IMG/VR virus record: IMGVR_UViG_3300028048_001412
Span: 109,858 to 173,857 of that record
Reading direction: 5' to 3' (one strand)
Length of the DNA stretch: 64,000 nt
Origin: a virus
Taxonomy: Duplodnaviria > Heunggongvirae > Uroviricota > Caudoviricetes
Shown here: positions 1 through 64,000 of the stretch, piece after piece
Layout: each line of letters opens with the position of its first letter
How positions within the stretch are numbered: the stretch's first letter is position 1
Notes under the pieces: generated by a model
What the model was told of the DNA's origin: nothing
The model's input: the letters and a program-made list of their open reading frames with translations, nothing else
Databases searched by the model: none
Position numbers and translations under genes: made by a program

Positions 1-492
1 ACTTGTATAAAACATTATGGCATAGAATATTCTTCTCAATCAAAAGAAGTAATAAATAAAATAATAGAATCAAAAAGAAAAAATGGAACATTTAATACAT
101 CAAAACCTGAAGAGAAAATTTACGAAAGATTATGTAAAGATTTCGGAAAAAGAGATATAAAAAGACAATGCAAAGAAGAACGATACCCATATATGGTTGA
201 TTTTTATATTAAATCAAAAGATCTGTTCATAGAGTGTAATTTTTCTTGGACTCATGGAAGTCATTGGTTTAATAAGGATTCAAAAGAAGACAGAAAAATC
301 TTACAAAAATGGAAAGAGAAATCTGAAAATTCAGATTTTTATAAAAATGCAATAAAGACATGGTCGAAAAAAGATGTAGAAAAGCGAGATATTGCAAATA
401 AAAATAAACTTAACTATGTAGTATTCTGGATCGAAGGTGATTATGATAAATGGAAAAATAAAAAATATCCTAATAAATTTCAAAATAAATAA
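1..492 (+). CDS. Putative homing endonuclease (paralog family A), 5'-truncated at window edge; C-terminal Vsr/DUF559-like PD-(D/E)xK nuclease domain
   Basis: Frame 1 is open from nt 1. C-terminus RYPYMVDFYIKSKDLFIECNFSWTHGSHWF ... KRDIANKNKLNYVVFW is about 80% nt-identical to the C-termini of 6598..7980, 17541..18503 and 25338..26462. The xECNFxWTHGxHW motif resembles the Vsr DGCFWHGH motif. Confidence 0.6.
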   Translation, partial: TCIKHYGIEYSSQSKEVINKIIESKRKNGTFNTSKPEEKIYERLCKDFGKRDIKRQCKEERYPYMVDFYIKSKDLFIECNFSWTHGSHWFNKDSKEDRKILQKWKEKSENSDFYKNAIKTWSKKDVEKRDIANKNKLNYVVFWIEGDYDKWKNKKYPNKFQNK

Positions 493-493
493 A

Positions 494-506
494 GTATAAT
501 ATAAAT
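494..506 (+). promoter_or_regulatory. GTATAATATAAAT phage promoter-like motif
   Basis: One instance of a motif recurring at least 13 times upstream of + strand genes. Confidence 0.4.
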
Positions 507-545
507 GGAAACACATATCAAAAAACAAAGGAGAATTGAAAAATA

Positions 546-1277
546 ATGATTAAGGAATGTAAAAACTGTTGGTATTTTACAAAATGTCAACAAAAAGACA
601 AAATGGAAACTGTATGTCTAGAATATGAACATACTTTAAAAGGATTTAAGAATTCTAATATTCCTCCTGTTTTATGGAGTAGTAGATCAATCAAAATAGA
701 TCCTAACAATAAAAAACATCAAGAATTAAAAGCATTAGTTAGTGATATGAATGAACTTTACAATAATAATAGAAATATTCTCCTTTATACTCATAATCAA
801 TACGGAGATAATTTAAATGGTTGGATGATTAAAACTCTTCAAAATTATATCTTTGCTTTTAGAAAATATCAATTCAATAATGAGAACGAAAATAGTGTAT
901 TTTATATAGATGCAGGTAAATTTAAAGAGATATGTCAATTACAAGTAGATAATAAAGAATTATTTTTATCTACTATAAATAAAATGCAAGGTTGTGAATT
1001 ATTAGGAATAGACAACATAGATAAGTTAAAAGGATTAAAGAATTTTAACTTTCAAGAGAAATTAGTAAATATATTAGAATATAGACAATACAGAAAACAT
1101 AAATCTAATATATTTACTTCACATATTCCTCCTTCATTATTAGATGCTAAAAATAATGATGAATGGAATTCATGGATAAATTATTTAACTAGATTTATTC
1201 TTAAAGATGGTATAAATGGACAATATGAAATTGAAGAAGATGGTGAAAATAGTTATAATGCAGGAGGTCAAGAATAA
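546..1277 (+). CDS. Hypothetical protein; stop overlaps the helicase start (TAATG), possible helicase-associated or loader protein
   Basis: 243-aa ORF with an AAGGAG RBS. Translational coupling to the DnaB-like gene. No recognisable motifs. Confidence 0.45.
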   Translation: MIKECKNCWYFTKCQQKDKMETVCLEYEHTLKGFKNSNIPPVLWSSRSIKIDPNNKKHQELKALVSDMNELYNNNRNILLYTHNQYGDNLNGWMIKTLQNYIFAFRKYQFNNENENSVFYIDAGKFKEICQLQVDNKELFLSTINKMQGCELLGIDNIDKLKGLKNFNFQEKLVNILEYRQYRKHKSNIFTSHIPPSLLDAKNNDEWNSWINYLTRFILKDGINGQYEIEEDGENSYNAGGQE

Positions 1278-2731
1278 TGAGTGAGATAAGAACAGAAAGA
1301 AATAATTCTGAATTAAAAATTCTTACTAAAATTATAAAAGATAAAGATTATAATATTCTTTCTGAAAATAATTTAACAAAGAATGATTTTAAAGATTATT
1401 TTGTTAAAGAAGGCCAGAAATTATATTTAATTTCAGATATAGTAGATTATATTGACTCTTATTATAAAACCTCTTCTCAAGTTCCAGACGAAACTACTAT
1501 TAAAACTAAATTTCCATTACTTGAATTAAATAATGATGATTATTCTAGTGAAAATAAAACATTTATAGATAATTTGAAGAAATTAAATAAAGATGATGAT
1601 TTAATAAATGCAATGACTCAAGCTAATAGAATTCATCAAACTAAAGGTGCAAGAGATGCTATTAGTTTTCTTCAAGGAGAATTGGAAAAGTTAGAAGGTA
1701 GAGGTTCTGAAGTTAAAGGATATGACTTAATTCAAAATGTAGATGACAGAATTAATGAATATGAAGAATTATTAAAAAATCCAAATAAAGCATTTGTAAC
1801 TACTGGATTAAAAGAATTAGATAATTGCATTAAAGGTTGGTTAAGAGATGAAGAATTAGTTCTTATTCAAGGTAGATCTGGTCAATCTAAAACATTCTTC
1901 TTATTAAAGTTTTTATGGGAAGCATTTGCTAGAGGAGAAAATGTTTTATTATTTGAACCAGAAATGTCTTCTAAAGTTATTGGATATAGATTAGACGTAT
2001 TAGCAGATGATAATCATGAGATATCTAATTTTTCTTTATTAAGAGGTGAAAGATTTATAGATGCTAATAAATATAAAGCTTGTTGTGCTAGATTAAAAGA
2101 ACATAAGAATCATTTCTATTATTTATGTCCTGATGATTTTGAAGATGGTTTAACTGTTTCTCAATTAAAAGCTTGGTGTAAAAAGAATAAAATTACTATA
2201 GTGGGAATAGATGGTATTGAAATTCCTGATATTATAGATGAAAGAAAAGGTTTCAAGGACGAAGAACACCTTCAGTTAACACATATAGCCGCTGATCTTC
2301 TTAGGATGTCTAAAACTTTAAAAGTTCCTGTTATTGTTACTACTCAAGCTAAAAGAACTGATAAGAAAGAAGAGTTAAGTATTAATACTATTGGCTCTTC
2401 CTACGGCATGGCGAGAAAATGCACCATCATGATTACAATTAAGAAAGAAGATAGAGAAGTAGAAATAAGAATTGAAAAGAGTAGAAATAGTACTGATAAT
2501 CAAGTTCTTAATTACAAGGTTGATCTCGATAAAGGTATATTTGAATGGGATGGAATGCCTACAATAGATGAACAAACAAATCAATCTATAAATAATAGAG
2601 AGGCTCAACCTATAACAGACGTAGATAAGGATAAGTCAGGAATAACAGAAGAGAATATAAAATTTACAGACGAGAATGGCAAACCTTACGGAGAAGATGT
2701 CTTTCTAGATGGAGGAAAAGGATTAGAATAA
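1277..2731 (+). CDS. DnaB-like replicative DNA helicase
   Basis: Walker A GRSGQSKT, and the RecA-fold C-terminal domain motif VPVIVTTQAKR (compare DnaB SQLNR). 484 aa. Confidence 0.7.
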   Translation: MSEIRTERNNSELKILTKIIKDKDYNILSENNLTKNDFKDYFVKEGQKLYLISDIVDYIDSYYKTSSQVPDETTIKTKFPLLELNNDDYSSENKTFIDNLKKLNKDDDLINAMTQANRIHQTKGARDAISFLQGELEKLEGRGSEVKGYDLIQNVDDRINEYEELLKNPNKAFVTTGLKELDNCIKGWLRDEELVLIQGRSGQSKTFFLLKFLWEAFARGENVLLFEPEMSSKVIGYRLDVLADDNHEISNFSLLRGERFIDANKYKACCARLKEHKNHFYYLCPDDFEDGLTVSQLKAWCKKNKITIVGIDGIEIPDIIDERKGFKDEEHLQLTHIAADLLRMSKTLKVPVIVTTQAKRTDKKEELSINTIGSSYGMARKCTIMITIKKEDREVEIRIEKSRNSTDNQVLNYKVDLDKGIFEWDGMPTIDEQTNQSINNREAQPITDVDKDKSGITEENIKFTDENGKPYGEDVFLDGGKGLE

Positions 2732-3804
2732 TGAAAATTACAGATAAATATATTTTAGAAGAAATGTTGGATTCTGTAAATTCTCCTAATGGAAGAAAAG
2801 CAATAGATACAATATTAAAAGGAAAACCATTACAATTATTCTATTGGAGTAGAAATGATGACGGAAAGAAAACTACTTATGAATTAATGGATGGACAACA
2901 AAGAACTCTATCTATTATGCAATTTTTAGACCATAAATTTAGTATTTTAGATGCAAATGGAAATACTCAATATGAAAATACTATATCAAAAGAAGATAAA
3001 GATAAGATTTTAGATTATGATTTATCAGTTTATATATGCGAAGGAACAGATCAAGAAAAATTAGAATGGTTTAATACAATAAATATAGCAGGATTAAAAT
3101 TAACAGATCAAGAATTAAGAAATGCAGTATATACAGGACCTTGGTTAACAGATGCGAAGTTACACTTTAGTAAACGAAATTGTGCCGGATATAAATTAAC
3201 TGAAAAATATTTTAACGGAGATCCAGCAAGACAAGAATTATTAGAGAAATTCTTAAAAGGAATAATAGAAAAAGAAGGATTAAAAACAATAGAAGATTAT
3301 ATGGCTCAACATAGAAATGATAAAGATGCAGATGAATTATGGCAATATGCAAACGATATAATCAATTGGATAAATAAAACTTTCACAAATTATAGAAAAA
3401 TAATGGATGGATTAGATTGGTGTCATTTATATAATAAATATCATCAAAATACATATAATACTCAAGATATAGAAAAAACAATAGATAAATTAATGAAAGA
3501 TGAAGATATAGAGAAAAAGAAAGGCATTTATGAATATGTATTAGATGATAAAAATCCATTCCGTGAGAAATATCTGAATTTGAGAGCCTTTCTAGATAAA
3601 GATCAACAAACAGCATATGAAAAACAAAAAGGAATATGTCCAATATGTGGAAAACATTTTAATAAAGATGAAATGGAAGCAGATCATATAATTCCTTGGA
3701 GTAAAGGAGGTTCAACAGATATAAATAACCTTCAAATGCTATGTAAATCTTGTAATAGACAAAAATCATCAGGAAATGCACCTAAAACTACTAAAAAGAA
3801 ATAA
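2731..3804 (+). CDS. DUF262 (ParB/Srx-like, DGQQR) + DUF1524/HNH nuclease fusion, GmrSD-like type IV restriction-like protein
   Basis: N-terminal DGQQRTLSI motif. C-terminal EADHIIPWSKGGSTDINNLQMLCKSCNRQKS HNH motif. Start overlaps the helicase stop (TAATG). Confidence 0.7.
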   Translation: MKITDKYILEEMLDSVNSPNGRKAIDTILKGKPLQLFYWSRNDDGKKTTYELMDGQQRTLSIMQFLDHKFSILDANGNTQYENTISKEDKDKILDYDLSVYICEGTDQEKLEWFNTINIAGLKLTDQELRNAVYTGPWLTDAKLHFSKRNCAGYKLTEKYFNGDPARQELLEKFLKGIIEKEGLKTIEDYMAQHRNDKDADELWQYANDIINWINKTFTNYRKIMDGLDWCHLYNKYHQNTYNTQDIEKTIDKLMKDEDIEKKKGIYEYVLDDKNPFREKYLNLRAFLDKDQQTAYEKQKGICPICGKHFNKDEMEADHIIPWSKGGSTDINNLQMLCKSCNRQKSSGNAPKTTKKK

Positions 3805-3829
3805 CTCCAATAAATTTATCATTTTTAAA

Positions 3830-3841
3830 GTATAATATAAT
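3830..3841 (+). promoter_or_regulatory. GTATAATATAAT motif 3 nt before the primase ATG
   Basis: Motif instance. No SD between the motif and the ATG at 3845. Confidence 0.35.
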
Positions 3842-3844
3842 AAG

Positions 3845-4813
3845 ATGATAAAATTCAACGTGAAAATAGAACAATTCCTAAATGATTTAAGAAGAGAAAG
3901 TGGAAAAGACATATTCAACAACGTCAAACAAAGAGGAGATGATTATCAATGTAGTTGTCCATTTCATAAAGATATAAAACCATCATTTGGAATAAATAAA
4001 GATGGAATATGGCATTGTTTTAGTTGCGGAGAAAAAGGAAATGCTATTCAATTAGTTCAGAAAATATTAGATATTGATAACTATAAAATAGCTGAAAAAT
4101 GGATAGAAGATAAATATTATAAGTTTATTCTTGAAACTCCTACTATTCCAACATTAGATTTTACATTAAAAGAAGAAAATAAAATAGAAGTTCCTAAAAA
4201 ACAATATATACCAAAAGAAGAATTAAATAAATATAAATTCTATCATCCTTATATGTATGAACGTAAATTGACTAATCAAATTATTCAAATGTTTGATATA
4301 GGTTATGATAAAGATTTTATACTAGAAAAGAAAGATCCAAATGGAAATATTAAATACGATCATTTTGGACCTGCTATTACATTTCCAGTTAAAGATATAA
4401 ATGGAAATATTTTATTTATAGCTAGAAGATGTATAAATAATAAGATATTTCATTATCCTGATGGAGCAGAAAAACCTTTATATGGTGTTTATGAATTATT
4501 TAAATATCATAAAGACGTTAAACAAATATGGGTCTGTGAATCAATTTTAGATTCGCTCTATCTATGGACTCAAAATAGAGTTGCAGTAGCATTAAACGGA
4601 TTAGGAAGTTCAGAACAATATAGAGAATTAGAATCATTAGGAATAAAAGAAATGATTTTAGCATTAGATAATGATAAAGCAGGTGAAATAGGAACCAGAG
4701 GAATAATAGATAATGTTAAAAATGTGTATTTTAGAAGAGCTATTTTACCTGAAAATCGTAAAGATATCAATGAATGTACAGAAGAAGAGATAAAAAATTT
4801 AAAAATAGTGTAA
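3845..4813 (+). CDS. DNA primase (DnaG-like: CHC2 zinc finger + Toprim)
   Basis: CSCPFHKDIKPSFGINKDGIWHCFSCGEKGNAIQLV zinc-binding motif. Toprim-like ESILDSL...ALDNDKAGE. Confidence 0.8.
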   Translation: MIKFNVKIEQFLNDLRRESGKDIFNNVKQRGDDYQCSCPFHKDIKPSFGINKDGIWHCFSCGEKGNAIQLVQKILDIDNYKIAEKWIEDKYYKFILETPTIPTLDFTLKEENKIEVPKKQYIPKEELNKYKFYHPYMYERKLTNQIIQMFDIGYDKDFILEKKDPNGNIKYDHFGPAITFPVKDINGNILFIARRCINNKIFHYPDGAEKPLYGVYELFKYHKDVKQIWVCESILDSLYLWTQNRVAVALNGLGSSEQYRELESLGIKEMILALDNDKAGEIGTRGIIDNVKNVYFRRAILPENRKDINECTEEEIKNLKIV

Positions 4814-4830
4814 ATTTTTATAAAAAATAG

Positions 4831-4842
4831 GTATAATATAAT
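4831..4842 (+). promoter_or_regulatory. GTATAATATAAT motif upstream of HD-domain gene
   Basis: Motif instance, followed by an AAGGAG RBS and the ATG at 4898. Confidence 0.4.
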
Positions 4843-4897
4843 TATATAAAAGATCTGGGTAAAAATAGCCAGGGAAACAAATAAGGAGAAAATATCA

Positions 4898-5527
4898 ATG
4901 GAAACAACTTTAACAAAAGAAATTATGAATCAAAACAAAGAGAGATTTATTTCTCTTTTACAGAAAGCCGGTGAACTAGAACCTAAAAAGAAACCAGGAA
5001 TTGATAGGTTACTTAATTGGTTAGAGGGGACCGACTTTTATTATGCTCCAGCTTCTACTAAATATCATGGCAATTATGAAGGTGGATTATGTGAGCATTC
5101 TATTAAAGTATATGATAATTTGTGTACTTTAAATACTGCTTTTAATGAAGATATGAAAGAGTATGATATAATTATATGTGCTCTTTTACATGATCTTTGT
5201 AAAATTGATTTCTATAAGAAAGTAGTTAAAGGTGCTTATAAGAAAGATGAAAATGGCGCTACTATTCAACCTAAAGTTTGGGAAGAAAAAGAAGTTTATG
5301 ATTATGGTGAGGAGAAAACTATATTAGGGCATTCTCCAAAATCAATATTTATAATTCAACATTTCTTCTTACTTTCAGATGAACAAGCAGAAGCAATATA
5401 TGCTCATATGGGTGGAATGGAATGTAGTGATCAAATGGAGAAGAATACTTATTCTAAAATATATAATAAGAATAAGTTAGCTTTCTATCTTCATTTAGCA
5501 GATTATAAACAAGCATATTATGGTTAA
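4898..5527 (+). CDS. HD-domain phosphohydrolase (YfbR-like 5'-deoxynucleotidase?)
   Basis: HD motif ICALLHDLCK with upstream His residues. 209 aa. Confidence 0.6.
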   Translation: METTLTKEIMNQNKERFISLLQKAGELEPKKKPGIDRLLNWLEGTDFYYAPASTKYHGNYEGGLCEHSIKVYDNLCTLNTAFNEDMKEYDIIICALLHDLCKIDFYKKVVKGAYKKDENGATIQPKVWEEKEVYDYGEEKTILGHSPKSIFIIQHFFLLSDEQAEAIYAHMGGMECSDQMEKNTYSKIYNKNKLAFYLHLADYKQAYYG

Positions 5528-5939
5528 AAATTAGAAGTTCAATGAACTACCATTAACCTAAAGGTATAATGGCTTCCGTTAAATAGTTCATTAGACTCAG
5601 TTTTGAGAAATCTTAACTACGTTAGAAAAATCATAACACCTTCGATTACCGGACTAGATTGAAGCTCTGTTGAATATTTTTAAGTTAGGTCGGAGTAAGA
5701 AAAGCCTTGTGAAATATTTGTAAAAAGTTTTTCTAACGTTGTCGAAGTCAAGTAGGATTTTTGATTTGGTAACAGAATCAAAATACTCATTAAGGTTTTA
5801 AGTCTTGAACCTGCTTGCAGCAAAAATCAAGACTATTTCAAAAATTATCTTTCAATTCATCTATTTGTCTAAAGACTAAATAGTTTTCTTGAAAGAAAAA
5901 ATATAAAAAATTGTATTCTAAAAAGGAGAAAAAACAGTT
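5528..5939 (+). other. 412-nt non-coding region, GC-richer than surroundings, multiple nested inverted repeats; candidate structured RNA / regulatory leader / origin
   Basis: No ORF. Hairpins include CCATTAACCTAAAGGTATAATGG, AGTCTTGA...TCAAGACT and AACGTTAGAAAA...TTTTCTAACGTT. The first 40 nt are shared with 56991-57030. Confidence 0.4.
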
Positions 5940-6521
5940 ATGAAAATAGCAATGATGAATGACAAAATGTTGCAATTAGATGATTGCAGTATTATTTTCA
6001 AGAATTTTTCAGGAAAAGCAGGAATGTACAATAAGGAAGGAGATAAGAATTTCTGTATTAAGGTAGATGAGGAATTAATATCTCAATTGGAAAACTGCAA
6101 GAACAAAGATGGTAAGGGTTGGAATGTAAAACTTTATACTCCAAAGCCAGATGATAAGTTTAAGGATAAGGATTTAACTCCATTCCACTATCTTAAGGTT
6201 AAAATTGGTAATGGTAATATTCCAGTTCAAATTGAAATTGATGGCGTTACTTCAGTTTGTCAAGATATTACTTCTTTAGATGGATTGCATATAGACCATG
6301 CAGACGTAGATTTGAGCGCATATGATGGTATCGTTAATGGAGCACCTTTTAGAGCCGCTTACTTAAAAGGAATGAAGGTATATGCAACTAGAAGTTCAAG
6401 ATTTGACACAATAGGAATGACTCCTTCAACTCCAGTATCAAATAATGCAACAGCACCAGTAACACCACAAGAAGCATTAGGTGATGACTATGAAAATTTA
6501 GACAATGTAGAGATTGTCTAG
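5940..6521 (+). CDS. Hypothetical protein; candidate single-stranded DNA-binding protein (acidic C-terminal tail)
   Basis: Strong AAAAGGAGAAAA RBS. Acidic tail EALGDDYENLDNVEIV. Followed by an intrinsic terminator. Sits in the replication module. Confidence 0.3.
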   Translation: MKIAMMNDKMLQLDDCSIIFKNFSGKAGMYNKEGDKNFCIKVDEELISQLENCKNKDGKGWNVKLYTPKPDDKFKDKDLTPFHYLKVKIGNGNIPVQIEIDGVTSVCQDITSLDGLHIDHADVDLSAYDGIVNGAPFRAAYLKGMKVYATRSSRFDTIGMTPSTPVSNNATAPVTPQEALGDDYENLDNVEIV

Positions 6522-6536
6522 TTAAAAAATAAATAA

Positions 6537-6575
6537 GAAAGAGGGATTTTAATAATCTCTCTTTCTCTTTTTATT
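6537..6575 (+). terminator. Rho-independent terminator
   Basis: GAAAGAGGGATT/AATCTCTCTTTC hairpin followed by a T-run. Confidence 0.6.
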
Positions 6576-6597
6576 TATATAAAAGGAAAATAAAATT

Positions 6598-7980
6598 TTG
6601 AAAATTAATGATGAATATATTATTAAAATATTTACTAGAAAAGATAATAGAATAGATAGCCATAAATGTAATGATAAATGGTTGAATGAAAATATAGAAA
6701 TCAAAAAATATTTAGAATCTCGATTTGATTATTTCAATGGAAAATATTCAGATGTAATAAATCTTATAAAAAATAAAGTTAAAGAATGGCCTAAATGCCC
6801 GATTTGTAAAGAATATTTAAATCATCCTGAAAATAAGCATTGTTCTTATGCTTGCGAACAAAAAGATCCTTTAGTTAATGATAAAAAGAAAAATACTTAT
6901 TTAAATAATTATGGTGTAGAACATCCTTTAAAATCAAAAGAAATAAAGAAAAAAATAAAACAGACTAATTTGCAAAAATATGGAGTAGAAAATCCTTCTC
7001 AAAACGAAGAAATTAAAGAGAAGAAAAGACAAACTAGTTTAAAAAATTATGGAGTTGATAATCCATTTAAATCTGAAGATATTAAAGAAAAAATAAAAGA
7101 AATAAATTTACAAAGATATGGATTTGAAAATGTCTTTCAAAATGAACAAATAAGACAAAAATATAAAAGCACATGTAAAGAAAAATACGGTGTAGAAAAT
7201 CCATCTCAATCTGAAAAAATAAAGAAAAAGAAAGAAAATACTAATTTAAAAAACATAGGATTCAAAAATCCATTACAATCAGAAGAAATAAAGAAAAAAG
7301 TAAAAAATACTAACTTACAAAAATACGGTGTAGAAAATCCATCTCAATTGGAAGAAATTAAGAAGAAAAAAGAAGATTCTTGTCTGAAACATTATGGAGT
7401 AAAGAGTCCATTACAATCGGAAGAAGTAAAAGAGAAAAGTAAAAAAACATGTCTTAAAAAATATGGAGTTGAAGTAGCAGCTAAATCAGAAATAGTAAAA
7501 GAGAAATTATCAAAAACTCTTTCAACTATGGAATCAAAAGAAAAACAATATAATACCAAAAAGAAAAATAATTCCTTTAATACTTCAAAACCCGAAGAAG
7601 AAATATATGAAAAATTATGTAAACAATTAGGAAAAAATAATATTTTAAGAAATTATAATAAAGATTCTAGATATCCGTTTATGGTGGATTTCTACATTAA
7701 ATCAAAAGATCTATTCATTGAATGTAATTTTAACTGGACACATGGTGAACATTGGTTTAATGAAAACTCTAAAAGCGATTTAAAAATTTCACAAAAATGG
7801 AACGAAAAATCTAAAGATTCAGATTTTTATAAAATAGCATTAAAAGTATGGACAGTAAAAGATGTAGAAAAACGAGATACTGCCAATAAAAACGGATTAA
7901 ATTACATAGTATTTTGGAAAGAATCTGATTATGAAAAGTGGATTAGTAAAGGATGTCCAAAGAAATTTCAAAATAAATAG
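6598..7980 (+). CDS. Putative homing endonuclease (family A): N-terminal Cys/His zinc finger, nine tandem ~25-aa YGVENPxQSEEIKKK repeats, C-terminal Vsr/DUF559-like nuclease; TTG start
   Basis: N-terminus KINDEYIIKIF shared with 17541 and 25338. CPICKEYLNHPENKHCSYAC zinc finger. Repeats from aa ~98-305. C-terminus DFYIKSKDLFIECNFNWTHGEHWF. Confidence 0.65.
   Translation: MKINDEYIIKIFTRKDNRIDSHKCNDKWLNENIEIKKYLESRFDYFNGKYSDVINLIKNKVKEWPKCPICKEYLNHPENKHCSYACEQKDPLVNDKKKNTYLNNYGVEHPLKSKEIKKKIKQTNLQKYGVENPSQNEEIKEKKRQTSLKNYGVDNPFKSEDIKEKIKEINLQRYGFENVFQNEQIRQKYKSTCKEKYGVENPSQSEKIKKKKENTNLKNIGFKNPLQSEEIKKKVKNTNLQKYGVENPSQLEEIKKKKEDSCLKHYGVKSPLQSEEVKEKSKKTCLKKYGVEVAAKSEIVKEKLSKTLSTMESKEKQYNTKKKNNSFNTSKPEEEIYEKLCKQLGKNNILRNYNKDSRYPFMVDFYIKSKDLFIECNFNWTHGEHWFNENSKSDLKISQKWNEKSKDSDFYKIALKVWTVKDVEKRDTANKNGLNYIVFWKESDYEKWISKGCPKKFQNK
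6889..7520 (+). repeat. Nine tandem ~75-nt coding repeats (TxLxKYGVENPxQSEEIKKKxKx)
   Basis: Periodic repeats are visible at both the protein and nucleotide level inside 6598..7980. Confidence 0.7.
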
Positions 7981-7991
7981 GGATAAAATAA

Positions 7992-8885
7992 ATGGAAAAA
8001 TTTGAAGGAATAACAAAAGAACAATTATTAGAAGAATGTTTAAATTATCCATTTCCAGGTAATACTAAATGGGAATCTAATAATCCGATATGGGATTCAT
8101 TTGTTCCTCCAAATAAAAGTCCTAGAGAAGCATGGAAAGATAGAGAATGTTTAAAAAAAGCGATAGATAATTTATATTGGATATTAGATAAATCGATAAA
8201 AGAAAATAAATATGAAGATTTTGTAGAAAAACATAGAAAAGAATTTAAAAACTTTAAAAAAGGCGATAAATTAAGATTAATGCAATTAATACTTTTTAGA
8301 TTTACTGTAGTAAAAATAGCACCTAAAGTAACAGCATTAAAAGCAACTGATATGTTAAAGATAATAGATGAAAGTGAAATTGATTTATCATCTGGAGTAT
8401 ATTGTCCAATGGCCGGATTTGGAGGAATAGTAGAAGCAAGCAAAAGATGGTTTAAAGAAAGAAAATTAGATTATGAAGATAAAATAGAAAGTTATGATAT
8501 AAATAAATCATTTGTAGATTATTATCATTTCACGGGACAAAGAGATATATTTGAAAAAGTAATAAAAACCAATAAAATATGTATAGTATGTCCACCATTT
8601 GGAAAACAATTTGAACATTGGAAAGGAACTCCTGATAAAATGTCAGATATAACATTTCTAGAATGGTATAATATAATAAAAAAACAAATAAAAGCGAAAG
8701 ATTACATAATAATTGGTCCTGAAATAGATAAAACAGGGACAGGATCTAATAAAGGATTAGATTCTCAAGGTAAAAAAATTAATGGATTATTTTCCAAAAC
8801 AATAGGAATTCAAAGATGGACAGATGATTTAGTAAAAGACGCAATAAATAATCCTGAAAAATACAAAAAAATATTAAAAAATTAA
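7992..8885 (+). CDS. Hypothetical protein; weak resemblance to gamma-class N6-adenine methyltransferase motifs
   Basis: VYCPMAGFGG (FxGxG-like) then ~68 aa later IVCPPFG (xPPF). Cys in place of D/N/S is atypical. Confidence 0.25.
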   Translation: MEKFEGITKEQLLEECLNYPFPGNTKWESNNPIWDSFVPPNKSPREAWKDRECLKKAIDNLYWILDKSIKENKYEDFVEKHRKEFKNFKKGDKLRLMQLILFRFTVVKIAPKVTALKATDMLKIIDESEIDLSSGVYCPMAGFGGIVEASKRWFKERKLDYEDKIESYDINKSFVDYYHFTGQRDIFEKVIKTNKICIVCPPFGKQFEHWKGTPDKMSDITFLEWYNIIKKQIKAKDYIIIGPEIDKTGTGSNKGLDSQGKKINGLFSKTIGIQRWTDDLVKDAINNPEKYKKILKN

Positions 8886-8886
8886 G

Positions 8887-8899
8887 GTATAATATAAAT
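8887..8899 (+). promoter_or_regulatory. GTATAATATAAAT motif immediately abutting the polymerase ATG
   Basis: Motif ends at 8899 and the ATG is at 8900. Confidence 0.35.
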
Positions 8900-10753
8900 A
8901 TGAATGAATTTACATCTTTTCACAAATTAATAGAAGATAAGAAATTAGATGAAAACGTAGCAAAACAGTTAATATTTTATGATGCTGAAGTTTTTCAAAA
9001 TGATTGGATGTTCGTAATAATAAATCCTTATACAAAAGAAACTAAAGTAATAGCTAATAATAGGGATGAATTATTTAAATATTTTTTGTCTCATAAGGAA
9101 TTTATTTGGATAGGATATAATACAACTCATTATGACCAATATATATTAAAATGTATATTGATGAATCTTAATCCTAAAGAAATGAGTGATTTCTTAATTA
9201 AAGATGGAGAAATGGGATGGAACTTCTTCAGAAAGAAAAAAATATACACTGCTGATTTAGCTCAATGTGAATATAATAACTATGATTTATTCCAAATAAA
9301 TGATGGTGGATTAAAAAAACTAGAATCATTTATGGGAAATGACATAGAAGAAACAGATGTGGATTTTGATATAGATAGAAAATTAACAGAAGAAGAATTA
9401 AAACAAACTGAAAAGTATTGTATTCATGATGTAGAACAAACAATAGAAGTATTTGTAAAAAGAATAGATTCATTTAATGCAAGATTGAGTTTATTAAAAA
9501 TATTCAATCTTAATTATAGTTATATGAATAAATCTGATGCTCAATTAACTGCAACTATATTAGGAGCAAAAAGACCTGCAGGAAGAGGAGAAGATGAATT
9601 TAATATAACATTACTTCCAAATATTAAGTTAGATAAATATAAAGAAGTATTAGAATGGTATAAAAATCCAGAAAATAGAGATTATAAGAAATCTTTAAAT
9701 ATAGATGTAGCAGGGGTTCCTCATACATTTGCTTGGGGTGGATTACATGGAGCAATAAAGAAATTTCACGAAGATGGATACTTTGTAAATATGGACGTTA
9801 CTTCATATTATCCTTCTTTAATGATAGAATATAATTTATTATCTAGAAACGTAGATCAACCAAGTAAATTTAAAAATATTTATAATCAAAGAGTATTATT
9901 TAAGAAACAAAAAGATGTAAGAGAAAAACCATTAAAAATTCCGCTAAATGCAACTTATGGTGCTTGTAAAGATAAATTTAGTCAATTATATGACCCTCTT
10001 CAAGCTAATAACGTCTGTTGTAATGGGCAATTATTTTTATTGGATTTAATAGAAAAATTAGAACCATATTGCAAAATAATACAAAGTAATACCGATGGTA
10101 TTTTAATTCAAGTAGTTCCAGCAACTAAAGCTCAATGGGTTAAAATATATGAAGTTACTCAAGAATGGCAAAAAAGAACAAAAATGAATCTTGATTTTGA
10201 AAGATTTGTTTCTGTATATCAAAAAGACGTAAATAACTATATCATTGTAGGAGAAGATGGTAAATATAAATCAAAAGGCTCATATGTTAAAAAGCAAAAT
10301 GATTTAGATAACGATCTTCCAGTGGTAAATAAAGCAATGAAAGATTATATGATAAATAAAGTTCCAGTAGAGGATACTATAAATAATTGTGATAATTTAT
10401 TAGATTTTGCTAAAACGGTTAAAGTTACAAGTGCTTATTTATATGGAGAAAAAGGAACATTTGATGATAATGGAGTAGAACAATACGAAAAACAAACCAA
10501 TAAAACTTTTAGAATATTTGCATCTAAAAATCCTAAAGATGGTGGAATATATAAAGCAAAAATGAAAGATAAGAAAGATAAAGAAACTGGAAATATTACT
10601 AAAGAATTATCTCATGATAAATTTGCTAATACTCCAATAAAGTGCTTTTTTAGAAATGGAAATATTCAAGGTGAAAAATGTCCAGAAGATTTAGATAAAC
10701 AATGGTATATTGATTTAGCAAATGAAAGATTAAAACAATTTGGTGTAAAATAA
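8900..10753 (+). CDS. Compact family-B DNA polymerase with 3'-5' exonuclease motifs
   Basis: Exo I FYDAEVF, Exo II YNTTHYDQYIL, Exo III YCIHDVEQT. Motif A DVTSYYPSLM, motif B KIPLNATYGACKDKFS, motif C region IIQSNTDGILI (NTD instead of DTD). Confidence 0.6.
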   Translation: MNEFTSFHKLIEDKKLDENVAKQLIFYDAEVFQNDWMFVIINPYTKETKVIANNRDELFKYFLSHKEFIWIGYNTTHYDQYILKCILMNLNPKEMSDFLIKDGEMGWNFFRKKKIYTADLAQCEYNNYDLFQINDGGLKKLESFMGNDIEETDVDFDIDRKLTEEELKQTEKYCIHDVEQTIEVFVKRIDSFNARLSLLKIFNLNYSYMNKSDAQLTATILGAKRPAGRGEDEFNITLLPNIKLDKYKEVLEWYKNPENRDYKKSLNIDVAGVPHTFAWGGLHGAIKKFHEDGYFVNMDVTSYYPSLMIEYNLLSRNVDQPSKFKNIYNQRVLFKKQKDVREKPLKIPLNATYGACKDKFSQLYDPLQANNVCCNGQLFLLDLIEKLEPYCKIIQSNTDGILIQVVPATKAQWVKIYEVTQEWQKRTKMNLDFERFVSVYQKDVNNYIIVGEDGKYKSKGSYVKKQNDLDNDLPVVNKAMKDYMINKVPVEDTINNCDNLLDFAKTVKVTSAYLYGEKGTFDDNGVEQYEKQTNKTFRIFASKNPKDGGIYKAKMKDKKDKETGNITKELSHDKFANTPIKCFFRNGNIQGEKCPEDLDKQWYIDLANERLKQFGVK

Positions 10754-10766
10754 GAGGATAAATTAT

Positions 10767-10982
10767 ATGATTCAAAGAGATAATGGAAGTCCTGGAATAA
10801 CAAAAGAAGTAACATATTTAATTCAAGTTAAAAATTCTCATTCTATAGTTAATGAATTAGTAGAATTAAATAATGCATTAATGTCAGATGGATATTTATT
10901 AAAAGAATTACATACTAAAAGAGGAACTAATTTTAAAGAATATTTAGTTACTTTTAAATCATTTAAAGAAGGTTTGAAATAA
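10767..10982 (+). CDS. Hypothetical small protein
   Basis: 71-aa ORF with RBS. Confidence 0.35.
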   Translation: MIQRDNGSPGITKEVTYLIQVKNSHSIVNELVELNNALMSDGYLLKELHTKRGTNFKEYLVTFKSFKEGLK

Positions 10983-11495
10983 TTGAATATTATAGAAGAA
11001 AAAGTAGAAGATAAAGTAAAACAAACATTAAAAGATTTAGGATTAAGATTCTATGCTAAATCTGAATCAATTAATTCTGAAATAGATAAAGCTTTAAAAT
11101 TATTTCCTTCTAAATCCGGAGGAGATGGTGGAAATTATCCAGATATCAAGCTTTTAATAGATGATATTCCAGTAATGATAGAAATAAAAGGTGATACTGA
11201 TTTCATAAGAAAATGTAAATTTACTAATAATGGATTAGAATTAGATATGTCTAAATATGCAATTCAGAAATATGCTACAAATGGAGCAATTCATTATGGA
11301 TTAGCAATATTAACTCATACACATTATGATAAATGTATAGCAATAGGAATCGGAGGAAATATGTTTAATGATTTATTTCCTTGGTCATATTTAATAGAAA
11401 GAAGTAAACCTATAAAAATATTAGAAGATGTTACTAATAAACATGATTTATCTTATTTAAAAGATTTGAAAAATTATTTATTAAATATAAAATAA
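10983..11495 (+). CDS. Putative PD-(D/E)xK nuclease
   Basis: YPDIKLLIDDIPVMIEIKGD has a D...E-x-K arrangement. TTG start. Confidence 0.35.
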   Translation: MNIIEEKVEDKVKQTLKDLGLRFYAKSESINSEIDKALKLFPSKSGGDGGNYPDIKLLIDDIPVMIEIKGDTDFIRKCKFTNNGLELDMSKYAIQKYATNGAIHYGLAILTHTHYDKCIAIGIGGNMFNDLFPWSYLIERSKPIKILEDVTNKHDLSYLKDLKNYLLNIK

Positions 11496-11517
11496 ATGTA
11501 ATATAAGGAGATTTTAA

Positions 11518-13500
11518 ATGTCTAAAGAGTATGGTAATAATTCTGCTAGAAAACAAGACGATAGAGAAATTTGTAGAACAAGAATTCAAACTTACTTTGG
11601 TACCACTGAATTAGCAGGAGCGACTCACTCTATAGTTGAAATTTTATCAAACGCTATAGATGAAGAGAAAGTAAAAGATAAAAAAGGAAAAGTAAAACTT
11701 ACTATTCATAAAGATAATTCTGTTACTATTGAAGATGAAGGTAGAGGATTGCCTTTAGATTGGAATAATAATGAAAAATGTTATAATGCTGAATTGATGT
11801 TAGCCACTCTTCATGCTGGAGCCAAATTTGATGATAATAGAGATAATTTTAAAGATTCAGCAGGTATGAATGGAGTAGGTTTAACTGTTACTGCTTTATC
11901 TTCTGAATGGTGTAAAGTAGAATCAAGAAGAGATGGATATATTTATACTATAGAAATGAAAAAAGGATATTTTTCTAATGATAATAATGTAGAAAAATCT
12001 CTTAAAAAGATAAAAGATCCTAAAGGAAAACAACAAAAAACGGGAACTATTGTTTCTTGGAAATGTGATACTGATGAAGTTTATTTAGATGATAACTTTG
12101 ATTTAGAAGAAATTAAAGATTGGGTTGATATGCAAGCAAGATTAGCAGACGGAGTAGTAATAGAATTAACAGATGAAAGAAGTAATTTTAAACAAAGTTA
12201 TTGTTATAAAGACGGATTAAGAACATTTATGGAATCTCAAGTAAATGATCCTAAATCAATAGTAGAATTTGAATTTAAAGGTTCTGGTAAAGATTCTGCT
12301 AAACAAACAAAGAATTATGAAGTAAGAGGAAGAATATTATTTGCATTTACAGATGGAAAGAAAACTGATTCTATGTGGTATCATAATTCTCTTCCAATGA
12401 CTTTAGGTGGTTCTCCAAAAAATGCAGAACAAAATGCTTTCCTTAATTTCTTTTCTAAAAGATGTAAAGGAGCAAAAAAATTAGAATTTAGTGATATACA
12501 AGAAAATCTTTTATTCTATTCTAATACATTGACTCAAGTAGCTCCAGCATATAAAAATCAAACTAAAGATGCTTTAGGAATGCCTTTTATAGAGCAATGC
12601 ATGCAAGGACATCTAGAAAAAGAATTAGAAAAATGGGCAAAAGAAAATAAATTAGAATTAGAAAAAGTAGTAAAACAAATTGAAATAAATAACCAAGCGA
12701 GATTATCTTCAGCATCACAAAGACAATTAAATAAAGAAAAATTATCAGGTAAAATAAAATTATCAGATAAAATAGAAAAATTAACTGAATGTGAAAGCGA
12801 CGATGTAAATATAAATGAAGTTTTCTTTTGTGAGGGTGACAGCGCATCTTCAATTAAAGGAGCAAGAGATGCTAAATTTCAAGCTATATATGCATTGAGA
12901 GGAAAAGTATTAAATATTCAAAAAGCAAATATAAATGCATTATTAGAAAGACCAGTATTAATGGAACTTATAAAAGTAGTAGGAACTGGAATACATCTAG
13001 CTAATGGAAAAAACAAAATAGGTGAGTTTGATATAAATAATAGAAGATTTGGTAAATATATAATTGCTTCAGATGCAGATATTGATGGGGATCATATAGC
13101 TTGTCTATTATTAAATTTATTTTATTGGTTTATGCCTGATTTAATAAATGAAGGAATGGTATATAGATTAATATCACCTTTATTTGTTAATAAATTAAAA
13201 GATGGTTCCATTAAAGAAGCATATACTGATGTAGAACAGGATGAAATATTAAAAAAATACGGAAAAGATATAAAAGATACTGCAAGATATAAAGGTTTAG
13301 GTGAATGGAACGCTGAAGATTTTGAACCTTATATAGCACCTGAAACAAGAAGATTAACTAGATATACTATAAAAGATGCTAAAGATGCAGCTAAACAATT
13401 AGAATTATGGATGGGAAAAGATTCTGATGTAAGAAAAGAATATATTTCCAAACATGGTTCTGAATATAGTGATATAGATTTCAATGTAAGTGAGGAGTAA
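11518..13500 (+). CDS. Type II DNA topoisomerase ATPase/Toprim subunit (GyrB/ParE/T4 gp39-like)
   Basis: GHKL N-box EILSNAIDE, G-box SAGMNGVGLTV, Toprim FFCEGDSAS, IASDADIDGDHI. Confidence 0.85.
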   Translation: MSKEYGNNSARKQDDREICRTRIQTYFGTTELAGATHSIVEILSNAIDEEKVKDKKGKVKLTIHKDNSVTIEDEGRGLPLDWNNNEKCYNAELMLATLHAGAKFDDNRDNFKDSAGMNGVGLTVTALSSEWCKVESRRDGYIYTIEMKKGYFSNDNNVEKSLKKIKDPKGKQQKTGTIVSWKCDTDEVYLDDNFDLEEIKDWVDMQARLADGVVIELTDERSNFKQSYCYKDGLRTFMESQVNDPKSIVEFEFKGSGKDSAKQTKNYEVRGRILFAFTDGKKTDSMWYHNSLPMTLGGSPKNAEQNAFLNFFSKRCKGAKKLEFSDIQENLLFYSNTLTQVAPAYKNQTKDALGMPFIEQCMQGHLEKELEKWAKENKLELEKVVKQIEINNQARLSSASQRQLNKEKLSGKIKLSDKIEKLTECESDDVNINEVFFCEGDSASSIKGARDAKFQAIYALRGKVLNIQKANINALLERPVLMELIKVVGTGIHLANGKNKIGEFDINNRRFGKYIIASDADIDGDHIACLLLNLFYWFMPDLINEGMVYRLISPLFVNKLKDGSIKEAYTDVEQDEILKKYGKDIKDTARYKGLGEWNAEDFEPYIAPETRRLTRYTIKDAKDAAKQLELWMGKDSDVRKEYISKHGSEYSDIDFNVSEE

Positions 13501-13503
13501 TTT

Positions 13504-15657
13504 ATGCCTAAGAAAAATAATAAGAAAACTACTAAAAAATCATCTTCTAAAAAAGAAGTTAAAGAAACTAAATTAAATAAAGAGGTTAAAGAAAAAGAAG
13601 TAAAAGAAATAAAAAATACTTCTTCTAATTCTCATAATAATATTATTGATCAAGAAGTAGGACCAATGATTAATGATAATATGATGAGATATTCCATTTC
13701 TACCTTAACAGCAAGAGCTTTGCCAGACGTAATAGATGGATTTATTCCAGGTCAAAGATGTTTCATTTGGGGAGCAAAACAAGCTCATGCAGATGGAGAA
13801 AAAACTATTAAATCTGCAACAATAGTTGGAGAAGTAATGGGAAAATATCATCCTCACGGAGATAAAAGTATATATGGAACAGGATGTAGAATGGTAGATA
13901 GTGCTTTACATTTAAATGTTCCTTTTATGAGAGGAAAAGGTGGATTCGGAAAACATTATGATTCCAATAATAATCCAGCTGCTTCTAGATATACAGAAAT
14001 GGCCTTAAGTCAAATATCTAAAGATCTCATAAATGAATGTGTAAAATATCATCCAAATAATATGATAGATAATTTTGATGGAACTCATAAATTACCTAGA
14101 TATATAAGTGCTCCATTTCCAATGGTATTAGCAAATGCACAAGAAGGAATAGCTGTAGGATTCGCATGTAAATTCGGAAGTTTTAATGTAAATGAAATAT
14201 GTGAAGCTACTAAAATAGTAATAAAAAATTATAAAAAATCAGATAAAGAATTATTAAAAGAAATAAAAAAAGTAATGCCTACTATGGATTTCCCAACAGG
14301 AGGAGAAACTTGCATAGATGATGAACAAATAAATAATCTTTATTTAACAGGCGAAGGACAAATTACTTGTAGAGTAATATTTGAAAATATAAAAGAGAAA
14401 AGAGTATTAAAAATAAAAGAAGTTCCTTATTCTACTGATATTCAAGCAATAATGAAAGCAGTAATGAATATGGTAGATGCAGGAAAAATAACTGAAATAA
14501 GTAATATAAAGAATCTTGATGGTAAAACAGGATTTGATTTGTCTATCTATTATAAAACAGGAACAGATATAGAAGAATTAAAGAAAAAATTATATGCATT
14601 AACTCCTTGCCAATCTACTTTAAATGTAAAAATGTACGTAGTTAATCATAATGCTCCTATGATGATGGGCCCTATTTCTTGTATAAAAGCTTGGTTAGAA
14701 CATAGAAAACTTTGGGTGAAAGAATCATTAGAAGGGCAAATAAAAGAATTAAAAGATAAATTACATCTATTAGAAGCATTACAAGCTATTCTATTAGATA
14801 TTGATAAAGCAATTAAAATTATAAGACAATCTAAATCAGACGAAGAATCTTTAACGGGATTGATGAAATCATTTAAAATAGATAGGATTCAAGCAGAATA
14901 TGTATCAAATATTAAATTGATAAATTTAAATAAAGATTATATCTTAAACAGAACTAAAGATATAAATGATATAAAGAAAAATATAAAAGATTTAGAAAAT
15001 AGATTAAAAAATATTGATCAAGAAATAATAAATGATTTAGATGATGCTAAAAAGAAATATGGTCAAGAAAGAAGAACAAAAATAGTAGATAAATGGGAAG
15101 AACTTCCAATATTTGCTAAAAATTCAAAGCCAGAAGTAAAATTAGATGGAGAATCTACTTTATTCTGTAGTGCAGATGCTGTTAAGAGAGTTCCACCTGA
15201 TTCTGGAGCAAAAGCATTTAATGGTGCAACTAAATATGATAATGTTCCTAATAGTGGAGAATTATTGATATTTACTAATACTTCTAATGTATTTAAGATA
15301 GTAATAGGAACTATTCCAAATAATAATCAAATTAAATTGGGTGATATAAAGAAAATAAAGAAGAAAGTTCAAACTGGTATGCAAGCAACTTTAATGGCTC
15401 CTTTATTAGATAAACATAAAATAGTTATAATATTTGATAATGGAAAAGCAGTTAAAATTCCAACTGATGCTTGGAAAACAACAGGACCAAAAACCCTATT
15501 CCCAAAAGGAATAAATCCAAAAGCAAATATAGAATTTATAACTATGATTGATAAAGATAAAATTATAGATGTAAATGGTAAAAAGTTAGATACATCTAAA
15601 ATAAAAGAGGTTGGAAATAAAACCGGTCAAGGTGCTAAATTCAAATATGAAAAATAG
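13504..15657 (+). CDS. Type II DNA topoisomerase DNA-cleavage subunit (GyrA/ParC/T4 gp52-like)
   Basis: MRYSISTLTARALPDVIDGFIPGQR, HPHGD, and the active-site region SRYTEMAL. Confidence 0.85.
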   Translation: MPKKNNKKTTKKSSSKKEVKETKLNKEVKEKEVKEIKNTSSNSHNNIIDQEVGPMINDNMMRYSISTLTARALPDVIDGFIPGQRCFIWGAKQAHADGEKTIKSATIVGEVMGKYHPHGDKSIYGTGCRMVDSALHLNVPFMRGKGGFGKHYDSNNNPAASRYTEMALSQISKDLINECVKYHPNNMIDNFDGTHKLPRYISAPFPMVLANAQEGIAVGFACKFGSFNVNEICEATKIVIKNYKKSDKELLKEIKKVMPTMDFPTGGETCIDDEQINNLYLTGEGQITCRVIFENIKEKRVLKIKEVPYSTDIQAIMKAVMNMVDAGKITEISNIKNLDGKTGFDLSIYYKTGTDIEELKKKLYALTPCQSTLNVKMYVVNHNAPMMMGPISCIKAWLEHRKLWVKESLEGQIKELKDKLHLLEALQAILLDIDKAIKIIRQSKSDEESLTGLMKSFKIDRIQAEYVSNIKLINLNKDYILNRTKDINDIKKNIKDLENRLKNIDQEIINDLDDAKKKYGQERRTKIVDKWEELPIFAKNSKPEVKLDGESTLFCSADAVKRVPPDSGAKAFNGATKYDNVPNSGELLIFTNTSNVFKIVIGTIPNNNQIKLGDIKKIKKKVQTGMQATLMAPLLDKHKIVIIFDNGKAVKIPTDAWKTTGPKTLFPKGINPKANIEFITMIDKDKIIDVNGKKLDTSKIKEVGNKTGQGAKFKYEK

Positions 15658-15675
15658 GAGTAAATATTAAATAAT

Positions 15676-15906
15676 ATGCAAAGAATATATGGAACATATA
15701 AAAGAAATGATTCAAATGACATATTTACTTTTAATACTACTGTTAGAGATATGGAAGAAGGAAATGAAATCATAAATCGCTATAAATCTATGTATAAAAA
15801 TGTAGAAATAAGATATTATGATATCAATCCTTCTACTCTAAAAGGTTCAGATTATGCAGAAGAATGCTATAATTATTTTCTAAATAATAAGGAATTCAAA
15901 AATTAA
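15676..15906 (+). CDS. Hypothetical small protein
   Basis: 76-aa ORF. Confidence 0.35.
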   Translation: MQRIYGTYKRNDSNDIFTFNTTVRDMEEGNEIINRYKSMYKNVEIRYYDINPSTLKGSDYAEECYNYFLNNKEFKN

Positions 15907-16632
15907 ATGAGAAAAATAATATGTTTTATATTATGTTTAATAATAATTTCAAATAATAATTATAGTAGAGAAGTATTTCCAGTTGAAGGGACTATAGATT
16001 ATAGATTTGTTAGAATGATTTCTAATTTAAATCAAGAACATATAGAAAAATCAAAAAATTATTTTCTTTTAACAGATAAAATAGGAATTAGTGGAATATT
16101 GTTATATAAAGATCCTGTTAACCAAATAATTCCTGAAAAAATAGCATTATCAATAAATAGATTAACTAAAACTTTAACTATATGGGCTTATAATAAAGAA
16201 GAAGATAATTATAATATTCCTTATAAAACTATATTATGCAGTCCTAATCCCATAAGAACTCCTATAGGTGTATTTCATATAGAACAATTTATAAATGGAT
16301 TTCATAAAATGTTTGGAGAAGATAATTATTGTCAATATTGTATGAGATACAAAGATCATTTTTTAATACATAGTCCTTTATTTAGTAATAAAAATGATCA
16401 TAATTCATTAAAAACATATAGTTATAATGGTTTAGGAGTTAGAGAAAGTGGAGGATGCATTAGATTAAGTACAGGAGATGCTTATTGGATATTTAATAAT
16501 TTAGATGAAAATAGTCCAGTTTTAATATATGATTCCGATTATATTGGACCTTTATCAATAACTCCATTAGAATCTATACCTGAAGATCAAATATGGGATC
16601 CTACAGATCCTCATTGGTTATTAGAAAAATAA
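15907..16632 (+). CDS. Secreted L,D-transpeptidase (YkuD-like) domain protein
   Basis: N-terminal signal peptide MRKIICFILCLIIIS. Catalytic motif SGGCIRLSTGDAYWIF preceded by a His region. Confidence 0.5.
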   Translation: MRKIICFILCLIIISNNNYSREVFPVEGTIDYRFVRMISNLNQEHIEKSKNYFLLTDKIGISGILLYKDPVNQIIPEKIALSINRLTKTLTIWAYNKEEDNYNIPYKTILCSPNPIRTPIGVFHIEQFINGFHKMFGEDNYCQYCMRYKDHFLIHSPLFSNKNDHNSLKTYSYNGLGVRESGGCIRLSTGDAYWIFNNLDENSPVLIYDSDYIGPLSITPLESIPEDQIWDPTDPHWLLEK

Positions 16633-16702
16633 GATTGTTTCTTTCATAAGATATATAACATGGAGGGCATGTTTAAAAAATTACAAGGAGGAAAATACAA
16701 TA

Positions 16703-16966
16703 ATGTATGAAAAATATTCTGAAGAAAGAATTAATGTAGTACAAAGATATTGTTTATTAGGATATTCATTAGAAGAAACTATAGATAGAGTTGCTTTTAC
16801 AAAAGCTAATTATAAAAGCATTGAACCTTATACTGTAGATGAAATAGAAGAATATTATAATGATTTTTTTGAACACGTATATAATGATAAATTAGGGAAA
16901 ATATTTAAAGAATGTAAAAAAAGACATGATTTAATCAAAAAGAGCAAAGAAAATAAAAAGAAATAA
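16703..16966 (+). CDS. Hypothetical protein
   Basis: 87-aa ORF with a GGAGG RBS. Confidence 0.4.
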   Translation: MYEKYSEERINVVQRYCLLGYSLEETIDRVAFTKANYKSIEPYTVDEIEEYYNDFFEHVYNDKLGKIFKECKKRHDLIKKSKENKKK

Positions 16967-16967
16967 A

Positions 16968-16979
16968 GTATAATATAAT
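16968..16979 (+). promoter_or_regulatory. GTATAATATAAT motif
   Basis: Motif instance upstream of 17008. Confidence 0.4.
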
Positions 16980-17007
16980 TATAAATTATTTTTAAAGGAA
17001 ACAAATT

Positions 17008-17523
17008 ATGAAGGAAAATGTAAAAGTAATATTAAATAGGGTAAAAGAAGAAGGAATAGATTTAAATGAAGAAATTCATAATATTATAGGTGAATATGCT
17101 GATCCTTTTGACGCTAAAAATAAAGAAATAAGAGAATCTTCTTTAAAATCAAAAGGAGATTTAAGTATAGATGAATTATCTGCTTACGTAGTAGAATTAC
17201 AATCATATCTTTCCTATATAGCGGCAGGAATAGAAAAAATAGGAATAATGGTTGATAATTCTAAACTTATTTATACTGAACAATATAATAAAGCATTTGA
17301 TTCTATTGCTGGAACTGAAAAAATTAGAACTGCTTTTGCGGAAAATAATTCATTAGATGAACAATTAGTTAATTATATTTATACGAGAGCATATAAATCT
17401 TTACAAAACAGAATGACTATGGGATTAGAGAGTTTAAGCGACCTTAAAAAATCTTTATCTGTTAAATCAGAACAAGTAATTTTAGAGAAAAGAAGTATTA
17501 CATTAGCTTCTCAAATGCAGTAA
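17008..17523 (+). CDS. Hypothetical protein
   Basis: 171-aa ORF, AAAGGAAAC RBS. Confidence 0.45.
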   Translation: MKENVKVILNRVKEEGIDLNEEIHNIIGEYADPFDAKNKEIRESSLKSKGDLSIDELSAYVVELQSYLSYIAAGIEKIGIMVDNSKLIYTEQYNKAFDSIAGTEKIRTAFAENNSLDEQLVNYIYTRAYKSLQNRMTMGLESLSDLKKSLSVKSEQVILEKRSITLASQMQ

Positions 17524-17540
17524 AAGAAAAGGTTTAAATT

Positions 17541-18503
17541 GTGAATATTAATGATGAATATATATTATCTTTAGATATATTTGATACTAAAGGAAGACTT
17601 AAAGCAATATCATTTGAAAAAATACTTGAGAACAATTCTGAAATTAAAGAATATCTTAAAAATAGATATAATGATAAATTTGTAGATTATAAAACCGCTT
17701 TATGGAGAATTAGAAATAATATAGATGAATGGCCTAAATGTCCAACTTGTGGAAAATTATTAGATAATTTAGAACATAAACATTGTTCTCCAAGATGTGC
17801 TTCATTAGATCCGGAAGTGCAAAAGAAAAATGAAGAAACTAATTTAAAATTATATGGTGTTAGAAATGTATTTTGTTTAGAATCAGAACATAAAAAAGCA
17901 AAGAAAGAATGGGTAAAATCAATAGTTAAGAAATATGGTTCATTAAAGAATTTCTATAAAATACGTTCAGATTTAGGAAATAAAACGATTAAAGAAAAAA
18001 TAGAAGAAGATGAACATTTTTGGGATAAAAGAAATGAAAAGAAAAAAGAAACTATAGATTCTATATTAAAGAATGATCCTGATTGGTATAAAAGATTAAA
18101 AGAGAAAGAGATTGAAACTAAAAAGAAAAATAATTCTTTAAATGCTTCGAAAGAAGAAGATAGAATATATGAAAAATTATTAAATATATTTAACAAAGAT
18201 GATATTATAAGAGAATATTCTGAAAAAAGATATCCATTTCATTGCGACTTTTATATTAAATCAAAGGATTTATTCATTGAATGTAATTTTCATTGGACTC
18301 ATGGCTTTCATTGGTTTGATAAAAATAATAAATCTGATTTGGAAATAGTACAAAAATGGAAAGATAAAAATACTAAATTCTATGATATCGCAATAGAAGT
18401 TTGGACTAAGCGTGATATACTAAAACGAGATACTGCATTAAAAAATAAATTGAATTATTTGGTATTTTGGAACACAAAAGAATTTAAAAATTACAGTTTT
18501 TAA
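17541..18503 (+). CDS. Putative homing endonuclease (family A, short form with ~2 degenerate repeats); GTG start
   Basis: N-terminus NINDEYI. CPTCGKLLDNLEHKHCSPRC zinc finger. C-terminus RYPFHCDFYIKSKDLFIECNFHWTHGFHWF. Confidence 0.6.
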   Translation: MNINDEYILSLDIFDTKGRLKAISFEKILENNSEIKEYLKNRYNDKFVDYKTALWRIRNNIDEWPKCPTCGKLLDNLEHKHCSPRCASLDPEVQKKNEETNLKLYGVRNVFCLESEHKKAKKEWVKSIVKKYGSLKNFYKIRSDLGNKTIKEKIEEDEHFWDKRNEKKKETIDSILKNDPDWYKRLKEKEIETKKKNNSLNASKEEDRIYEKLLNIFNKDDIIREYSEKRYPFHCDFYIKSKDLFIECNFHWTHGFHWFDKNNKSDLEIVQKWKDKNTKFYDIAIEVWTKRDILKRDTALKNKLNYLVFWNTKEFKNYSF

Positions 18504-18504
18504 G

Positions 18505-18515
18505 GTATAATATAT
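18505..18515 (+). promoter_or_regulatory. GTATAATATAT motif
   Basis: Motif instance upstream of the recA-like gene. Confidence 0.35.
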
Positions 18516-18611
18516 TATAAAACAATAAATATATTTCACAATTCAACAACATTTTAGGCATCATTAAAAATTGAATTGATTTAAAAAATTTGTTTAAAGG
18601 AGAAATTAACA

Positions 18612-19757
18612 ATGGGATTAACAAAAGAAGAAATCGCTAAAAAAATGGCGAAGATGCAAGAGAAGATGGCTAAATCATATGGCGATACTGTAGTTAAAGG
18701 AACTGAAGTTGAAAGAGTATCTTTTTTTCCTAGCGGTATTGCAAGTATAGATAGAGCATTAGGGGGAGGTTGGGCTGTCGGTAGATTATGTTCAATATAT
18801 GGTTATCCATCAGCTGGAAAAACAACTTTCTTATTGCAAAGTATAGCAAATATGCAAAAAATTGATCCAAGAGCTTGTTTATATGCAGATGCAGAAGCAT
18901 CATTGGATTTAGATTATGCTCAAAGATTAGGAGTAGATTTAGATAGACTTATAGTAGTTCAAGCTGATACTGCAGAAAATATGACTACTATTCTTCGTAA
19001 TTATTGTTTAGAAGAATATGAAGAAAAAGGAAAGACTATAAAAAATGATATGTTTGGTTGTATATCATTAGCAGTACTAGATTCTACTAATGCTTTAGTT
19101 CCAGCCGCTGACTATGGAAAAGAAGTTAATAGAACAGGTGGAACAATGGCAGGAACAGCAGGATTATTAAGTAACTGGGTTAAACAAATGTATGGTCCGT
19201 TAAGAAAATCAGGAATGACTCTAATATGTATAGAACAAGTAAGAGATAATGTAGGTGAATTATATGGTCCAAAAATTAAAGTCGGAAACGGTTGGGGTGT
19301 TGCATTTGCCGCTTCACAAAGACTTGAATTAGTTAAAGGCCAAAATATAATGAATAAAGATGATTGGGCTGGACAACATATTAAATTCAAAGTTGTTAAA
19401 AATAAATGTGCAGTTCCTCAAATTAAAGGTGAAACTATTATGTCACCAGGAAGAGGATTTGATGCTGAAGCCGATGAAGCTTACTTCTTACAAGAATCTG
19501 GATTATTTGTAAGACTTAATAATATAAAATGGTCTTATACAACTAATCAAGGAGAAGTAATTGAAATAAAAGGAAAAGATAATATAATACCTACTCTTAA
19601 AGAAAAAGGATTATATGATGAAGCTGTAGCTAATGCAAAAAGATTAACTGTAGAAAGAGCAAATAAAGGTCCTAAAGGTTCAGAAGAATTAGATTATGCT
19701 AATGCTGAAGGAGAAGAAGGTGCTAAAAATGCTCCGGATGAAGAACCAGTAGTATAA
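18612..19757 (+). CDS. RecA/UvsX-like recombinase
   Basis: SIDRALGGGWAVGRLCSIYGYPSAGKTTFLLQ is near-canonical for the RecA N-terminal core and Walker A. Confidence 0.85.
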   Translation: MGLTKEEIAKKMAKMQEKMAKSYGDTVVKGTEVERVSFFPSGIASIDRALGGGWAVGRLCSIYGYPSAGKTTFLLQSIANMQKIDPRACLYADAEASLDLDYAQRLGVDLDRLIVVQADTAENMTTILRNYCLEEYEEKGKTIKNDMFGCISLAVLDSTNALVPAADYGKEVNRTGGTMAGTAGLLSNWVKQMYGPLRKSGMTLICIEQVRDNVGELYGPKIKVGNGWGVAFAASQRLELVKGQNIMNKDDWAGQHIKFKVVKNKCAVPQIKGETIMSPGRGFDAEADEAYFLQESGLFVRLNNIKWSYTTNQGEVIEIKGKDNIIPTLKEKGLYDEAVANAKRLTVERANKGPKGSEELDYANAEGEEGAKNAPDEEPVV

Positions 19758-19885
19758 TTTAAATAATTGAACTATTTGACGGAATAGGTAAAAATAATGA
19801 TTAAAATAATGGGTAAAATTAAATTAATTTAGAGCCGTCACTCTTCATTAATTGATTTTATCCATTTTTTAATAAATGCTAAAAT

Positions 19886-20380
19886 ATGAAAGATTATATA
19901 AAAGAAAAATTATTATCATATTCAAGTAATGAATATATGAAAAAATATATTGAGATATGTGAGTTTTATCAAGAAAAACCTTGTAAAACTAACAAATATA
20001 ATTTTCATCATATATTTCCAGCATTTTTATATAGACAAGAACACAATGCGAAGAATAGAAATAAAATTATAGATGATTTAGATAAAGAATATATTCCAAA
20101 AGATAATATAGTAAAATTACCTAATAAATGGCATTTCATAGTTCATTATTTTCTAGGAAAAGCATTATTAACTAAAGAAGCTATAAATAGTTTTCAAATA
20201 TTTATAGGTGATTTTAATAAAAACATAAATGATTATACATTAGATGAAGTTAAATTATTAGGACAAGAATATGAAGATACCTCTCAACCTAATACATTAA
20301 ATGAATATATGACAAATAAAGAAAAACAGAAATATTATTATCAACAATATAAAGAATATATGAAATCTAAAAAGAAATAG
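19886..20380 (+). CDS. Small HNH-like endonuclease
   Basis: NFHHIFPAFLY ... N...LPNKWH pattern. Confidence 0.35.
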   Translation: MKDYIKEKLLSYSSNEYMKKYIEICEFYQEKPCKTNKYNFHHIFPAFLYRQEHNAKNRNKIIDDLDKEYIPKDNIVKLPNKWHFIVHYFLGKALLTKEAINSFQIFIGDFNKNINDYTLDEVKLLGQEYEDTSQPNTLNEYMTNKEKQKYYYQQYKEYMKSKKK

Positions 20381-20402
20381 TTGATTTATATTTCAAAATA
20401 TA

Positions 20403-20414
20403 GTATAATATAAT
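20403..20414 (+). promoter_or_regulatory. GTATAATATAAT motif
   Basis: Motif instance upstream of queE. Confidence 0.4.
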
Positions 20415-20443
20415 TATAAAATAAATAGGAAGGAAATTAAAAT

Positions 20444-21193
20444 ATGGTAAAAGATGGAAAAATAGCATTAGTTGAAATTTTTAAATCTATTGATGGAGAA
20501 GGTTTTCACTCAGGTCAACCTACTGTTTTCATAAGAACTTTCGGATGCAATCTCCACTGCAGTTTCTGTGATACTTCATATTCTTTAAATGAAGAAGAAT
20601 ATAAGAAAACATATAATAAAGATTTATTATGGATGACAGCTGAAGAAATAGTAAATAAGTGTAATGAATTGGAAAAAGATTTTAAATATAAATCTGTTTG
20701 TTTAACAGGTGGAGAACCTTTAATAGAAGAAAATAAAGATTTTATGTTAAATCATCTTATACCATTATTATTAGATAATAAATATGCAGTGAATATAGAA
20801 ACAAATGGTGCTGTAGATTATAAACCATATAAAGATAAATTCGGAGAACCTGTAATATTAGACCCTTATGGAAATAGATATGGAGTAAGTATTATAGCAG
20901 ATTATAAACTTCCATATTCTAAAATGAATAAATTGATGAAATGGGAAAATTTATCAATTTATAGTGAATATGATTTAATTAAAATGGTAATTAGTGATGA
21001 TCCTGAAGATTGGAAAGAGTTAGAAAAAGTATGTCAATCAGGAACCAAAGCAAAGTTGTATTTAAGTCCTTGTTTTGGAGAAGTGACAATGTCAAAAATA
21101 CCGGAATTTGTAATGAATCATCCAGAATATAATATCACGGCTCAATTGCAAATCCATAAATTCTTCTGGGACAAAGATAAGATAGGAGTGTAA
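20444..21193 (+). CDS. queE: 7-carboxy-7-deazaguanine synthase (radical SAM)
   Basis: IDGEGFHSGQPTVFIRTFGCNLHCSFCDT (CxxxCxxC and the QueE-type N-terminus). Confidence 0.8.
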   Translation: MVKDGKIALVEIFKSIDGEGFHSGQPTVFIRTFGCNLHCSFCDTSYSLNEEEYKKTYNKDLLWMTAEEIVNKCNELEKDFKYKSVCLTGGEPLIEENKDFMLNHLIPLLLDNKYAVNIETNGAVDYKPYKDKFGEPVILDPYGNRYGVSIIADYKLPYSKMNKLMKWENLSIYSEYDLIKMVISDDPEDWKELEKVCQSGTKAKLYLSPCFGEVTMSKIPEFVMNHPEYNITAQLQIHKFFWDKDKIGV

Positions 21194-21197
21194 AGAA

Positions 21198-22085
21198 ATG
21201 ATGAATATAAATCAAGAATTATTAGAATTTATTAAAGACAATTATCAGAAGAAATTCGGAAGTTTAGATACATTTGAAGAAAATTATAAATTATATTGTT
21301 CTTTACCTTCTTTTAAAGCAAGTGAAAATTTTCATGAAGTATTTGGACAATTAAATGTAATAAATTCAGAAGATCCAAATGCTTTAGATAAAGAGAGTGA
21401 ATTTGTAAATAGAGAAGAAAAATTAGGAGATAATACTAAATATACTGATTATTTAGATTGTCAAAAAGAATTAAAACCTGAAATACATTGGATAATGAGA
21501 TCTGTCGCTCAATTCTATATGATAAAAGTATTTGATGCATTAAAAATAGATCAAAAAGATCCAAATATAGCAATAAATGCTTTAGGTAAAGGAACTCCAG
21601 GCAGAATTGTTAAAATGTGGAGTGGCGCTAATCCAGAAGATACATCAGAATTATTATCAGGAAGGTGGAATAAAGAACCTGCGCTATCAGTATTTCCAAA
21701 TGATGGTTCAACTACAGGAGGAGAAATAATCACTACTCCTATTACTAAAGAAGTAGATGTAGTTGCTGTTTGTAGTCACCATTTTCTTCCATTTTCAACA
21801 TTAGAACCAAATGCAAAAGCAATAATTACATATATACCACAAAAGCATTTAATTGGAATATCTAAATTGCAAAGATTTACTAAATGGGCTAGTGCAAGAG
21901 GATGGTTACAAGAAGATTTAACAACTTATTTAGGAACAACAATTAAAAGAATAAGTGAATCTGAAGATGTAAAAGTAGAACTGATCAATTTAGTTCATGG
22001 ATGTGAAAAGTTTAGAGGTGCTTATTCTAAAAATGGTAATTTAACAACTTATTATAAATCAGGAGTGTTCAAAGATGTCAAGTAA
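21198..22085 (+). CDS. folE: GTP cyclohydrolase I with ~100-aa N-terminal extension
   Basis: GTPGRIVKMW, VCSHHFLPF (CEHH zinc motif), TYIPQKHLIGISKLQRF, HGCEKFRG. Confidence 0.85.
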   Translation: MMNINQELLEFIKDNYQKKFGSLDTFEENYKLYCSLPSFKASENFHEVFGQLNVINSEDPNALDKESEFVNREEKLGDNTKYTDYLDCQKELKPEIHWIMRSVAQFYMIKVFDALKIDQKDPNIAINALGKGTPGRIVKMWSGANPEDTSELLSGRWNKEPALSVFPNDGSTTGGEIITTPITKEVDVVAVCSHHFLPFSTLEPNAKAIITYIPQKHLIGISKLQRFTKWASARGWLQEDLTTYLGTTIKRISESEDVKVELINLVHGCEKFRGAYSKNGNLTTYYKSGVFKDVK

Positions 22086-22959
22086 AGAATATTTTTCTAA
22101 AGAGTATCAAAAAGATCTTTATGAATATATGGCTGATAGAACGTGGCTTAAAAAAGGTAAAGAAATGCATTTACCTGAAAAAAAATTAAAACGTAAGTTT
22201 GATATGATAAATTTTGAAAAATATCCTGGTGTAAATGAGGAGAGAATTTGGAATGTTAAAGAAAATACTAAAGAACAATATACTAATCCTAAATTCTTAC
22301 AAAATTATAAAGCTGCAAATAAAGAACAATTAAAATTATTAAAAAAAGCTGATAAAAAAGATATTCTATTATTATCTCTATGTGCAAATAATAAACCTTA
22401 TTCTGATAATGCTACTATAAGATGTGTAAAAAACATTGCTGATAAAAATAATATGGATTATGCTATATTATCAAAAACGGTTTGGTTTATAGAACCTTTT
22501 GATTTTTCAGTTAGACCTCCCGCATTATGTTATAATGAACCTCATGATTGGTTCTATTATAGTATAGCATTTAAGAAATATTGTGATAAAAAGAAATTAA
22601 AAGAAAAATTCGAAGAATTTAATAATAGTTGGTTTCCTGGATTTGAAATGCCTCAATATATGGTAGAAGAAATATCTAAACAATATAAAGCAATAGTGAT
22701 TTTTCATAATGGTGGGGCTAATGAATATTTAAGAAGATTTGGGAGTGAACATTATAAGCCATTTGAACCTAGTTGTCCAGTTTATAATATAGATACTTCT
22801 AAAGAAATATATATGAAAGAATTAAGGCCTATATTTCATTCAGGTGGATTATGCCATCAAAGATATTATACCAGTAAAAAAGCAACTAATGAAATAGCAA
22901 ATATTTGTAAAAATATAAGAAAAGATGTTATTCCTCAAAAAAATCTTATGAATAAGTAA
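22075..22959 (+). CDS. Hypothetical protein embedded in 7-deazaguanine cluster (overlaps folE by 11 nt)
   Basis: 294-aa ORF with no recognisable motif. Translationally coupled to folE. Confidence 0.5.
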   Translation: MSSKEYFSKEYQKDLYEYMADRTWLKKGKEMHLPEKKLKRKFDMINFEKYPGVNEERIWNVKENTKEQYTNPKFLQNYKAANKEQLKLLKKADKKDILLLSLCANNKPYSDNATIRCVKNIADKNNMDYAILSKTVWFIEPFDFSVRPPALCYNEPHDWFYYSIAFKKYCDKKKLKEKFEEFNNSWFPGFEMPQYMVEEISKQYKAIVIFHNGGANEYLRRFGSEHYKPFEPSCPVYNIDTSKEIYMKELRPIFHSGGLCHQRYYTSKKATNEIANICKNIRKDVIPQKNLMNK

Positions 22960-22978
22960 TCAGTAAAGGAGAATATAA

Positions 22979-23668
22979 ATGAAACCAGATCTAAAAATAA
23001 AGAATAGTGATTTTAAATACTTTGAGATAAATCCAGAGAAATATAGTAGAGAATATGTAATGTTATTAGCTCAGGATTATCATAAAAATCCCAATAAAGA
23101 AATTCCAAAAGCTGATTATAAGATGCTGGACAATGGAGCTGCCGAAGGAGAACAACTATCTAATAAAGATTTGATAGAAGTAATTAAATTAGTAAAGCCG
23201 GATGAAATTATATATCCTGATATAATGGGAGATAAAGATGCTACTATAAAATCATCTACTGAATTTTATAATGAATTACCTGATGATTTAAAGAATTCTT
23301 TATCTAAACTAGGTGTAATTCATGGAAAAACATTTAAAGAATTTCAAGAATGTGCTGAATATTATATGGAAAGCGGTAAAATTAAAGTAGATGTAATAGG
23401 AGTTCCTAAATATTCTGTATATTCTTTAAAGAATATGTTTGTTAGAGTTAAATTAGCAAAATGGTTGAATGAGAAATATCCAAATGTAAAAATTCATTTT
23501 TTAGGAATGAATGAACCTTTTTATATTATAAAACAAGCAATAGAAAAAGGAATGATTATAAGAAGTATAGATAGTATTGTTCCTTATCAATGGGAAAAAG
23601 AAAATTCAAGTATTCCATTTGATTATTATTTAAGAGATCCAGATATTTCTTATAATGAATTAAAGTAG
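22979..23668 (+). CDS. Hypothetical protein; weak TGT/DpdA-like (DNA-guanine transglycosylase) resemblance
   Basis: MLDNGAAEG (compare TGT DSGGFQ) and IRSIDSIVPYQW (compare TGT MFDCVLPTR). 229 aa is short for TGT. Genomic context supports the assignment. Confidence 0.3.
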   Translation: MKPDLKIKNSDFKYFEINPEKYSREYVMLLAQDYHKNPNKEIPKADYKMLDNGAAEGEQLSNKDLIEVIKLVKPDEIIYPDIMGDKDATIKSSTEFYNELPDDLKNSLSKLGVIHGKTFKEFQECAEYYMESGKIKVDVIGVPKYSVYSLKNMFVRVKLAKWLNEKYPNVKIHFLGMNEPFYIIKQAIEKGMIIRSIDSIVPYQWEKENSSIPFDYYLRDPDISYNELK

Positions 23669-23676
23669 AAATATAA

Positions 23677-23688
23677 GTATAATATAAT
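23677..23688 (+). promoter_or_regulatory. GTATAATATAAT motif
   Basis: Motif instance upstream of the mazG-like gene. Confidence 0.4.
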
Positions 23689-23719
23689 TAGAGAATATTT
23701 TCAGGAGGTTTTAGTTAAT

Positions 23720-24073
23720 ATGACAATACAAGAATATCAAAAGTATGTAAAAGAAGGTGCTAGTAAAGATTATACTAAAGAATTAGCCATAATTGGAGTT
23801 ATGGGAGAATTAGGTGAGCTTTCAGATGTAGTGAAAAAAGAGGCAATTTTTAAGGATATGTCTAAATTTATAGAAAAATATGGCATGTCAGTAGAAGACA
23901 AAATGACTTCAGAGATAGGTGACATTATGTGGCAAGTATTTAATTTAGCCAATATGTATAATATAGATATGGAAAAAATATTAGAACATAATGTAGAAAA
24001 ATTAAATAAAAGACATGGTGGAGCAGGTAAAACAGCAATTGATGGTGGAATAAGATTAAATCCAAACGAATAA
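23720..24073 (+). CDS. MazG-like nucleoside triphosphate pyrophosphohydrolase
   Basis: ELGELSDVVKKE ... EIGDIMWQVFNLANMYNID. Confidence 0.6.
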   Translation: MTIQEYQKYVKEGASKDYTKELAIIGVMGELGELSDVVKKEAIFKDMSKFIEKYGMSVEDKMTSEIGDIMWQVFNLANMYNIDMEKILEHNVEKLNKRHGGAGKTAIDGGIRLNPNE

Positions 24074-24092
24074 AAATTTAAAGGAGAAAATA

Positions 24093-24539
24093 ATGAGATT
24101 AATTTTAATTGGACCTGATTGTTGTGGGAAATCAACCTTAGCAAAAAAATTATCAAAACAGTTAAATGTTCCTATAATAAAAGGAATAAGAGGTGATTTT
24201 GATCAAATAAATAGACAAAAAGAACCATGTATATTTGATAGAATTCCTAATATAGATGAAAGAATCTATACTAATTCTAAAATAACGGATAAAGATATAG
24301 AACCTTTAAAAGATAATTGTATTGTTCTTTATATAGAAACTCCTTTATCAGTATTAAAAGAAAGATTTGAAATTAGAGGAGATGAAGAAGTTAATTTAGA
24401 TGATATCCAAAGAGTAAAAGAAAATTATGAAAAATGGCTATTTATGGAAAATAGAATAAATTTAATGATGATCACTTATGATTATACTAAAAAAGATATA
24501 GATAGAATAATTGAAGCATTTAATAAATATGGTAAATAA
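24093..24539 (+). CDS. P-loop nucleotide/nucleoside kinase (dNMP kinase or polynucleotide-kinase-like)
   Basis: N-terminal MRLILIGPDCCGKSTLAKKL Walker A. Confidence 0.5.
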   Translation: MRLILIGPDCCGKSTLAKKLSKQLNVPIIKGIRGDFDQINRQKEPCIFDRIPNIDERIYTNSKITDKDIEPLKDNCIVLYIETPLSVLKERFEIRGDEEVNLDDIQRVKENYEKWLFMENRINLMMITYDYTKKDIDRIIEAFNKYGK

Positions 24540-24552
24540 GAGGTGAAAAGAT

Positions 24553-25314
24553 ATGAAAGCAATAGTTAGTCTTTCTGGCGGTAGAGATTCTGCAACTTGT
24601 TTAGGAGTGGCTGTAGAAAAATATGGAAAAGAAAATGTATTTGCTATGGGATTTGAATATGGAAGTACTCACCCACAAGAATTAGAAGCAGCACAAAAAA
24701 TAGCTGATTATTATGGCGTTCCTTATCAAATAGTTAAAATAGATCCAAGTATATTTGAAGGTTCAGGTTGTTCTATGTTAGAATCAGAAGGATTATCTCC
24801 TGAAAAAGGAAAAACATATGAGCAATTACAAGCAGAAAATGAAGGAAAAGTAGCAACTTATGTTCCAGCAAGAAATACATTATTTTCAGCATATGTATTA
24901 GCAAAAGCAGAATCATTAGCCCAAAAATATAATGATGAAGTAACTATTATTTTAGGTCAACACGCAGATGATTCAGGATTTTATGTAGATGAAAATGGAG
25001 TAGAACATTTAGATTATACTAAATCAGCATATCCAGATACTTCAGTAGAATTTGTAGAAGCTTTTGCAAAAGTAGCTGAAATTAGTTCGGTTGGAAAAGT
25101 AAAATATTGGTCACCATTTATAAAGAATCATAAATATGAATTATTACAAATAGGTTCAAAATTAAAGAAACCTGTTCCATATAATTTATGTATATCTTGT
25201 TATAAACCAGAATTAGGTGAAGATGGTAAATATCATGAGTGCGGATTATGTGCAACCTGCTTGGACACTTTGAAAGCATTAAAGAAAGCAGGATTACCAG
25301 AAAAATTAAATTAA
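24553..25314 (+). CDS. queC: 7-cyano-7-deazaguanine (preQ0) synthase
   Basis: PP-loop SLSGGRDS. C-terminal zinc-cluster cysteines (CISC...C, CGLCATC). Confidence 0.8.
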   Translation: MKAIVSLSGGRDSATCLGVAVEKYGKENVFAMGFEYGSTHPQELEAAQKIADYYGVPYQIVKIDPSIFEGSGCSMLESEGLSPEKGKTYEQLQAENEGKVATYVPARNTLFSAYVLAKAESLAQKYNDEVTIILGQHADDSGFYVDENGVEHLDYTKSAYPDTSVEFVEAFAKVAEISSVGKVKYWSPFIKNHKYELLQIGSKLKKPVPYNLCISCYKPELGEDGKYHECGLCATCLDTLKALKKAGLPEKLN

Positions 25315-25337
25315 AATAAAGAAAAGGAATAATTTAT

Positions 25338-26462
25338 TTGAAAATTAATGATAAATACATCTTGAAAATTTTTATTGGAGAGAATCAAAGAGTTAATGGT
25401 TGGAGATGTTCTTATAATTGGATAAATGAAAATCCAGAAATCAAAGAATATCTAGAGACTAGATTTAATTATTTCAATGGAAAATACGGAGATGTAGTTA
25501 GATTAATAAGAGATGGATTTGATGAATGGCCTAAATGTAAAACATGTAATGAATTTTTAAAAGAACCATTTACTCAAGATAAACAACCTTCATATCATAT
25601 TTATTGCAGCAATAAATGTAAGAATATAAATGAAGAAAAGAAACAGAAATCTATAAATACTTGTTTGGAAAAATACGGAACTCCAGTTTCTTCTCAATCC
25701 GAAATAGTTAAAGAAAAAGAGAGAAATACTATAAATTCTAGAACTGAAGAAGAGAAAAATAAAATAACTTCTAGAGCTAGAAAAACTTATATTAAAAAAT
25801 ATGGAGTAAATTGGATTTCAAAATCAAAGGAATTTAAAGATAAATTCAAAGAGACTTGGGATAATAAATCAGAAGAAGAATTACAAGACATAAAAAATAA
25901 AAAAGAAAATACTTGCTTAGAAAAATACGGCGTGAAATATTATTTTGAAACAGAAGAATTTCAAGAAAAATCAAAACAAACTATTCTAGATAAATACGGA
26001 GTAGAGTACACGCATCAATGCAAAGAAATATTAGATAAAGTTAATGAAACTAAACATAAAAATGGAACATTTAATACATCGAGGCCTGAAGAAGAATTTT
26101 ATAAATATCTTTTAAATAATTTTTCGGAAAATGATGTAAAAAGACAATATTATAAAGATTCTAGATATCCATTCAGATGTGATTTCTATATTAAATCTTT
26201 GGATTTATTTATAGAGTTAAATCTTTCTTGGGTTCATGGTGGACATTGGTTTAATAAAAATTCAAAAGAAGATTTAAAAATATTAGATAAATGGAAAAAT
26301 AAAAATACAGATTATTATAATGCGGCTATAAATACATGGACGAAGAGAGATTTATTAAAAAAGAAAACAGCAATAAAAAATAAGATTAATTATCTTGTTT
26401 TCTGGACTGAAAAAGAAATAAATAATTTAATAAAAGGAGAAAATAAATTATGTATAGTTTAA
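25338..26462 (+). CDS. Putative homing endonuclease (family A, ~4 degenerate repeats); TTG start; inserted between queC and queD
   Basis: N-terminus KINDKYILKIF. CKTCNEFL zinc finger. C-terminus RYPFRCDFYIKSLDLFIELNLSWVHGGHWF. Confidence 0.6.
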   Translation: MKINDKYILKIFIGENQRVNGWRCSYNWINENPEIKEYLETRFNYFNGKYGDVVRLIRDGFDEWPKCKTCNEFLKEPFTQDKQPSYHIYCSNKCKNINEEKKQKSINTCLEKYGTPVSSQSEIVKEKERNTINSRTEEEKNKITSRARKTYIKKYGVNWISKSKEFKDKFKETWDNKSEEELQDIKNKKENTCLEKYGVKYYFETEEFQEKSKQTILDKYGVEYTHQCKEILDKVNETKHKNGTFNTSRPEEEFYKYLLNNFSENDVKRQYYKDSRYPFRCDFYIKSLDLFIELNLSWVHGGHWFNKNSKEDLKILDKWKNKNTDYYNAAINTWTKRDLLKKKTAIKNKINYLVFWTEKEINNLIKGENKLCIV

Positions 26463-26878
26463 GAATTAAATTCGAAATTGCCTACGCTCATAGATTAATG
26501 ACTTCCTATTCCGCCAGTTGCAGGGGACTCCACGGACATAACGGAGTGTGTGAAATATTAATAGGAAATGATAAATTAAATGAAGATATGATGGTGGTAG
26601 ATTTCAAAAAAATTAAAGAAATTGTGAAAGAAACTTTAGAAGAAAAATATGATCATTCAACTATTCTTTATAAAGATGATCCATTAGCAGAAGCAGTAAA
26701 ACCTTTCTGTAATCCAGCTAAATTTCATTTATTTGAAAAGAATCCAACAGCTGAATATATGGCTGAAAGATTTACAAATGAATTACAAGAAATATTAGAT
26801 AAAGAGTTACCGGGAACTAAAGTATTATCATTTAGTTTTGAAGAAACATCAAATAATAAAGCAATATTTGAAAGTTAA
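26450..26878 (+). CDS. queD: 6-carboxy-5,6,7,8-tetrahydropterin synthase
   Basis: FEIAYAHRL and CRGLHGHN motifs. Confidence 0.8.
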   Translation: MYSLRIKFEIAYAHRLMTSYSASCRGLHGHNGVCEILIGNDKLNEDMMVVDFKKIKEIVKETLEEKYDHSTILYKDDPLAEAVKPFCNPAKFHLFEKNPTAEYMAERFTNELQEILDKELPGTKVLSFSFEETSNNKAIFES

Positions 26879-26899
26879 GAGAAAAAGGATATAATTATA

Positions 26900-27694
26900 A
26901 TGAGTGAAAATTCAAGATTTGCTCCTTCTGGAAATACTGAAAATTTTGCATTTGTAGAAGAAGTAAAGAAAGCAATAGAAGTATTTACAAGAGAAGGAGC
27001 AAAAACTCCTTCAAAGTTTTTTAAACCATCAATGATGAAATGCCCAAGATCAATGTTTTTTGTAGGAATGGGGTATGAACAAGCTCCAGGAGAAATAAGA
27101 TATAATTGGACTAATTCAGCAGATACAGGTTCAAGAAGACATGAAGGAATACAAGAGACTTTATTAAAAATGACTAAAGATGCTAGATTTAGTTGGGAAT
27201 ATGTAGATGTAGCAAAATATGTAGAAGAAATGCAAAAGAATGGTAAATGTAAAGGTTTAAGAATTGGTGAACAAAAAGGAGCGGAAACTCATTTATATCA
27301 CGATGAATTAAATCTATCATTCTTCTGTGATGGAATTTTAAGAAATAAAAATACAGGTGAATATTATTTATTCGAGTTTAAGAATAAAAAATCAGAAAAG
27401 TTTGTTAAATCAGCAGGTTCATTTCCAATGGAACACTATGATCAATGTGTAATATATTGTACTGTATTAGATTTAGAAAAAGTATTTCTTTTAATGGAAG
27501 ACAGAAATACTTTAGAATTAGCATGTCCGGAATTATTTGTAGTTACTAAAGAAATGAAAGATGCTATGATTAAAAAGATTAAAAATGTATTAAGTTGTAT
27601 GGAAAAGAATAAAGTTCCTGCTAAACCAGCTTTAACTGATTATGAATTAGGATGTTTCTTTTGTCCTTATCAAAGATATTGCGTAGGTTCCTAA
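26900..27694 (+). CDS. Cas4/RecB-like PD-(D/E)xK exonuclease with Fe-S cysteine cluster
   Basis: N-terminal Cys (MMKCPR). FCDGIL...YYLFEFKNKK (D...E.K). C-terminal CFFCPYQRYC. Confidence 0.5.
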   Translation: MSENSRFAPSGNTENFAFVEEVKKAIEVFTREGAKTPSKFFKPSMMKCPRSMFFVGMGYEQAPGEIRYNWTNSADTGSRRHEGIQETLLKMTKDARFSWEYVDVAKYVEEMQKNGKCKGLRIGEQKGAETHLYHDELNLSFFCDGILRNKNTGEYYLFEFKNKKSEKFVKSAGSFPMEHYDQCVIYCTVLDLEKVFLLMEDRNTLELACPELFVVTKEMKDAMIKKIKNVLSCMEKNKVPAKPALTDYELGCFFCPYQRYCVGS

Positions 27695-27703
27695 AATTAG
27701 AAG

Positions 27704-28273
27704 ATGTATAATGAAGGAATTTTAATATCAATAGATCCTGGAGATTTTGGAGCATTAACTGTTTTTAAAGATAGCAAAAGAATTAAAACTATTGATTTTG
27801 ATATTATAGAATACTTAAAAATATTCAAAGAATATAAAAAAGGTGTTATTGCTATAGAAACAGTTAATCCTTTTCCTGGTAGAATAAATCAATTTGGTTC
27901 ATTAAAAGAATCAATAGGTGAAATAAAAGGACTAGCAAAATCTACAGGAGATTTTCTTATTATAAATGAAGGATTAGGACCATCTCAATGGAAAAGACCT
28001 TATGGATTAGTAAAGCCAAAAGATGAAAAATGGAAAGAATATGAAGAAAAAACAAGAACTATAAATAAATGTAAAGAATTATACCCAGATATAGATATTC
28101 CATTTATAAGAACTGTTCATCATAAAGATGGAACTACTACTGATTATTATAAAGATGGTAGGGCTGATAGTTGTATGATAGGTGACTTTGTTTTGAATTA
28201 TTATTCACCTAAACCTTCAAAAAAGTCAAATAAATCAAGTAAAAAATCCAGTAAAAAGAAGAGTAAAAAGTAA
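27704..28273 (+). CDS. RuvC-like Holliday junction resolvase with Lys/Ser-rich tail
   Basis: ILISIDPGDFGALTVF resembles the RuvC motif I. KS-rich C-terminus. Confidence 0.4.
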   Translation: MYNEGILISIDPGDFGALTVFKDSKRIKTIDFDIIEYLKIFKEYKKGVIAIETVNPFPGRINQFGSLKESIGEIKGLAKSTGDFLIINEGLGPSQWKRPYGLVKPKDEKWKEYEEKTRTINKCKELYPDIDIPFIRTVHHKDGTTTDYYKDGRADSCMIGDFVLNYYSPKPSKKSNKSSKKSSKKKSKK

Positions 28274-28291
28274 TATTTTACTAAAATATAA

Positions 28292-28303
28292 GTATAATAT
28301 TAT
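28292..28303 (+). promoter_or_regulatory. GTATAATATTAT motif
   Basis: Motif instance upstream of the mre11-like gene. Confidence 0.35.
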
Positions 28304-28334
28304 ATATAAAGTATTTTAATGAGAGGAAACTTAT

Positions 28335-29402
28335 TTGAAGCTTTTAGTATATTCTGATATTCATACTTCTCCAAAAGATGATGAGATATATGGATTAGAA
28401 AAAAGTCAAAATATTCATAATATATTTAAATCGATGTTATGGGCTAGACAATTAGCCAAAGATTTAAAGTGTGATAAAATAATAAATAATGGTGATTTTC
28501 TAGATTCAGATAAAATAGAAGCAGAAGTAAGTTATTTAGTTTCTAAAATATATGAAAATAATACACAAGAAGAATTGATATTATTAGGTAATCATGAAAT
28601 TAAAGATGTTAAAGGGAAATATAATTCTTTAAATATATTAAAACCTTATCCTAATATAAAGATTATAGATAAAATATCTATGTCTAAAGCAGGAGATACT
28701 ACTTTAATATTTCAACCTTATTCTAAAGATCCAGAAGCAATTAAAAAATTAGTTTATACTTTAGATAAAATAAAAGGTAAAAAAATATTATTTTCTCATT
28801 TAACTTATGTAAATGTTCCAAATGTAATGTTAAATCCAAATATTAAAGGAGAAATCGATTATAGATCAGTTAGAGATAAAGTAGATTTAATATTTAACGG
28901 TCATATTCATATAGGATTAGAATCTGATAAATATGTTCAATGTGGAACTTTAGATGGAATATCATTCAATGATGATTATAAGAGCCCTTATCATAAACCA
29001 GGAGTCATTATATTAGATACTGATACTTTAAAATGGGAAAGAATTGAAAATCCATATGCTATATTATATAAAAAAGTAAAATGGGATAAAATAGACATTA
29101 TTGATAAATCAGAATTAAATAGAACTAGATTATCAGTTGAATGTCCTGCAGAAAAGATAGAAGAAGTCAGAAAACAATTAGAAAATTTAAATGCATTAAG
29201 TTATAGAATTACTTTACAAGCATCTACTATTAAAGATGAAAATGGAAATGAAATAGAAAAAACTGATTTTAATTTATATACTGATCCAAGTCAAGCGCTA
29301 TATGATTTTATAAAAATTGAAAAAGGAATTTATACAGAAGAACTTTTATCAGGATTTATAAAAGAATATGTAGAAGGTGAAAAAGTAGTTTCAGGAGAAT
29401 AA
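28335..29402 (+). CDS. Mre11/SbcD-like nuclease (T4 gp47-like)
   Basis: Calcineurin-like motifs: YSDIHTS, NNGDFLD, LLGNHE, GHIH. Confidence 0.7.
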   Translation: MKLLVYSDIHTSPKDDEIYGLEKSQNIHNIFKSMLWARQLAKDLKCDKIINNGDFLDSDKIEAEVSYLVSKIYENNTQEELILLGNHEIKDVKGKYNSLNILKPYPNIKIIDKISMSKAGDTTLIFQPYSKDPEAIKKLVYTLDKIKGKKILFSHLTYVNVPNVMLNPNIKGEIDYRSVRDKVDLIFNGHIHIGLESDKYVQCGTLDGISFNDDYKSPYHKPGVIILDTDTLKWERIENPYAILYKKVKWDKIDIIDKSELNRTRLSVECPAEKIEEVRKQLENLNALSYRITLQASTIKDENGNEIEKTDFNLYTDPSQALYDFIKIEKGIYTEELLSGFIKEYVEGEKVVSGE

Positions 29403-29408
29403 ATAATA

Positions 29409-31247
29409 GTGAATTTAATTTTTAAGAAAATTTATATACAAAACTTTATGTCTATTCAAGAAGCTACTTTAGATTTAGAAAATAAAGGTAAAGTATTTGT
29501 TAAAGGTATAAATAATAGTGAAGGAACTCTTGATTCTAATGGATCAGGTAAATCAGCAACCACTTCAGAATCTTTATTATGGGTTTTAACAGGTGAAACA
29601 AATAAAGATGCAAAAACAATCAATAATAGAAGAATAAAAGGTGGAGTTGCTAAAGTAACCCTTGATTTTAAGATAGATGATAATGAATTTACTATTACTA
29701 GAATAAATGATACTAATAAAACATTGCAAATTATAAAGAACGGAAAAGATATAACAGGAAATACTTATACTAAAAGTAAAGATATATTAGATAAAGAATT
29801 AGGATTCTTAAATAAAACAGTTCTTACTTCAATTATAATATTAGGTCAAGGATTAGAAGATAGATTTTCTAAATTAAAACCTAGTGAAAGAAAAGGAATG
29901 TTAGAAGGACTTGTAGGAATGGATTCTTTATTGAATAGCATAGGAACTATTTTAGATAATGCAGAAGAAAGAATAAATAAAGGAATTACAGAATCTAATT
30001 TAAAAATTACAGAACAAAATGCAATCATAAATACTTCTAAACAAATCATAGATAATAGTAAAGTATCTAAAGTAATAACAGAAGAAGAATATCAAGATAA
30101 TTTAAATAAATACAATGAATTAGATGGCAAAATAAAAGAATTACAATCTAAATTAAAAAACAATGAAGAAGATATAAAAAAGAAATTAGTAGAGAAAGAC
30201 GAATTTAATAAAAAAATAATTGAATCTACTAATAATATGAATTCTAAAAATTCTATTATATTAAATTATAATAATAAATATAAGAATATTGAAAATAATA
30301 TTAAATCATTGCAATCTCAATTGGATAGTGCTGAAAAATCAGAATGCCCTTTATGCCATCAACATTTATCAGATGATGAATTAAAAAATCATTTGAAAGA
30401 AGAAATAAATAAAAATAATGATGAATTAAATAAACTAACAAAAGAAATAAATGTAGATAATATTAAAAAAGAAATAAATGATATTCAATCTACTATAAAT
30501 GAATATAATTCTTCATTAAATAGTATTCAAGATAATATAAATAAAATAAATTCTAATTCAAATGATATAAATAAAGAATTAAATGAAGTAAATACAAATT
30601 ATTCTCAATATAAAACATTAATTGATGAATATAATAAATACAAGGCAGAAGAAAATAGTTTAGAACAAGTAAAAAAAGAAGCAAAAACTAAAATAGATAA
30701 TGCAAATAAAGAATTATCAATATGGAATACTTCTTTACAAAAATATAATAAAGATAGAGATATAAGTAAGTTCTTTAGAAATAATGTATCTCGTAAATTT
30801 AGAAATTTCCTATTAGAAGGAGTATTCGGATATATAAATGAAAGATTGATTTATTATAGTTCTAAATTATTTGATAATTATTCTGTAAGATTAGAAAATA
30901 ATGGTAATAATATAGATATAGTTATAAAGACTGATGGATTTGATCTTGACTTTAAAGATTTATCTGGTGGAGAACAAAGAAGAGTAGATATGATAATTCA
31001 ATGTTCATTAAGAGATTTGGCTAGAAATCAAAGAGGATTATCATGTAATATGTTAGTATTAGATGAAGTATTTGATTATTTAGATGCTTTAGGAATTGAA
31101 ACTATGGTCCAATTTATTGAAGAAGAGATTAAAGGTGTAAATACTATGTTTATTACTACTCATCAAAAAGATATAAATATTGATTTTGATAGTATGATTG
31201 AAGTAACTAAAGGCGTTGATAAAATATCAACAGTTAAAGTGTATTAA
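29409..31247 (+). CDS. Rad50/SbcC-like ATPase (T4 gp46-like)
   Basis: Walker A SNGSGKSA. Long coiled coil with a CPLC zinc hook. Signature LSGGEQRRV. Walker B LVLDEVF. Confidence 0.8.
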   Translation: MNLIFKKIYIQNFMSIQEATLDLENKGKVFVKGINNSEGTLDSNGSGKSATTSESLLWVLTGETNKDAKTINNRRIKGGVAKVTLDFKIDDNEFTITRINDTNKTLQIIKNGKDITGNTYTKSKDILDKELGFLNKTVLTSIIILGQGLEDRFSKLKPSERKGMLEGLVGMDSLLNSIGTILDNAEERINKGITESNLKITEQNAIINTSKQIIDNSKVSKVITEEEYQDNLNKYNELDGKIKELQSKLKNNEEDIKKKLVEKDEFNKKIIESTNNMNSKNSIILNYNNKYKNIENNIKSLQSQLDSAEKSECPLCHQHLSDDELKNHLKEEINKNNDELNKLTKEINVDNIKKEINDIQSTINEYNSSLNSIQDNINKINSNSNDINKELNEVNTNYSQYKTLIDEYNKYKAEENSLEQVKKEAKTKIDNANKELSIWNTSLQKYNKDRDISKFFRNNVSRKFRNFLLEGVFGYINERLIYYSSKLFDNYSVRLENNGNNIDIVIKTDGFDLDFKDLSGGEQRRVDMIIQCSLRDLARNQRGLSCNMLVLDEVFDYLDALGIETMVQFIEEEIKGVNTMFITTHQKDINIDFDSMIEVTKGVDKISTVKVY

Positions 31248-31267
31248 AATATTAAATTTTATGAGAG

Positions 31268-32740
31268 GTGATTGAGATGATTAAATTAATTCTTATTGGT
31301 TCTCTAGTAGTCATATTTCTACTAGTTTTAACAAGTGGATATGTAAAGAGTCCACCTGATATTGCATTTATTATTTCTGGTTTAGGCAAAAAACCTAAAG
31401 TTCTTATTGGTCAAGCCGGAATTAGAATTCCTTTCTTTGAAAGATTGGATAAATTATTAGTAAAACAAATATCAGTAGATATTAAAACTAATGGAGCTAT
31501 TCCAACTAAAGATTTTATAGGTGTAGATATAGATGCTATTGCAAAAGTTAGAATAATGACTGATCCTGAAGGAATTCAAAAAGCAATGAAAAACTTTTTG
31601 AATATGTCAGAAGAAAGAATTATTCAATCTCTTACAGATTCTTTGCAAGGAAATATGCGTGAAATTATAGGAACAGTTTCTTTAAAAGAATTATGTACTG
31701 ATAGAAAACAATTTGGTGATCAAATACAAGAGAAAGCACAAGCAGATATGAATGCACTTGGAATTGAAATAATTTCTTGTAATATTCAAAAGATAGAAGA
31801 TGAAAAAGGTCTTATAAATGCTTTAGGTCAAGATAATATGTCTCAAATTCAAAAATCAGCAAGTATTGCTAAAGCTGAGGCTGAAAGAGATGTTAAAATT
31901 GCTCAAGCGGAAGCTGATAAGGCCGCTAATGAAGCAGAAGTAAATGCAAAAACAGAAATTGCTAAAAGAAATAATGATTTAGCAATTAAAGAATCTGAAT
32001 TAAAAGCCATTTCAGATAATGAAAAAGCAAAGGCTGATGCTGCATATGAAATTCAAAAAGAAGAGCAAAGAAGAAGTATAGAAACTCAAAAAGTAAATGC
32101 TGATATTGCTAAAGCATCTAAAGAAGCTGAATTAAAAGAACAAGAGATTAAAGTAAAACAAAATACTTTAGCCGCTGAAATTAAAGCAACTGCTGATGCT
32201 GAAAAATATAGAAAAGAAAAAGAAGCAGAAGCTATTAAATTAGTAGCAATGCAAGAAGCAGAAGCAATTAGAGTTAAAGGTGAAGCAGAAGCAGAGGCAA
32301 TTAGAGCAAAAGGTAAAGCAGAAGCTGACGCAATGTTAGAAAGAGCAAAAGCATATCAACAATATAATAAATATGCAGCAATTGAAAAAATAGTTGATAT
32401 ATTACCACAAGTTGCAAAAGAAGTATCTTCTCCAATCACTCAAATTAAAGATATTAAAATCTTTGATGGTGGAAGTGATGGAAATGGTGTTACTCAAGTA
32501 GGCGGATATGTTCCGGGAGTAATGGCTAAGACATTCGAAACAGTAAAAGCAGCTACCGGGATAGATTTAGGCGAAGTTGTAAAAGGTGAAACATATGATG
32601 CTAAAGTAAATAAAAATATAAAGATAGATTCTCAATTAAATTCAAAAACAGCAGAAAGAATTTATGATAAGAAAGCTAAAGCTGAAAAAGAAATGATTGA
32701 GAAAGAAATTAAAAATCAATCAGAAGGAGATGAAGAATAA
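31268..32740 (+). CDS. Flotillin-like SPFH/band-7 membrane protein
   Basis: N-terminal TM. SPFH region. Long Ala/Glu/Lys-rich coiled coil AEAERDVKIAQAEADKAANEAE, typical of FloT/YuaG. Confidence 0.6.
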   Translation: MIEMIKLILIGSLVVIFLLVLTSGYVKSPPDIAFIISGLGKKPKVLIGQAGIRIPFFERLDKLLVKQISVDIKTNGAIPTKDFIGVDIDAIAKVRIMTDPEGIQKAMKNFLNMSEERIIQSLTDSLQGNMREIIGTVSLKELCTDRKQFGDQIQEKAQADMNALGIEIISCNIQKIEDEKGLINALGQDNMSQIQKSASIAKAEAERDVKIAQAEADKAANEAEVNAKTEIAKRNNDLAIKESELKAISDNEKAKADAAYEIQKEEQRRSIETQKVNADIAKASKEAELKEQEIKVKQNTLAAEIKATADAEKYRKEKEAEAIKLVAMQEAEAIRVKGEAEAEAIRAKGKAEADAMLERAKAYQQYNKYAAIEKIVDILPQVAKEVSSPITQIKDIKIFDGGSDGNGVTQVGGYVPGVMAKTFETVKAATGIDLGEVVKGETYDAKVNKNIKIDSQLNSKTAERIYDKKAKAEKEMIEKEIKNQSEGDEE

Positions 32741-33333
32741 TGAGTAATTGGTTTAAAAAACTAATGGAAGAAGGGAAACGCAGATCAAATCAATATAATC
32801 AGGAAAATAATAAATGTACTTGCGGATGTAGTTGCTCATGTAACAATCATCAATCTACTAAAAAAAGTAATGGTATTCATTTAAGTAAAGAAGAAAAAGC
32901 CAGAAGAAGATGTCTAGCAATGACTCTTAATAATACTCCAAAGAAACCTTACATTTATCAAGGAAATGAAATATTAAATGTTAATCCTAATGATAAAACA
33001 GTAACTATTCGTTGGAATGATGGAACTACTACTAAATCTAAAGCTATTGATGGCGATTATTTTGATGTAGGATATGGAATACTTCTTGCAACTTCTAAAA
33101 AATTAATAAAAGGATTATGTATTGATGCTTTAGAAACAATACTTCCTGAAAGATTTCAAAAAGAAGGAATGGTATATGTTCTTGAAACTATGTTATTAAA
33201 TATACCAGGAGCAGGAAAGAAAGTAATAAATGATATTCATAAAGAAAGTAGAAATTATAAGAAAGCATATTTTAATCAAATCAGAAGTGAATTAGCAAAA
33301 AGTCTTATAAATCTACTTGAGCAATTTAAGTAA
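32740..33333 (+). CDS. Hypothetical protein with N-terminal Cys cluster (CTCGCSCSC); TAATG-coupled to flotillin gene
   Basis: 197-aa ORF. Confidence 0.45.
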   Translation: MSNWFKKLMEEGKRRSNQYNQENNKCTCGCSCSCNNHQSTKKSNGIHLSKEEKARRRCLAMTLNNTPKKPYIYQGNEILNVNPNDKTVTIRWNDGTTTKSKAIDGDYFDVGYGILLATSKKLIKGLCIDALETILPERFQKEGMVYVLETMLLNIPGAGKKVINDIHKESRNYKKAYFNQIRSELAKSLINLLEQFK

Positions 33334-33348
33334 GAAGGAGAGGTTTGA

Positions 33349-33564
33349 ATGAAAAATGAAAAACCCTCTAAAACTAATAATAAGAAAACTTTACTTGAAT
33401 TAAGGAAAGAACAAAAAATATCTCGTAATAAATTGGCTGAAATATTAAAAATAAGCCCTCAAAGTATTTATAATTATGAGACATATTGTGTTCAACCTTC
33501 AGTAACTGTTGCTCAAATAATTGCTAAATACTTTAATATGAATGTAGAAGATATACAATGGTAA
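33349..33564 (+). CDS. XRE/Cro-type helix-turn-helix transcriptional regulator
   Basis: LLELRKEQKISRNKLAEILKISPQSIYNYE. Confidence 0.6.
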   Translation: MKNEKPSKTNNKKTLLELRKEQKISRNKLAEILKISPQSIYNYETYCVQPSVTVAQIIAKYFNMNVEDIQW

Positions 33565-33597
33565 TTATCAAGTAAAATTTAATATTTATAAGTAAAA

Positions 33598-33630
33598 GCA
33601 AGGTATTTTTCATTAATATCTTGCTTTTTT
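33598..33630 (+). terminator. Rho-independent terminator
   Basis: GCAAGGTAT/ATATCTTGC hairpin + TTTTTT. Confidence 0.6.
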
Positions 33631-33666
33631 CATTTTATTTAAAGAAATATTTTTTAAAAATTACCC

Positions 33667-33695
33667 TTGATTTTTTGTAATAAATATCATATAAT
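33667..33695 (+). promoter_or_regulatory. Sigma70/SigA-like promoter (-35 TTGATT, 17-nt spacer, -10 TATAAT), followed by GTATAATATAAAT motif at 33700
   Basis: Consensus spacing. A 45-nt block is nearly identical to 63268-63312. Confidence 0.6.
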
Positions 33696-33749
33696 ATTAG
33701 TATAATATAAATATAATATTATCATATTACAAGAAAGGAGATAATTATT

Positions 33750-34196
33750 ATGAGGACTATATGGTTAGACATGGATGGCACAATAATAGACCTCTATGCC
33801 GATCCAAATTGGTTAAAAAGAATAGAAGATGAAGATGTTTCTTTATATGAAGAAGCAAAACCTTTAATTAACATAAAAGATTTTAAAAAATGTTGTAAAA
33901 AATTACAAGATAAAGGTTATAAGATAGGTATTATAAGTTATTTACCTTGGGAAGCATCTAAAAAATATAAGAAAGCAGTTAAGAAAGCAAAAGAAAATTA
34001 TTTGAAAAATTATTTTTCAGATATTACTTTTGATGAAGTTCATATAGAAGATTATACGGTTCCTAAACATTCTTTAGCAAGTAAAGGTGATTGTATTTTT
34101 GACGATGATATTAAAAATAGAAAAGATTGGGATAAAGGAAGAGCATTTACTGAAAAGAATATAATAGAAAAACTTAAAAAATTATATTTGAAGTAG
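33750..34196 (+). CDS. HAD-like hydrolase (5'(3')-deoxyribonucleotidase-like)
   Basis: N-terminal WLDMDGTIIDL (DxDGT motif I). Confidence 0.45.
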   Translation: MRTIWLDMDGTIIDLYADPNWLKRIEDEDVSLYEEAKPLINIKDFKKCCKKLQDKGYKIGIISYLPWEASKKYKKAVKKAKENYLKNYFSDITFDEVHIEDYTVPKHSLASKGDCIFDDDIKNRKDWDKGRAFTEKNIIEKLKKLYLK

Positions 34197-34211
34197 AAAG
34201 GAAACACATAT

Positions 34212-34661
34212 ATGAATTTTGATCAATTAATTTATCTTTTAATTAGTGGATATTTAGGATGTTTCATAACCGGAATATTATTTTTCATAATATTAAATTT
34301 TGAATTATATATTCTCAATGGTTTATTTAAGAAAGTGAATAATTTAAATTCTTTAGCTAAAAAGAATTGGGATGAAATAGGACAAGTAATAACTCTTATT
34401 CAGAAAGATCCTAAACACATTAATTCATATTCAGAAGAAGAATTTAAAAAAGTATGTAAACAAATAGAAGAAATATCATTATTTAGTATTTATATTTGGA
34501 CAGTTCAAATACCATTATTAATGAATAAGATAAAGAAATGGTTAAATTCCACTCAAAATACAATAAATGTTATAAATATGTTTCTAAAATTAATAACATT
34601 TGGTAAAATAAAATTTGAAACTAGGACTAATTTTAAAGGAGGAAACACATATGGAAATTAA
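34212..34661 (+). CDS. Hypothetical membrane protein
   Basis: Two predicted TM stretches. Confidence 0.45.
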   Translation: MNFDQLIYLLISGYLGCFITGILFFIILNFELYILNGLFKKVNNLNSLAKKNWDEIGQVITLIQKDPKHINSYSEEEFKKVCKQIEEISLFSIYIWTVQIPLLMNKIKKWLNSTQNTINVINMFLKLITFGKIKFETRTNFKGGNTYGN

Positions 34662-35604
34662 GAAATTTGTAGATATTGAGAATTTAAGAGAAAAAGATAC
34701 TTTATTGAACGGATTGGTTACTAGAGGAAGAAATGATTTAAATTTCAGACCTGGCAATCAGATTTCAATAACTACTAAAGTAGATGGTTCAAACGCTTCT
34801 GTTGGATATAATGCAGAAACAGATAAATTAGAATGTTGGAGTAGAAGATTGCCATTAAAGTTTGATAATACTTTAAATGGATTTTTTGAATATGTTCAAT
34901 TATTAGATGTTTCTCCTTTCAAAAATCATCCTACATATAGAGTATTTGGTGAATGGATGCCATTTCAAAGAACAAATAAAATAACATATGATGAAAAGAT
35001 GAATCATAGATGGATAATTTATTCTATTTATGATATAAAAGAAGAAAAATGGTTAACTCAAGATATTGTTAAATCTTTCTGTGAAGAATCAGGATTAGAA
35101 TATGTAGAAGTTTTATATGAAGGTCCATTTATTTCATGGGATCATTGTAGAGAATTTATGAATAAATCTAAATACGGTGATAAACAAGAAGGAATAGTAA
35201 TTAGAAATATGGACGGTATTTATAATCCTGATGTTAAATATCCTTGGATTCTTAAAATAGTAGGAGAAGAATTTTCAGAAATAATGAAACATTCTAGAAA
35301 ACCTAAAGATCCTGAAGAAGAAAGAAGAAAACAAGGAGCTAAAGGAAAAGCCGCTGAAATATTATCTACTGTAATTACTAAAAATAGAATTGAAAAAGCA
35401 ATTACTAAATTCCAAGAAGATGGAATATTACCAAAACAATTATCTGATAAAGATATGGGAAATATAGCAAAAATACTTCCAAAAGCAATATATGAAGATA
35501 TATTGAAAGAAGAACCTGAAACTTTACAAGCATCTGGAGAATATGGCCCAAAAGTATTAGGACAAATGGTAATGGCTATAGTAAGACCTATGATATTAGG
35601 ATAA
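34651..35604 (+). CDS. ATP-dependent nucleic-acid ligase, RNA ligase 2-like size and motifs
   Basis: Motif I TTKVDGSNASVGY (KxDG). EGIVIRN (motif IV). KYPWILKIVGEEF (motif V). The likely start at 34651 follows a GGAGG RBS. The track ORF began at 34615. Confidence 0.55.
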   Translation: MEIKKFVDIENLREKDTLLNGLVTRGRNDLNFRPGNQISITTKVDGSNASVGYNAETDKLECWSRRLPLKFDNTLNGFFEYVQLLDVSPFKNHPTYRVFGEWMPFQRTNKITYDEKMNHRWIIYSIYDIKEEKWLTQDIVKSFCEESGLEYVEVLYEGPFISWDHCREFMNKSKYGDKQEGIVIRNMDGIYNPDVKYPWILKIVGEEFSEIMKHSRKPKDPEEERRKQGAKGKAAEILSTVITKNRIEKAITKFQEDGILPKQLSDKDMGNIAKILPKAIYEDILKEEPETLQASGEYGPKVLGQMVMAIVRPMILG

Positions 35605-35623
35605 TAAAATAGGAGAAATAAAA

Positions 35624-35636
35624 GTATAATATAAAT
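35624..35636 (+). promoter_or_regulatory. GTATAATATAAAT motif abutting ATG of small ORF
   Basis: Motif instance. The ATG is at 35637. Confidence 0.35.
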
Positions 35637-35795
35637 ATGGATAATAGAGAGAAAAAAATCAAACAATGTGAATTTTGTACTTCTTTTCTAAATATAGATA
35701 AAGAAAAGAAAGATAGTATATGTACAAATCCAGAAAGTCCTTGTTATAATTGCTGGGTTAGTAGAACTCAAGAAGGATGTGAATGTTTTGAATAA
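35637..35795 (+). CDS. Small Cys-rich protein (52 aa), not in ORF track
   Basis: MDNREKKIKQCEFC...CYNCW...GCECFE. Has the same motif-ATG arrangement as the polymerase gene. Confidence 0.35.
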   Translation: MDNREKKIKQCEFCTSFLNIDKEKKDSICTNPESPCYNCWVSRTQEGCECFE

Positions 35796-35822
35796 ATTGT
35801 AAATAGGAGGATATTATATTTA

Positions 35823-36041
35823 ATGATAGGTGTTAAAACATTAAATAATTTCGGAGGAATCATAGTATTAGGAATAGATGAAGAAATTGTAGAATATTAC
35901 TATGATTTTGGCGGTGAAAATATATCTCCTATTTATAAACAGAAATTAGAATATGATGAAAATGGAAAACCTTATTTTGAAACTAAAGAAGGAAATCAAT
36001 ATTTAGATGAATTTATGACTTCTAATAAAGGAGATAAATAA
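35823..36041 (+). CDS. Hypothetical small protein
   Basis: 72-aa ORF, AGGAGG RBS. Confidence 0.4.
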   Translation: MIGVKTLNNFGGIIVLGIDEEIVEYYYDFGGENISPIYKQKLEYDENGKPYFETKEGNQYLDEFMTSNKGDK

Positions 36042-36239
36042 ATGGAAAAATGGATCATTTATAGAAATAATGGACATGATATAATAGGAAATGAAGATGT
36101 AGGATATCAAATAACAAATGATATAAAAAATGCACTTATTTTTCCAAATGAATCTTCAGCAAGAGATTATAAGAAATTTTATGATGAAGAATCTATAAAA
36201 TCAGGAAATGGAAAATGGATGGTAAAACAAATACAATGA
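36042..36239 (+). CDS. Hypothetical small protein
   Basis: 65-aa ORF. Confidence 0.35.
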   Translation: MEKWIIYRNNGHDIIGNEDVGYQITNDIKNALIFPNESSARDYKKFYDEESIKSGNGKWMVKQIQ

Positions 36240-37504
36240 TTTATCAATATGACAAAAATATAATAGAGCAATATATTAAAGAAGGATGGTTAATAAGAAA
36301 ATGGCATCCTACTTTACCGTTACAAATTCTTAATTACAGCAGAGCTACTGAATATTCAGGAAAATGGGATGATATTACTAAAAACTGCAGAGGATTAGTT
36401 TTAGATGATAATTACAAGGTAGTAAGTCCTTGTATGCCTAAATTTTTTAACTTCTATCAACATCAAACAGAAGATCAGAAAATAATAGAAGAAAAAATGA
36501 AACATGGTTTTTATAATATCATGGCCAAGTACGATGGATGCTTGGGTTCAGTCTTTGAATATAACGGAGAAATTGTTTGTGCTTCTAAAGGCTCTTTTGA
36601 TTCATTTGTTACTAAAGAAATGTATAAAATGATAGATGGAAAATTATTCATAAATGATTTTGAAACCGTAAAATCTAATCTTATAGTAGAAGTTATTCAT
36701 CCAAATACTCATATCTTATGCAATTACGGAGATACAAAAGAATTTAGAGTTATAACTTCTTTTAGATGTGACAGAAAGAATAATGATTATTTCGAATGGT
36801 CTTATGAAGATACTTTAAATATAATTCATAATATGGATCCAAATCAAGAATTATTGAAACCTATAGAATCTTATAATATGACATTTGAACAATTAAGAGA
36901 ATGGCAAAAGAAACATAATGATAAATTAACTGAAGGATTTGTAGTAAGATTTTTAGATGATTCAGACTCAAAAATACAAAGAGTTAAGTTCAAATCAGAA
37001 GAATATTTATCTATCGCGGCAGTAAAATCAAATGCAGATCCAATTCATATATGTAATAATGCATTGGAATTATTTAAAGATAGAAAAAATTGGCCTAAAT
37101 ATGAAAATGGAAAATGGTTGGATTATTTATATGCTCAAGTTAAAGAAATTCCAGAAGATGAATTAAGAGATAAAGCATTTAATATATGTACTAATTTATG
37201 GGTAAAAACAGAATTTATATATGATAAATTCTTTATGATTGCTCAAAAATATAAAGATTTATCTGATAAAGAATTAGGAATGAAAGCAAAAGAAGATTCT
37301 GAATTAAAAAAGAATCTTAATTATATTTTCAATATTAGACACGATAAACCTTTTGATAGAGTTCTTATAGAAATGGCAAAACAAGAATTCATAGAATTTG
37401 AATCTTTACCAGAAGAAGAAAAAGAAAGAATTAGACAAGAAAAAGAAATAAAATTAGAAAAACATAAACAAAAATTAGATGAATGGAGGAAATCTCAATG
37501 TTAG
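36215..37504 (+). CDS. RNA ligase 1-like (T4 RnlA-like) nucleotidyltransferase
   Basis: IMAKYDGCLGSVF (KxDG; T4 Rnl1 has KEDGSLVSTY). EGFVVRF. KFKSEEY. The true start may be the ATG at 36236 (ATGA overlap with the previous stop). Confidence 0.55.
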   Translation: MDGKTNTMIYQYDKNIIEQYIKEGWLIRKWHPTLPLQILNYSRATEYSGKWDDITKNCRGLVLDDNYKVVSPCMPKFFNFYQHQTEDQKIIEEKMKHGFYNIMAKYDGCLGSVFEYNGEIVCASKGSFDSFVTKEMYKMIDGKLFINDFETVKSNLIVEVIHPNTHILCNYGDTKEFRVITSFRCDRKNNDYFEWSYEDTLNIIHNMDPNQELLKPIESYNMTFEQLREWQKKHNDKLTEGFVVRFLDDSDSKIQRVKFKSEEYLSIAAVKSNADPIHICNNALELFKDRKNWPKYENGKWLDYLYAQVKEIPEDELRDKAFNICTNLWVKTEFIYDKFFMIAQKYKDLSDKELGMKAKEDSELKKNLNYIFNIRHDKPFDRVLIEMAKQEFIEFESLPEEEKERIRQEKEIKLEKHKQKLDEWRKSQC

Positions 37505-37995
37505 AATTTTTAAATGCAATTCTTTGGGTAGTAGCTTTTTTAGGATTAGTTGCAGTAATATTAACTTTTTGGTTCATATTTGTTGAGAGTTATAACGATA
37601 AAACATTTACATTTGTATTGCCCTTTATAATTTCAATAATTATATTTTTAGGAACATCATACGGAGCATTTAGAACACAAGTAAAAATAGGAATTATAGA
37701 AGCAGAATCTCAAATTGAATCTTTTGAATTAGTAAAGAAACAAAAAGAAGAATTAGGAGATTCTTATATAATAGAACCTACTATGTTAACTAATTATGAT
37801 AAAGCACTTTCTACTCTAAATAAATATAAAAGATTAGGTTTATATAAAGATGATTATACTCCTAAATCAATAGAAGTCAAAATCATAGATGAAACTGGAC
37901 ATAATAAATATTGTGGTTGTAGTCCTTGTGAATGTATTGGAGAATGCAAATGCACTAAAGATTATCCATTTCCAGGATACGAAAGGACGAAATAA
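37483..37995 (+). CDS. Hypothetical membrane protein with Cys-rich C-terminus
   Basis: Two TM helices. CGCSPCECIGECKC. Confidence 0.45.
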   Translation: MEEISMLEFLNAILWVVAFLGLVAVILTFWFIFVESYNDKTFTFVLPFIISIIIFLGTSYGAFRTQVKIGIIEAESQIESFELVKKQKEELGDSYIIEPTMLTNYDKALSTLNKYKRLGLYKDDYTPKSIEVKIIDETGHNKYCGCSPCECIGECKCTKDYPFPGYERTK

Positions 37996-37996
37996 T

Positions 37997-38413
37997 ATGA
38001 TATTAAAAGATGTATTAGGTCTAATTTCTCCTAAAACTCCTATTTTCATCAAAGATGTAGATTCAGACGATATTTTAAATAAAAATGTATATGTTATATC
38101 ACAATTGGAAATGAGTGAATTTATAGATTGTCCTGTTTATGGAGTAGATCCTGAAAATTGTCAACCAATTGAAATAAATGAAGAAACTGTGGATAAATGC
38201 ATTATTATTACTATTGATCATGAAAAACATGATGATGAAATGGATATGACATTAGAAGAATTAGGAGAAATTCAAGATATAATAATAGAAGAACTTAAAA
38301 ATAATTCTAATTTAAAAGATGTAGATTATCCTGAATATCATCAAAGAAAACATGATAAACTTCATAGATTAGCATCTAAATTAGAAAATGTAATAGGAGA
38401 TAAATCTTTATAA
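37997..38413 (+). CDS. Hypothetical acidic protein
   Basis: The internal ATG at 37997 directly follows the previous stop. The track ORF 37889.. overlaps the upstream gene. Confidence 0.4.
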   Translation: MILKDVLGLISPKTPIFIKDVDSDDILNKNVYVISQLEMSEFIDCPVYGVDPENCQPIEINEETVDKCIIITIDHEKHDDEMDMTLEELGEIQDIIIEELKNNSNLKDVDYPEYHQRKHDKLHRLASKLENVIGDKSL

Positions 38414-38802
38414 TGCCTACTGAATTCAGATATATTACTAAAGAAGAAATGAGCAATAATATATTTAGATATAAAGATTTTCCTGTAGTATTTGGATTAA
38501 GTTCTAAATACTATATTGATAAAGTAGGATATTATGGTTTATTTTTTAAAGATAAACTTATAGCAATAGCTCATATTAAAATAACTAAAGATAATATCTG
38601 TAAATTAAAAGCAATAGAAGTTAAACAATATTATCAAAAGAAAGGTTATGGAAAAGAATTATTATCTAAATTAGAAGAAGTTGCAAGAAATAAAAGATGT
38701 AAAGAAATTAGATTAGTACCTAGAGATTACAGAGTATTTGATTTTTATAAAAAATGTAGGTATGAATATATTCACGAACATTTAATGAAGAAAATATTAT
38801 AG
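38413..38802 (+). CDS. GNAT family N-acetyltransferase
   Basis: QKKGYGKELLSKLEEVARNKRCKEIRL (GNAT motif A). Confidence 0.5.
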   Translation: MPTEFRYITKEEMSNNIFRYKDFPVVFGLSSKYYIDKVGYYGLFFKDKLIAIAHIKITKDNICKLKAIEVKQYYQKKGYGKELLSKLEEVARNKRCKEIRLVPRDYRVFDFYKKCRYEYIHEHLMKKIL

Positions 38803-38812
38803 AGGTGTCCAA

Positions 38813-39271
38813 ATGAAAAGAATAATAGGTTTAACATTGATTTTATCTTTATTATTATCTGTTCCTGTATTTGCAGAAGATTCTATTTTACCGTGGATTG
38901 CTATAGGTTCATCAGTTAGTGCATCCAGTAATGCATCTGAAGCGAATAGAAATGCAGCTAAAGCAAATGAAAAATTAAAAAATTTAGAAGGATTAATTAA
39001 CTCCAATATTAATAATAAACCTTCTCATTTTATTAAATTTACAAACGACTCCAATAATGAACAATATGTAGATATGGCCAATATTATATCAATAAATGGA
39101 AGAGAAGATCAATGGAGTAATAAATATGGATTTGTTTTAAAAGATTGTTTTGGTAATTATTACTATTCTCGATTATATAAATCCAAAGAAGAAGTAAATA
39201 AAATTCAAGAATATATTATTGATGAATATAATAAAGTGTTAAAAGAATATTATAATGACAGGAAGGAGTAA
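38813..39271 (+). CDS. Secreted hypothetical protein
   Basis: Signal peptide MKRIIGLTLILSLLLSVPVFA. Confidence 0.45.
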   Translation: MKRIIGLTLILSLLLSVPVFAEDSILPWIAIGSSVSASSNASEANRNAAKANEKLKNLEGLINSNINNKPSHFIKFTNDSNNEQYVDMANIISINGREDQWSNKYGFVLKDCFGNYYYSRLYKSKEEVNKIQEYIIDEYNKVLKEYYNDRKE

Positions 39272-39275
39272 ATCT

Positions 39276-39653
39276 ATGAAAAAATTAGAATTTTTCGTAT
39301 TAAATTACGACCCTAATGCTAAAAAAGTGGAAAACTTTGATATTTTTAGAAATATTAGAGTTAGAGAAGGTGTAGAAAATGCAGTAAAAGAATATTTGAA
39401 AGATCCAGATAATTATGAATATGATTTAGATGGAATTCATTCTAATAATATAGTTAAAGGATATGAGGCAATTAAATCTCATATTGATAATATTATTAGA
39501 TGGCAAGAATGGGGAAGAAGAGAATATGAAATATCAGTAGGAGATGCTTTTGAAGAAGATTGCTCAAAATTAGAAAAATGGGATTGCTATTCTCAAGCTC
39601 ATCCAAATATAGATTTAATTACTAAAATGTGTATTGATTATTTCAAGAGGTAA
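39276..39653 (+). CDS. Hypothetical protein
   Basis: ATG at 39276 after an AGGAAGGAG RBS. Confidence 0.4.
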   Translation: MKKLEFFVLNYDPNAKKVENFDIFRNIRVREGVENAVKEYLKDPDNYEYDLDGIHSNNIVKGYEAIKSHIDNIIRWQEWGRREYEISVGDAFEEDCSKLEKWDCYSQAHPNIDLITKMCIDYFKR

Positions 39654-39656
39654 CAT

Positions 39657-40058
39657 ATGGATTTTGAATTATCAACAAAAGATTTAAAGAATAAAGTTGC
39701 TCATTTTATTCAAATTGACCCTAATACTTGGGTTGATTTATCTAAAGTAATTGGAATAGAAATAAATCCTGTTCAAAGACAAGCAAATGTTCATTTTGAA
39801 GTTTGTTTTGCTATATCTACTACTTCAAAACAAGAAGCAGAAGAATTTAATACTAACTTTATAGGAGCAGTCCCTTTTATTAAATTTGAAACCTTAAATC
39901 AAGCAATAGAATATTTAAGAGATTTAGGAATAGAAATAAATCAAGATAATAATGAATTATTTAAAAAATATAATTGCACTTCAAGATTAAACAATATAAA
40001 ACAATCTAAAGTAGATGATAACGATGATTTAACTGCAGGAAAATTCGGAGCAGAGTAA
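39657..40058 (+). CDS. Hypothetical protein
   Basis: 133-aa ORF. Confidence 0.4.
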   Translation: MDFELSTKDLKNKVAHFIQIDPNTWVDLSKVIGIEINPVQRQANVHFEVCFAISTTSKQEAEEFNTNFIGAVPFIKFETLNQAIEYLRDLGIEINQDNNELFKKYNCTSRLNNIKQSKVDDNDDLTAGKFGAE

Positions 40059-40062
40059 TATT

Positions 40063-40869
40063 ATGAATGATATAAAACAATATTGGAAAAATAAAGATAC
40101 TAAAGCACAAGAAGCCAAAGTTCATACAGAATTAATGGAAAAATTCAATAAAAAAGAGATTGAGAATTCAATAGAAGGAACTATTGAATATGAAGAACAT
40201 AAAAATATTGAATTAAATACTTCTATTTCTAATCAAATTCCAGAATTTATATTAGATGATATTGATTCTGTTTCTGCAATATTCAAATATAAAGAAGATG
40301 ATGTTAAAATGGCAGTATTAAATTTTGCATCATTTAAATTTGCAGGCGGAGGATTTATTAAAGGTTCTATTGCACAGGAAGAATGTTTATGTCATGAATC
40401 TTTTTTATATAATGTATTATCTAAAAAAGAAGATTTTTATGCAAAAAATAGAACTATATTAAATGATAGCCTTTATAAAAATAGAGGATTATATTCTCCA
40501 GATATTCAATTTAGTAGAAAGATAGAGGATAATAATATCATATGTAATTGCAATGTTATAACAGTTGCAGCTCCTAATAAAAGAGCATATTTACAACATA
40601 ATGAGAAAAGTAAAGAATTGGAAGAGATAAATAAAAGATATTTAGTTTCTAGATGTAATTTTGTACTTACTATTGCTAAACTTCATAATATTAAAACACT
40701 AATATTAGGTGCTTTTGGATGTGGAGTATTTAATCAAGATCCAGAAGAAGTAGCTTTAGCATTTAGAACATTATTAGAACAATACGATTATGGTGTAGAA
40801 AAAGTAATATTTGCTATTCCTAATAAAAATGATCCGAATTATCAAGGATTTTTTAAATATTTTAAGTAA
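40063..40869 (+). CDS. PARG-type macrodomain protein (DUF2263/TIGR02452-like poly/mono-ADP-ribose glycohydrolase)
   Basis: LNFASFKFAGGGFIKGSIAQEE matches the PARG catalytic signature GGG-X6-8-QEE. Confidence 0.55.
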   Translation: MNDIKQYWKNKDTKAQEAKVHTELMEKFNKKEIENSIEGTIEYEEHKNIELNTSISNQIPEFILDDIDSVSAIFKYKEDDVKMAVLNFASFKFAGGGFIKGSIAQEECLCHESFLYNVLSKKEDFYAKNRTILNDSLYKNRGLYSPDIQFSRKIEDNNIICNCNVITVAAPNKRAYLQHNEKSKELEEINKRYLVSRCNFVLTIAKLHNIKTLILGAFGCGVFNQDPEEVALAFRTLLEQYDYGVEKVIFAIPNKNDPNYQGFFKYFK

Positions 40870-40949
40870 AATAGATCTTTTAATATATTTTATATGAAAT
40901 TTCAAGAACTAAATATATAATATATTAATAGATAGGAGGATTACTCTGA

Positions 40950-41120
40950 ATGAAAGTATATATTCTCTGGTATCAACCTCTTCATAATTATGATGATGAA
41001 CCTTGGCAAATATATGATATTTTAAGTTCGGAAGAAAAAGCAAGAATTAGACAAAGAGAAATAGAGGTTGAAAATCCAAAACTATATAAATTCAACATTG
41101 AAGAGTGGTCTGTAAAGTAA
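40950..41120 (+). CDS. Small hypothetical protein (56 aa), not in ORF track
   Basis: Strong ATAGGAGGA RBS, then ATG. MKVYILWYQPLHNYDDEPWQIYDIL... Confidence 0.4.
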   Translation: MKVYILWYQPLHNYDDEPWQIYDILSSEEKARIRQREIEVENPKLYKFNIEEWSVK

Positions 41121-41176
41121 TTTACATTTATCACTCTTTTTAAGTTCAAATAAATAAGGAGAAGCAATTAAAATTA

Positions 41177-42097
41177 ATGAAAATTTATGCACACATAGTA
41201 AAAAACATGACTTTAAATTCTATTACTTATGATGATTTCGTAGAATTATTCAAAGATAATAAACTTGGTCAAAGAACTTGGATGCATTGCAAAGATAAAA
41301 TGGCAAAACAACCTACTAAATATGGAAAAGGAAGATATGTTCAATATAAAGCATTAGGAAATAATTTTATATTTAGTTCAGGATTAACTAAAGAAGAATT
41401 ATTAAAAATAGCAAATTGTGAGACTAAACAAGTTCCTAAAAATATAGAGTCAATAACTACTCCTTATAAAACAGATGATGAAATATATAGAGAAGATTTA
41501 CATATATTTATAAAAGAAAAATATCCAGTAGATTATATACTTAAAGGCAAAGTTGGAGATTATATTATAAAATATGCAAATGTTAAGAAAAAACAAATAC
41601 TATTAGATGGAGATACTATTAAAATTACTTCTAATAATTTAAGATTATTTAAAACTAAAGGATATAAATGTTGTAAGTGCGGAGTAGAAGGAAAATGGTT
41701 TTATAAAATTAGAAGTGATGTAAATGACGGATATCATTTAGAATTATTTGGAGAAAAAGATGGTAAATTAGTAGTAATGACTAAAGATCATATTCTTCCT
41801 CTTTCAAAAGGAGGAGCGGATCATGTGGCGAATCTTCAAACAATGTGCAGTAAATGTAATCAAGAAAAAAGTAATGATGTTAATTTAAAAGATAAAGCAA
41901 ATGGAATATCAAAACAAGAATTATGTTTAGCAAAAATGCAAGCCGTTACTAAATTATGTCAAAAAGAATATAATTCAAAAATGGATAAACAAGAACTTTG
42001 CAGAAAAATATTTGAAATTATAAACGGTAGAGATGAAAAAAATCTCGATAAAAGTAAAGGTTTATTAAGAAAATTAGGTAGATTAATAGGAGTGTAA
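41177..42097 (+). CDS. HNH homing endonuclease
   Basis: DHILPLSKGGADHVANLQTMCSKCNQEKSN. Confidence 0.7.
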   Translation: MKIYAHIVKNMTLNSITYDDFVELFKDNKLGQRTWMHCKDKMAKQPTKYGKGRYVQYKALGNNFIFSSGLTKEELLKIANCETKQVPKNIESITTPYKTDDEIYREDLHIFIKEKYPVDYILKGKVGDYIIKYANVKKKQILLDGDTIKITSNNLRLFKTKGYKCCKCGVEGKWFYKIRSDVNDGYHLELFGEKDGKLVVMTKDHILPLSKGGADHVANLQTMCSKCNQEKSNDVNLKDKANGISKQELCLAKMQAVTKLCQKEYNSKMDKQELCRKIFEIINGRDEKNLDKSKGLLRKLGRLIGV

Positions 42098-42168
42098 ATT
42101 AATTATTGATTTTTCTCCTTAAGTATCTTATAATATTATAATAATATTTTTGAAAGGAGAAAATAAAA

Positions 42169-42696
42169 ATGCAAGAAACAATCATAAAAGAAAAATGTAT
42201 TTATTTAGATATTGATGGAGTACTTAACTCTGATAAAACTTTAGCCAGAACTCCTAATAGGTATATAGGAATAAGTTCGGATAAAGTTAAATTGTTAAAA
42301 GAAATTGTTAAAGCCACTGATGCTTGTATTGTTTTATCTTCTTCTTGGAGACTGATGGAAGAATATGATGAAGATAAAAAATATTTATATAAACAATTAA
42401 GATATAAAGATTTAAAAATAGTGGATCAAACTAAAAAATTATCTATGAATAGAGGACTTGAGATATCAAAGCATTTAGAAGAACATCCAGAAATTAAATC
42501 TTTTGTAATATTAGATGATGAATTTGCATTGCAATTTAAAGAATGTGGATTATCTAAACATTATATTCAAACTGATTATACCACTGGTTTAACTAAAGAT
42601 GATGTAATGAAAGCAATTAAAATATTGAATGATGAATTTGATAATGTAAACTATAAAGATAATTCTAATGAAGAACATTTTGGAAGAGAATTATAA
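42169..42696 (+). CDS. HAD-like phosphatase (polynucleotide 3'-phosphatase-like?)
   Basis: CIYLDIDGVLN motif I. VILDDE motif. Confidence 0.4.
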   Translation: MQETIIKEKCIYLDIDGVLNSDKTLARTPNRYIGISSDKVKLLKEIVKATDACIVLSSSWRLMEEYDEDKKYLYKQLRYKDLKIVDQTKKLSMNRGLEISKHLEEHPEIKSFVILDDEFALQFKECGLSKHYIQTDYTTGLTKDDVMKAIKILNDEFDNVNYKDNSNEEHFGREL

Positions 42697-42722
42697 TGTA
42701 AAATAGGAAAGGAGATATTAAA

Positions 42723-43847
42723 ATGGCTGGTAAAATATTCATGTATGGACTAGATTATAGAACAGGCAGAGCAGAATTTGGTAATATTTCATCTGAAAGA
42801 TTATTATCAAAATTAGATGCTAGTACTAAAAAGAGAATTAATAGTAAATTAGAAGAACGAAAATCATTTATAAATAAACAGGAAATGAATTTAAAGCCAT
42901 TTAAATATTTCAATACTATTTCTCCAGTAGCTCCTAAAAACAAAGAATGTATATTTGGAGATGATTGTGTAATATTAGCATTTTCTTCTGGATTTGATAC
43001 TACTCAAATAGAAGAAGCTTTATATAAAAAAGTGAAATCTTCTAAAGTTCCAAATAAATTATATATACTTAAAGTAAAAGAAGGAATATCTATTGCAGTA
43101 AGTGTAGATAAATCTAATTTAGATAAAGTAAAAGAAAATTATTTAAAAGATAGAGTAGGATATAAAAATATTAAGTTTGAAATACTAGAATTTCCAATTT
43201 GTCCTAATTTTATAGAAGGAAAAACTCCTGTAAAATCTAATTCAAAAACTGAGAATAAAGATGAAATAAATGTAACTAAAGAAGAATTTTTAGCATTTGA
43301 AAAAGTTAGAAAAAGCGGAGTTACTAATATGTTTGCTAAAGATACTGTTTGTAAATTAGCAAATATATCTAAAGAAACATATTATAAAATAGTTAAAGGT
43401 AATAATTATAGCATTTTAGCCGATAAATATTTAAAGAATAATAAAGATAAAGAAGAATCTAAAGATGTAAAATCTAGTAAATTATATGAAGATAAAGAAG
43501 TTACTCTTACTTTAGCTACAGAGAAAGATTTGAAAAGGTTTTATGATGATTGGTCATTTACATTTGAAGGAATGGCTGGAGATAATAAGAATCTTAAAGA
43601 CATAAAGAAATTCTTAAATGATAAATTCAAAGTAAAATTTTCAGGCAATTATTATTTAGTAAAAGGAAAATTGATGAATAGTCATTATGGATTAAAAGGA
43701 GATAATAAATATCCAAATGATTTAGATATATTAGTTTTAATGCAGGGTGAATTTGGAAATATTAATTCTTTACCAATGGCTAAAATGTCTGTAGGAGCGA
43801 GATGGTTTACAGATATAGTGGATAACAACAAGAGGTTTAATAAATAA
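42723..43847 (+). CDS. Hypothetical protein
   Basis: 374-aa ORF, GGAAAGGAG RBS. Confidence 0.45.
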   Translation: MAGKIFMYGLDYRTGRAEFGNISSERLLSKLDASTKKRINSKLEERKSFINKQEMNLKPFKYFNTISPVAPKNKECIFGDDCVILAFSSGFDTTQIEEALYKKVKSSKVPNKLYILKVKEGISIAVSVDKSNLDKVKENYLKDRVGYKNIKFEILEFPICPNFIEGKTPVKSNSKTENKDEINVTKEEFLAFEKVRKSGVTNMFAKDTVCKLANISKETYYKIVKGNNYSILADKYLKNNKDKEESKDVKSSKLYEDKEVTLTLATEKDLKRFYDDWSFTFEGMAGDNKNLKDIKKFLNDKFKVKFSGNYYLVKGKLMNSHYGLKGDNKYPNDLDILVLMQGEFGNINSLPMAKMSVGARWFTDIVDNNKRFNK

Positions 43848-43848
43848 T

Positions 43849-44508
43849 ATGGAAAAGATGAAAGCTTTCAACGTAGAAACTAACTACGGTGGAAAAAGAA
43901 AATGGAGAATTGAACCTATTTCAAAAGAAAAATTACAAAATTTCTTTGGCGGAGAATCTATTCTTAATTATTATTGGGATATTTTTAAATCTAAATTGAA
44001 CGAAATTATATTAAATGATAAAGGTGCAATTGCTTTTAATATTTTCCATTCAGATGATGAAAATATACTTACTAGACATCTTTTATTTACATATGGATAT
44101 AGTTTAAAAGATGCTAGAGATGTGGTGGATGAAATATATCATAACGATTTTAAAACTAATGAGTATTTAAAGTTTGAACAAGATGAACAAAAAAGAGAAG
44201 AAGAAAGAGAAAAAAGCAAACATGAAGAAGAAATAGAACATAAAAATGAAATAAACGATCAATCTAGACCTATAAAAATAATAGTTAATAAATTACCCAA
44301 AACTAAGGATGAATGTCCTTTTTGTGTAGATGGATATTGTAAATTAATGGAAAATTCTTTACCTAGTGTTTCTTGGGATGATTCTCCAGGATTTTATGAT
44401 AGTGGTCCTTCTTTAAATAGTATAGATTTACATTTTGATTATGACGAATGTATATTAAAAGATGATGAGCCTGGAATTAAATGTCCTTGTTTACAAGCGT
44501 CGAATTAA
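43849..44508 (+). CDS. Hypothetical protein
   Basis: 219-aa ORF coupled to the previous gene. Confidence 0.45.
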   Translation: MEKMKAFNVETNYGGKRKWRIEPISKEKLQNFFGGESILNYYWDIFKSKLNEIILNDKGAIAFNIFHSDDENILTRHLLFTYGYSLKDARDVVDEIYHNDFKTNEYLKFEQDEQKREEEREKSKHEEEIEHKNEINDQSRPIKIIVNKLPKTKDECPFCVDGYCKLMENSLPSVSWDDSPGFYDSGPSLNSIDLHFDYDECILKDDEPGIKCPCLQASN

Positions 44509-44527
44509 GAAAAGAAGAAATTTTTAA

Positions 44528-45031
44528 TTGAAAAGATGCGTTAGATTTTTGATTACAATTTTATTATTATTTAGTCTTACTAATATTGCATTTGCTCAAG
44601 ATAATACAGAAATAGAAGAAATTAATATTTCTAAAGATATTAAATCTTCAGACGTACTTATATCAGCAACTTTAATTGATGAAAATGGAAAACAAATATC
44701 AAGGACTATTCCAAATACAGCAACTATTTGCAATAAACAACAAATATTAGAATTTATGCAGTTACATATTCAATGGAGTTCTTGGGTATGGATAGATCAC
44801 GGAAATTACTTTAGTGTATATACTATTCCAACTATATATTATAACGATGAAATTCCTATGATTATAACTTATGAAAAATCGGAATTTGTAAATATAGTTA
44901 GATATACTGATGAAAATATGAAAATAATTACAGATAGAGGAATTTTAGATATAACAAATGAATATTTAAAAAATGAAGAATATTATATGAATATTAAAGA
45001 AGATAGTTCAATATCTATTTGGCCTAAGTAA
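44528..45031 (+). CDS. Secreted hypothetical protein
   Basis: Signal peptide, then AFAQD. Confidence 0.4.
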   Translation: MKRCVRFLITILLLFSLTNIAFAQDNTEIEEINISKDIKSSDVLISATLIDENGKQISRTIPNTATICNKQQILEFMQLHIQWSSWVWIDHGNYFSVYTIPTIYYNDEIPMIITYEKSEFVNIVRYTDENMKIITDRGILDITNEYLKNEEYYMNIKEDSSISIWPK

Positions 45032-45043
45032 AGGAGATATATT

Positions 45044-45436
45044 ATGTTTGAAGTAGAATATGAATATGGTGATTATGAAGGAAACATTACTAAAGTAAAA
45101 ACCACTATGAATGAAATTTCTTTAAAAATGTTAGAACAAAGTCTTCAAAAATATCCTCATTATTCATTAACATATAGAGAAATTGGAGAAACTAATATTA
45201 ATGGTATAAATCCTTGGCAAATAGATGAGGATTATCCTTTAGAAGTTGGAAATGGTAATGATTATTCATTAGATATTGGTAATAATAATGATTATCCTTT
45301 AACTGTAGGTGAAAATGTAGTTCCATTAACTATAGGTGAAGGAATAGTGTCTTTGACCATAGGAGAAAATGTTTCACCATTAATTATAGATTTGAAAATG
45401 ATGAAAGATATGAAAAGAAAGAGGAAAACTAAATGA
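45044..45436 (+). CDS. Hypothetical protein with short G-N-xDY repeats
   Basis: 130-aa ORF. Confidence 0.4.
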   Translation: MFEVEYEYGDYEGNITKVKTTMNEISLKMLEQSLQKYPHYSLTYREIGETNINGINPWQIDEDYPLEVGNGNDYSLDIGNNNDYPLTVGENVVPLTIGEGIVSLTIGENVSPLIIDLKMMKDMKRKRKTK

Positions 45437-45780
45437 AAAGAATAATTAGTTTAATAATTTGTATAATTTGTTTAACTCAAACTATATTTGCTTCTACTAT
45501 TATATGGAGTCCTAATACCAAAAGCGAATATTCTATTCAAGAAGAATGGTATGATAATAGAAAACATGAAGAAATTAAAGGACCTAAATGCATTAAAGGT
45601 AGAACAAAAGAAGAAGTAGTTTCTCAATGGAAAGAAAAACAAAGACAAGAAGCTATAACTAGTTGGAAAAAATATTGTGAATCATATCGAGCATCAATTG
45701 AAAGAATAAAACAGGAAAATCTTAAAACATATGATCCTTATATTATAACTCCATTAGGTGTTATAAATAAAGATAAATAA
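45433..45780 (+). CDS. Secreted hypothetical protein
   Basis: Signal peptide. ATGA overlap. Confidence 0.4.
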   Translation: MKRIISLIICIICLTQTIFASTIIWSPNTKSEYSIQEEWYDNRKHEEIKGPKCIKGRTKEEVVSQWKEKQRQEAITSWKKYCESYRASIERIKQENLKTYDPYIITPLGVINKDK

Positions 45781-45814
45781 AATTATTTCTCTATATTTCT
45801 CTTAAATAGTAGAA

Positions 45815-46087
45815 ATGAAAGGAGATAAAATTATGAAAAATGAATTAGAAAAGAAAGAAAATCAAATTAAAACTCACACAGAAGCCATTAAAAACAAAGA
45901 AGGAAAAGCAGTAGGACATAAGACAACAAAGAAAGCTGAAGGTAAAAACTGGAAAGCAGAATCAACACATGCAAAAGTAAAAGAAGAAAATTACGAGGCA
46001 GAATCATTTTCAGAATCTTATGAATATCATTCTTCTGATTTTGACGAAGACAATGATATATTAGAAGATGATGAAAATAGAGAATGA
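45815..46087 (+). CDS. Hypothetical acidic protein
   Basis: 90-aa ORF, GGAG RBS. Confidence 0.4.
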   Translation: MKGDKIMKNELEKKENQIKTHTEAIKNKEGKAVGHKTTKKAEGKNWKAESTHAKVKEENYEAESFSESYEYHSSDFDEDNDILEDDENRE

Positions 46088-46369
46088 AATTGTTAATTTA
46101 ATTTCTAGTTTAGAAGGAGTATAAAATTCATGAAGAAAACAGATATTGACCATTTTATAAATGAAGGTGAGTGGTTATAAAATATGAAAAAGTATATTGT
46201 AAAAGCATTTAAACAAGGAAAAGAAGCAGGTTATTGGTCTTTTTCTGATGAATATTATGCTAAAAGAACTAAAGAAGATAAAGAAAAAGAAGGATATTTG
46301 GTTACTATAGAAGAAAAGGAAGAGTAGTACATGAAAATGTACTTTTAGAGGAAGAAAAACAGTAAATAT

Positions 46370-46381
46370 AGGTATAATATT
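46370..46381 (+). promoter_or_regulatory. GTATAATATTAT motif immediately upstream of tRNA-Ser
   Basis: The motif ends ~7 nt before the tRNA 5' end, consistent with a -10 element. Confidence 0.45.
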
Positions 46382-46387
46382 ATATAA

Positions 46388-46472
46388 GTTCCTATGGGAG
46401 AGTGGTTGAATCCATATGATTGGAAATCATAAGATCAGAAATGGTCCACAGGTTCGAATCCTGTTAGGAACG
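46388..46472 (+). tRNA. tRNA-Ser (anticodon GGA), class II with long variable arm
   Basis: Acceptor GTTCCTA/TAGGAAC. D-stem GGA/TCC with AGTGGTTGAA loop. Anticodon stem TATGA/TCATA with loop TTGGAAA. T-arm ACAGG-TTCGAAT-CCTGT. Confidence 0.6.
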
Positions 46473-46556
46473 TTAGCTTTATACGTAATTTGTTATAAAG
46501 TGATATTCAGATCTCTGTATTATTGAGACCAATAGAGCCGTAAATTAGGCTCTATA

Positions 46557-46628
46557 TGCGAGTATAGTATAGCGGTTATTATTTCTGGCTTCCACCCAGA
46601 GGAGAAGGGTTCAATTCCCTTTACTCGC
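46557..46628 (+). tRNA. tRNA-Gly (anticodon TCC)
   Basis: Acceptor GCGAGTA/TACTCGC. D-loop AGCGGTTA. Anticodon stem TCTGG/CCAGA with loop CTTCCAC. T-arm AAGGG-TTCAATT-CCCTT. Confidence 0.55.
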
Positions 46629-46655
46629 TTAAATAAATGAAAAGTAGGTAAACAT

Positions 46656-46982
46656 ATGAATGAGTTCAATATTATATTTTTATCAATAGGATTAACTATA
46701 CTTGTATGGGTAGTATATTATTTAATAAGAGGAATTATTAAATATATAAGAGAACATAATAATGATAAAACTATGATTTCTACAGAAGAAGAATATGATT
46801 TAGAAGATGAACAGGATGATGAAGACGAAGAATATTGTTCTAATTTTGAATGTAAAGTAATTAAAATTACTTCTGCAGAACAAGTAGAAGAAGAAATGAA
46901 TAAATTTTTTAAAGATAATAATGATAAAATTGGCGATATTGAAATAAAAATGAATGATAATTATGTTATAATTATTTATTAG
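46656..46982 (+). CDS. Hypothetical membrane-anchored acidic protein
   Basis: N-terminal TM, then a D/E-rich segment. Confidence 0.4.
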   Translation: MNEFNIIFLSIGLTILVWVVYYLIRGIIKYIREHNNDKTMISTEEEYDLEDEQDDEDEEYCSNFECKVIKITSAEQVEEEMNKFFKDNNDKIGDIEIKMNDNYVIIIY

Positions 46983-46992
46983 GAGTAACTAA

Positions 46993-47694
46993 ATGTCTAA
47001 ATTAGGTAAAAAATTAATTAAAGGTATGAAAGAAGCAGTAGAAATTACTAAAAATAAAGTTCCTGCTGGAAGATTAGTTTGTGATGGAAAACATTGGATA
47101 GCAGAAGACGGAACTAAATTTGATACTATAGATGAAATGTGTGATTATGATGCAAAAAAAAGAAAAGAAAAAATAAAAAAACTACCTCTTGAAAAACAAA
47201 AAGCCATTAAGGAAAAAGAAAAGAAAAGATTACAAAAATGGAAAGAAGATGAGAAGAAATTTGAAGAAAAAATGGCTAAACAAAGATATAAAAGAAAATT
47301 TGCAGATGTAGATACTTGGTCAATGAGTGATTGGTTTTGTGATGTGGTTCCTAAAATGATAGAGCAACTTATAAAAAATAAACATGGTTGGCAACCTCAA
47401 TTAGGATATAAAATAGAAAAAGGAAAGTTAGTTAAATTAAAGAAAGTTAAAATGGAACATCCTCATAGTAAAAAGATGGTTATGATGTATCCAGATATTA
47501 CTTTTGAAGATGAACAAAAAGTATTAAAATATTTAGCAGATAAAATAAAAAAGATAGTTGAATTAGATAGTTATGATGCTTTACCTAAAAAATTCACAGC
47601 AAAAGATGTAATTAAAAATCAAAAAGAACTTATTAAAACTAAAGATGAAGCATTAAAATTATTTTCAGATATATTCTTTTCATTAGGAGATTAA
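46993..47694 (+). CDS. Hypothetical K/E-rich protein
   Basis: 233-aa ORF, GGAG RBS. Confidence 0.4.
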   Translation: MSKLGKKLIKGMKEAVEITKNKVPAGRLVCDGKHWIAEDGTKFDTIDEMCDYDAKKRKEKIKKLPLEKQKAIKEKEKKRLQKWKEDEKKFEEKMAKQRYKRKFADVDTWSMSDWFCDVVPKMIEQLIKNKHGWQPQLGYKIEKGKLVKLKKVKMEHPHSKKMVMMYPDITFEDEQKVLKYLADKIKKIVELDSYDALPKKFTAKDVIKNQKELIKTKDEALKLFSDIFFSLGD

Positions 47695-47699
47695 TTATT

Positions 47700-48050
47700 T
47701 TGGATAATAAAAAATCAAAATTACATGCATTTCAAAATTGGAAGAAAGGAACAATTGGTAAAGCTTGGTTATTTTATAATCAAGAATTAAAAGGTCATTT
47801 TGAAAAACGTAATGGTTTATATTCTTTTGTTCCTGATTGGAATAGTAATAAAATAGGAGAAGATGGAAGTGTATTTTTAGGATGTGTTTTAGAATATTCT
47901 CCTTGGAAAAAAGATAGAAAAAGTAAAAGATTAAATAGAATTGAACGAAAAAAGAAATTAAGAGAAAAATTAGAAGCTCAAGGTAAGAAATTTCATAGTA
48001 AACTTCAAAATAAAAAGCATAAGAAGTGTAAATGCTATGAAAAAGAGTAA
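47700..48050 (+). CDS. Hypothetical basic protein
   Basis: 116-aa ORF. Confidence 0.35.
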   Translation: MDNKKSKLHAFQNWKKGTIGKAWLFYNQELKGHFEKRNGLYSFVPDWNSNKIGEDGSVFLGCVLEYSPWKKDRKSKRLNRIERKKKLREKLEAQGKKFHSKLQNKKHKKCKCYEKE

Positions 48051-48327
48051 GAAATACAAAAGATGGAAAGCTAAACAAAATATAATCAAAAAGAATAGAG
48101 AAAAACCTTTATTAGAAAGATGGGTTGGAAATGCTAAAGAAGAATGTTATACTTGTGGATATGCTGGATTATATTTTGACGAAAATGAAATGAGATTTAT
48201 TCCTTTTTGTTTTTATCAACATCATAAAGGAAAGATAGCAAATATTTCTTATTATAAATGGAATGATAAATTAGAAGAAAGAGAAAAGAAATTTGAACAG
48301 AAATTAAGTAATTGTAAAGATAAATGA
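48037..48327 (+). CDS. Hypothetical protein
   Basis: 96-aa ORF. Confidence 0.35.
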   Translation: MKKSKKYKRWKAKQNIIKKNREKPLLERWVGNAKEECYTCGYAGLYFDENEMRFIPFCFYQHHKGKIANISYYKWNDKLEEREKKFEQKLSNCKDK

Positions 48328-48350
48328 ATTAAATATTTCGAGGTAAATTT

Positions 48351-49451
48351 ATGAGAAAAGTTTTTATAATAGGTTTTTTAATATTATTTATAGGAGGAGT
48401 TTTAGGAATAATATTTTTATTACCTGATGACAATTCTTTTAAATTACCAGAAATCAATTTATCAAATATAAAACTTCCAGAATTTAAATTAGAAAATTCT
48501 TCAAATATAGATTCTCAAAACGATATTTTACCAAATATTGATGAAAAACAACTTGTTCTTACAGATGAAGAAGCAAAAGATTTAGTTTCAAAATGGGAAA
48601 AAGAAGGATTAGATTCTAAAGAGATAGTTCATAAATTAACTACTGAATATGGATTTACTAAATTTGCAATAATTAATGATAAACTTTATTTTGGAAAAGA
48701 TTATGATTATTATGCAAAACTAGATGAAGAATTATCTCATGTATTTGATGATGCACCTCCAGTAGAATCAATTGAAAATAAAACAGAAAAGATAGAAGAG
48801 GTTGAACCTAAAAAAGAGACTTCTTTAAATCAAAAAACGGATGAAATAAAGAAAAACAAATCCGAGATAGAACAAGAAATTCAAGATGATATTATAATTT
48901 CATTATTCGGATATGAATTTGCAAATAATAACATAAATGAATATAAAGATGTTAATTCAGAAAATACTAAACTTAAAAATATAGAAGATATTTCAACAAT
49001 ATATTTTGATGATGCAAATAAACAAATATGGTATTTTGATTCGGATTTGAGTGTTACTTTTATATATCCTCAACATACTAAAAATAAAAAATTAAAACCT
49101 TATAATGAAAGTAAAGATTATATATGGAGTTGGGTTACTTCCACATTAGAAGGAAATTATCTAGATATAAATAATGGAAATGTTCAATTCTTAATAAATA
49201 CTAATAAAATTATAGGTGCTGAGGTTGAAAAGAACGGAGAAATAAATATTTATACTGAATATGATATTATAAGTCCTTATAATAATTTTTATAATGAAGG
49301 TTCTTTAAAAAATACAGAAAAAGAAATCAAAATGAATGAATTTACAGTTACAGATGATAATATAAAAAGAGGATGGTTTTATAAAGATAAAATTCATATA
49401 ATTCATGGTGAGGAAATGGATTATGGTGAACCTTATAAAAAAGTATATTAA
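48351..49451 (+). CDS. Hypothetical membrane-anchored protein
   Basis: N-terminal TM helix. 366 aa. Confidence 0.45.
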   Translation: MRKVFIIGFLILFIGGVLGIIFLLPDDNSFKLPEINLSNIKLPEFKLENSSNIDSQNDILPNIDEKQLVLTDEEAKDLVSKWEKEGLDSKEIVHKLTTEYGFTKFAIINDKLYFGKDYDYYAKLDEELSHVFDDAPPVESIENKTEKIEEVEPKKETSLNQKTDEIKKNKSEIEQEIQDDIIISLFGYEFANNNINEYKDVNSENTKLKNIEDISTIYFDDANKQIWYFDSDLSVTFIYPQHTKNKKLKPYNESKDYIWSWVTSTLEGNYLDINNGNVQFLINTNKIIGAEVEKNGEINIYTEYDIISPYNNFYNEGSLKNTEKEIKMNEFTVTDDNIKRGWFYKDKIHIIHGEEMDYGEPYKKVY

Positions 49452-49462
49452 GGAGGTCTGAA

Positions 49463-49726
49463 ATGACAAGACAACAAATAGAAGAAGGATTAAGAGTTTC
49501 TGAAAAAATAACTACTTTAGAAAATGCATTAAATACAGTAACTAATTCAGTATTTGATGGTCAAGATAGAAAAGAAGTAGTATCTAATTATATTCATAAT
49601 GGATGTTTATCAAGTGAAGTATTAGTATTACTTTCTTCAGAAGATTGTAAAAAGATAAATAGTGCTATTTATGATGTACTATGTGAAAATATTAAAAAGT
49701 TACAAGAACAAATGAGCAATATATAA
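49463..49726 (+). CDS. Hypothetical protein
   Basis: 87-aa ORF with a GGAGG RBS. Confidence 0.4.
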   Translation: MTRQQIEEGLRVSEKITTLENALNTVTNSVFDGQDRKEVVSNYIHNGCLSSEVLVLLSSEDCKKINSAIYDVLCENIKKLQEQMSNI

Positions 49727-49753
49727 AAAGAAAGAGAGGTAAATAAAATAATT

Positions 49754-50608
49754 ATGATTAAGATAGCCATAATTACAGTAATAGTTTTATTTGTAGTATT
49801 TAGTTGTGCTTTTATAGTTCCAGAGAAGAAGGAGTTTATAATTGAATTCCTTGGGAAATATAATAGAACTTTAAAAGCAGGAATTCAATTTAAGTTACCA
49901 TTTGTAGAAAGAATCAGAACTAAAACAGATATGAGAGAACATATGCATGATTTTCCGCCTCAACAAGTTATTACTAAAGATAATGTAGGAATATCTATTG
50001 ATACAGTAGTATATTGTAGAGTATTTGATTCTTATAAAGCAACTTATATGATTTCTAATAGTTTAGAAGCTATTGAACAAATTACAGCTACTACTTTAAG
50101 AAATATTGTAGGAACAATGACTTTAGATGAATTATTAACTTCAAGAGATACTATAAATGGTCATCTTTTAAAAGAAGTAGATGAAGCAACTGATCCATGG
50201 GGAATTAAAGTTACTAGAATAGAAGTTAAAAATATTACTCCTCCTCAATCAATCAGAGAATCAATGGAAAAACAAATGAAAGCAGAAAGAGATAAAAGAG
50301 CGGCTATTCTTGAAGCAGAAGCCACTAAACAAAAAGCCATTACTGAAGCTCAAGGAAAGAAAGATGCAATGTTAATGGAAGCAGAAGCTAAAGCAAAAGC
50401 AATTGAAATGGTTGCAACTGCTGAAGCTGAGGCCGTAAAGAAAATAAATGAACAAAAACCTTCAGACGCATATATTAAATTAGAAGCAATTAAGAGTTTG
50501 AAAGATTTAGCAAAAGGCCAAGCTACTAAAATAGTAGTTCCTTCAGATATTGCTTCTTTAACAAGTGGTATTTTAGCAATTAAAGATTCTATTAAGGAAG
50601 GTAAGTAA
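49754..50608 (+). CDS. Stomatin/HflKC-like SPFH (band 7) membrane protein
   Basis: N-terminal TM, then EFIIEFLGKYNRTLKAGIQFKLPFVERI, typical of a stomatin/prohibitin core. Ala/Glu-rich C-terminal helix. Confidence 0.6.
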   Translation: MIKIAIITVIVLFVVFSCAFIVPEKKEFIIEFLGKYNRTLKAGIQFKLPFVERIRTKTDMREHMHDFPPQQVITKDNVGISIDTVVYCRVFDSYKATYMISNSLEAIEQITATTLRNIVGTMTLDELLTSRDTINGHLLKEVDEATDPWGIKVTRIEVKNITPPQSIRESMEKQMKAERDKRAAILEAEATKQKAITEAQGKKDAMLMEAEAKAKAIEMVATAEAEAVKKINEQKPSDAYIKLEAIKSLKDLAKGQATKIVVPSDIASLTSGILAIKDSIKEGK

Positions 50609-50610
50609 CA

Positions 50611-50829
50611 TTGGGAATATTTAGTTGGAGAGAAATGTTTGATGATAATGTAAAAGATTCAAATTATCATTTAAACAAATTGGCAAATTTAGCCAATAAT
50701 AATATAAAACCAACATTAAGATCTGATTATATAGATGTTGTAGATTGGAAAAAATCAGATAATATAGAATATATTCTAGTGTATGCAGTTGGTTTTATAC
50801 TAATGGGATTACTTATGTTTCTAAAATAA
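50611..50829 (+). CDS. Small membrane protein (possible NfeD-like partner of stomatin)
   Basis: 72 aa, C-terminal TM. Immediately downstream of the stomatin gene. TTG start. Confidence 0.3.
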   Translation: MGIFSWREMFDDNVKDSNYHLNKLANLANNNIKPTLRSDYIDVVDWKKSDNIEYILVYAVGFILMGLLMFLK

Positions 50830-50848
50830 ATTGACAAGTTATATTCAT

Positions 50849-50895
50849 ATAGGAAGGATTATTAATAGAATTAGTAATTCCTTCCTATTTTTTGA
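50849..50895 (+). terminator. Rho-independent terminator
   Basis: ATAGGAAGGATTA/TAATTCCTTCCTAT hairpin + TTTTTT. Confidence 0.65.
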
Positions 50896-50916
50896 ATAAA
50901 AAGGAAATTTTTTGAA

Positions 50917-52599
50917 ATGATTAAAAGATTATCTATAATTTTAATAAGTATAATTTTATTATCTAATAATGTTTTTGCGGAAGCTGCTATAATTTATGCT
51001 CCTACTAAACCTGTAGAAATAAAAGAAATAATAACTACTAATAATTATGATAATTATATTCCTGAGGAAAAAGGACCTATAACATCTGAAGTTATAGGAT
51101 ATTCTCTATCTTCTGATCCAGCAATGCAAGATTATATAAATATTTATAATTTATCGGAAGATTCAAATGGATATTTATATATAAAATCATCTAATAATCA
51201 ATATGTAAAGAATGCTTGGAGAAAAGTAAATATTAGAAGTTTTGAAAGAGTTGGTGGAAATACAGAAGGATTCAATAATAATTATGTTTGGGTATATTGC
51301 GGAAGTAATGGTAGATTATTAAAAGCATCATCTGGAAAAATGAAAATATATAAAATAGATAATAAAGCTTATGCTTTTAATGAATATGGCCAAATGATAG
51401 AAGGATATTTTAATGATGAAGGAGAAATATGGGATAAAAGTAATGATTCTGCTCCTTGGGAATTATTAAATGGTTCTAACTATCTATATTATGCTGATAA
51501 AAATGGTAATTTATATTCAGGATGGCTTCAATATAATGGAATTTTTACAGATGATTATGAATGGAAAAATAATATATGGTTCTATTTTGACCCTAAAAAT
51601 TATAAATCAATAAGAGCAAAAAATGATTATTATAAATTACAACAAATAGGTTCTAAAAAATATGCATTTGATAGTAATGGCGTAATGTTAACAGGAATGG
51701 ATGCTCTTAAATATAAATCAGATTCAGACGAATCAATTAAATATTTTAATTCTGATGGTTCAGTAGTAACTAATGGATTTGTTAAACTAAATTGGGATGA
51801 TGAAGTAGTAGAAGAAAACTTTAGTGATTACGATGATTATGATGAAGATATATCTATTTTCTTAAATAAATCAGGAAAAATGTATAAAGATATGATTAAG
51901 AAAATAAATAGTTCTTATTATGGATTTGATGATAATGGAGTAGTTCTTAAAAATTGTTTAGGTATATTCAATAATAATCATTTCGTAGATACAGTTTCAA
52001 TAGAAGATACAAATGGAAGAAGTTTTATATTAAAAGGTAAATATACTAATAAACATGGAAATAATGGAACTTATACTAAAGATTTAGGTAGTTTATATTA
52101 TTTTGATAATTCTGGTAAAAGACAAACTAGTGGAACTTTAAATTTTGATGACGATGATTATAAATGGGGTGCTTCAAATACAGGAGCATATGAAGATAGT
52201 AAACAAGGATATATTTATATTCATGGATTAGCTCTTAAAGCAGATAAAGATTTAAAATATGGAATATATGTTCAAAATCCTACTAAAGATACTTATTCTA
52301 ATAATGAATTATATACTTTGAATGATGTTTATGTTATAAATACTAGTGGAAAAAAAGTTAATGGTGGTTCTTCTACTATTAAAGATTCAGATGATAATTA
52401 TTGGAGAATATCTTCAAATGGATTATTTAGAGGGGTATATTCTGTTAAAGTTAGATCTAATGAATGGTATTCTTATTCTAAAAATGGAAAAGAAGAATGG
52501 ATTCCTATTGATCAGGCAGATGGTAGAGGAAAACATTTAGATGATTATAGAGTTAGATTAAATAATGAATATGGTTTGAATATAAACATTAGAAATTAA
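50917..52599 (+). CDS. Secreted protein with multiple choline/cell-wall-binding (YG) repeats
   Basis: Signal peptide. Repeats such as GWLQYNGIFTDDYEWKNNIWFYFDPKN, YAFDSNGVMLTG, YYGFDDNGVVLKN, LYYFDNSGKRQTSG. Confidence 0.55.
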   Translation: MIKRLSIILISIILLSNNVFAEAAIIYAPTKPVEIKEIITTNNYDNYIPEEKGPITSEVIGYSLSSDPAMQDYINIYNLSEDSNGYLYIKSSNNQYVKNAWRKVNIRSFERVGGNTEGFNNNYVWVYCGSNGRLLKASSGKMKIYKIDNKAYAFNEYGQMIEGYFNDEGEIWDKSNDSAPWELLNGSNYLYYADKNGNLYSGWLQYNGIFTDDYEWKNNIWFYFDPKNYKSIRAKNDYYKLQQIGSKKYAFDSNGVMLTGMDALKYKSDSDESIKYFNSDGSVVTNGFVKLNWDDEVVEENFSDYDDYDEDISIFLNKSGKMYKDMIKKINSSYYGFDDNGVVLKNCLGIFNNNHFVDTVSIEDTNGRSFILKGKYTNKHGNNGTYTKDLGSLYYFDNSGKRQTSGTLNFDDDDYKWGASNTGAYEDSKQGYIYIHGLALKADKDLKYGIYVQNPTKDTYSNNELYTLNDVYVINTSGKKVNGGSSTIKDSDDNYWRISSNGLFRGVYSVKVRSNEWYSYSKNGKEEWIPIDQADGRGKHLDDYRVRLNNEYGLNINIRN

Positions 52600-52614
52600 A
52601 GGAGAAAATTACTT

Positions 52615-53145
52615 TTGAAAAGAATTAATGAATATTTTGGAGAAATTAAAGATGTTAAAGGACCAAGTATAGTAAACGCCCCCGTAAATTGTTATAAACA
52701 AGGAAGAGATTGGACGTGCAGTGTAGCTTGTATAAGAACCGCAATAAGTGCATTTAAAAATATTTCAGAAGAAGAAATCATTAAAGAAGAACAATTAAAA
52801 ATGGGTGGACAATCTATAGAAAATATAAAAAATTGGAAATGTTTAGATGGATTAAAAATAGAAACAAAAGCTACTAGAGAAATAAATGATAGTCAAGGAT
52901 TATATGATTTATTATTAGATAACTATATAGTAATATGTGCTAGTACTTATAATTTATGGCATTATATAGTTTGTTATGGATATTTAACTACTAATGAAAG
53001 AAATAATCCTGAAAATCAATATGTATTATTCTACGATCCATATTTAGATGAGCATAAACTTATAAATGCAGATATATTTGATACTATGTGGTATGATATA
53101 GGAACAAGTAAATATAGAGATTATATTGCTATCAAACAAGATTAA
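52615..53145 (+). CDS. Putative papain-like cysteine peptidase (C39-like?)
   Basis: Cys region CYKQGRDWTCSVACIRTA and His region WHYIVCYGY. Weak call. Confidence 0.25.
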   Translation: MKRINEYFGEIKDVKGPSIVNAPVNCYKQGRDWTCSVACIRTAISAFKNISEEEIIKEEQLKMGGQSIENIKNWKCLDGLKIETKATREINDSQGLYDLLLDNYIVICASTYNLWHYIVCYGYLTTNERNNPENQYVLFYDPYLDEHKLINADIFDTMWYDIGTSKYRDYIAIKQD

Positions 53146-53185
53146 AAAATTATAATATATTTTACGGAGGTTTTACTAAAGAAAA

Positions 53186-55072
53186 GTGAAAATAGAAGAA
53201 ATAATTCAAAACTTAGATAAACCATTCTCTTATATAAATAATAAATGCAAGATAAATAATCAAGCTTTATCTCAATATTTATTTTCTAAATATATTGTAG
53301 ATTTACATAGAAATAATATTCAAAATCAAAGACAATTAGATAATTATATTGAAGAACATAAAAAAGACATTTTTGAAATACTTAAATTAAATACTAAAAA
53401 TTATATTGAAGATAAAATGGACAATATAGATTATGATAAAGAAATGTCTAAATATTTAAAGTCTGATAAAAATAGAGAACTTTTATTATATTTTACAGGA
53501 ACAGCGGTAAATGAAATTATAGATTCCATATTTAATGAAGAAAATAATAAGTTATCATATTCAAAAATATCAAAATTACATCCAGAACTTTATTCTAAAT
53601 TATATGGATATTTTGAAGTATATAAAGAAAACACTACTTGTAATAGACAATTAATTGAAAAAGAATTAGTCAATCTTATTCCTAAAGATTTAGTTAAATT
53701 GTATCCTGAAGCTAGAAAATTACAAAGACATTTTAAGATAATTTGTGGTCCTACTAATTCAGGTAAAACATATGAAGCAATGCAAGAATTAGAAAAATCA
53801 TATAATGGAATATATTTAGGACCCTTAAGATTATTAGCATATGAAAAATATAAAGAATTAAATGATAAAGGAATAATTGCTTCTTTAATTACAGGAGAAG
53901 AAGAAATTATAAACGAAAATAGTAGAATTCAATGTTCTACTGTAGAAATGTGTGATTTAAATAAACAATATGATTGTTTAGTATTAGATGAAGCTCAATT
54001 ATGTGTAGATAAAGATAGAGGATGTTATTGGACTAAAGTAATATTAGGTTCTTTATGTGAAAATATTATTATTTGTTGTGCTCCAGAAGCATTAACTCTA
54101 ATTACTAATTTAATAACTAAATGTAAAGATACTTATGAAATAATTAGAAAAGATAGATTGGTTCCTTTACAATCAACAGGTTCTAATTTTAATGAATCTG
54201 AAAATGGAGATGCTTATATAGTATTTAGTAGAAAACATGTTCATCAATTAGCAAATGAATTAAAACAGGATACTAAAAAGAAAATAAGTATTTTATATGG
54301 AAATCTTCCTTATGATGTAAGACAAGAAGAAGCAAAAAAATTTAATAATGGGGAAACAGATTTATTAGTAGCAACTGATTGTATTGGAATGGGTCTCAAT
54401 TTACCTATTAAAAGGGTAGTAGTAATGGAAACTGAAAAATATGACGGGACAGAAATGAGAAATCTTAATAGAGGAGAATTAAAACAAATAATAGGTAGAG
54501 CAGGAAGATATAATAAATATAAACAAGGTTATTATACAGGTCCTCAAATTAGAAAGATTGAAAATATATTAAATAAATCAGAAAAAGATAATAATATTCC
54601 ATATATTGATATGCCTAAATCATTACTTAAAATAAATGCACCTATTAAAAATATAATTGGTGTATGGAATATGTATAATATAGGAGAAGAATTTAAAAAA
54701 TCAAATAATTCTATATTATTAGATCTTTGTAAATATGCAGAAAGATATATTACTGATAGAAAATTATTATGGAATATCATAAACTTCAAATTTGATTATA
54801 AAGAAGATTTAGAGACAAAATCATTTATTGAATGGAAAAGAATGGTTCAATGTTTATCTAAAAAAGAGACATATGAATATAAAGAAAAATATTGTTCTAC
54901 TTTATTAGAATTAGAAGAAGAATATAAAGTTTATGATTTGATTTATCAATACTATAATTTAACTGGAGATAAAGATAATAAATTAAAAACAGTAGAGATT
55001 CGTAATAGATTATCAAATCTTATTATGAAAGAGTTAGAAGATATCAGAAATGATAAGAAGTGGTTTAAATAA
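53186..55072 (+). CDS. Suv3-like SF2 RNA/DNA helicase
   Basis: ICGPTNSGKTYEAMQ (Suv3-type Walker A), VLDEAQL, LVATDCIGMGLNLP (compare Suv3 ATDAIGMGLNL). Confidence 0.6.
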   Translation: MKIEEIIQNLDKPFSYINNKCKINNQALSQYLFSKYIVDLHRNNIQNQRQLDNYIEEHKKDIFEILKLNTKNYIEDKMDNIDYDKEMSKYLKSDKNRELLLYFTGTAVNEIIDSIFNEENNKLSYSKISKLHPELYSKLYGYFEVYKENTTCNRQLIEKELVNLIPKDLVKLYPEARKLQRHFKIICGPTNSGKTYEAMQELEKSYNGIYLGPLRLLAYEKYKELNDKGIIASLITGEEEIINENSRIQCSTVEMCDLNKQYDCLVLDEAQLCVDKDRGCYWTKVILGSLCENIIICCAPEALTLITNLITKCKDTYEIIRKDRLVPLQSTGSNFNESENGDAYIVFSRKHVHQLANELKQDTKKKISILYGNLPYDVRQEEAKKFNNGETDLLVATDCIGMGLNLPIKRVVVMETEKYDGTEMRNLNRGELKQIIGRAGRYNKYKQGYYTGPQIRKIENILNKSEKDNNIPYIDMPKSLLKINAPIKNIIGVWNMYNIGEEFKKSNNSILLDLCKYAERYITDRKLLWNIINFKFDYKEDLETKSFIEWKRMVQCLSKKETYEYKEKYCSTLLELEEEYKVYDLIYQYYNLTGDKDNKLKTVEIRNRLSNLIMKELEDIRNDKKWFK

Positions 55073-55090
55073 AAATAGAGGTGAAAAGCT

Positions 55091-55588
55091 ATGACAGAAA
55101 AAACTAAACAATTATTCGATTCTTTAAACTTATTAAGATATTCTGCTGAACATAGATTATCAGATATAACCATGGATGAAATTCAAGATGCTTATTATAA
55201 TATATTTGATTTAATATCACAGTTAAAACAAATTGAAGATCAACAACAATTAGCAATTCAAGCTCAAAATGAACAACAAAAGAAATTTGATTCTATTCAT
55301 AAGAAAGTAATGAAAAATTTTGATAATAAAGGTGCAATAGAAATTGCAAAAGATATATCAGATAGAATTGTTAGATTAGGAATAAATAAAACTTATATCA
55401 TATCAGAGATGGATAATGGAAAAATAGGAATTATTTCAGGAACAAATGCAAATGATAAACAGGTAATAAGAACTTATGATGATATTTACGATTTTACTAT
55501 TAACATAGAAGATGATTTAAAATGTGAATTTAAAAGAGAAAAGTTATTTTCTAATATAAAAACATTAAAGAAAGGTGACCACGAATAG
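55091..55588 (+). CDS. Hypothetical protein
   Basis: 165-aa ORF with a GAGGTG RBS. Confidence 0.4.
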   Translation: MTEKTKQLFDSLNLLRYSAEHRLSDITMDEIQDAYYNIFDLISQLKQIEDQQQLAIQAQNEQQKKFDSIHKKVMKNFDNKGAIEIAKDISDRIVRLGINKTYIISEMDNGKIGIISGTNANDKQVIRTYDDIYDFTINIEDDLKCEFKREKLFSNIKTLKKGDHE

Positions 55589-55615
55589 TTTTGAGTAGAG
55601 AAAGGAAATATTAAA

Positions 55616-56203
55616 TTGATATTATTTGTAGGTGGATTATTTTGTTATTATAATTTTAAGAATTATGTAGAAAATTTATTTTATAACATAAAAAGAAAAG
55701 AAGTAATTTATAGGACTTGTAAAGAAGTAAATCAAGCAGATATTGATAATGCAGATATAATTATTGCTTATTCATATGCTATACAATATATGAATACTTT
55801 AAAACTATATAATAAAAAGATAATATTATTAAGTCCTTTATTGAATGATTATAGATTCAAAGACATTATGATAAAAATAGCTGAAAAATTAGTAGATACC
55901 AAATCAGGAATTACTAAATTTGGAACTGAATTATACTGTAAAATGATAGGAGTTAATGAAAAATCATTTAAATATTGGGTGGAAGATGTTCAAGATTGGG
56001 TTAAAGATTATGGAATCAATGAATCTAAAATTCAAAACATTGAGCCTAAAAGCGATTGGATAATAATAGATGGATTTAAGCCAATATGTAAACTTCCAAG
56101 AATAGATGATATAGCTACTGATAATAATGGAAATAAAATAAGACATATTATAAATTACGACAATCATTTATTATTTTTAGATAAATATTTAGGTGTGAAA
56201 TAA
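55616..56203 (+). CDS. Hypothetical protein
   Basis: 195-aa ORF, TTG start. Confidence 0.35.
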   Translation: MILFVGGLFCYYNFKNYVENLFYNIKRKEVIYRTCKEVNQADIDNADIIIAYSYAIQYMNTLKLYNKKIILLSPLLNDYRFKDIMIKIAEKLVDTKSGITKFGTELYCKMIGVNEKSFKYWVEDVQDWVKDYGINESKIQNIEPKSDWIIIDGFKPICKLPRIDDIATDNNGNKIRHIINYDNHLLFLDKYLGVK

Positions 56204-56360
56204 TGAATATTTGGGATGATAAAAAAGAACAAATTGAAAAAGAAGAGTTTAATTCTGAATTGAAAATACAAATAATATTGATATTTGTATTTATTATATT
56301 CATATTATTTATTATAATATTTATGAGAGGAATGGATTTATTAGAAAATCTTTTAATTAG

Positions 56361-56990
56361 ATGAAGAAATTATTAATAGTTATTATATTAATTTTATTTA
56401 ATTGTAATTTTGTCTATTCATTAAATCCAGGATGGAATAATACAGGTGTAAATATTTATTATTCTTTAACAGGATATTGGTGTAATACATTAAAAGGATG
56501 GAATTATATAGATAATAATTGGTATTATTTTGATGAAAGTGGAAGATTACAAATAGATTTATCTTGTAATAATGAATCAAATCCTAAAGATAAAGTAATT
56601 TATTGGTCTCAAATTCTTTATAATAGCAAAAAATGTAAATATGATAATACTCCATCAGGAAGATATGAAGGGTTATCATTTGACTGTAGTTCTTTTGTAG
56701 GTAGATTATATAAAATGGCAGGAATAGATTTCTTTACTAAATATTATAGTTGTGAAAAACAAGCAAATTATTTTAAAGATGAAAATAAATTAATTGACTT
56801 GAATTTGTCAGAGCCAGGAGATTTAGTATATTTTGGAGAAAATTATGCTAATGTAACTCATTGCTCTTTAATAATAGAAAATAATCCTGATATAGGAATA
56901 ATTGTTTTATCTGCTTTTGGAAAAGAAAGAGGATTATATTTAGAAATATTAGATAGAGATGATATTTTATGTATAGCGAGACCATGTTAA
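56361..56990 (+). CDS. Secreted NlpC/P60-family peptidoglycan endopeptidase with N-terminal cell-wall-binding repeat (lysin-like)
   Basis: Signal peptide. GWNYIDNNWYYFDESGRL CW-binding repeat. Catalytic Cys motif FDCSSFVGRLYKMAGIDF. His in NVTHCSLII. Confidence 0.55.
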   Translation: MKKLLIVIILILFNCNFVYSLNPGWNNTGVNIYYSLTGYWCNTLKGWNYIDNNWYYFDESGRLQIDLSCNNESNPKDKVIYWSQILYNSKKCKYDNTPSGRYEGLSFDCSSFVGRLYKMAGIDFFTKYYSCEKQANYFKDENKLIDLNLSEPGDLVYFGENYANVTHCSLIIENNPDIGIIVLSAFGKERGLYLEILDRDDILCIARPC

Positions 56991-57071
56991 TTGAACTACC
57001 ATTAATCTAAAGCTTAATGGTTTTATAGACTCAAAATATAAAAATATTTAAGAGATTTTGGAGGTATTAAA

Positions 57072-57434
57072 TTGAAAGATAACGTAGATGAATTTTTAGT
57101 AGCGTATAAAGCATATGAAATGGTTTGTAGAGCTAAAGGAAAAGAAGTTAAAGATATTGAAGATGAATTAGGTGAAAATAATCCTAAAATGCAGAAGATC
57201 CGAATTTGTAGGCAATTGAGAAACTTCTGCGTTCACAATGAACATGATGATTTCATTCAAATTCATAAAGGAATGATTAAATTCTTAAAAGAAGAAATAA
57301 AATTAAGTAAACAAAAATCAAAGAAAACAAATGTTTCTAATAAAAATACTAAATCTTCTGTTTCTAAAAAGAAAAATGTCAAAATTAATAGTAAATCAAA
57401 TAAAAAGTCCACTATAAAAAAGAAAAGGAAGTAA
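57072..57434 (+). CDS. Hypothetical protein with Lys-rich basic tail
   Basis: 120-aa ORF, TTG start. Confidence 0.4.
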   Translation: MKDNVDEFLVAYKAYEMVCRAKGKEVKDIEDELGENNPKMQKIRICRQLRNFCVHNEHDDFIQIHKGMIKFLKEEIKLSKQKSKKTNVSNKNTKSSVSKKKNVKINSKSNKKSTIKKKRK

Positions 57435-58271
57435 TTGATGACTTTTAGTAATTGGGTTAAAAAGAATTCTAATAAATTAACAAATGTTTCTAAATTAACT
57501 CTTAATGATTGGATAAATAATAGAAATTTACCTGATTGGAAAGAGAGAAATAATATTTTATGGAATAATCATTGTTCAGATGATATAAAAGACGAGGATG
57601 GTTTTACATTTACTGGAAATAAAGCAGGGAAAAATACTAAATTTGATATAAATAATAAAATGCAATATTATAGAAGTGCTACTTGGCAAAAAGTAATGGC
57701 TAGAAAAATTAAATCCACAGGTGGTAAATGTGAAATATGCGGATCAAAAGACAATCTCACTGTTCATCACCGTGAGTATACAGCTAATTGGGGAGGGAAG
57801 GAATCGGACGATGAACTCTTGACTTGTTGCAAGCGTTGCCATATGCTGCAACACAAAGATAAACCAGAATGTGTAAAACAATATAATGAATTAATGTCTC
57901 CAATAAGAAGTATAGTTATAAATGTTAAATCTGATGGTTCAATTACTCCTCATGTATTTACTAATTGTGATGATGATATGATAAGAGCATATATGGTAGA
58001 TATGTATAAAAAAGCAAAAGTAATTAAATATATAAAAAACTGTAGATTATATAAAACCAAATTAGAAGGCGAACCTAATAAAGCAAATGATAGATGGTTT
58101 GCTATAAGTATAAATAATAAAAATGAAGTAGTAGAACTTCATCAATGTAATTCTAAAAAAGAGGCTGAAAAATATAAAAAGAAAAATTTAAAAAATTTCG
58201 TAGTATTTAAGCCTTCTAAAACCATTGATTCGGAAAAGTTAAATCAGATATATCATCCTAAAAAGAAATAA
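57435..58271 (+). CDS. HNH endonuclease
   Basis: CEICGSKDNLTVHHREY...CCKRCHMLQH. Confidence 0.65.
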   Translation: MMTFSNWVKKNSNKLTNVSKLTLNDWINNRNLPDWKERNNILWNNHCSDDIKDEDGFTFTGNKAGKNTKFDINNKMQYYRSATWQKVMARKIKSTGGKCEICGSKDNLTVHHREYTANWGGKESDDELLTCCKRCHMLQHKDKPECVKQYNELMSPIRSIVINVKSDGSITPHVFTNCDDDMIRAYMVDMYKKAKVIKYIKNCRLYKTKLEGEPNKANDRWFAISINNKNEVVELHQCNSKKEAEKYKKKNLKNFVVFKPSKTIDSEKLNQIYHPKKK

Positions 58272-58296
58272 AGGACCGCGAGGAAAACAAAAATAT

Positions 58297-58830
58297 ATGA
58301 AAAATGTATTATCATTTGAATGGTTAACGAAAAAGAATATAAGTGAAATGGATTTAATCCGTAGATTATTATTAAAAAATTATAATCTAGTAGATTTAGA
58401 ACCAGAGATTTTAGATAGTGTAATTAGCGGAGAATGCAAACAATTCTACCCTATTATAGATTATGCTATAATTAAAGTAAATAATAAAAGTGTAGGTCTT
58501 ATTGGTCAATATAATTCATTTTTATTTAAAAATGATTTATGGTTAGGATGGGCTGGAATATTACCTGAATTTCATGATAAGAAAAAATCATATATGAAAA
58601 ATGCAATGAAATTATGGGAAGCATATGTAAAAAAGAAATATCCTAATATTGATCATTTAAGAGCATATATTTCTAAAAGCAAAGAAAAAGACGATTTAAT
58701 TTATCTAAAAGATTTAGGATATAAATTAGAAAAAGGAATGTATAAACATTATCAAGATGATGATATAATAATATTAAGTAAATGTTTAAAAGGAGAATAT
58801 AGACCTTGGACTAGAAAACCCGTTTGGTAA
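58297..58830 (+). CDS. Hypothetical protein (possible acetyltransferase-like)
   Basis: 177-aa ORF. Confidence 0.4.
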   Translation: MKNVLSFEWLTKKNISEMDLIRRLLLKNYNLVDLEPEILDSVISGECKQFYPIIDYAIIKVNNKSVGLIGQYNSFLFKNDLWLGWAGILPEFHDKKKSYMKNAMKLWEAYVKKKYPNIDHLRAYISKSKEKDDLIYLKDLGYKLEKGMYKHYQDDDIIILSKCLKGEYRPWTRKPVW

Positions 58831-58939
58831 AAATTTATTAATATATTTTATTTTGATTTTTCAGTATAAATAGTATAATAATTATAATATATAATATTAA
58901 AATAATATTAAGCAAATGTTTAAAAGGAGAATATAGTGA

Positions 58940-59473
58940 ATGAATAATTCGGGAGCAATAATGGCAGGAGTGTTAATATTTGTAGTTCTTATTGTTTTAT
59001 TTACAATTGTTTTTTCTATAATGTGTTTATGGAAAATATACGAAAAAGCAGGAGAACCAGGTTGGAAATGTTTAGTTCCTATTTATAATACTTGGACTTT
59101 ATATAAGTTTATCAAAATGCCAGTAGTTGTATTTTGGATAGCTTTAGCATCTAGTATATTACAAAATATATTTAGTTCTACTATAACTGTGAATGGAGAA
59201 ATTTATTATCAAAGTATAACTAGTTTAGGACCTGTTGGAACTATTTGTGCAATAATATCATTAATAATCTATGTAATGGTTAGTTATAAATTATCATTAG
59301 CTTTTGGTAAAGGAATAGGATATACTATACTTTTAATTTTTATAATTGGTTATCCTATGTTAGCATTTGGAAGTGCTCAATATCAATATAATTCAATAAA
59401 TGATAATGATTATGGAAATTCTCATTTTAATGATAATAACGATGATGAATTTCAAATGATAGATGAAAATTAA
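58940..59473 (+). CDS. Hypothetical multi-pass membrane protein
   Basis: Four hydrophobic helices. Acidic C-terminus. Confidence 0.45.
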   Translation: MNNSGAIMAGVLIFVVLIVLFTIVFSIMCLWKIYEKAGEPGWKCLVPIYNTWTLYKFIKMPVVVFWIALASSILQNIFSSTITVNGEIYYQSITSLGPVGTICAIISLIIYVMVSYKLSLAFGKGIGYTILLIFIIGYPMLAFGSAQYQYNSINDNDYGNSHFNDNNDDEFQMIDEN

Positions 59474-59605
59474 TATCAACAACCTAGTGGTTAAATACCA
59501 CAAGGTTTGTGAAAACAAACCTTACGTTGATTAGCTTTAATAACAGTTTGTGGGAAATGTCATTCACATAAAAATCATCAAAAAGGTGGAATTTTACATA
59601 AATGG

Positions 59606-60139
59606 ATGCAAAAGAAAAAGAAAGTAAAAACATATAAAGAACCAACATTTATGAATATCTTACAAAGTAGAATTATAAAAGAATACCCAAATGCAAGAAT
59701 AACTTATGGATATGAAACAGAAATTAAAAGAATAGAATTAGGATTAGAAAAAGAACATTATAACGACGCAATAGCCATAACAAATTTAGATAATATAAAA
59801 GAAAACTCAAATGAATTTTTATTTATAAAACAGTTTAGAAAGAAAAAGAGAAGTTTACACGAAGCAACTATACGAAAAGGAAGAAAAGAACCAAATAGAT
59901 CTCAAAAACGAAATTCAAAGAATACGGTGACGAATGGAATACATTATTTAGGAGATACAGTAAAAGTAGGAAATAAAATAGGATATGTAAGTGGTTTTTC
60001 AGGAAAACAGTTATATGTAAAAGATTTTGAAGATAATTACATAACAAAAGAAGGAAAGAAATATAAACAAATTGGAGAAAAAGAATGTCTAATAGTAAAA
60101 CACAACAACAATTGGATTTACCAAGCAATTCATCCTTAG
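59606..60139 (+). CDS. Hypothetical basic protein
   Basis: 177-aa ORF. Confidence 0.4.
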   Translation: MQKKKKVKTYKEPTFMNILQSRIIKEYPNARITYGYETEIKRIELGLEKEHYNDAIAITNLDNIKENSNEFLFIKQFRKKKRSLHEATIRKGRKEPNRSQKRNSKNTVTNGIHYLGDTVKVGNKIGYVSGFSGKQLYVKDFEDNYITKEGKKYKQIGEKECLIVKHNNNWIYQAIHP

Positions 60140-60197
60140 TGCTAAAGACTCAAAGGAATTCTTGCTTGAAAAAGTTAAAAAGTGAGGTAAAAGATTA

Positions 60198-61352
60198 ATG
60201 GGCTTAATAAAAGCAATTTCTGGTTCAGTAACTGGTGCACTTGCTGATCAATGGAAAGAAGTATTTGTATGCGATTCATTACCAAATACAGTTTTAGTTA
60301 AAAAAGGTGTTAAAAAAGTAACTGGAAGAAGTTCTAATACTAAAGGAGAAGATAATATCATCTCTAATGGCTCTTTAATTATAGTAAATAATGAACAATG
60401 TGCTATAATTACAGATAATGGTAAAATTAGAGATGTAGTTATGGAACCGGGAGGATTTGAATATCATAATGATACTCAACCTTCTATTTTTGCAGATCAA
60501 GATATAATAGGTGTATTAAAAGAATCTTGGAAAAGATTAGGATATGGAGGTCAACCAGGTTCAGAACAAAGAGTATATTATGTAAATACAAAAGAGATTC
60601 TTGATAATAAATATGGAACAGAAAGTCCATTTAATTATCATTTTGTAGCTAGAGATGAAAATGGAAATTTAATTCAAGGTGGTTCTCTTGATTTAAATGT
60701 AAGATGTCATGGAGTATATTCATTTAGAATAGTAGATCCAATTAAGTTTTATAATAATATAGCTGGAAATATTAAAGAAGAATATAATATAAGCAATATA
60801 GAAACTCAATTAAAAGAAGAATTTGTAACTGCTTTACCAGATGCTCTTTCAAAATTTGGTTCAGAAGGAATATTACCATCACAATTAGTTTCTAAACAAA
60901 CAAAGATTGCTGATAAGATGGATGAGATATTATCTAATAAATGGAAAGAATTAAGAGGATTAGATATTATTTCAGTAGGTGTTAAAATTACATTAACTTC
61001 AGAAGATGATAAGAGACTTAAAGATATTATGCAAATGGGTTCTGGTAAAGAATCAAGAATGGCAGATATTTTAGAAAAAGCCGCAAGTAATTCAGGTGGT
61101 TCAATGGCTGGATTTATGGGAATGAATATGGCTAATATGGGAATGAATGGTATGTTTGGTGGTGCTGTATCTCAAGGAAACAATAATCAAAATCAAGCTC
61201 AAGGAATTAAATGTCCTAAATGTGGAACAGTAAATAATGGAAAATTCTGTTCTAATTGTGGTTCATCTTTATCAACTAGTTGGAAATGTGAGTGTGGAAC
61301 AGAAAATACAGGTAATTTCTGTAATAATTGTGGAAAAAAGAAACCAGAGTAA
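60198..61352 (+). CDS. SPFH-domain protein of the Band_7_1 type (so-called putative virion core protein family) with C-terminal double zinc ribbon
   Basis: N-terminus MGLIKAISGSVTGALADQWKEVF is the hallmark start of this family. C-terminal CPKCG...CSNCG and CECG...CNNCG. Confidence 0.5.
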   Translation: MGLIKAISGSVTGALADQWKEVFVCDSLPNTVLVKKGVKKVTGRSSNTKGEDNIISNGSLIIVNNEQCAIITDNGKIRDVVMEPGGFEYHNDTQPSIFADQDIIGVLKESWKRLGYGGQPGSEQRVYYVNTKEILDNKYGTESPFNYHFVARDENGNLIQGGSLDLNVRCHGVYSFRIVDPIKFYNNIAGNIKEEYNISNIETQLKEEFVTALPDALSKFGSEGILPSQLVSKQTKIADKMDEILSNKWKELRGLDIISVGVKITLTSEDDKRLKDIMQMGSGKESRMADILEKAASNSGGSMAGFMGMNMANMGMNGMFGGAVSQGNNNQNQAQGIKCPKCGTVNNGKFCSNCGSSLSTSWKCECGTENTGNFCNNCGKKKPE

Positions 61353-61397
61353 TGATAAAAAATAAATAAAATAAGAAATATAGGAGAATTAAAATAT

Positions 61398-61790
61398 ATG
61401 GAAAGAATGGATGAAATATTGTCTGGTGGTGTAAAAATAGGACCAACTTTAGGACTTATAATAGTAATTGCATATATAGGATATTTAATTTGGTTAAATA
61501 GAAAAACAAATTCTCCTATATTTTTCTTATTGTTTTTTATTATGTGGGGTTGCGGATTTATGGGTGGAGGTTTAGCAGCTATGAATTCAAGTTTTCTATT
61601 TGGTTTAATATTTTGTGTTTGTGCTATATTTGCTCCTATCTTATTTATGAGCGCAGGAAGTAGTATGAATAGAAAATCAAGATATAGAAACAATCAACAT
61701 AATGAAAATAAAGAATGGAAACAAAATGATATAGATGATGATTCTCATGATAAAAATGATAAGAATAATGATTGGATAGTAGAAGGATAA
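61398..61790 (+). CDS. Hypothetical membrane protein
   Basis: Three TM helices. Confidence 0.45.
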   Translation: MERMDEILSGGVKIGPTLGLIIVIAYIGYLIWLNRKTNSPIFFLLFFIMWGCGFMGGGLAAMNSSFLFGLIFCVCAIFAPILFMSAGSSMNRKSRYRNNQHNENKEWKQNDIDDDSHDKNDKNNDWIVEG

Positions 61791-61806
61791 TTTAAGGAGA
61801 GAACTA

Positions 61807-62547
61807 ATGAAAATTAAATGTGATTTTTGTGGTAATGAGTTTGAAGAAACATTACAAAATTGTCCATCATGTGGAGCTGTAAATAATAATATAAATAAAA
61901 CGGCAAGCAGTGGTCCTAGAACAATTGAAGAATTAAAAGATTGGTTCTATGTAACTCATGGATTAACTAAAGAAAAAACTCATATTTATATTGGAGAAGA
62001 TTGCAAAGAACCTGCTTGTTTTGGAATATATAGAGATGTTAATACTAATGATATAGTAGTTTATAAAAATAAAGCTAATGGTGAAAGAGCAATTAGATAT
62101 CAAGGTGTAGATGAACAATATGGAGTTAATGAATTATATCAACTAATTCAAAGGCAAGCATTAAGAAATGGTGTAGATTTAAATGGTGCAAAAAATCCAG
62201 GTCAAATAACTAGTAGAAATAGTGCTTTAAATAGTGATAGAAATACTTATTCTAGAAATTATTCAAATAATAGAAGAAATAATCATTATTTTGCAATAAG
62301 TTGGCTAATATTGATAATTTTTATAATTGTAATTTATATTTATGGTAGTATGAATGGGTGGCAGAATACTTCATCACGTAGTAGCGGAAGTTCAGGATCT
62401 TCATATAGCAGAGATTATGATTGGAGTTCAAGTAGAGATGATGATTGGGGTTCTAGTTGGGATGACGATGATGATTGGGATTCAGGAGATTGGGATTCAG
62501 ATTGGGGTGCAAATTTCGAAGAATTTCAATACAAAAGATTATGTTAA
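61807..62547 (+). CDS. Zinc-ribbon membrane protein with Ser/Asp/Trp-rich C-terminal low-complexity tail
   Basis: CDFCGNEF...CPSCGA, one TM, DDDWGSSWDDDDDWDSGDWDSDWG. Confidence 0.45.
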   Translation: MKIKCDFCGNEFEETLQNCPSCGAVNNNINKTASSGPRTIEELKDWFYVTHGLTKEKTHIYIGEDCKEPACFGIYRDVNTNDIVVYKNKANGERAIRYQGVDEQYGVNELYQLIQRQALRNGVDLNGAKNPGQITSRNSALNSDRNTYSRNYSNNRRNNHYFAISWLILIIFIIVIYIYGSMNGWQNTSSRSSGSSGSSYSRDYDWSSSRDDDWGSSWDDDDDWDSGDWDSDWGANFEEFQYKRLC

Positions 62548-62661
62548 ATTTCATAATATATTTTATATGAATTTTTAAAAAATTTGGGTATAATATTAAA
62601 TATGATAAAAATGAGTAGATTAAATTCTACTTTGATTTAAAAATATAAAAAGGAAAAAGAA

Positions 62662-63132
62662 ATGTTAAGAACAAAGAGATTTCAAATAATTACATTATTA
62701 TTTATATTAACTATTAGTTTTAATAGTTTCTCTGCTACTGTTATTTCATCTGAACAAAAGAATAACATTTCTCCTGAAACTAATATTATAAATCAACAAT
62801 TACAACCTAGCCAAAATACTCAATTATCTACAATGCCAGAAGGTGGATTAAATGGTAACTTTACATATGGATTGAGAAGATTAGCGGTTATTTTAGCCAA
62901 AAATAAAGATTTCACTGTCGATTTTGTAGGTTATTTTAAAGAATCAGATGATAAATATAAAGTAATAATTTCATCATCAAACGCCTGGAGAAGTGGTAAT
63001 TGGAGAGTTGATATTTATCCGGCTTTATCTGAATATGAGAAGGTTCTCGATGGTTATCATTGTTGGTTTGGTTTCTATGATGAAAATAGACAAAGAATTG
63101 GTACTGCGCAAGCTGTAAAATTGAAAAGTTAA
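62662..63132 (+). CDS. Secreted hypothetical protein
   Basis: Signal peptide. Confidence 0.4.
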   Translation: MLRTKRFQIITLLFILTISFNSFSATVISSEQKNNISPETNIINQQLQPSQNTQLSTMPEGGLNGNFTYGLRRLAVILAKNKDFTVDFVGYFKESDDKYKVIISSSNAWRSGNWRVDIYPALSEYEKVLDGYHCWFGFYDENRQRIGTAQAVKLKS

Positions 63133-63170
63133 ATGATGTAGAAATATTTAACTTTATAGATAGATTTTAA

Positions 63171-63210
63171 ATAAGGACCAATTCTTTAATAGAAAAGGTC
63201 CTTATTTTTT
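63171..63210 (+). terminator. Rho-independent terminator
   Basis: ATAAGGACC/GGTCCTTAT hairpin + T-run. Confidence 0.65.
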
Positions 63211-63270
63211 ATGTAAAAATAGTTGAAAATATTGAGGAAAATTAATTTATAAAAAAATTTTAAAAAACCC

Positions 63271-63299
63271 TTGATTTTTTCTCAAAAATATCATATAAT
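63271..63299 (+). promoter_or_regulatory. Sigma70/SigA-like promoter (TTGATT-17-TATAAT) followed by GTATAATATTAT motif; drives tRNA cluster
   Basis: Duplicate of the 33667 promoter block. An A/T UP-like tract lies upstream. Confidence 0.55.
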
Positions 63300-63463
63300 A
63301 TTAGTATAATATTATTAAGGCAAAATAATATTAGATCTATTTAAAAAGTTTCTGCCATAGCTTCTTAAATAGATGCCATACTTACCTCCTTTAATTATAA
63401 ATAAAATGTTTGTGATTTAAGTAGGGGTGATTCGAGTATAGTTCAGTTGCCCCTATTTACTCG

Positions 63464-63539
63464 GGCGATATCGGCAAGCGGTTTAAGCCACAGGATTTTC
63501 ATTCCTGCATCTTCGTGGGTTCGAATCCCACTATCGTCA
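63464..63539 (+). tRNA. tRNA, probably Glu (anticodon TTC); noncanonical D-arm
   Basis: Acceptor GGCGATA/TATCGTC (one G.U). Anticodon stem CAGGA/TCCTG with loop TTTTCAT. T-arm GTGGG-TTCGAAT-CCCAC. Confidence 0.4.
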
Positions 63540-63701
63540 TTCGTAAAGAGACAGAAACTTTACGAGACTTTCATAGAAGTCCTCCTATAAAATAAATCCT
63601 AGGTCTTATTAAGTAAAATTAAGTAAGATATATTATTCAGAATATAAGAGGTTCAAATCTCTCCTAGGAATTCAAATCGTTCTATGACAATTGAATATTA
63701 A

Positions 63702-63781
63702 GCTCCATTGGTGGAATTGGTAGACACGCGAGTCTTAGGAACTCGTTCGAAAGAGTGTAAGTTCGAGTCTTACATGGAGTA
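63702..63781 (+). tRNA. tRNA-Leu (anticodon TAG), class II
   Basis: Acceptor GCTCCAT/ATGGAGT (G1.U72). D-arm GTG-GAATTGGTAGA-CAC. Anticodon stem CGAGT/ACTCG with loop CTTAGGA. Long variable arm. T-arm GTAAG-TTCGAGT-CTTAC. Confidence 0.5.
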
Positions 63782-64000
63782 CGCATATCTTTTTACCACG
63801 TTCGATTCGTTGAGAGAATGTTGAAATGATCTGTAATGGTTTACTAAAAAGATCAAGATTAGAGCTTATATTTATAACATTCGTAAATATAAGGTCGAGA
63901 ATCATTAAAAATAAGGGGCTAGGGACTGCAATGGGGTGGTCGCTTCTCTTGCAAAGAAGAAATCAGTCGGAATCATTCTCCGATAGCTCCACTATAATAA

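Follow-up and report, generated by a model that had tools for sequence, protein, structure and literature searches.

An NTDG-type family-B DNA polymerase, compact and with Asn in motif C, in a phage-like replication module

Does a gene that resembles a family-B DNA polymerase (PolB), and in which Asn replaces the first motif-C Asp, encode an active enzyme, and is its small size unusual? We addressed this question for an ORF located at 8900..10753 on the plus strand of a 64-kb stretch of viral DNA (the window); all features given below lie on the same strand. The ORF encodes 617 aa from an ATG start, with the coordinates and motifs given in a preliminary description of the DNA. Between the beginning of the in-frame, stop-free region at 8858 and the first exonuclease motif, ATG 8900 is the single ATG, GTG or TTG codon, and it is therefore the sole start that retains the exonuclease residues D28 and E30. 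The resulting N-terminal extension of 23 residues is also found in the closest relative (P0002).

The protein matches the PHROG family phrog_1252, annotated as DNA polymerase, with E=8e-166. The number of homologues exceeds 7,900, and the query matches 4,199 clusters at 50% identity and 1,003 phage records. Among the phage matches listed, which include the Paenibacillus phages LincolnB/Wanderer (47% identity) and crAss-like phages, most are annotated as DNA polymerase. Judging from the phrog_1252 score and from the numbers of homologues and clusters, the ORF and its polymerase matches are not due to chance. A Pfam scan of the query gave no PolB match (PF00136/PF03104) even at E<=10, an NCBIfam scan gave no polymerase match, and a precomputed PF00136 match is present in 8 of the 120 homologues listed. 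The family assignment therefore rests on PHROGs, on comparison of the family profile with PDB sequences and on the fold. The AlphaFold model (pLDDT 93.4, pTM 0.90) has the exonuclease, palm, fingers and thumb arrangement of family-B DNA polymerases. The polymerase of Enterococcus phage IME199 was considered as a relative and discarded as a 95-kDa, phi29-like, protein-primed enzyme of another family.

All three PolB exonuclease motifs, Exo I (DxE), Exo II (Nx2-3(F/Y)D) and Exo III (Yx3D), are present. Exo I, FYDAEVF (residues 26-32, 8975..8995), contains D28 and E30, which are invariant in a 15-sequence alignment and at least 90% conserved among 45 homologues. Exo II, GYNTTHYDQ (residues 72-80, 9113..9139), has invariant columns at N74, Y78 and D79, and its G(F/Y)N..YD pattern is retained in diverse phage PolBs. 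The Y173 and D177 columns of Exo III, YCIHDVEQT (residues 173-181, 9416..9442), are also invariant and are conserved superfamily-wide. Proofreading would be performed by a DEDD site composed of D28, E30, D79 and D177.

The polymerase motifs are equally well preserved. Motif A, DVTSYYPSLM (residues 299-308, 9794..9823), contains the catalytic D299 and matches the Dx2SLYPS motif in alignments with Pol alpha, KOD and Sso PolB1. Y304 occupies the position of the Tyr in SLYPS, which we take to be the PolB steric gate. Motif B, KIPLNATYG (residues 346-354, 9935..9961), lies in the fingers and aligns with Kx3NSxYG of the same solved PolBs, with K346, N350, Y353 and G354 conserved. The KxY-equivalent, QKDVNNY (10220..10240), aligns with KKNY / KKKY of solved PolBs. 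Here N445 replaces the Lys of KxY while Y447 is kept, and (K/R)DVNNY is retained superfamily-wide, including the crAss, 9g-like and KL1 polymerases. As with the Asn of motif C, conservation of all other catalytic residues is complete or almost complete. The motif alignments and residue conservation bear out the view that this is a family-B polymerase with intact exonuclease and polymerase motifs, and the gene encodes a real proofreading enzyme.

Motif C reads IIQSNTDGILI (residues 393-403, 10076..10108), with N397 at the site of the first Asp and the catalytic D399 retained, as had been noticed previously. N397, T398 and D399 are encoded by AAT ACC GAT at 10088-10096. The preliminary description left open whether this is a lineage-specific variant or whether another part of the protein holds the true motif C. 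When the family profile is compared with solved PolBs, qsNtdG falls on ygDtdS of S. solfataricus PolB1 (E=1e-9), and the NTD motif likewise lines up with its counterparts in Pol alpha, KOD and E. coli Pol II (ygDTDs/ysDTDg). In the predicted structure, a check that had been proposed at the outset, the NTD turn is bordered by strands 392-397 and 400-404 and sits at the tip of the palm beta-hairpin. QSNTDG (residues 395-400) is invariant among homologues: the Asn is present in 120 of 120 close homologues among the matches listed, NTD[GAS] in 145 of 146 full-length representatives of the 50%-identity clusters, and NTDG in 14 diverse phage PolBs, including crAssphage (SANTDGIVI).

A motif C elsewhere in the protein finds no counterpart in these comparisons. 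The two-aspartate DTD form is absent from the query, which has the second Asp (D399) alone. Four DxD triplets occur, at residues 153-155, 157-159, 468-470 and 597-599. None of them coincides with motif C when solved PolBs are aligned, and none is conserved superfamily-wide. Conservation of the D470/D472 pair of the 'LDxDLP' stretch is confined to the closest subfamily, and the pair lies after KxY, at the entry to the thumb. On the alignments and the predicted model, NTD is the true motif C, which bears out the first of the two alternatives, and its Asn is a lineage trait under selection.

The closest tested relative is GP55 of Lactococcus phage 1706, a HelPrimPolB 'four-in-one' replicase that is active as both polymerase and exonuclease (PMC12205980). 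Alanine mutants of its D712/E714 lose exonuclease activity, and the D949 alanine mutant is polymerase-dead (PMC12205980). Homology between the PolB domain of GP55 and the query extends over Exo I through motif C (BLASTP E=3e-10, identity 23%), and D712/E714 align with D28/E30 and D949 with D299. Its motif C is VKTDS, in which the first Asp is also absent, with KTD where the query has NTD. GP55 is a 1,317-aa protein with N-terminal helicase and primase domains, whereas the query is a stand-alone PolB in which the HelPrimPolB architecture (N-terminal SF3 helicase + PrimPol fused to PolB) is absent. Fused forms with an NTD motif C occur among relatives with 43-44% identity, namely P0177 (1,298 aa) and P0183 (1,358 aa). 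In the literature searched we found no NTDG-type enzyme with biochemical characterisation; the nearest tested relative is the one with KTD.

Loss of the first Asp could mean that the polymerase is catalytically dead and that the protein is kept as an exonuclease or scaffold. The canonical DTD is indeed missing, the Pfam PolB model fails on the query, and PolB groups with a single Asp, although accepted members of the family, were historically called inactivated (PMC7544198). However, the Asn shows no decay but is invariant, and conservation over thousands of sequences extends to D299, K346, N350, Y353, G354, D399 and Y447. The KTD enzyme GP55 is active, and piPolBs, which also lack the first motif-C Asp, polymerise efficiently (PMC7544198). 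The same family, moreover, provides the polymerase of crAss-like and many small phages. We consider a dead polymerase most unlikely. Instead, the enzyme would use ordinary two-metal catalysis through D299 of motif A and D399, the second Asp of motif C. N397 would sit at the site of the first, non-essential Asp of the DTD in other PolBs, and its most likely role is hydrogen-bonding or structural, at the tip of the palm hairpin. What the Asn contributes, for example to metal preference or fidelity, is a question for the whole family, including the crAssphage polymerase.

The size of the protein and its NTD motif had been described as unusual, and here the preliminary description did not stand. 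The enzyme is compact relative to RB69 gp43 (905 residues) and to archaeal PolBs (about 760), but not within its own family, whose median length is 594 aa over 150 representatives. Of the two refuting outcomes named in the preliminary description, the first, a canonical DxD motif C at another position, is not observed, and the second, a size typical of a known PolB subgroup, is. 'NTDG' was published in 2011 as the characteristic motif of the 'PolIIphages' subgroup, part of whose definition is that its members resemble E. coli Pol II more than they do the other cellular PolBs (Kazlauskas & Venclovas 2011, PMC3201878). A 2020 PolB survey described divergent MotifC and KxY in the crAss-like and HelPrimPolB groups (PMC7544198). 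The text portion of the supplements to that survey contains no Enterococcus, Paenibacillus, Listeria, Leuconostoc or 9g phages.

In tblastn searches the query matches crAss-like, 9g-like and other phage NTDG PolBs with E 1e-15 to 1e-26 and coverage of 40-98%. The matches include crAss-like cr1_1 (E=1e-22, 84% coverage), crAssphage, 9g-like, KL1 and Barba, as well as NTDG-type polymerases of Listeria, Leuconostoc and Enterococcus phages. Like the query, these phage PolBs have the NTDG motif C, the diverged KxY ((K/R)DVNNY), DEDD exonuclease motifs and motifs A/B, lack an N-terminal domain and are 560-780 aa long. Some members have a clamp-binding-like tail, while the closest subfamily of the query ends after the last conserved helix. 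Among the closest known enzymes, those of the Paenibacillus phages LincolnB/Wanderer, Staphylococcus PI-Sepi-HH2 and Bacillus BMBtp15 share 46-47% identity over 96-97% of the length. LincolnB/Wanderer-type polymerases have the same architecture and motif set, including LIQSNTDG. They belong to 35-40 kb siphophage genomes with a large primase annotated downstream, whereas the query is accompanied by a DnaB-type helicase and a DnaG-type primase. By sequence, the query is best placed in the NTDG-type group ('PolIIphages'), close to the crAss-like and HelPrimPolB groups within the EpsilonN-like clade (Kazlauskas et al. 2020). Small size and the Asn-Thr-Asp motif have been known hallmarks since 2011 of this very large phage polymerase group, which includes crAssphage. 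The compactness of the polymerase stems from short fingers and from the absence of an N-terminal domain, with Exo I beginning at residue 26; this build is normal for its family. It is an ordinary new member of an already described group with thousands of members and textbook traits, and 'NTDG-type family-B DNA polymerase' is the fitting annotation for the gene.

A compact PolB could also be a protein-primed, phi29-like polymerase. The length is near that of phi29 polymerase (571 residues, 1xhx), whose motifs had been used for comparison in the preliminary description; both enzymes have the generic PolB motifs and lack an N-terminal domain, and the C-terminal region of the query is beta-rich (strands 505-584 in the model). 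In contrast to phi29 polymerase, the query lacks the TPR1/TPR2 insertions, with spans of 47 residues between motifs A and B and 53 between B and C, has NTD instead of DTD and resides in a primase context. The structural similarity to phi29 polymerase also ranks below that to RNA-primed PolBs. No terminal-protein gene came to light in the course of the other searches. Protein priming is therefore scarcely credible for this enzyme.

The genomic setting is consistent with synthesis from RNA/DNA primers. The gene is flanked by a helicase, a primase and an annealing protein on one side and by topoisomerase II and UvsX on the other. The DnaB-like replicative helicase (1277..2731) matches phrog_19 (E=1e-43) and PF03796 DnaB_C, and the DnaG-type primase (3845..4813) matches phrog_47 (E=3e-47) and contains Zn_ribbon_DnaG and Toprim_2 domains. 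We propose that the polymerase would extend primers made by this primase, behind the DnaB-like helicase. T4/RB69 gp43 shares with the query the family-B fold, a proofreading exonuclease and RNA-primed synthesis in a module with DnaB/DnaG-type helicase/primase, topoisomerase II and UvsX. It differs in its length of about 900 aa, N-terminal domain, DTD, KxY and C-terminal clamp-binding tail, none of which the query has.

The source genome is large, AT-rich and phage-like, and the identical protein on record is found on a 284-kb contig. No sliding clamp was detected in the window by BLASTP or phmmer with three phage clamp queries (the clamp and DpdA searches used 9g-like, KL1 and PAJD-1 proteins). 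The C-terminus of the query ends at a conserved helix and lacks the clamp-binding-like tails of cr1_1 (QLNLF) and KL1 (APLFF). The ORF at 8900..10753 is the sole DNA polymerase detected in the window, and the 10 kb to the right of it, seen on a 245.5-kb ENA contig (ERZ27252073 k141_303868), contain neither polymerase nor clamp. Four other ORFs (22075-22956, 22979-23665, 17541-18500 and 7992-8882) have no match in Pfam or NCBIfam. Comparison of 22075-22956 and 7992-8882 with PDB sequences gave nothing useful, and the sole homologue of 22075-22956 is a 99%-identical copy of itself.

These observations bear on whether the enzyme is an accessory or specialised polymerase (translesion, repair or modified-nucleotide-tolerant) that acts beside a main replicase encoded outside the window. 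The window covers 64 kb of a larger genome, and a giant genome is an atypical setting for this type: those relatives nearest to the query (46-51% identity) are mostly located on 20-50 kb viral contigs, compared with the 284-kb contig of the identical protein. Neither a clamp nor a clamp-binding tail was found, a preQ0 pathway lies 10 kb downstream, and archaeal B2 PolBs, which also have no first Asp, are TLS enzymes (PMC7544198). On the other hand, the gene belongs to the core replication module, with topoisomerase II, the helicase and the primase close by. Its proofreading site is intact, its GC and GC3 are equal to those of its neighbours, and small phages carry members of the same family as their annotated DNA polymerase, beside a primase. 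We regard an accessory role as unlikely. Very probably, the gene encodes an active, proofreading, RNA/DNA-primed NTDG-type PolB that is most likely the replicative polymerase of its phage-like genome.

The preQ0 (7-deazaguanine) gene set near the polymerase comprises FolE, QueD, QueE and QueC together with a small P-loop kinase, all in the window, where no DpdA transglycosylase was detectable (BLASTP, phmmer). The 7-deazaguanine-modified Queuovirinae use this polymerase type as their replicase. From this combination one could suppose that the polymerase itself incorporates 7-deazaguanine nucleotides, either before replication or during it, the family-wide Asn and altered KxY forming a relaxed active site for modified dNTPs, which we consider very unlikely. 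A milder possibility is that a polymerase of the type found in 20-50 kb phages, without a recognisable clamp, may serve as the sole replicase of a ~284-kb genome and be expressed from a leaderless mRNA. The locus is in any case an example of an NTDG polymerase in an apparently very large, T4-like replication module without a visible clamp.

The start of the gene was previously described as directly following a sequence motif, with no leader. This is correct, and the motif is genuinely enriched: 15 copies occur at <=1 mismatch against 3.9 +/- 2.2 expected, 14 of them on the plus strand. A generic sigma-70 scan around the polymerase gene was uninformative (35 sites against 30 expected). The promoter-like element GTATAATATAAAT (8887..8899) has a 0-nt gap to the polymerase ATG. 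With TATAAT taken as the -10 hexamer, transcription would start (+1) at the A of ATG 8900. The only Shine-Dalgarno (SD)-like sequence at this start is a 4-nt AAGG at 12-nt spacing; in 39 of 67 genes the SD match spans 5 nt or more, with 5-13 nt spacing. The motif GTATAATATAAWT adjoins the polymerase ATG and lies 2 nt from the primase ATG, an arrangement that suggests leaderless mRNAs and offers, at two replication genes, a testable case of leaderless expression.

The ORF at 8900..10753 (+), here called polB, is borne out as real and encodes a 617-aa family-B DNA polymerase (PolB). It is a fresh member of a PolB lineage that has already been described, NTDG signature included. The ATG at 8900 is the sole ATG, GTG or TTG codon downstream of the preceding in-frame stop and ahead of Exo I. 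The start is secure because the resulting 23-residue N-terminal extension is shared by P0002, the closest relative (71% identity). The exonuclease and polymerase motifs named in the preliminary description can all be located in the protein: Exo I (FYDAEVF, residues 26-32), Exo II (GYNTTHYDQ, 72-80), Exo III (YCIHDVEQT, 173-181), motif A (DVTSYYPSLM, 299-308), motif B (KIPLNATYG, 346-354) and motif C (IIQSNTDGILI, 393-403), in which N397-T398-D399 are encoded by AAT ACC GAT. The GC content of the gene (25.4%, GC3 12.1%) is the same as that of its neighbours, and polB is therefore no recent arrival.

Several lines of sequence comparison and structure prediction concur in identifying NTD as the real motif C. 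A single-query search of PDB sequences places SNTDG opposite GDTDS of Pol alpha. The best match to a profile built from 45 homologues is S. solfataricus PolB1 (E=1e-9), followed by KOD-type polymerases, E. coli Pol II, Pol zeta and Pol alpha, and in every printed profile alignment qsNtdG stands opposite ygDtdS or ysDtdG. The profile alignment also sets QKDVNNY opposite the KxY motif, with Y447 at the Tyr and N445 at the Lys position. In the AlphaFold2 model built on the homologue alignment (mean pLDDT 93.4, pTM 0.90), the NTD turn lies between strands 392-397 and 400-404, forming the classical palm hairpin, and D299 is found at the end of strand 289-300, before helix 303-310. It had been suggested that the true motif C might lie elsewhere, but none of the four other DxD triplets in the protein is a hidden canonical motif C; the other option offered, a lineage-specific variant, is the correct one. 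D470/D472 (consensus LDYDLP) is C-terminal to KxY, kept only in the closest relatives and missing from the wider superfamily.

The motif-C Asn, judged by its distribution among sequences, is universal in the polB family. The protein matches phrog_1252 'DNA polymerase' (E=8e-166), has more than 7,900 homologues in a 90%-clustered collection and matches 4,199 50%-identity clusters, 785 of them at E<=1e-30. QSNTDG is present in 120/120 close homologues among the matches listed. The best 150 of the 4,199 cluster representatives comprise 145 with NTD[GAS], one with NSDG and four N-terminal fragments. All 14 phage PolBs in a GenBank set read xNTD[GA], 13 as NTDG and one as NTDA (Enterococcus RG1), and have (K/R)DVNNY in place of KxY; the set consists of Paenibacillus LincolnB, Enterococcus RG1, Listeria P40, Leuconostoc phiLNTR2, Burkholderia KL1, crAss-like cr1_1, crAssphage C0521BW15, Vibrio V07, 9g-like Escherichia HdSG1, Klebsiella JustaPhage, Rheinheimera Barba, Pseudomonas PAJD-1, Rhodobacter RcPescado and the query. 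NTD is thus lineage-specific, as proposed, but not unusual. Nor is the compact size, which had also been called unusual: 617 aa is typical, with a median of 594 aa among the 50%-cluster representatives. The small size reflects the lack of an N-terminal domain (Exo I starts at residue 26) together with short fingers, modelled as helices 321-336 and 342-355. polB is at most 71% identical to any protein on record and ~50-57% identical to the bulk of the family.

Larger and interrupted forms can also be observed. P0002 (L016:121-3147) is a 1,008-aa fusion that carries, C-terminal to the polymerase, an extension of ~390 aa with no assigned function, and several other representatives (P0126-P0128, P0153, P0177, P0183) reach 770-1,360 aa through N- or C-terminal additions. 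In the Klebsiella phage JustaPhage (Jedunavirus, L009:2369-5362), the NTDG polymerase is divided just past DVNNY: an inserted gene, gp55, whose annotation is type 2 secretion system protein, separates gp56 from gp54. The arrangement resembles either the insertion of a mobile element or a split polymerase.

In ternary complexes of RB69 gp43, the metals are bound by the Asp of motif A and the second Asp of motif C; the first is no direct ligand. The fold of polB is established, and with the exception of the first Asp of motif C the protein retains all residues that PolBs use in two-metal catalysis and proofreading. D299 and D399 would bind the two catalytic metals, and N397 may have a structural or hydrogen-bonding role. 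Primer-independent PolBs polymerise efficiently without the first motif-C Asp, and further single-Asp groups, PolB_SITDG and B2/G2, have been described (Kazlauskas et al., PMC7544198). Lactococcus phage 1706 encodes a HelPrimPolB, GP55, that was obtained in purified form; D949A abolishes its synthesis and D712A/E714A its exonuclease activity (PMC12205980). In the BLASTP alignment with polB (E=3e-10), D712/E714 correspond to D28/E30 and D949 to D299. With VKTDS as its motif C, GP55 is thus a relative of demonstrated activity in which the first Asp is likewise missing. The literature searched yielded no characterisation of an NTDG enzyme itself.

As noted in the preliminary description, polB lies directly behind a sequence motif: GTATAATATAAAT at 8887-8899, a promoter-like element, touches its ATG. 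With at most one mismatch, the recurrent form GTATAATATAAWT occurs in 15 copies, 14 of them on the coding (+) strand, against 3.9 +/- 2.2 in shuffles (0/100 reach 15). Copies include 494-506, 3830-3842, 4831-4843, 8887-8899, 16968-16980, 20403-20415, 23677-23689, 33700-33712 and 35624-35636. Six copies between genes precede a start codon by 27-54 nt, five of them with a Shine-Dalgarno (SD) match of 5-6 nt. Three others are 0-2 nt from the start codon: 0 for polB and for a 52-aa ORF at 35637, 2 for the primase (3845). If TATAAT is a -10 hexamer, the usual spacing would place +1 on the A of these three ATGs. Among 67 genes, 39 are preceded by an SD match of 5 nt or more, spaced by 5-13 nt; the primase has none, and polB shows nothing beyond a 4-nt AAGG spaced by 12 nt. 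Translation of polB from a read-through transcript is possible, and leaderless expression of polB, the primase and the 52-aa ORF can reasonably be inferred from the motif positions. The polymerase on the contig of the closest relative has an ordinary start, ...AAAAGGAAATAAATATG, without a GTATAATATAAWT-type motif. The 35 nt 5' of two copies, within 33665-33712 and 63269-63316, are nearly identical (ccttgattttttgtaataaatatcatataatatta vs ccttgattttttctcaaaaatatcatataatatta), and a longer, ~48-nt element is therefore repeated 30 kb apart.

polB and its subfamily end in a conserved terminal helix, ...RLKQFGVK, without a tail (10727-10750). By contrast, the polymerases of cr1_1 (L006; ...QLNLFNFDEY, peptide ...KPKQLNLFNFDEY) and KL1 (L005; ...APLFF, clamp gene adjacent) end in beta-clamp-binding-like peptides. 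Three phage clamp queries found no sliding clamp in the window. The 297-aa ORF directly upstream of polB (7992-8885) occupies the clamp-gene position of 9g-like and KL1-like phages but has no similarity to those clamps, nor any match in Pfam, PHROGs, NCBIfam or PDB sequences. Methyltransferase-like motifs (CPMAGFGG ... CPPFG) can be seen in it by eye.

A complete gene set for the synthesis of preQ0 (7-deazaguanine) is located ~10 kb downstream of polB: QueE (20444-21193), FolE (21198-22085), a P-loop kinase (24093-24539), QueC (24553-25314) and QueD (26450-26878). By its gene content, the set implies that the DNA would be modified. Searches of the window with BLAST, phmmer, Pfam and NCBIfam revealed no DpdA/TGT transglycosylase. 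In Queuovirinae (L008, L011), a polymerase of this type adjoins folE-dpdA-clamp. That polB itself incorporates 7-deazaguanine nucleotides, as the gene neighbourhood and the failure to find DpdA in this quarter of the genome might suggest, is highly improbable and conflicts with the conclusion, reached in the literature, that every phage 7-deazaguanine modification known so far takes place after replication (PMC10516641). Two unannotated ORFs, 22075-22956 and 22979-23665, lie inside the Que cluster; for the former, a 99%-identical copy is the only recorded homologue.

The window (25.6% G+C) carries nearly all genes on the + strand, in the order helicase, HNH/GmrSD-type endonuclease, primase, HD hydrolase, single-strand annealing protein, repeat-rich homing endonuclease, the 297-aa ORF, polB, two small ORFs, topoisomerase II (two subunits), YkuD-domain protein (Pfam), UvsX-like recombinase, QueE, FolE, kinase, QueC, QueD, Cas4-like nuclease, resolvase, SbcD, SbcC and RNA ligases. 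Four tRNA genes (Ser-GGA, Gly-TCC, Glu-TTC, Leu-TAG) lie at 46388-46629 and 63464-63782. No second DNA polymerase was detected among the window ORFs scanned. The tRNAs, one-strand layout, topoisomerase II, UvsX, SbcCD and RNA ligases fit a very large phage with T4-like modules. A recorded contig of 284,018 bp carries a protein identical to polB. Of the 80 closest IMG/VR relatives (46-51% identity), by contrast, 78 come from contigs no longer than 51 kb, and a polymerase of this type is therefore uncommon in a genome of such size. The same genome, or one nearly identical to it, is also represented by a second assembly (ENA ERZ27252073 k141_303868, 245.5 kb).

Homing-endonuclease-type genes are numerous (2731-3804, 6598-7980, 25338-26462, 41177-42097, 57435-58271; also L100:9313-10245). 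Helicase and primase are separated by an HNH/GmrSD_N gene, other HNH genes occur elsewhere, and the replication module and the Que cluster are each interrupted by one repeat-rich DUF7487 protein. Three ORFs in a row (58297-58830, 58940-59473, 59606-60139) encode exactly 177 aa each and are probably tandem paralogues; one has a weak DUF5684 match in the contig annotation (L101).

Follow-up and report, generated by a model that had tools for sequence, protein, structure and literature searches.

Phage genomes carrying 7-deazaguanines withstand the majority of restriction enzymes as well as some CRISPR nucleases. A protein of the DpdA family is treated as the signature of this kind of DNA modification (PMC10516641). 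DpdA1 and DpdA2 systems, found in Enterobacteria phage 9g, Seuratvirus/Queuovirinae and Mycobacterium phage Rosebush, modify no more than about 30% of G, at sequence motifs and after replication (PMC10516641, PMC10484667); the bacterial Dpd system, in which DpdA and DpdB insert preQ0 that DpdC then converts to dADG (PMC10164549), modifies less than 0.1% of G. In DpdA3 phages 100% of G is replaced, whereas DpdA1, DpdA2 and bDpdA, which act on DNA, reach 30% at most (PMC10516641). Earlier proposals for complete replacement invoked a modified-dGTP route and "undetected 2'-deoxyribosyltransferases" (PMC6884629); the route was later reassigned, without biochemical proof, to a post-replicative DpdA3 (PMC10516641). 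Hutinet et al. 2023 describe DpdA3 as a DNA transglycosylase and all 7-deazaguanine modifications as post-replicative; its activity could not be demonstrated in their E. coli test system, and cells infected with CP220 contained ADG nucleoside in their cytoplasm (PMC10516641).

Here we compare with these systems a gene cluster located at 20444-26878 of the window (the whole 64,000-nucleotide stretch of DNA that was analysed), from an uncultivated, AT-rich jumbo phage (284 kb, 25% GC) for which no DNA match was found in INPHARED. We assign the region, with a probability of about 0.9, to the DpdA3-type 7-deazaguanine DNA-modification modules. All cluster ORFs lie on the + strand, spaced by -13 to +51 nt and each preceded by a Shine-Dalgarno-like motif, in the following order; the polymerase gene, listed last, lies outside the cluster.

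20444..21193, +: QueE, 7-carboxy-7-deazaguanine synthase (radical SAM); TIGR03963 2e-51, Radical_SAM PF04055 8.6e-13, phrog_2076 1.2e-40
21198..22085, +: FolE, GTP cyclohydrolase I; PF01227 8.4e-23 (residues 162-293), NF006824 2.1e-21
22075..22959, +: ORF294, orphan protein; matches no family
22979..23668, +: ORF229, putative DpdA3-subfamily TGT-fold base-exchange enzyme; homolog profile, structure match
23720..24073, +: MazG-type NTP pyrophosphohydrolase; PF03819 3e-12, phrog_229 6.2e-19
24093..24539, +: dNK/Tmk-like P-loop deoxynucleoside or dNMP kinase; PF01712 (dNK) 1.3e-8, phrog_761 8.4e-15
24553..25314, +: QueC, 7-cyano-7-deazaguanine synthase; PF06508 3e-37, TIGR00364 1.5e-35
25338..26462, +: free-standing homing endonuclease, DUF7487 family; PF24308 9.2e-21, phrog_3339 ("homing endonuclease") 3.3e-19
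26450..26878, +: QueD, 6-carboxytetrahydropterin synthase; PF01242 7.2e-25, TIGR03367 7.2e-20
8900..10753, +: phage DNA polymerase; phrog_1252 ("DNA polymerase") 8.1e-166

A sequence-only reading of this DNA had recognized QueE, FolE, QueC and QueD with canonical motifs, and the Pfam, NCBIfam and PHROG matches, together with the catalytic motifs, bear this out. QueE carries CNLHCSFC from residue 35 (C35-x3-C-x2-C) and GGEP; in FolE, CSHH is found at residue 192 and HGC at 267, and the protein has an N-terminal extension of about 100 aa outside any assigned domain. The QueC motifs (SGGRDS, CISC and CGLCATC, with a C-terminal Cys cluster) are all canonical, as is the CxxxHGH of QueD (C24-RGL-HGH); an assignment of the latter to the decarboxylase DpdL, whose motif is LxxxHRHxF (PMC10516641), was rejected. 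Homology shows the four enzymes to make up a predicted route from GTP to preQ0, in which FolE would produce H2NTP from GTP, QueD would convert H2NTP to CPH4, QueE CPH4 to CDG, and QueC CDG to preQ0 by way of ADG. The core of DpdA3-type systems, FolE, QueD and QueE with QueC as an optional addition, is thus represented by all four genes.

Since these are also the genes of the tRNA queuosine pathway, and the phage encodes tRNAs, the cluster might be an auxiliary metabolic module, boosting the modification of tRNAs, of the host or the phage, with preQ0 and queuosine (or an archaeosine-like base). We consider this very improbable. QueF, QueA, QueG and a full-length TGT with the tRNA-binding zinc subdomain are all absent; the window encodes four tRNAs (Ser-GGA, Gly-TCC, Glu-TTC, Leu-TAG), none of which is a queuosine tRNA; and the TGT-fold family described below is restricted to phages with fully 7-deazaguanine-substituted DNA (PMC10516641). 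The lack of QueF and QueA, already noticed from the letters, holds in Pfam, NCBIfam and PHROG searches of the cluster ORFs, which gave no matches of the QueF, QueA, Gat-QueC, ArcS, DpdL, DpdM or DpdN type either.

The same reading had recognized no TGT, and had singled out ORF294 and ORF229 for comparison with TGT/DpdA profiles. The former matches nothing, while homology shows the latter to be a predicted DpdA3, a minimal TGT-fold enzyme in which the catalytic Asp and the base-recognition residues are kept. That no TGT is recognizable is true only for single-sequence Pfam and NCBIfam searches (E<=0.01), where ORF229 has no match and the PF01702 gathering threshold is not reached. A profile built from ORF229 homologs, in contrast, finds CGPG_00065 of phiST (2.5e-38), immuto26A_65 (2.7e-38) and CPT_0056 (3.3e-27), although among PDB sequences it finds DpdA at only E 1.1e-3, and the best BFVD structure match of ORF229 is again the phiST protein. 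A tblastn search of INPHARED with the DpdA3 consensus returned the three published DpdA3 phage groups along with Bacillus, Weizmannia and Chryseobacterium phages; four of these were inspected, and all carry que genes. The finding of the signature insertion enzyme strengthens the earlier proposal that this preQ0-making cluster serves modification of virion DNA rather than of tRNA.

ORF229 (229 aa) consists of nothing but a (beta/alpha)8 barrel in the TGT arrangement, 198-205 residues of which align to proteins 373-577 residues long; DpdA1 and DpdA2 proteins are also longer (306-346 aa in two controls). D51, D81 and D198 occur without exception in the family (102 of 102 members) as well as in every named DpdA3 protein. 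Together with H115 they correspond to Asp95, Asp130, Asp256 and His181, respectively, of the TGT-fold barrel of bacterial DpdA: HMMER aligns D198 with Asp256 and H115 with His181, hhalign places D81 and D198 on E. coli TGT D143 and D264 in the right register with a weak score, and D51 is equated with Asp95 by motif similarity only. D51 is predicted to act as the acid/base and D198 as the nucleophile, while D81 and H115 are probably base-recognition residues; published DpdA3 proteins have Gln, not His, at position 115. The chain ends 31 residues past D198 and contains a single Cys, so that it has no CxCxxC...H zinc site, and half of the family members have at most two Cys. The C-terminal structural Zn2+ site and subdomain of the TGT/DpdA superfamily are not present in ORF229, nor is the Zn/Ins8 subdomain of bacterial DpdA, and homology shows a protein predicted to lack the zinc and insertion elements by which TGT and DpdA hold tRNA or DNA.

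This architecture bears on the published view (PMC10516641), by which DpdA3, like DpdA1, DpdA2 and bDpdA, works as a DNA-guanine transglycosylase, flipping G out of newly replicated phage DNA and inserting preQ0, with MazG and the kinase left to pool sanitation, nucleotide supply or DpdB-like ATP-dependent help. We give this explanation a substantial, though less than even, chance. It is the conclusion of the published study (PMC10516641), and DpdA3 agrees with DpdA and TGT, which act on polynucleotides, in fold and in each of the three catalytic Asp (PMC10164549). However, the missing Zn/Ins8 region, which takes up 30% of DpdA, has been linked to DNA binding (PMC10164549), replacement of 100% of G is atypical among known post-replicative DpdAs, and DpdA3 activity on DNA has never been demonstrated (PMC10516641).

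The two genes downstream of DpdA3, proposed earlier to encode MazG and a P-loop kinase, proved to do so by their profile matches. MazG features the motifs ELGE, ELSD and EIGD, the kinase GPDCCGKS, DR and RGDE, and the PF01712 score of the latter (35.3 bits) exceeds the curated cut-off of 27. We infer that MazG hydrolyses dGTP to dGMP and PPi, clearing the canonical competitor and supplying substrate, and that the dNK-like enzyme phosphorylates a modified deoxynucleoside or deoxynucleotide. MazG could alternatively remove toxic deazapurine NTPs from the pool, and the P-loop protein could be a DpdB-like ATPase helper; such a partner would not be unprecedented for insertion into DNA, because bDpdA requires the ATPase DpdB (PMC10164549). 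Yet the partners of DpdA3 belong to small-molecule nucleoside/dNMP kinase families (dNK, Tmk, AAA_28) and not to the ParB-like DpdB, and if G had to be incorporated first, the conservation of a dNTP pyrophosphatase would be difficult to explain. Neither DpdB, DpdC nor the dpdD-K restriction genes were found in a scan of the cluster ORFs and 40 further ORFs of the window.

Rather than being bystanders, MazG and the kinase form with DpdA3 a module recurring across phage lineages. In 85 metagenomic DpdA3 loci, FolE is found in 76, QueD in 71, QueE in 67, QueC in 63 and MazG in 59, the MazG homologs adjoining DpdA3 and lying almost always immediately upstream. Of the top 150 representatives of the family, 8 (P0009, P0011, P0020, P0023, P0039, P0114, P0125, P0150) carry, fused N-terminally to DpdA3, a kinase domain with which the kinase of the window aligns end to end; the order in their loci is MazG, kinase-DpdA3, QueD, QueE, FolE. 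Small P-loop kinases also lie beside or near DpdA3 in Bacillus BSP7, Chryseobacterium MA9V-3, Flavobacterium immuto_2-6A, Cellulophaga phiST (CGPG_00066) and Campylobacter CP220 (CPT_0055, fused to an HD phosphohydrolase, and CPT_0057); those of the CP220 and immuto types fall in the AAA_28 family, whose members are named in the sources as nicotinamide riboside, uridine, deoxyadenosine/deoxycytidine or thymidylate kinases. Both MazG and kinase are missing from the two control clusters, DpdA1 of GottfriedDienst and DpdA2 of Sabella. In the window the three genes are consecutive, the most compact unfused form among the loci compared. Two observations favor insertion into DNA: an adjacent kinase is missing from most DpdA3 loci (it is absent within 10 kb in about 75 of the 85), so that host Gmk would have to stand in, and in 53 loci DpdA3 lies directly upstream of a DNA polymerase gene, which fits action at the fork.

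In the T4 pre-replicative route, a dCTPase, a dCMP hydroxymethylase and a dNMP kinase cooperate. The set of MazG, DpdA3 and kinase suggests a similar plan, in which the base is swapped on free nucleotides before the DNA is copied; a nucleotide-level, pre-replicative action of DpdA3 has, in our judgment, about even odds. MazG would convert dGTP to dGMP; DpdA3 would put preQ0 in the place of guanine on a free deoxynucleotide or deoxynucleoside, the intermediate being a deoxyribosyl group bound covalently to Asp198; the adjacent kinase, with host kinases, would restore the triphosphate; and the phage polymerase, the presumed consumer, would incorporate the modified dNTP. Most or all virion dG would be replaced by dPreQ0 (possibly dADG), conferring restriction resistance. 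It is as probable as its negation that DpdA3 is not a DNA transglycosylase but the first TGT-fold base swapper acting on a free deoxynucleotide or deoxynucleoside, and the reaction, from dGMP or dG and a 7-deazaguanine base to the modified dNMP or dN, is put forward at that same level. We know of no TGT-superfamily enzyme acting on mononucleotides, which counts against this mechanism. A pre-replicative triad of DpdA3, a dGTP-removing enzyme (MazG or HD) and a dedicated kinase, for which the balance seems equally even, would explain the 100% replacement in CP220, phiST and immuto phages. The proposed pathway of the window would share its logic with T4 and with the PurZ, MazZ and DatZ triad of cyanophage S-2L, which serves the Z-genome (PMC8342488): a MazG or HD enzyme would remove the canonical dNTP and provide the dNMP, a dedicated enzyme would make the modified dNMP, and kinase and polymerase would complete the replacement. 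The likeness would be one of working logic, not of homology, and in the window the base-changing step would be transglycosylation by a TGT-fold enzyme instead of chemical modification of an existing base.

The locus and the comparative data thus provide a concrete, testable three-enzyme hypothesis for complete G replacement. If correct, it would add a new reaction to the TGT fold, allow 7-deaza-dNTPs and fully substituted DNA to be made enzymatically in a simple way, of use in producing restriction-proof or sequencing-friendly DNA, and explain the failure of DpdA3 in heterologous tests by the omission of its partners. If it is wrong, the locus still adds to a known anti-restriction system a clean new example from an uncultivated jumbo phage.

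Compared with the published DpdA3 phages (phiST and CP220 types; PMC10516641), the window shares the DpdA3 family, the FolE, QueD and QueE core, and an NTP pyrophosphatase/phosphohydrolase and small kinase beside DpdA3, but the phage is unrelated, the gene order differs, and ORF294 and an inserted homing endonuclease are present. With DpdA1/DpdA2 systems, which lack MazG and kinase in the two controls, it shares the preQ0 genes and a TGT-superfamily enzyme, in the window for a predicted anti-restriction 7-deazaguanine DNA modification. Unlike the published DpdA3 phages it encodes QueC and lacks DpdL, DpdN and QueF, and dPreQ0 is therefore the predicted base. A different final base, dADG or a new derivative made via ORF294 or a QueC stopping at the amide, appears possible but rather unlikely. 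CP220 carries dADG despite a QueC-like gene, and only a handful of phages yielded four new derivatives (PMC10516641); moreover, the orphan ORF of 294 aa between folE and dpdA3 appears to be translated, overlapping FolE by 11 nt and having its own AGGAG ribosome-binding site. On the other hand, the QueC motifs are those of the canonical enzyme, and ORF294 resembles neither DpdL, DpdM, DpdN, QueF, ArcS, Gat-QueC and DpdC nor anything else. It has no match in Pfam, NCBIfam and PHROG even at E<=1, nor in tblastn against phages; no relatives were found in the 85 DpdA3 loci, only one 99%-identical copy was found in 5.8 billion proteins, and its single-sequence AF2 model (pLDDT 34.6) is unusable. ORF294 may have a tailoring or accessory role confined to this lineage.

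The homing endonuclease is a selfish insert between queC and queD, outside the pathway. As first noticed from the letters, it has paralogs in the window, at 6598-7980 (40% identity, 6e-93) and 17541-18503 (39% identity, 6e-61).

The window is AT-rich (GC 23-29% throughout), with nearly all ORFs on the + strand, and carries at 20444-26878 a group of nine close-packed + strand ORFs, spaced by -13 to +51 nt and each preceded by a Shine-Dalgarno-like motif. Cluster ORFs were assigned by family searches in Pfam, NCBIfam and PHROGs, ORF229 by the comparisons described below.

Features of the cluster
20444-21193, + strand, QueE (TIGR03963, 2e-51)
21198-22085, + strand, FolE (PF01227, 8.4e-23, after an N-terminal extension of about 100 aa)
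22075-22959, + strand, ORF294 (294 aa), apparent orphan gene
22979-23668, + strand, ORF229 (229 aa), DpdA3 by homology
23720-24073, + strand, MazG (PF03819, 3e-12)
24093-24539, + strand, P-loop kinase (PF01712 dNK, 1.3e-8, 35.3 bits against a cut-off of 27; phrog_761 'thymidylate kinase', 8.4e-15)
24553-25314, + strand, QueC (PF06508, 3e-37)
25338-26462, + strand, homing endonuclease (DUF7487, 9.2e-21; PHROG, 3.3e-19)
26450-26878, + strand, QueD (PF01242, 7.2e-25)

A sequence-only reading had proposed that QueE, FolE, QueC and QueD are all present with canonical motifs, and both family matches and catalytic motifs bear this out for all four: CNLHCSFC in QueE, CSHH and HGC in FolE, SGGRDS and a Cys cluster in QueC, and CRGLHGH in QueD, the latter being of the genuine QueD type rather than the LxxxHRHxF motif of the decarboxylase DpdL (PMC10516641). 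By homology, FolE is predicted to convert GTP to H2NTP, from which QueD would form CPH4, QueE CDG and QueC preQ0. The FolE extension (residues 1 to about 100, 21198-21500) has no family match; in most other DpdA3 loci FolE measures about 190-260 aa. No preQ1 riboswitch or other Rfam element was found in the cluster at gathering thresholds, and promoter-like and terminator-like sites between 19.5 and 28.5 kb are not more frequent than in shuffled sequences.

The same reading had found no recognisable TGT, and in this respect it has to be corrected. ORF229 has no match in Pfam or NCBIfam; an exhaustive HMMER scan, however, retrieved 1476 cluster representatives at E<=1e-3, mostly of about 250 aa. 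From an alignment including 101 of them (A1), AlphaFold produced a confident (beta/alpha)8 barrel (pLDDT 87.8), for which all of the top 50 PDB matches found by Foldseek are tRNA-guanine transglycosylases; among models of viral proteins, the phiST protein M4SLA5 ranks first. When the A1 consensus was searched by tblastn, 32 INPHARED records were matched and no others, from Campylobacter CP220-group, Cellulophaga phiST-group, Flavobacterium immuto, Bacillus BSP7/BSTP, Weizmannia Youna2 and Chryseobacterium MA9V-3 phages. In the immuto phages the matched gene is annotated 'DNA guanine transglycosylase', and in phiST it is CGPG_00065, with which the DpdA3 subfamily was defined (Hutinet et al. 2023, PMC10516641). 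The A1 profile, built without any named DpdA3 protein, matches CGPG_00065 (2.5e-38) and CP220 CPT_0056 (3.3e-27) over their full length.

All 102 sequences aligned, and all named DpdA3 proteins as well, share residues D51, D81, H173, G176 and D198 without exception. HMMER aligns H115 and D198 with His181 and the nucleophile Asp256, respectively, of bacterial DpdA (7ui4; residue roles from PMC10164549); hhalign against E. coli TGT gives the same register, with a weak score. Since ORF229 ends 31 residues past D198 and contains one Cys, it has no counterpart of the zinc subdomain found in TGT and DpdA. The family features examined are otherwise present, the exceptions being the canonical-TGT zinc site and a Pfam score above threshold, both typically missing in DpdA3. 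By homology, ORF229 is a DpdA3, and the cluster encodes a predicted base-exchange enzyme of the TGT fold whose active site is intact. Position 115 is Gln in 91 of the 102 relatives and in TGT, and His in ORF229, in Bacillus phage BSP7 and, as His181, in bacterial DpdA; as a substrate predictor the choice between the two showed no correlation with QueC presence. Isoelectric point gave no indication of DNA binding either way (family median 5.9, against 6.0 for E. coli TGT).

With the insertion enzyme found inside it, the interpretation of the cluster as one for 7-deazaguanine DNA modification is strengthened. A tRNA or auxiliary-metabolism role is highly improbable: QueF, QueA and tRNA-binding parts are absent, and none of the four tRNAs of the window is a queuosine tRNA.

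We compared 85 DpdA3 loci, namely 80 IMG/VR loci containing family members, four from isolated phages and the window, by searching their ORFs with the window proteins. FolE is present in 76, QueD in 71, QueE in 67, QueC in 63 and MazG in 59. Typically, the genes run QueC, QueD, QueE, FolE, MazG, an ORF of about 110 aa and DpdA3, directly followed in 53 loci by a family A DNA polymerase (e.g. L001, 8647-10662); that of BSP7, the one scanned, features an N-terminal UDG-superfamily domain (PF03167, 4.9e-16). The ORF of about 110 aa, absent from the window, is conserved in 46 other loci (e.g. L008, 9514-9870), has the motif RHxxGAEKYGP...DLANYARYxYIKL and no Pfam match, and may be a further unrecognised component of the module; that it is a second MazG was dismissed (hhalign probability 0.5%).

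In 8 of the 150 best family representatives DpdA3 is fused to a dNK/Tmk-like N-terminal kinase, giving proteins of about 435 aa, and the order of these loci is MazG, kinase-DpdA3, QueD, QueE, FolE. The window kinase aligns end to end with the fused domain, sharing GxDxxGK[ST], DR..[IV]D[DE]..Y and RGDE. Among isolated phages, several likewise have a small P-loop kinase adjacent or close to DpdA3: BSP7_056 in BSP7, XQU63046 in MA9V-3 and, in phiST, CGPG_00066, with the MazG-like CGPG_00068 nearby. For CGPG_00066 (L003, 6520-6999), Hutinet et al. 2023 (PMC10516641) list no homologs among other 7-deazaguanine phages; it is P-loop kinase-like (AAA_18, 9.4e-7) and occupies the same position as the BSP7 and MA9V-3 kinases. 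In CP220, DpdA3 lies between CPT_0057 and CPT_0055, the second of which combines an HD phosphohydrolase with a kinase in one protein; the HD protein of the window (4898-5527) has no significant similarity to this HD domain. In immuto_2-6A the order is NTP pyrophosphohydrolase, hypothetical protein, DpdA3, second hypothetical protein, PurN-like formyltransferase, 'thymidylate kinase' and QueF. CP220- and immuto-type kinases belong to AAA_28, whose members are variously named in the sources nicotinamide riboside kinase, uridine kinase, deoxyadenosine/deoxycytidine kinase or thymidylate kinase. Neither MazG nor such a kinase was found in two controls, the DpdA1 phage GottfriedDienst and the DpdA2 phage Sabella.

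The reading we prefer, with a probability of about 0.5, is that base exchange takes place on a free deoxynucleotide or deoxynucleoside, before replication. MazG would convert dGTP to dGMP, clearing the competitor and providing the substrate; DpdA3 would swap guanine for preQ0 via a deoxyribosyl-Asp198 intermediate; the kinase, along with host enzymes, would remake the triphosphate, to be incorporated into DNA by the phage polymerase. This is favoured by the existence of kinase-DpdA3 fusions, by the recurrence of kinase and MazG partners in unrelated phage lineages, and by the bare barrel, devoid of the parts with which TGT and DpdA hold nucleic acid. Published observations point the same way: G is replaced at 100% in tested DpdA3 phages versus at most 30% by DNA-acting DpdAs, the authors saw no DpdA3 activity in their E. 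coli assay system, and the ADG nucleoside was observed in CP220-infected cells (PMC10516641), while a modified-dGTP route had been suggested earlier (PMC6884629).

In the published model DpdA3 is instead a post-replicative DNA transglycosylase, which we consider a serious possibility, though short of an even chance. To our knowledge, all characterised members of the fold that work on nucleic acids take polynucleotides as substrates, and MazG could be a pool sanitiser. Moreover, most DpdA3 loci have no kinase, none being found within 10 kb in about 75 out of 85, the main caveat to exchange before replication. Bacterial DpdA, in addition, requires an ATPase partner (PMC10164549). Among the papers searched, none described a modified 7-deaza-dNTP or dNMP intermediate or linked a kinase to DpdA3, and Hutinet et al. 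2023 (PMC10516641) nowhere mention a kinase.

QueC being present, and QueF, ArcS, Gat-QueC, DpdL, DpdM and DpdN absent from the cluster, the default prediction for the final base is dPreQ0. Less likely, it is dADG, or a derivative made by ORF294. A comparison with TGT/DpdA had been suggested for both ORFs following folE, and of the two ORF229 belongs to this superfamily by homology. For ORF294, neither Pfam nor NCBIfam nor PHROGs gave a match with the threshold relaxed to E<=1, and tblastn gave none in phages; in a search of 5.8 billion proteins nothing was retrieved beyond the protein itself or a copy 99% identical to it, and phmmer/jackhmmer detected no relative in the 85 loci. An equal-length neighbour gene in MA9V-3 proved unrelated, and the single-sequence AF2 model is unusable (pLDDT 34.6). 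Because it has its own ribosome-binding site and an operon-style overlap with folE, ORF294 looks like a genuine, orphan gene.

The locus is an additional example of the known DpdA3-type 7-deazaguanine systems, from which it differs in phage lineage, gene order, orphan ORF294, His115 and the inserted homing endonuclease. It would work like the S-2L (PurZ, MazZ, DatZ; PMC8342488) and T4 pre-replicative pathways, with which it has no homologous base-changing enzyme in common. The main interest is family-wide rather than confined to this locus, and lies in the conserved triad of DpdA3, NTP pyrophosphatase and kinase and its implications: it bears on the contested, testable question of whether 7-deazaguanine replacement precedes or follows replication.

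The window as a whole is a replication/recombination region, encoding a DnaB-like helicase, primase, topoisomerase II subunits, a DNA polymerase (phrog_1252, 8e-166), a RecA/UvsX-like protein, a Cas4-like nuclease, a resolvase and Mre11-like and Rad50-like proteins. The ORF229 protein is on record in one 284-kb contig and two other assemblies. No near-identical DNA was found among isolated phages, and the RecA/UvsX-like protein has only distant matches (at most 36% identity), indicating no close isolated phage.

As had been noticed, an endonuclease paralog splits queC from queD: ORF 25338-26462 is 39-40% identical to two other DUF7487 ORFs of the window (6598-7980 and 17541-18503), all with KYG-type repeats in varying number, and by these matches is a selfish insert. 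Three more HNH-type ORFs lie at 19886-20380, 41177-42097 and 57435-58271, and the window is unusually dense in selfish endonucleases. A HEARO RNA (RF02033, IscB omega-RNA family) matches the full-length model at 5542-5757 on the + strand (96.4 bits, gathering score 83), flanked by the HD-domain gene (4898-5527) and by the gene for a phage ssDNA-binding protein (5940-6521), with no IscB-sized ORF adjoining. Within the replication module, a protein encoded at 2731-3804 (+ strand) combines a GmrSD N-terminal (DUF262) domain with an HNH nuclease, a type IV-restriction-like architecture, targeting modified DNA, of note in a phage whose own DNA is probably hypermodified. Other genes include two SPFH/flotillin-like (31268-32740, 49754-50608), one microbial PARG-like (40063-40869) and two RNA-ligase-like ones (34615-35604, 36215-37504).

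Follow-up and report, generated by a model that had tools for sequence, protein, structure and literature searches.

The cluster of deazaguanine genes described here raises the question of which protein inserts preQ0 into phage DNA, and of what two uncharacterised ORFs lying inside the cluster do. The cluster belongs to a jumbo phage genome of 284 kb with 25% G+C, of which a window of 64 kb was analysed. A first-pass annotation had found no obvious DpdA in it, and had suggested that either ORF might be a compact DpdA or an undescribed tailoring enzyme. Our comparisons indicate that the two proteins are most likely divergent versions of phage enzyme kinds that have already been described, not new kinds. 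The genes are co-directional, in the order QueE-FolE-ORF294-ORF229-MazG-kinase-QueC-(homing endonuclease)-QueD:

20444..21193, + strand: QueE, 7-carboxy-7-deazaguanine synthase, radical SAM (Pfam Radical_SAM, E 9e-13; PHROG QueE-like, E 1e-40)
21198..22085, + strand: FolE, GTP cyclohydrolase I (Pfam GTP_cyclohydroI, E 8e-23, residues 162-293; PHROG 2197)
22075..22959, + strand: ORF294, putative diverged DUF5591 / ArcS C1-domain (ArcS2-like) protein (profile links via relatives)
22979..23668, + strand: ORF229, predicted minimal DpdA3-like guanine/7-deazaguanine transglycosylase (profile match, conserved residues)
23720..24073, + strand: MazG-type nucleoside triphosphate pyrophosphohydrolase (Pfam MazG, E 3e-12; PHROG 229, E 6e-19)
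24093..24539, + strand: small P-loop (deoxy)nucleotide kinase-like protein, dNK/TMK-like (Pfam dNK, E 1e-8; PHROG 761 'thymidylate kinase', E 8e-15)
24553..25314, + strand: QueC, preQ0 synthase type, without Gat domain (Pfam QueC, E 3e-37)
25338..26462, + strand: DUF7487 / homing-endonuclease-like ORF (Pfam DUF7487, E 9e-21; PHROG 3339 homing endonuclease, E 3e-19)
26450..26878, + strand: QueD, 6-carboxytetrahydropterin synthase (Pfam PTPS, E 7e-25)

FolE, QueD, QueE and QueC are all encoded within 3.2 kb of ORF229. QueE matches the NCBIfam Clostridial-type family (175 bits). According to a CxxxCxxC regex scan, no other ORF of the window is a plausible radical-SAM protein, the one further match being a 66-aa ORF on the minus strand. 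FolE has an N-terminal extension of about 100 aa. QueC scores 122.6 bits against TIGR00364, under the 150.3-bit cutoff of that family, and QueD scores 71 bits against TIGR03367, under a cutoff of 89 bits. The nearest phage homologues of QueC are preQ0-forming QueCs, among them that of Streptococcus phage Dp-1. QueD carries the canonical C-x3-HGH motif ('SCRGLHGH'; motif as defined in PMC10516641), so that it is not considered a DpdL decarboxylase. Because QueC is closest to preQ0-forming phage enzymes and the QueD motif is canonical, a nitrile substrate is expected for the later steps. The module is located in a replication and nucleotide-metabolism region with helicase, primase, polymerase, topoisomerase, RecA-like and SbcCD genes.

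Both ORFs are real genes, with the coordinates and lengths (294 and 229 aa) first reported for them. Each begins with ATG. The start codon of ORF294 lies within the final codons of folE, giving an 11-nt overlap with the end of that gene (stop at 22083-22085), in agreement with the coupling noted earlier. A GGAG is found 9-13 nt upstream of the ORF294 start and an AAGGAG 7-8 nt upstream of that of ORF229. With a stop frequency of 0.102 per codon at the base composition of the window, the chance of an open frame is about 2e-11 for 229 codons and 2e-14 for 294 codons. The 6.7-kb cluster recurs base-for-base in an independent run (SRR8442993), and a variant of ORF294 differing at 4 residues (P0003) comes from another assembly. 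Searched singly, neither ORF matches Pfam, NCBIfam or PDB (noise only for the latter), so the earlier statement that no DpdA is obvious is right at the Pfam/NCBIfam level. In a PHROG scan, ORF229 matches two unannotated PHROGs only and ORF294 none.

ORF229 is most likely a minimal DpdA-superfamily transglycosylase, closest to the DpdA3 subfamily of DNA 7-deazaguanine transglycosylases from phages (Cui et al. 2023, PMC10516641). Its relatives, database-wide, are only phage proteins within preQ0 gene clusters. One of them is the annotated DpdA of Flavobacterium phage immuto (database-wide tblastn, E 6e-3), classed as a DpdA3 (PMC10516641). Pairwise BLASTP with the proteins of BSP7, Youna2, MA9V-3, TGBSV, immuto and CP220 gave E-values between 1e-14 and 1e-6, including 8e-9 and 1e-6 for the named DpdA3s of immuto and CP220, respectively. 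A word-indexed protein search retrieved one remote relative, the metagenomic P0002. When a profile of nine sequences, ORF229 included, was compared with PDB, a single significant match was obtained, with Salmonella DpdA (7ui4_A, E 8.1e-6). In the S. Montevideo enzyme, Asp95 is the general acid/base, Asp130 recognizes the base and Asp256 is the nucleophile (PMC10164549). Residues D51, D81, T89, H173, G176, S196 and D198 are invariant in the nine proteins. The HMMER alignment to 7ui4 places RSID/D198 on the nucleophile Asp256 and H115-G116 on His181-Gly182. A low-significance hhalign alignment with DpdA2 of Vibrio phage nt-1 places D51 (LDN) on the aspartate of the DSGG motif. The two patches that had been perceived as weakly TGT-like, MLDNGAAE and RSIDS, thus reflect real homology and hold the invariant D51 and D198. 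All three catalytic-site aspartates are kept in ORF229, with predicted roles as general acid/base (D51, LDNG versus DSGG), in base recognition (D81, PD) and as nucleophile (D198). H115-G116 and H173/G176 would also belong to the site. Substrate and activity are proposed from this residue conservation. The AlphaFold2 model, built from 2 sequences and usable but modest, is a (beta/alpha)8 TIM-barrel most similar to TGT/DpdA.

ORF229 has much in common with DpdA3 proteins. It is a short single-domain protein in a preQ0/CDG synthesis cluster, with a nucleotide kinase and an NTP phosphohydrolase as neighbours. The conserved residues occur in the same contexts: D51 in LDN[GS], D81 in PD, T89, H173/G176 in H-L-L-G and S196/D198 in [RY]S-x-D. 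However, identity is only 25-30%, and ORF229 is nearer to an unnamed branch, consisting of Bacillus phages BSP7/BSTP, Weizmannia phage Youna2, Chryseobacterium phage MA9V-3 and P0002, than to the named DpdA3s. With its C-terminal 30-40 residues (last helix) missing, ORF229 is shorter than any other member, and it has an alanine in place of the (stacking) phenylalanine four residues past the catalytic aspartate. The ORF229-family profile barely sees nt-1 DpdA2 (8 bits), and 4 of 9 ORF229 relatives weakly touch DUF6610 (DpdA4 family). Set against DpdA2 and DpdA4, ORF229 appears closer to the named DpdA3s. Bacterial DpdA (7ui4) and TGTs (arcTGT 1iq8, bacterial TGT 3unt) share with ORF229 the nucleophile, general-acid and base-reading aspartates, the His/Gln-Gly pair and the hydrophobic residue in H-L-L-G. 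In contrast, ORF229 is about half their size, and a DpdB partner is not evident. Because it has no Pfam match to TGT (PF01702) at E<=1 and a single cysteine, with no TGT-type zinc site, it was not classified as a TGT. Searching the 64-kb window with the DpdA3-like profile for a DpdA elsewhere, a check proposed at the first pass, returned no second DpdA/TGT-like ORF, the match being ORF229 only.

ORF294 had been described as having no recognisable fold. Its ancestry can nevertheless be traced by profile links: it is most likely a very remote member of the DUF5591 / ArcS C1 (phage ArcS2) superfamily, a homology that rests on transitive and profile-profile evidence. DUF5591 is the catalytic C1 domain of archaeosine synthase, called ArcS2 in phages. 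An exhaustive phmmer search of 1.84 billion representatives found only ORF294 itself and P0004 (E 7e-4), with which BLASTP gives E 3e-12 across the C-x3-KPY core. A word-indexed protein search gave nothing beyond the near-identical P0003. No match was found by tblastn against phage genomes with ORF294 and its relative P0006. Comparison of the family alignment with viral contigs gave pattern matches and no confirmed relative. Searched directly, ORF294 matches no family at E<=10, PF17884 (DUF5591) included; all five relatives (P0004-P0008) match PF17884, the best being P0004 with 28.8 bits for a cutoff of 26 bits. A family HMM built without ORF294 scores it at 43 bits, versus 12.7 for the best of 2000 shuffles. 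Using hhalign, the family including ORF294 aligns with 9 canonical stand-alone C1 proteins over 147 columns (probability 93.9%, E 1.6e-7). An HMM made of canonical C1 proteins only ranks ORF294 first out of 2173, at only 12.5 bits. The structure prediction advised for both proteins gave a usable model for ORF229 only; that of ORF294 was of low confidence (pLDDT 40), and a fold search with it yielded no informative match.

The putative homologous core of ORF294 spans approximately residues 64-211, with C103-x3-K107-P108-Y109. As in the ArcS2/C1 references (nt-1 VPFG_00169, archaeal and viral stand-alone C1 proteins, AF0587 of PDB 2q07), it consists of a beta strand, C-x3-[KR]PY, a helix and a beta strand ending in Ser, followed by P-x-[DEQ]-F...YP...Y-[DN]. 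At the PC-x3-KPY-x2-S-x2-H signature, ORF294 reads L-C-ANN-KPY-SD-N-AT-I. It keeps the cysteine and KPY but has L, N and I where the motif has P, S and H, three residues also gone from the nearest relatives. ORF294 has in addition a 90-aa N-terminal extension and an insertion of about 40 aa. Like ArcS2, it is found beside preQ0 genes and a DpdA-family gene, but it is linked to the canonical proteins only via intermediates. We therefore regard ORF294 as plausibly an enzyme modifying the nitrile of inserted preQ0, a reaction deduced from its family. Of the earlier either-or proposal, tailoring holds in spirit for ORF294; its assignment as a DpdA is very unlikely, ORF229 scoring only about 1-2 bits with the profile of the ORF294 family. 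The word "undescribed" does not hold either, DpdA3 and ArcS2 having been described in phages between 2019 and 2023 (PMC6884629, PMC10516641).

We propose, with a probability of about 0.6, that ORF229 inserts the base and ORF294 tailors it, as two steps of a phage module for 7-deazaguanine hypermodification of DNA. From family assignments and established pathway knowledge, FolE, QueD, QueE and QueC would convert GTP into the free base preQ0. ORF229, a stripped-down DpdA3-like TIM-barrel, would exchange guanine for preQ0 by TGT/DpdA double-displacement chemistry, with D198 as covalent nucleophile, D51 as general acid/base, and D81 and H115 reading the base. ORF294 would then add an amine onto the 7-cyano group of the already glycosylated base. 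This would give an amidine, either 2'-deoxyarchaeosine (dG+) or an adduct with an amino acid, as in preQ0-lysine, and by analogy with ArcS its formation may render the exchange irreversible. The adjacent MazG and kinase proteins would probably tune the guanine nucleotide pool.

Parts of this scheme have precedents. ArcS2 and DpdA2 of Vibrio phage nt-1 yield dG+ in E. coli (PMC10516641). A point against it is the statement of the same authors that activity of DpdA3 members has never been demonstrated, whether in vitro or in E. coli. ArcS of T. kodakarensis accepts preQ0 as nucleoside or as nucleotide, and the reverse exchange is blocked by preQ0-Lys (PMC11298593). As in the proposed route, archaeal ArcS-RaSEA (PMC11298593) adds lysine to the preQ0 nitrile after the glycosidic bond is formed, giving a product that is no longer exchangeable back. 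Unlike archaeal ArcS, ORF294 has no TGT-like N-terminal, C2 or PUA domains, and its proposed substrate is a deoxy compound (DNA or dNMP) instead of tRNA. A RaSEA-type second radical-SAM gene was not found in the 64-kb window by the CxxxCxxC scan. Hence, the window does not encode the two steps by which archaea make G+.

The kinase and MazG genes lead to another reading, which we consider unlikely. In it, the substrate of ORF229 and of DpdA3-type enzymes in general would be a free deoxyguanine nucleotide (dGMP or dGTP), not DNA. After the exchange, the monophosphate would be modified by ORF294 and phosphorylated again by the neighbouring kinase, with MazG removing the dGTP that competes with it. 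The polymerase would draw on this pool, and the genome would be fully substituted by the time it is packaged. An analogy is offered by the pre-replicative complete-replacement systems of T4 (dCTPase / dCMP hydroxymethylase / dNMP kinase) and of phage S-2L/phiVC8 (MazZ-PurZ), where an NTP pyrophosphatase and a dNMP kinase cluster with the base-modifying enzyme, as here. We know of no TGT-fold enzyme working on free nucleotides, a difference from these systems; to our knowledge, all characterised TGT/DpdA enzymes act on polynucleotides, which counts against the pool route. In its favour, seven phage lineages (this window, CP220, immuto, MA9V-3, Ahp1, BSP7 and Youna2) have a small P-loop kinase or kinase-like gene adjacent to the DpdA3-like gene or at most two genes away; for BSP7 and Youna2, the call is based on no more than a Walker A motif and a weak match to Pfam Septin. 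The kinase of the window weakly resembles kinase-like genes adjoining other DpdA3-like genes. In CP220 the DpdA3-like gene has an HD+P-loop gene upstream and a TMK gene downstream, and in Ahp1 a dNMP kinase gene plus a dCTP-deaminase/dUTPase-like gene are nearby. MazG or an HD phosphohydrolase is also encoded in this window, immuto and CP220. However, phage nucleotide-metabolism regions often contain kinases and NTP pyrophosphatases, so that the linkage may be incidental, and the homologue of a Thermocrinis virus has no adjacent kinase. For Campylobacter phages, a route via modified dGTP had been put forward before DpdA3 was known, and ArcS efficiently modifies preQ0 nucleoside 5'-monophosphate (PMC11298593). 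The 100% G replacement reported in DpdA3 phages would be hard to reach post-replicatively, yet those who defined DpdA3 favour insertion after replication (PMC10516641). The stronger version, in which free deoxyguanine nucleotides are exchanged by DpdA3-type enzymes and a pre-replicative pathway gives a genome fully substituted with an uncatalogued 7-deazaguanine derivative, is decidedly unlikely in our view. ORF294 would in that case make a new amidine-type base, which the kinase would carry towards the triphosphate while MazG eliminates dGTP.

Other readings concern what ORF294 does, or whether DNA is modified at all. ORF294 might descend from DUF5591 but have lost amidine formation, and instead hydrate the nitrile to an amide (dADG), perform other chemistry or assist ORF229 without catalysis, as a partner or specificity subunit. 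We find this doubtful. The loss of the motif Pro, Ser and His in ORF294 and its nearest relatives, the N-terminal extension and the insertion are in line with it, as is the speculation of Hutinet et al. that certain ArcS proteins of phages could have turned into amidohydrolases. STSV-2 encodes a canonical ArcS yet carries dCDG and not dG+; on the other hand, nt-1 ArcS2, which is active and yields dG+, also lacks the P and H of the motif (PMC10516641). Moreover, the cysteine, the KPY triad and a downstream S...P.D...P..CYN block are kept across the ORF294 family, suggesting a conserved active site, and ORF294 is tightly coupled to folE and dpdA, as would be expected of an enzyme in the pathway. 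That the DUF5591 similarity is spurious, ORF294 being an unrelated orphan or a compact second transglycosylase, is very unlikely. ORF294 has no direct Pfam, NCBIfam, PHROG or PDB match, and an HMM from nt-1 and PhiF1 alone does not separate it from shuffles; but the chain to DUF5591 is made of independent significant links, all in the same register, and ORF294 shows no similarity to the DpdA profile. Finally, it is hardly credible that the module leaves phage DNA unmodified and boosts or alters host tRNA queuosine precursors, an early idea for phages with preQ0 genes and no recognisable DpdA. A DpdA-family gene sits in this cluster, DpdA is regarded as a signature of DNA modification (PMC10516641), and the module lies among replication and nucleotide-metabolism genes.

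With ORF229 and ORF294 as insertion and tailoring enzymes, ORF229 would fill the missing insertion step of the cluster, and the phage DNA is predicted to carry an amidine-type 7-deazaguanine (dG+ or adduct). The pairing would be DpdA3-like with ArcS2-like, whereas nt-1, the only ArcS2-encoding phage examined, pairs ArcS2 with DpdA2. Both families are stretched here to their sequence limits, with a 229-aa DpdA and an ArcS C1 domain keeping only C-x3-KPY of its signature. This may help to define the truly essential residues and to improve pipelines that now call both proteins 'hypothetical'. The adjacency of DpdA3-like and kinase genes, in some cases with NTP (pyro)phosphohydrolases, bears on the question of whether 100% guanine replacement is achieved after replication or through the nucleotide pool.

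Three further candidates were discarded. A hit of the ORF294 family to Cas12e (PDB 8xyc) via 'C-x3-KKPY' (E 0.1) was judged to be due to chance. The 293-aa protein encoded upstream of the MA9V-3 homologue has no similarity to ORF294 and is not its counterpart, and the 471-aa protein upstream of P0005, considered as a DpdA2, shows no similarity to it and no PDB match. A point against the tailoring role is that, on the contigs of the nearest ORF294 relatives, deazaguanine genes are only partly represented, by FolE in L006 and by a radical-SAM protein in L005. In the cluster itself, the DUF7487 ORF between queC and queD is probably a mobile insertion, outside the pathway.

ORF294 and ORF229 are consecutive genes of the deazaguanine cluster for which neither Pfam nor NCBIfam gives a match. 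The first-pass annotation had proposed that either could encode a compact DpdA or an undescribed tailoring enzyme. ORF calling recovered both at exactly the positions that it gave, directly downstream of folE:

21198-22085, + strand, FolE, 295 aa
22075-22959, + strand, ORF294, 294 aa
22979-23668, + strand, ORF229, 229 aa

ORF294 starts with an ATG, shares 11 nt with the end of folE and is preceded by a GGAG of its own. ORF229 starts 19 nt after ORF294 and is preceded by AAGGAG. At the window's composition, where the frequency of stop codons is 0.10, the chance of such open frames is near 1e-11 for ORF229 and 1e-14 for ORF294. The cluster is identical base for base in an independent sequencing run, and an ORF294 variant differing at 4 residues was found in another assembly. 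The observation is confirmed.

The cluster encodes, in order, QueE, FolE, ORF294, ORF229, MazG, a small dNK/TMK-like kinase, QueC, a homing-endonuclease-like insertion and QueD, and contains the complete preQ0 pathway. QueD carries the canonical C-x3-HGH motif, which sets it apart from the DpdL decarboxylase (PMC10516641). The closest sequences to QueC come from human faecal phage fragments. FolE matches GTP cyclohydrolase I only over residues ~102-293 (PHROG) or 162-293 (Pfam); an N-terminal extension of about 100 aa lies outside the match.

A tblastn search with ORF229 against 50,697 phage records matched 12 of them, and every matching ORF examined sits in or beside a preQ0 gene cluster. The relatives belong to Bacillus phages of the BSP7/BSTP group, Chryseobacterium phage MA9V-3, a Thermocrinis virus and Flavobacterium phage immuto, where the protein is annotated DpdA. 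The immuto and Campylobacter CP220 proteins are classed as DpdA3, a subfamily tied to complete guanine replacement (PMC10516641). The immuto protein in turn connects to homologues in CP220, Youna2 and Ahp1. Invariant residues in an alignment of nine proteins are D51 (LDNG), D81 (PD), T89, H173 and G176 (H-x-L-G), and S196 and D198 (RS-x-D). When the corresponding profile was compared with the whole PDB, the sole significant match was the Salmonella DNA preQ0 insertase DpdA (7ui4, E 8e-6). In this alignment, with 7ui4 numbering corrected for a 20-residue tag offset, D198 corresponds to Asp256 and H115-G116 to His181-Gly182. In Salmonella DpdA, Asp256 is the nucleophile and His181-Gly182 is part of the base-recognition site (PMC10164549). 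Motif position and a low-significance alignment with nt-1 DpdA2 indicate that D51 is the probable counterpart of the DSGG-type general acid/base. An AF2 model from a two-sequence alignment is of moderate confidence (pLDDT 57.5, pTM 0.55) and shows alternating beta/alpha units.

These comparisons establish ORF229 as a DpdA-superfamily enzyme whose predicted catalytic residues are intact. The DpdA idea was therefore correct for this ORF, and both of the TGT-like patches noticed at first are true homologous motifs, as seen from the conserved residues and the 7ui4 alignment. ORF229 is the shortest member of the group and is missing the last 30-40 residues. Four positions past the catalytic Asp it has an Ala in place of the aromatic residue found in most relatives and in DpdA/TGT. 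Because it has a single Cys, the TGT-type zinc site is absent. A search of the window with a DpdA3-like profile found no second DpdA-like ORF. The sole metagenomic relative, P0002, lies on a 1.3-kb contig; its gene is followed by a uracil-DNA-glycosylase-family ORF (L010 1027-1338; Pfam UDG), stop and start overlapping. In BSP7 (L001 5866-8662) and Youna2 (L012 4935-7719), the DpdA3-like protein is annotated only as hypothetical, and its ORF runs into the beginning of a family-A DNA polymerase gene.

ORF294 is a near-orphan. Among 5.8 billion proteins, a word-indexed search returned its own variant only, and exhaustive phmmer against 1.84 billion representatives gave one further protein, P0004 (E 7e-4). 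By BLASTP the two align with E 3e-12, in a block that spans C-x3-KPY and P-x-D-x-S-x3-P-x2-CYN-x-PH. P0004 matches Pfam DUF5591 above the gathering cutoff. Searching with the alignment of this pair raised the number of relatives to five by adding four proteins from phage contigs; each of the five matches DUF5591. This domain corresponds to the catalytic C1 domain of archaeosine synthase (ArcS). It occurs stand-alone in phages and some archaea; for the phage form, Cui et al. introduced the name ArcS2 (PMC10516641). The phage contigs that encode the ORF294 relatives are short; FolE lies two genes away on one of them, and a radical-SAM gene is close by on another.

An HMM built without ORF294, from P0004-P0007, nt-1 ArcS2 and a Methanobacterium-virus homologue, scores ORF294 at 43 bits, against 12.7 for the best of 2000 shuffles. 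A second profile, made from nine canonical C1 proteins that stand alone (seven from archaeal loci, plus nt-1 and PhiF1), places ORF294 first among 2173 sequences, yet with just 12.5 bits. Comparison of its family with this set by hhalign gives 93.9% probability (E 1.6e-7, 147 columns, ORF294 residues ~64-211). The link falls short of significance when nt-1 and PhiF1 are the only canonical proteins used, and the assignment is therefore transitive. The signature PC-x3-KPY-x2-S-x2-H is partly kept, as L-C-ANN-KPY-SD-N-AT-I; nt-1 ArcS2, which is active, also lacks the Pro and the His. Structure prediction was of low confidence (pLDDT 40). ORF294 is thus not without ancestry, since the transitive and profile-profile links make it DUF5591-derived. 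On sequence grounds, it is a candidate tailoring enzyme of a known superfamily.

A DUF5591-derived protein is here translationally linked to the preQ0 pathway and to a DpdA-superfamily enzyme. ORF229 and ORF294 are extreme variants, hitherto unannotated, of enzyme kinds published in 2019-2023. In the literature consulted on these families we found no description of a DpdA3-like and an ArcS2-like protein paired with MazG and a kinase. ORF229 would exchange guanine for preQ0, and ORF294 would next add an amine to the preQ0 nitrile. By analogy with Thermococcus kodakarensis ArcS, ORF294 would act after formation of the glycosidic bond: the stated minimum substrate of that enzyme is the preQ0 nucleoside, the 5'-monophosphate being best, and its lysine adduct is no longer exchangeable back (PMC11298593). 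Apart from QueE, the window has no plausible radical-SAM ORF (its one other CxxxCxxC match is a 66-aa minus-strand ORF) and therefore encodes no RaSEA partner. With nt-1 ArcS2 as the precedent, dG+ is one possible end product; a stable amino-acid amidine is another. When ArcS2 of Vibrio phage nt-1 (L008 31416-32096) was added to DpdA2 in E. coli, dPreQ0 fell from 926 to 0 and dG+ reached 4 per 10^6 nt (PMC10516641 Table 3). These values leave most of the preQ0 signal unexplained, in keeping with a product that was not measured, for example an amino-acid adduct.

Modification could instead proceed before replication, in the nucleotide pool. In seven phage lineages, a small P-loop nucleotide kinase or kinase-like gene lies beside, or at most two genes from, the DpdA3-like gene:

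window 23720-24539
CP220, L011 5862-8355
immuto, L002 5231-7954
MA9V-3, L003 5468-5938
Ahp1, L013 5876-6978
BSP7, L001 5306-5869
Youna2, L012 4387-4938

This linkage is an observed adjacency, and the kinase calls for BSP7 and Youna2 rest only on a weak Pfam match plus a Walker A motif. MazG or an HD phosphohydrolase is also present in the window, immuto and CP220, and in Ahp1 a dCTP-deaminase/dUTPase-like gene comes after the kinase. The kinase linkage, the replacement of all G reported for DpdA3 phages (PMC10516641) and the acceptance of a nucleoside monophosphate by ArcS (PMC11298593) are the reasons why we keep this route as a possibility, though we consider it rather unlikely. The Thermocrinis virus homologue has no kinase neighbour, all characterised TGT-fold transglycosylases work on polynucleotides, and the authors who introduced DpdA3 argue for insertion after replication (PMC10516641). 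Their paper does not discuss the linkage ("kinase" has 0 occurrences), and we found no paper testing one route against the other. Insertion into DNA by ORF229 is the reading that we prefer.

The window has a G+C content of 25% and a strong strand bias, nearly all genes being on the + strand. The contig carrying the exact ORF229 protein is 284 kb long; the phage is therefore a jumbo phage. The window encodes helicase (DnaB-like), primase (DnaG-like), SSB and DNA polymerase proteins and, all three assigned from translations alone, topoisomerase II-like subunits, a RecA-like protein and SbcCD-like proteins. Between the helicase and primase genes lies a phage-encoded 357-aa ORF with GmrSD_N (DUF262, E 3e-11) and HNH (E 4e-18) domains. 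Judging from these matches, it has the architecture of a type IV, modification-dependent restriction endonuclease. The replication module also includes an HD-domain phosphohydrolase (Pfam HD, E 5e-7), potentially a dNTP/dGTP hydrolase. In CP220 an HD and P-loop protein is immediately upstream of DpdA3. Further features are as follows:

2731-3804, + strand, GmrSD_N/HNH ORF
4898-5527, + strand, HD-domain phosphohydrolase
6598-7980, + strand, homing-endonuclease-like paralogue, matches Pfam DUF7487
17541-18503, + strand, homing-endonuclease-like paralogue
25338-26462, + strand, homing-endonuclease-like paralogue, matches Pfam DUF7487
46388-46629 and 63464-63782, + strand, four tRNA genes (Ser-GGA, Gly-TCC, Glu-TTC, Leu-TAG)

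The second of the three paralogues was grouped with the other two by similar N- and C-terminal sequence only. The third is the insertion that separates queC from queD; at the DNA level it shares 65-72% identity with Prevotella Lak megaphage sequences.
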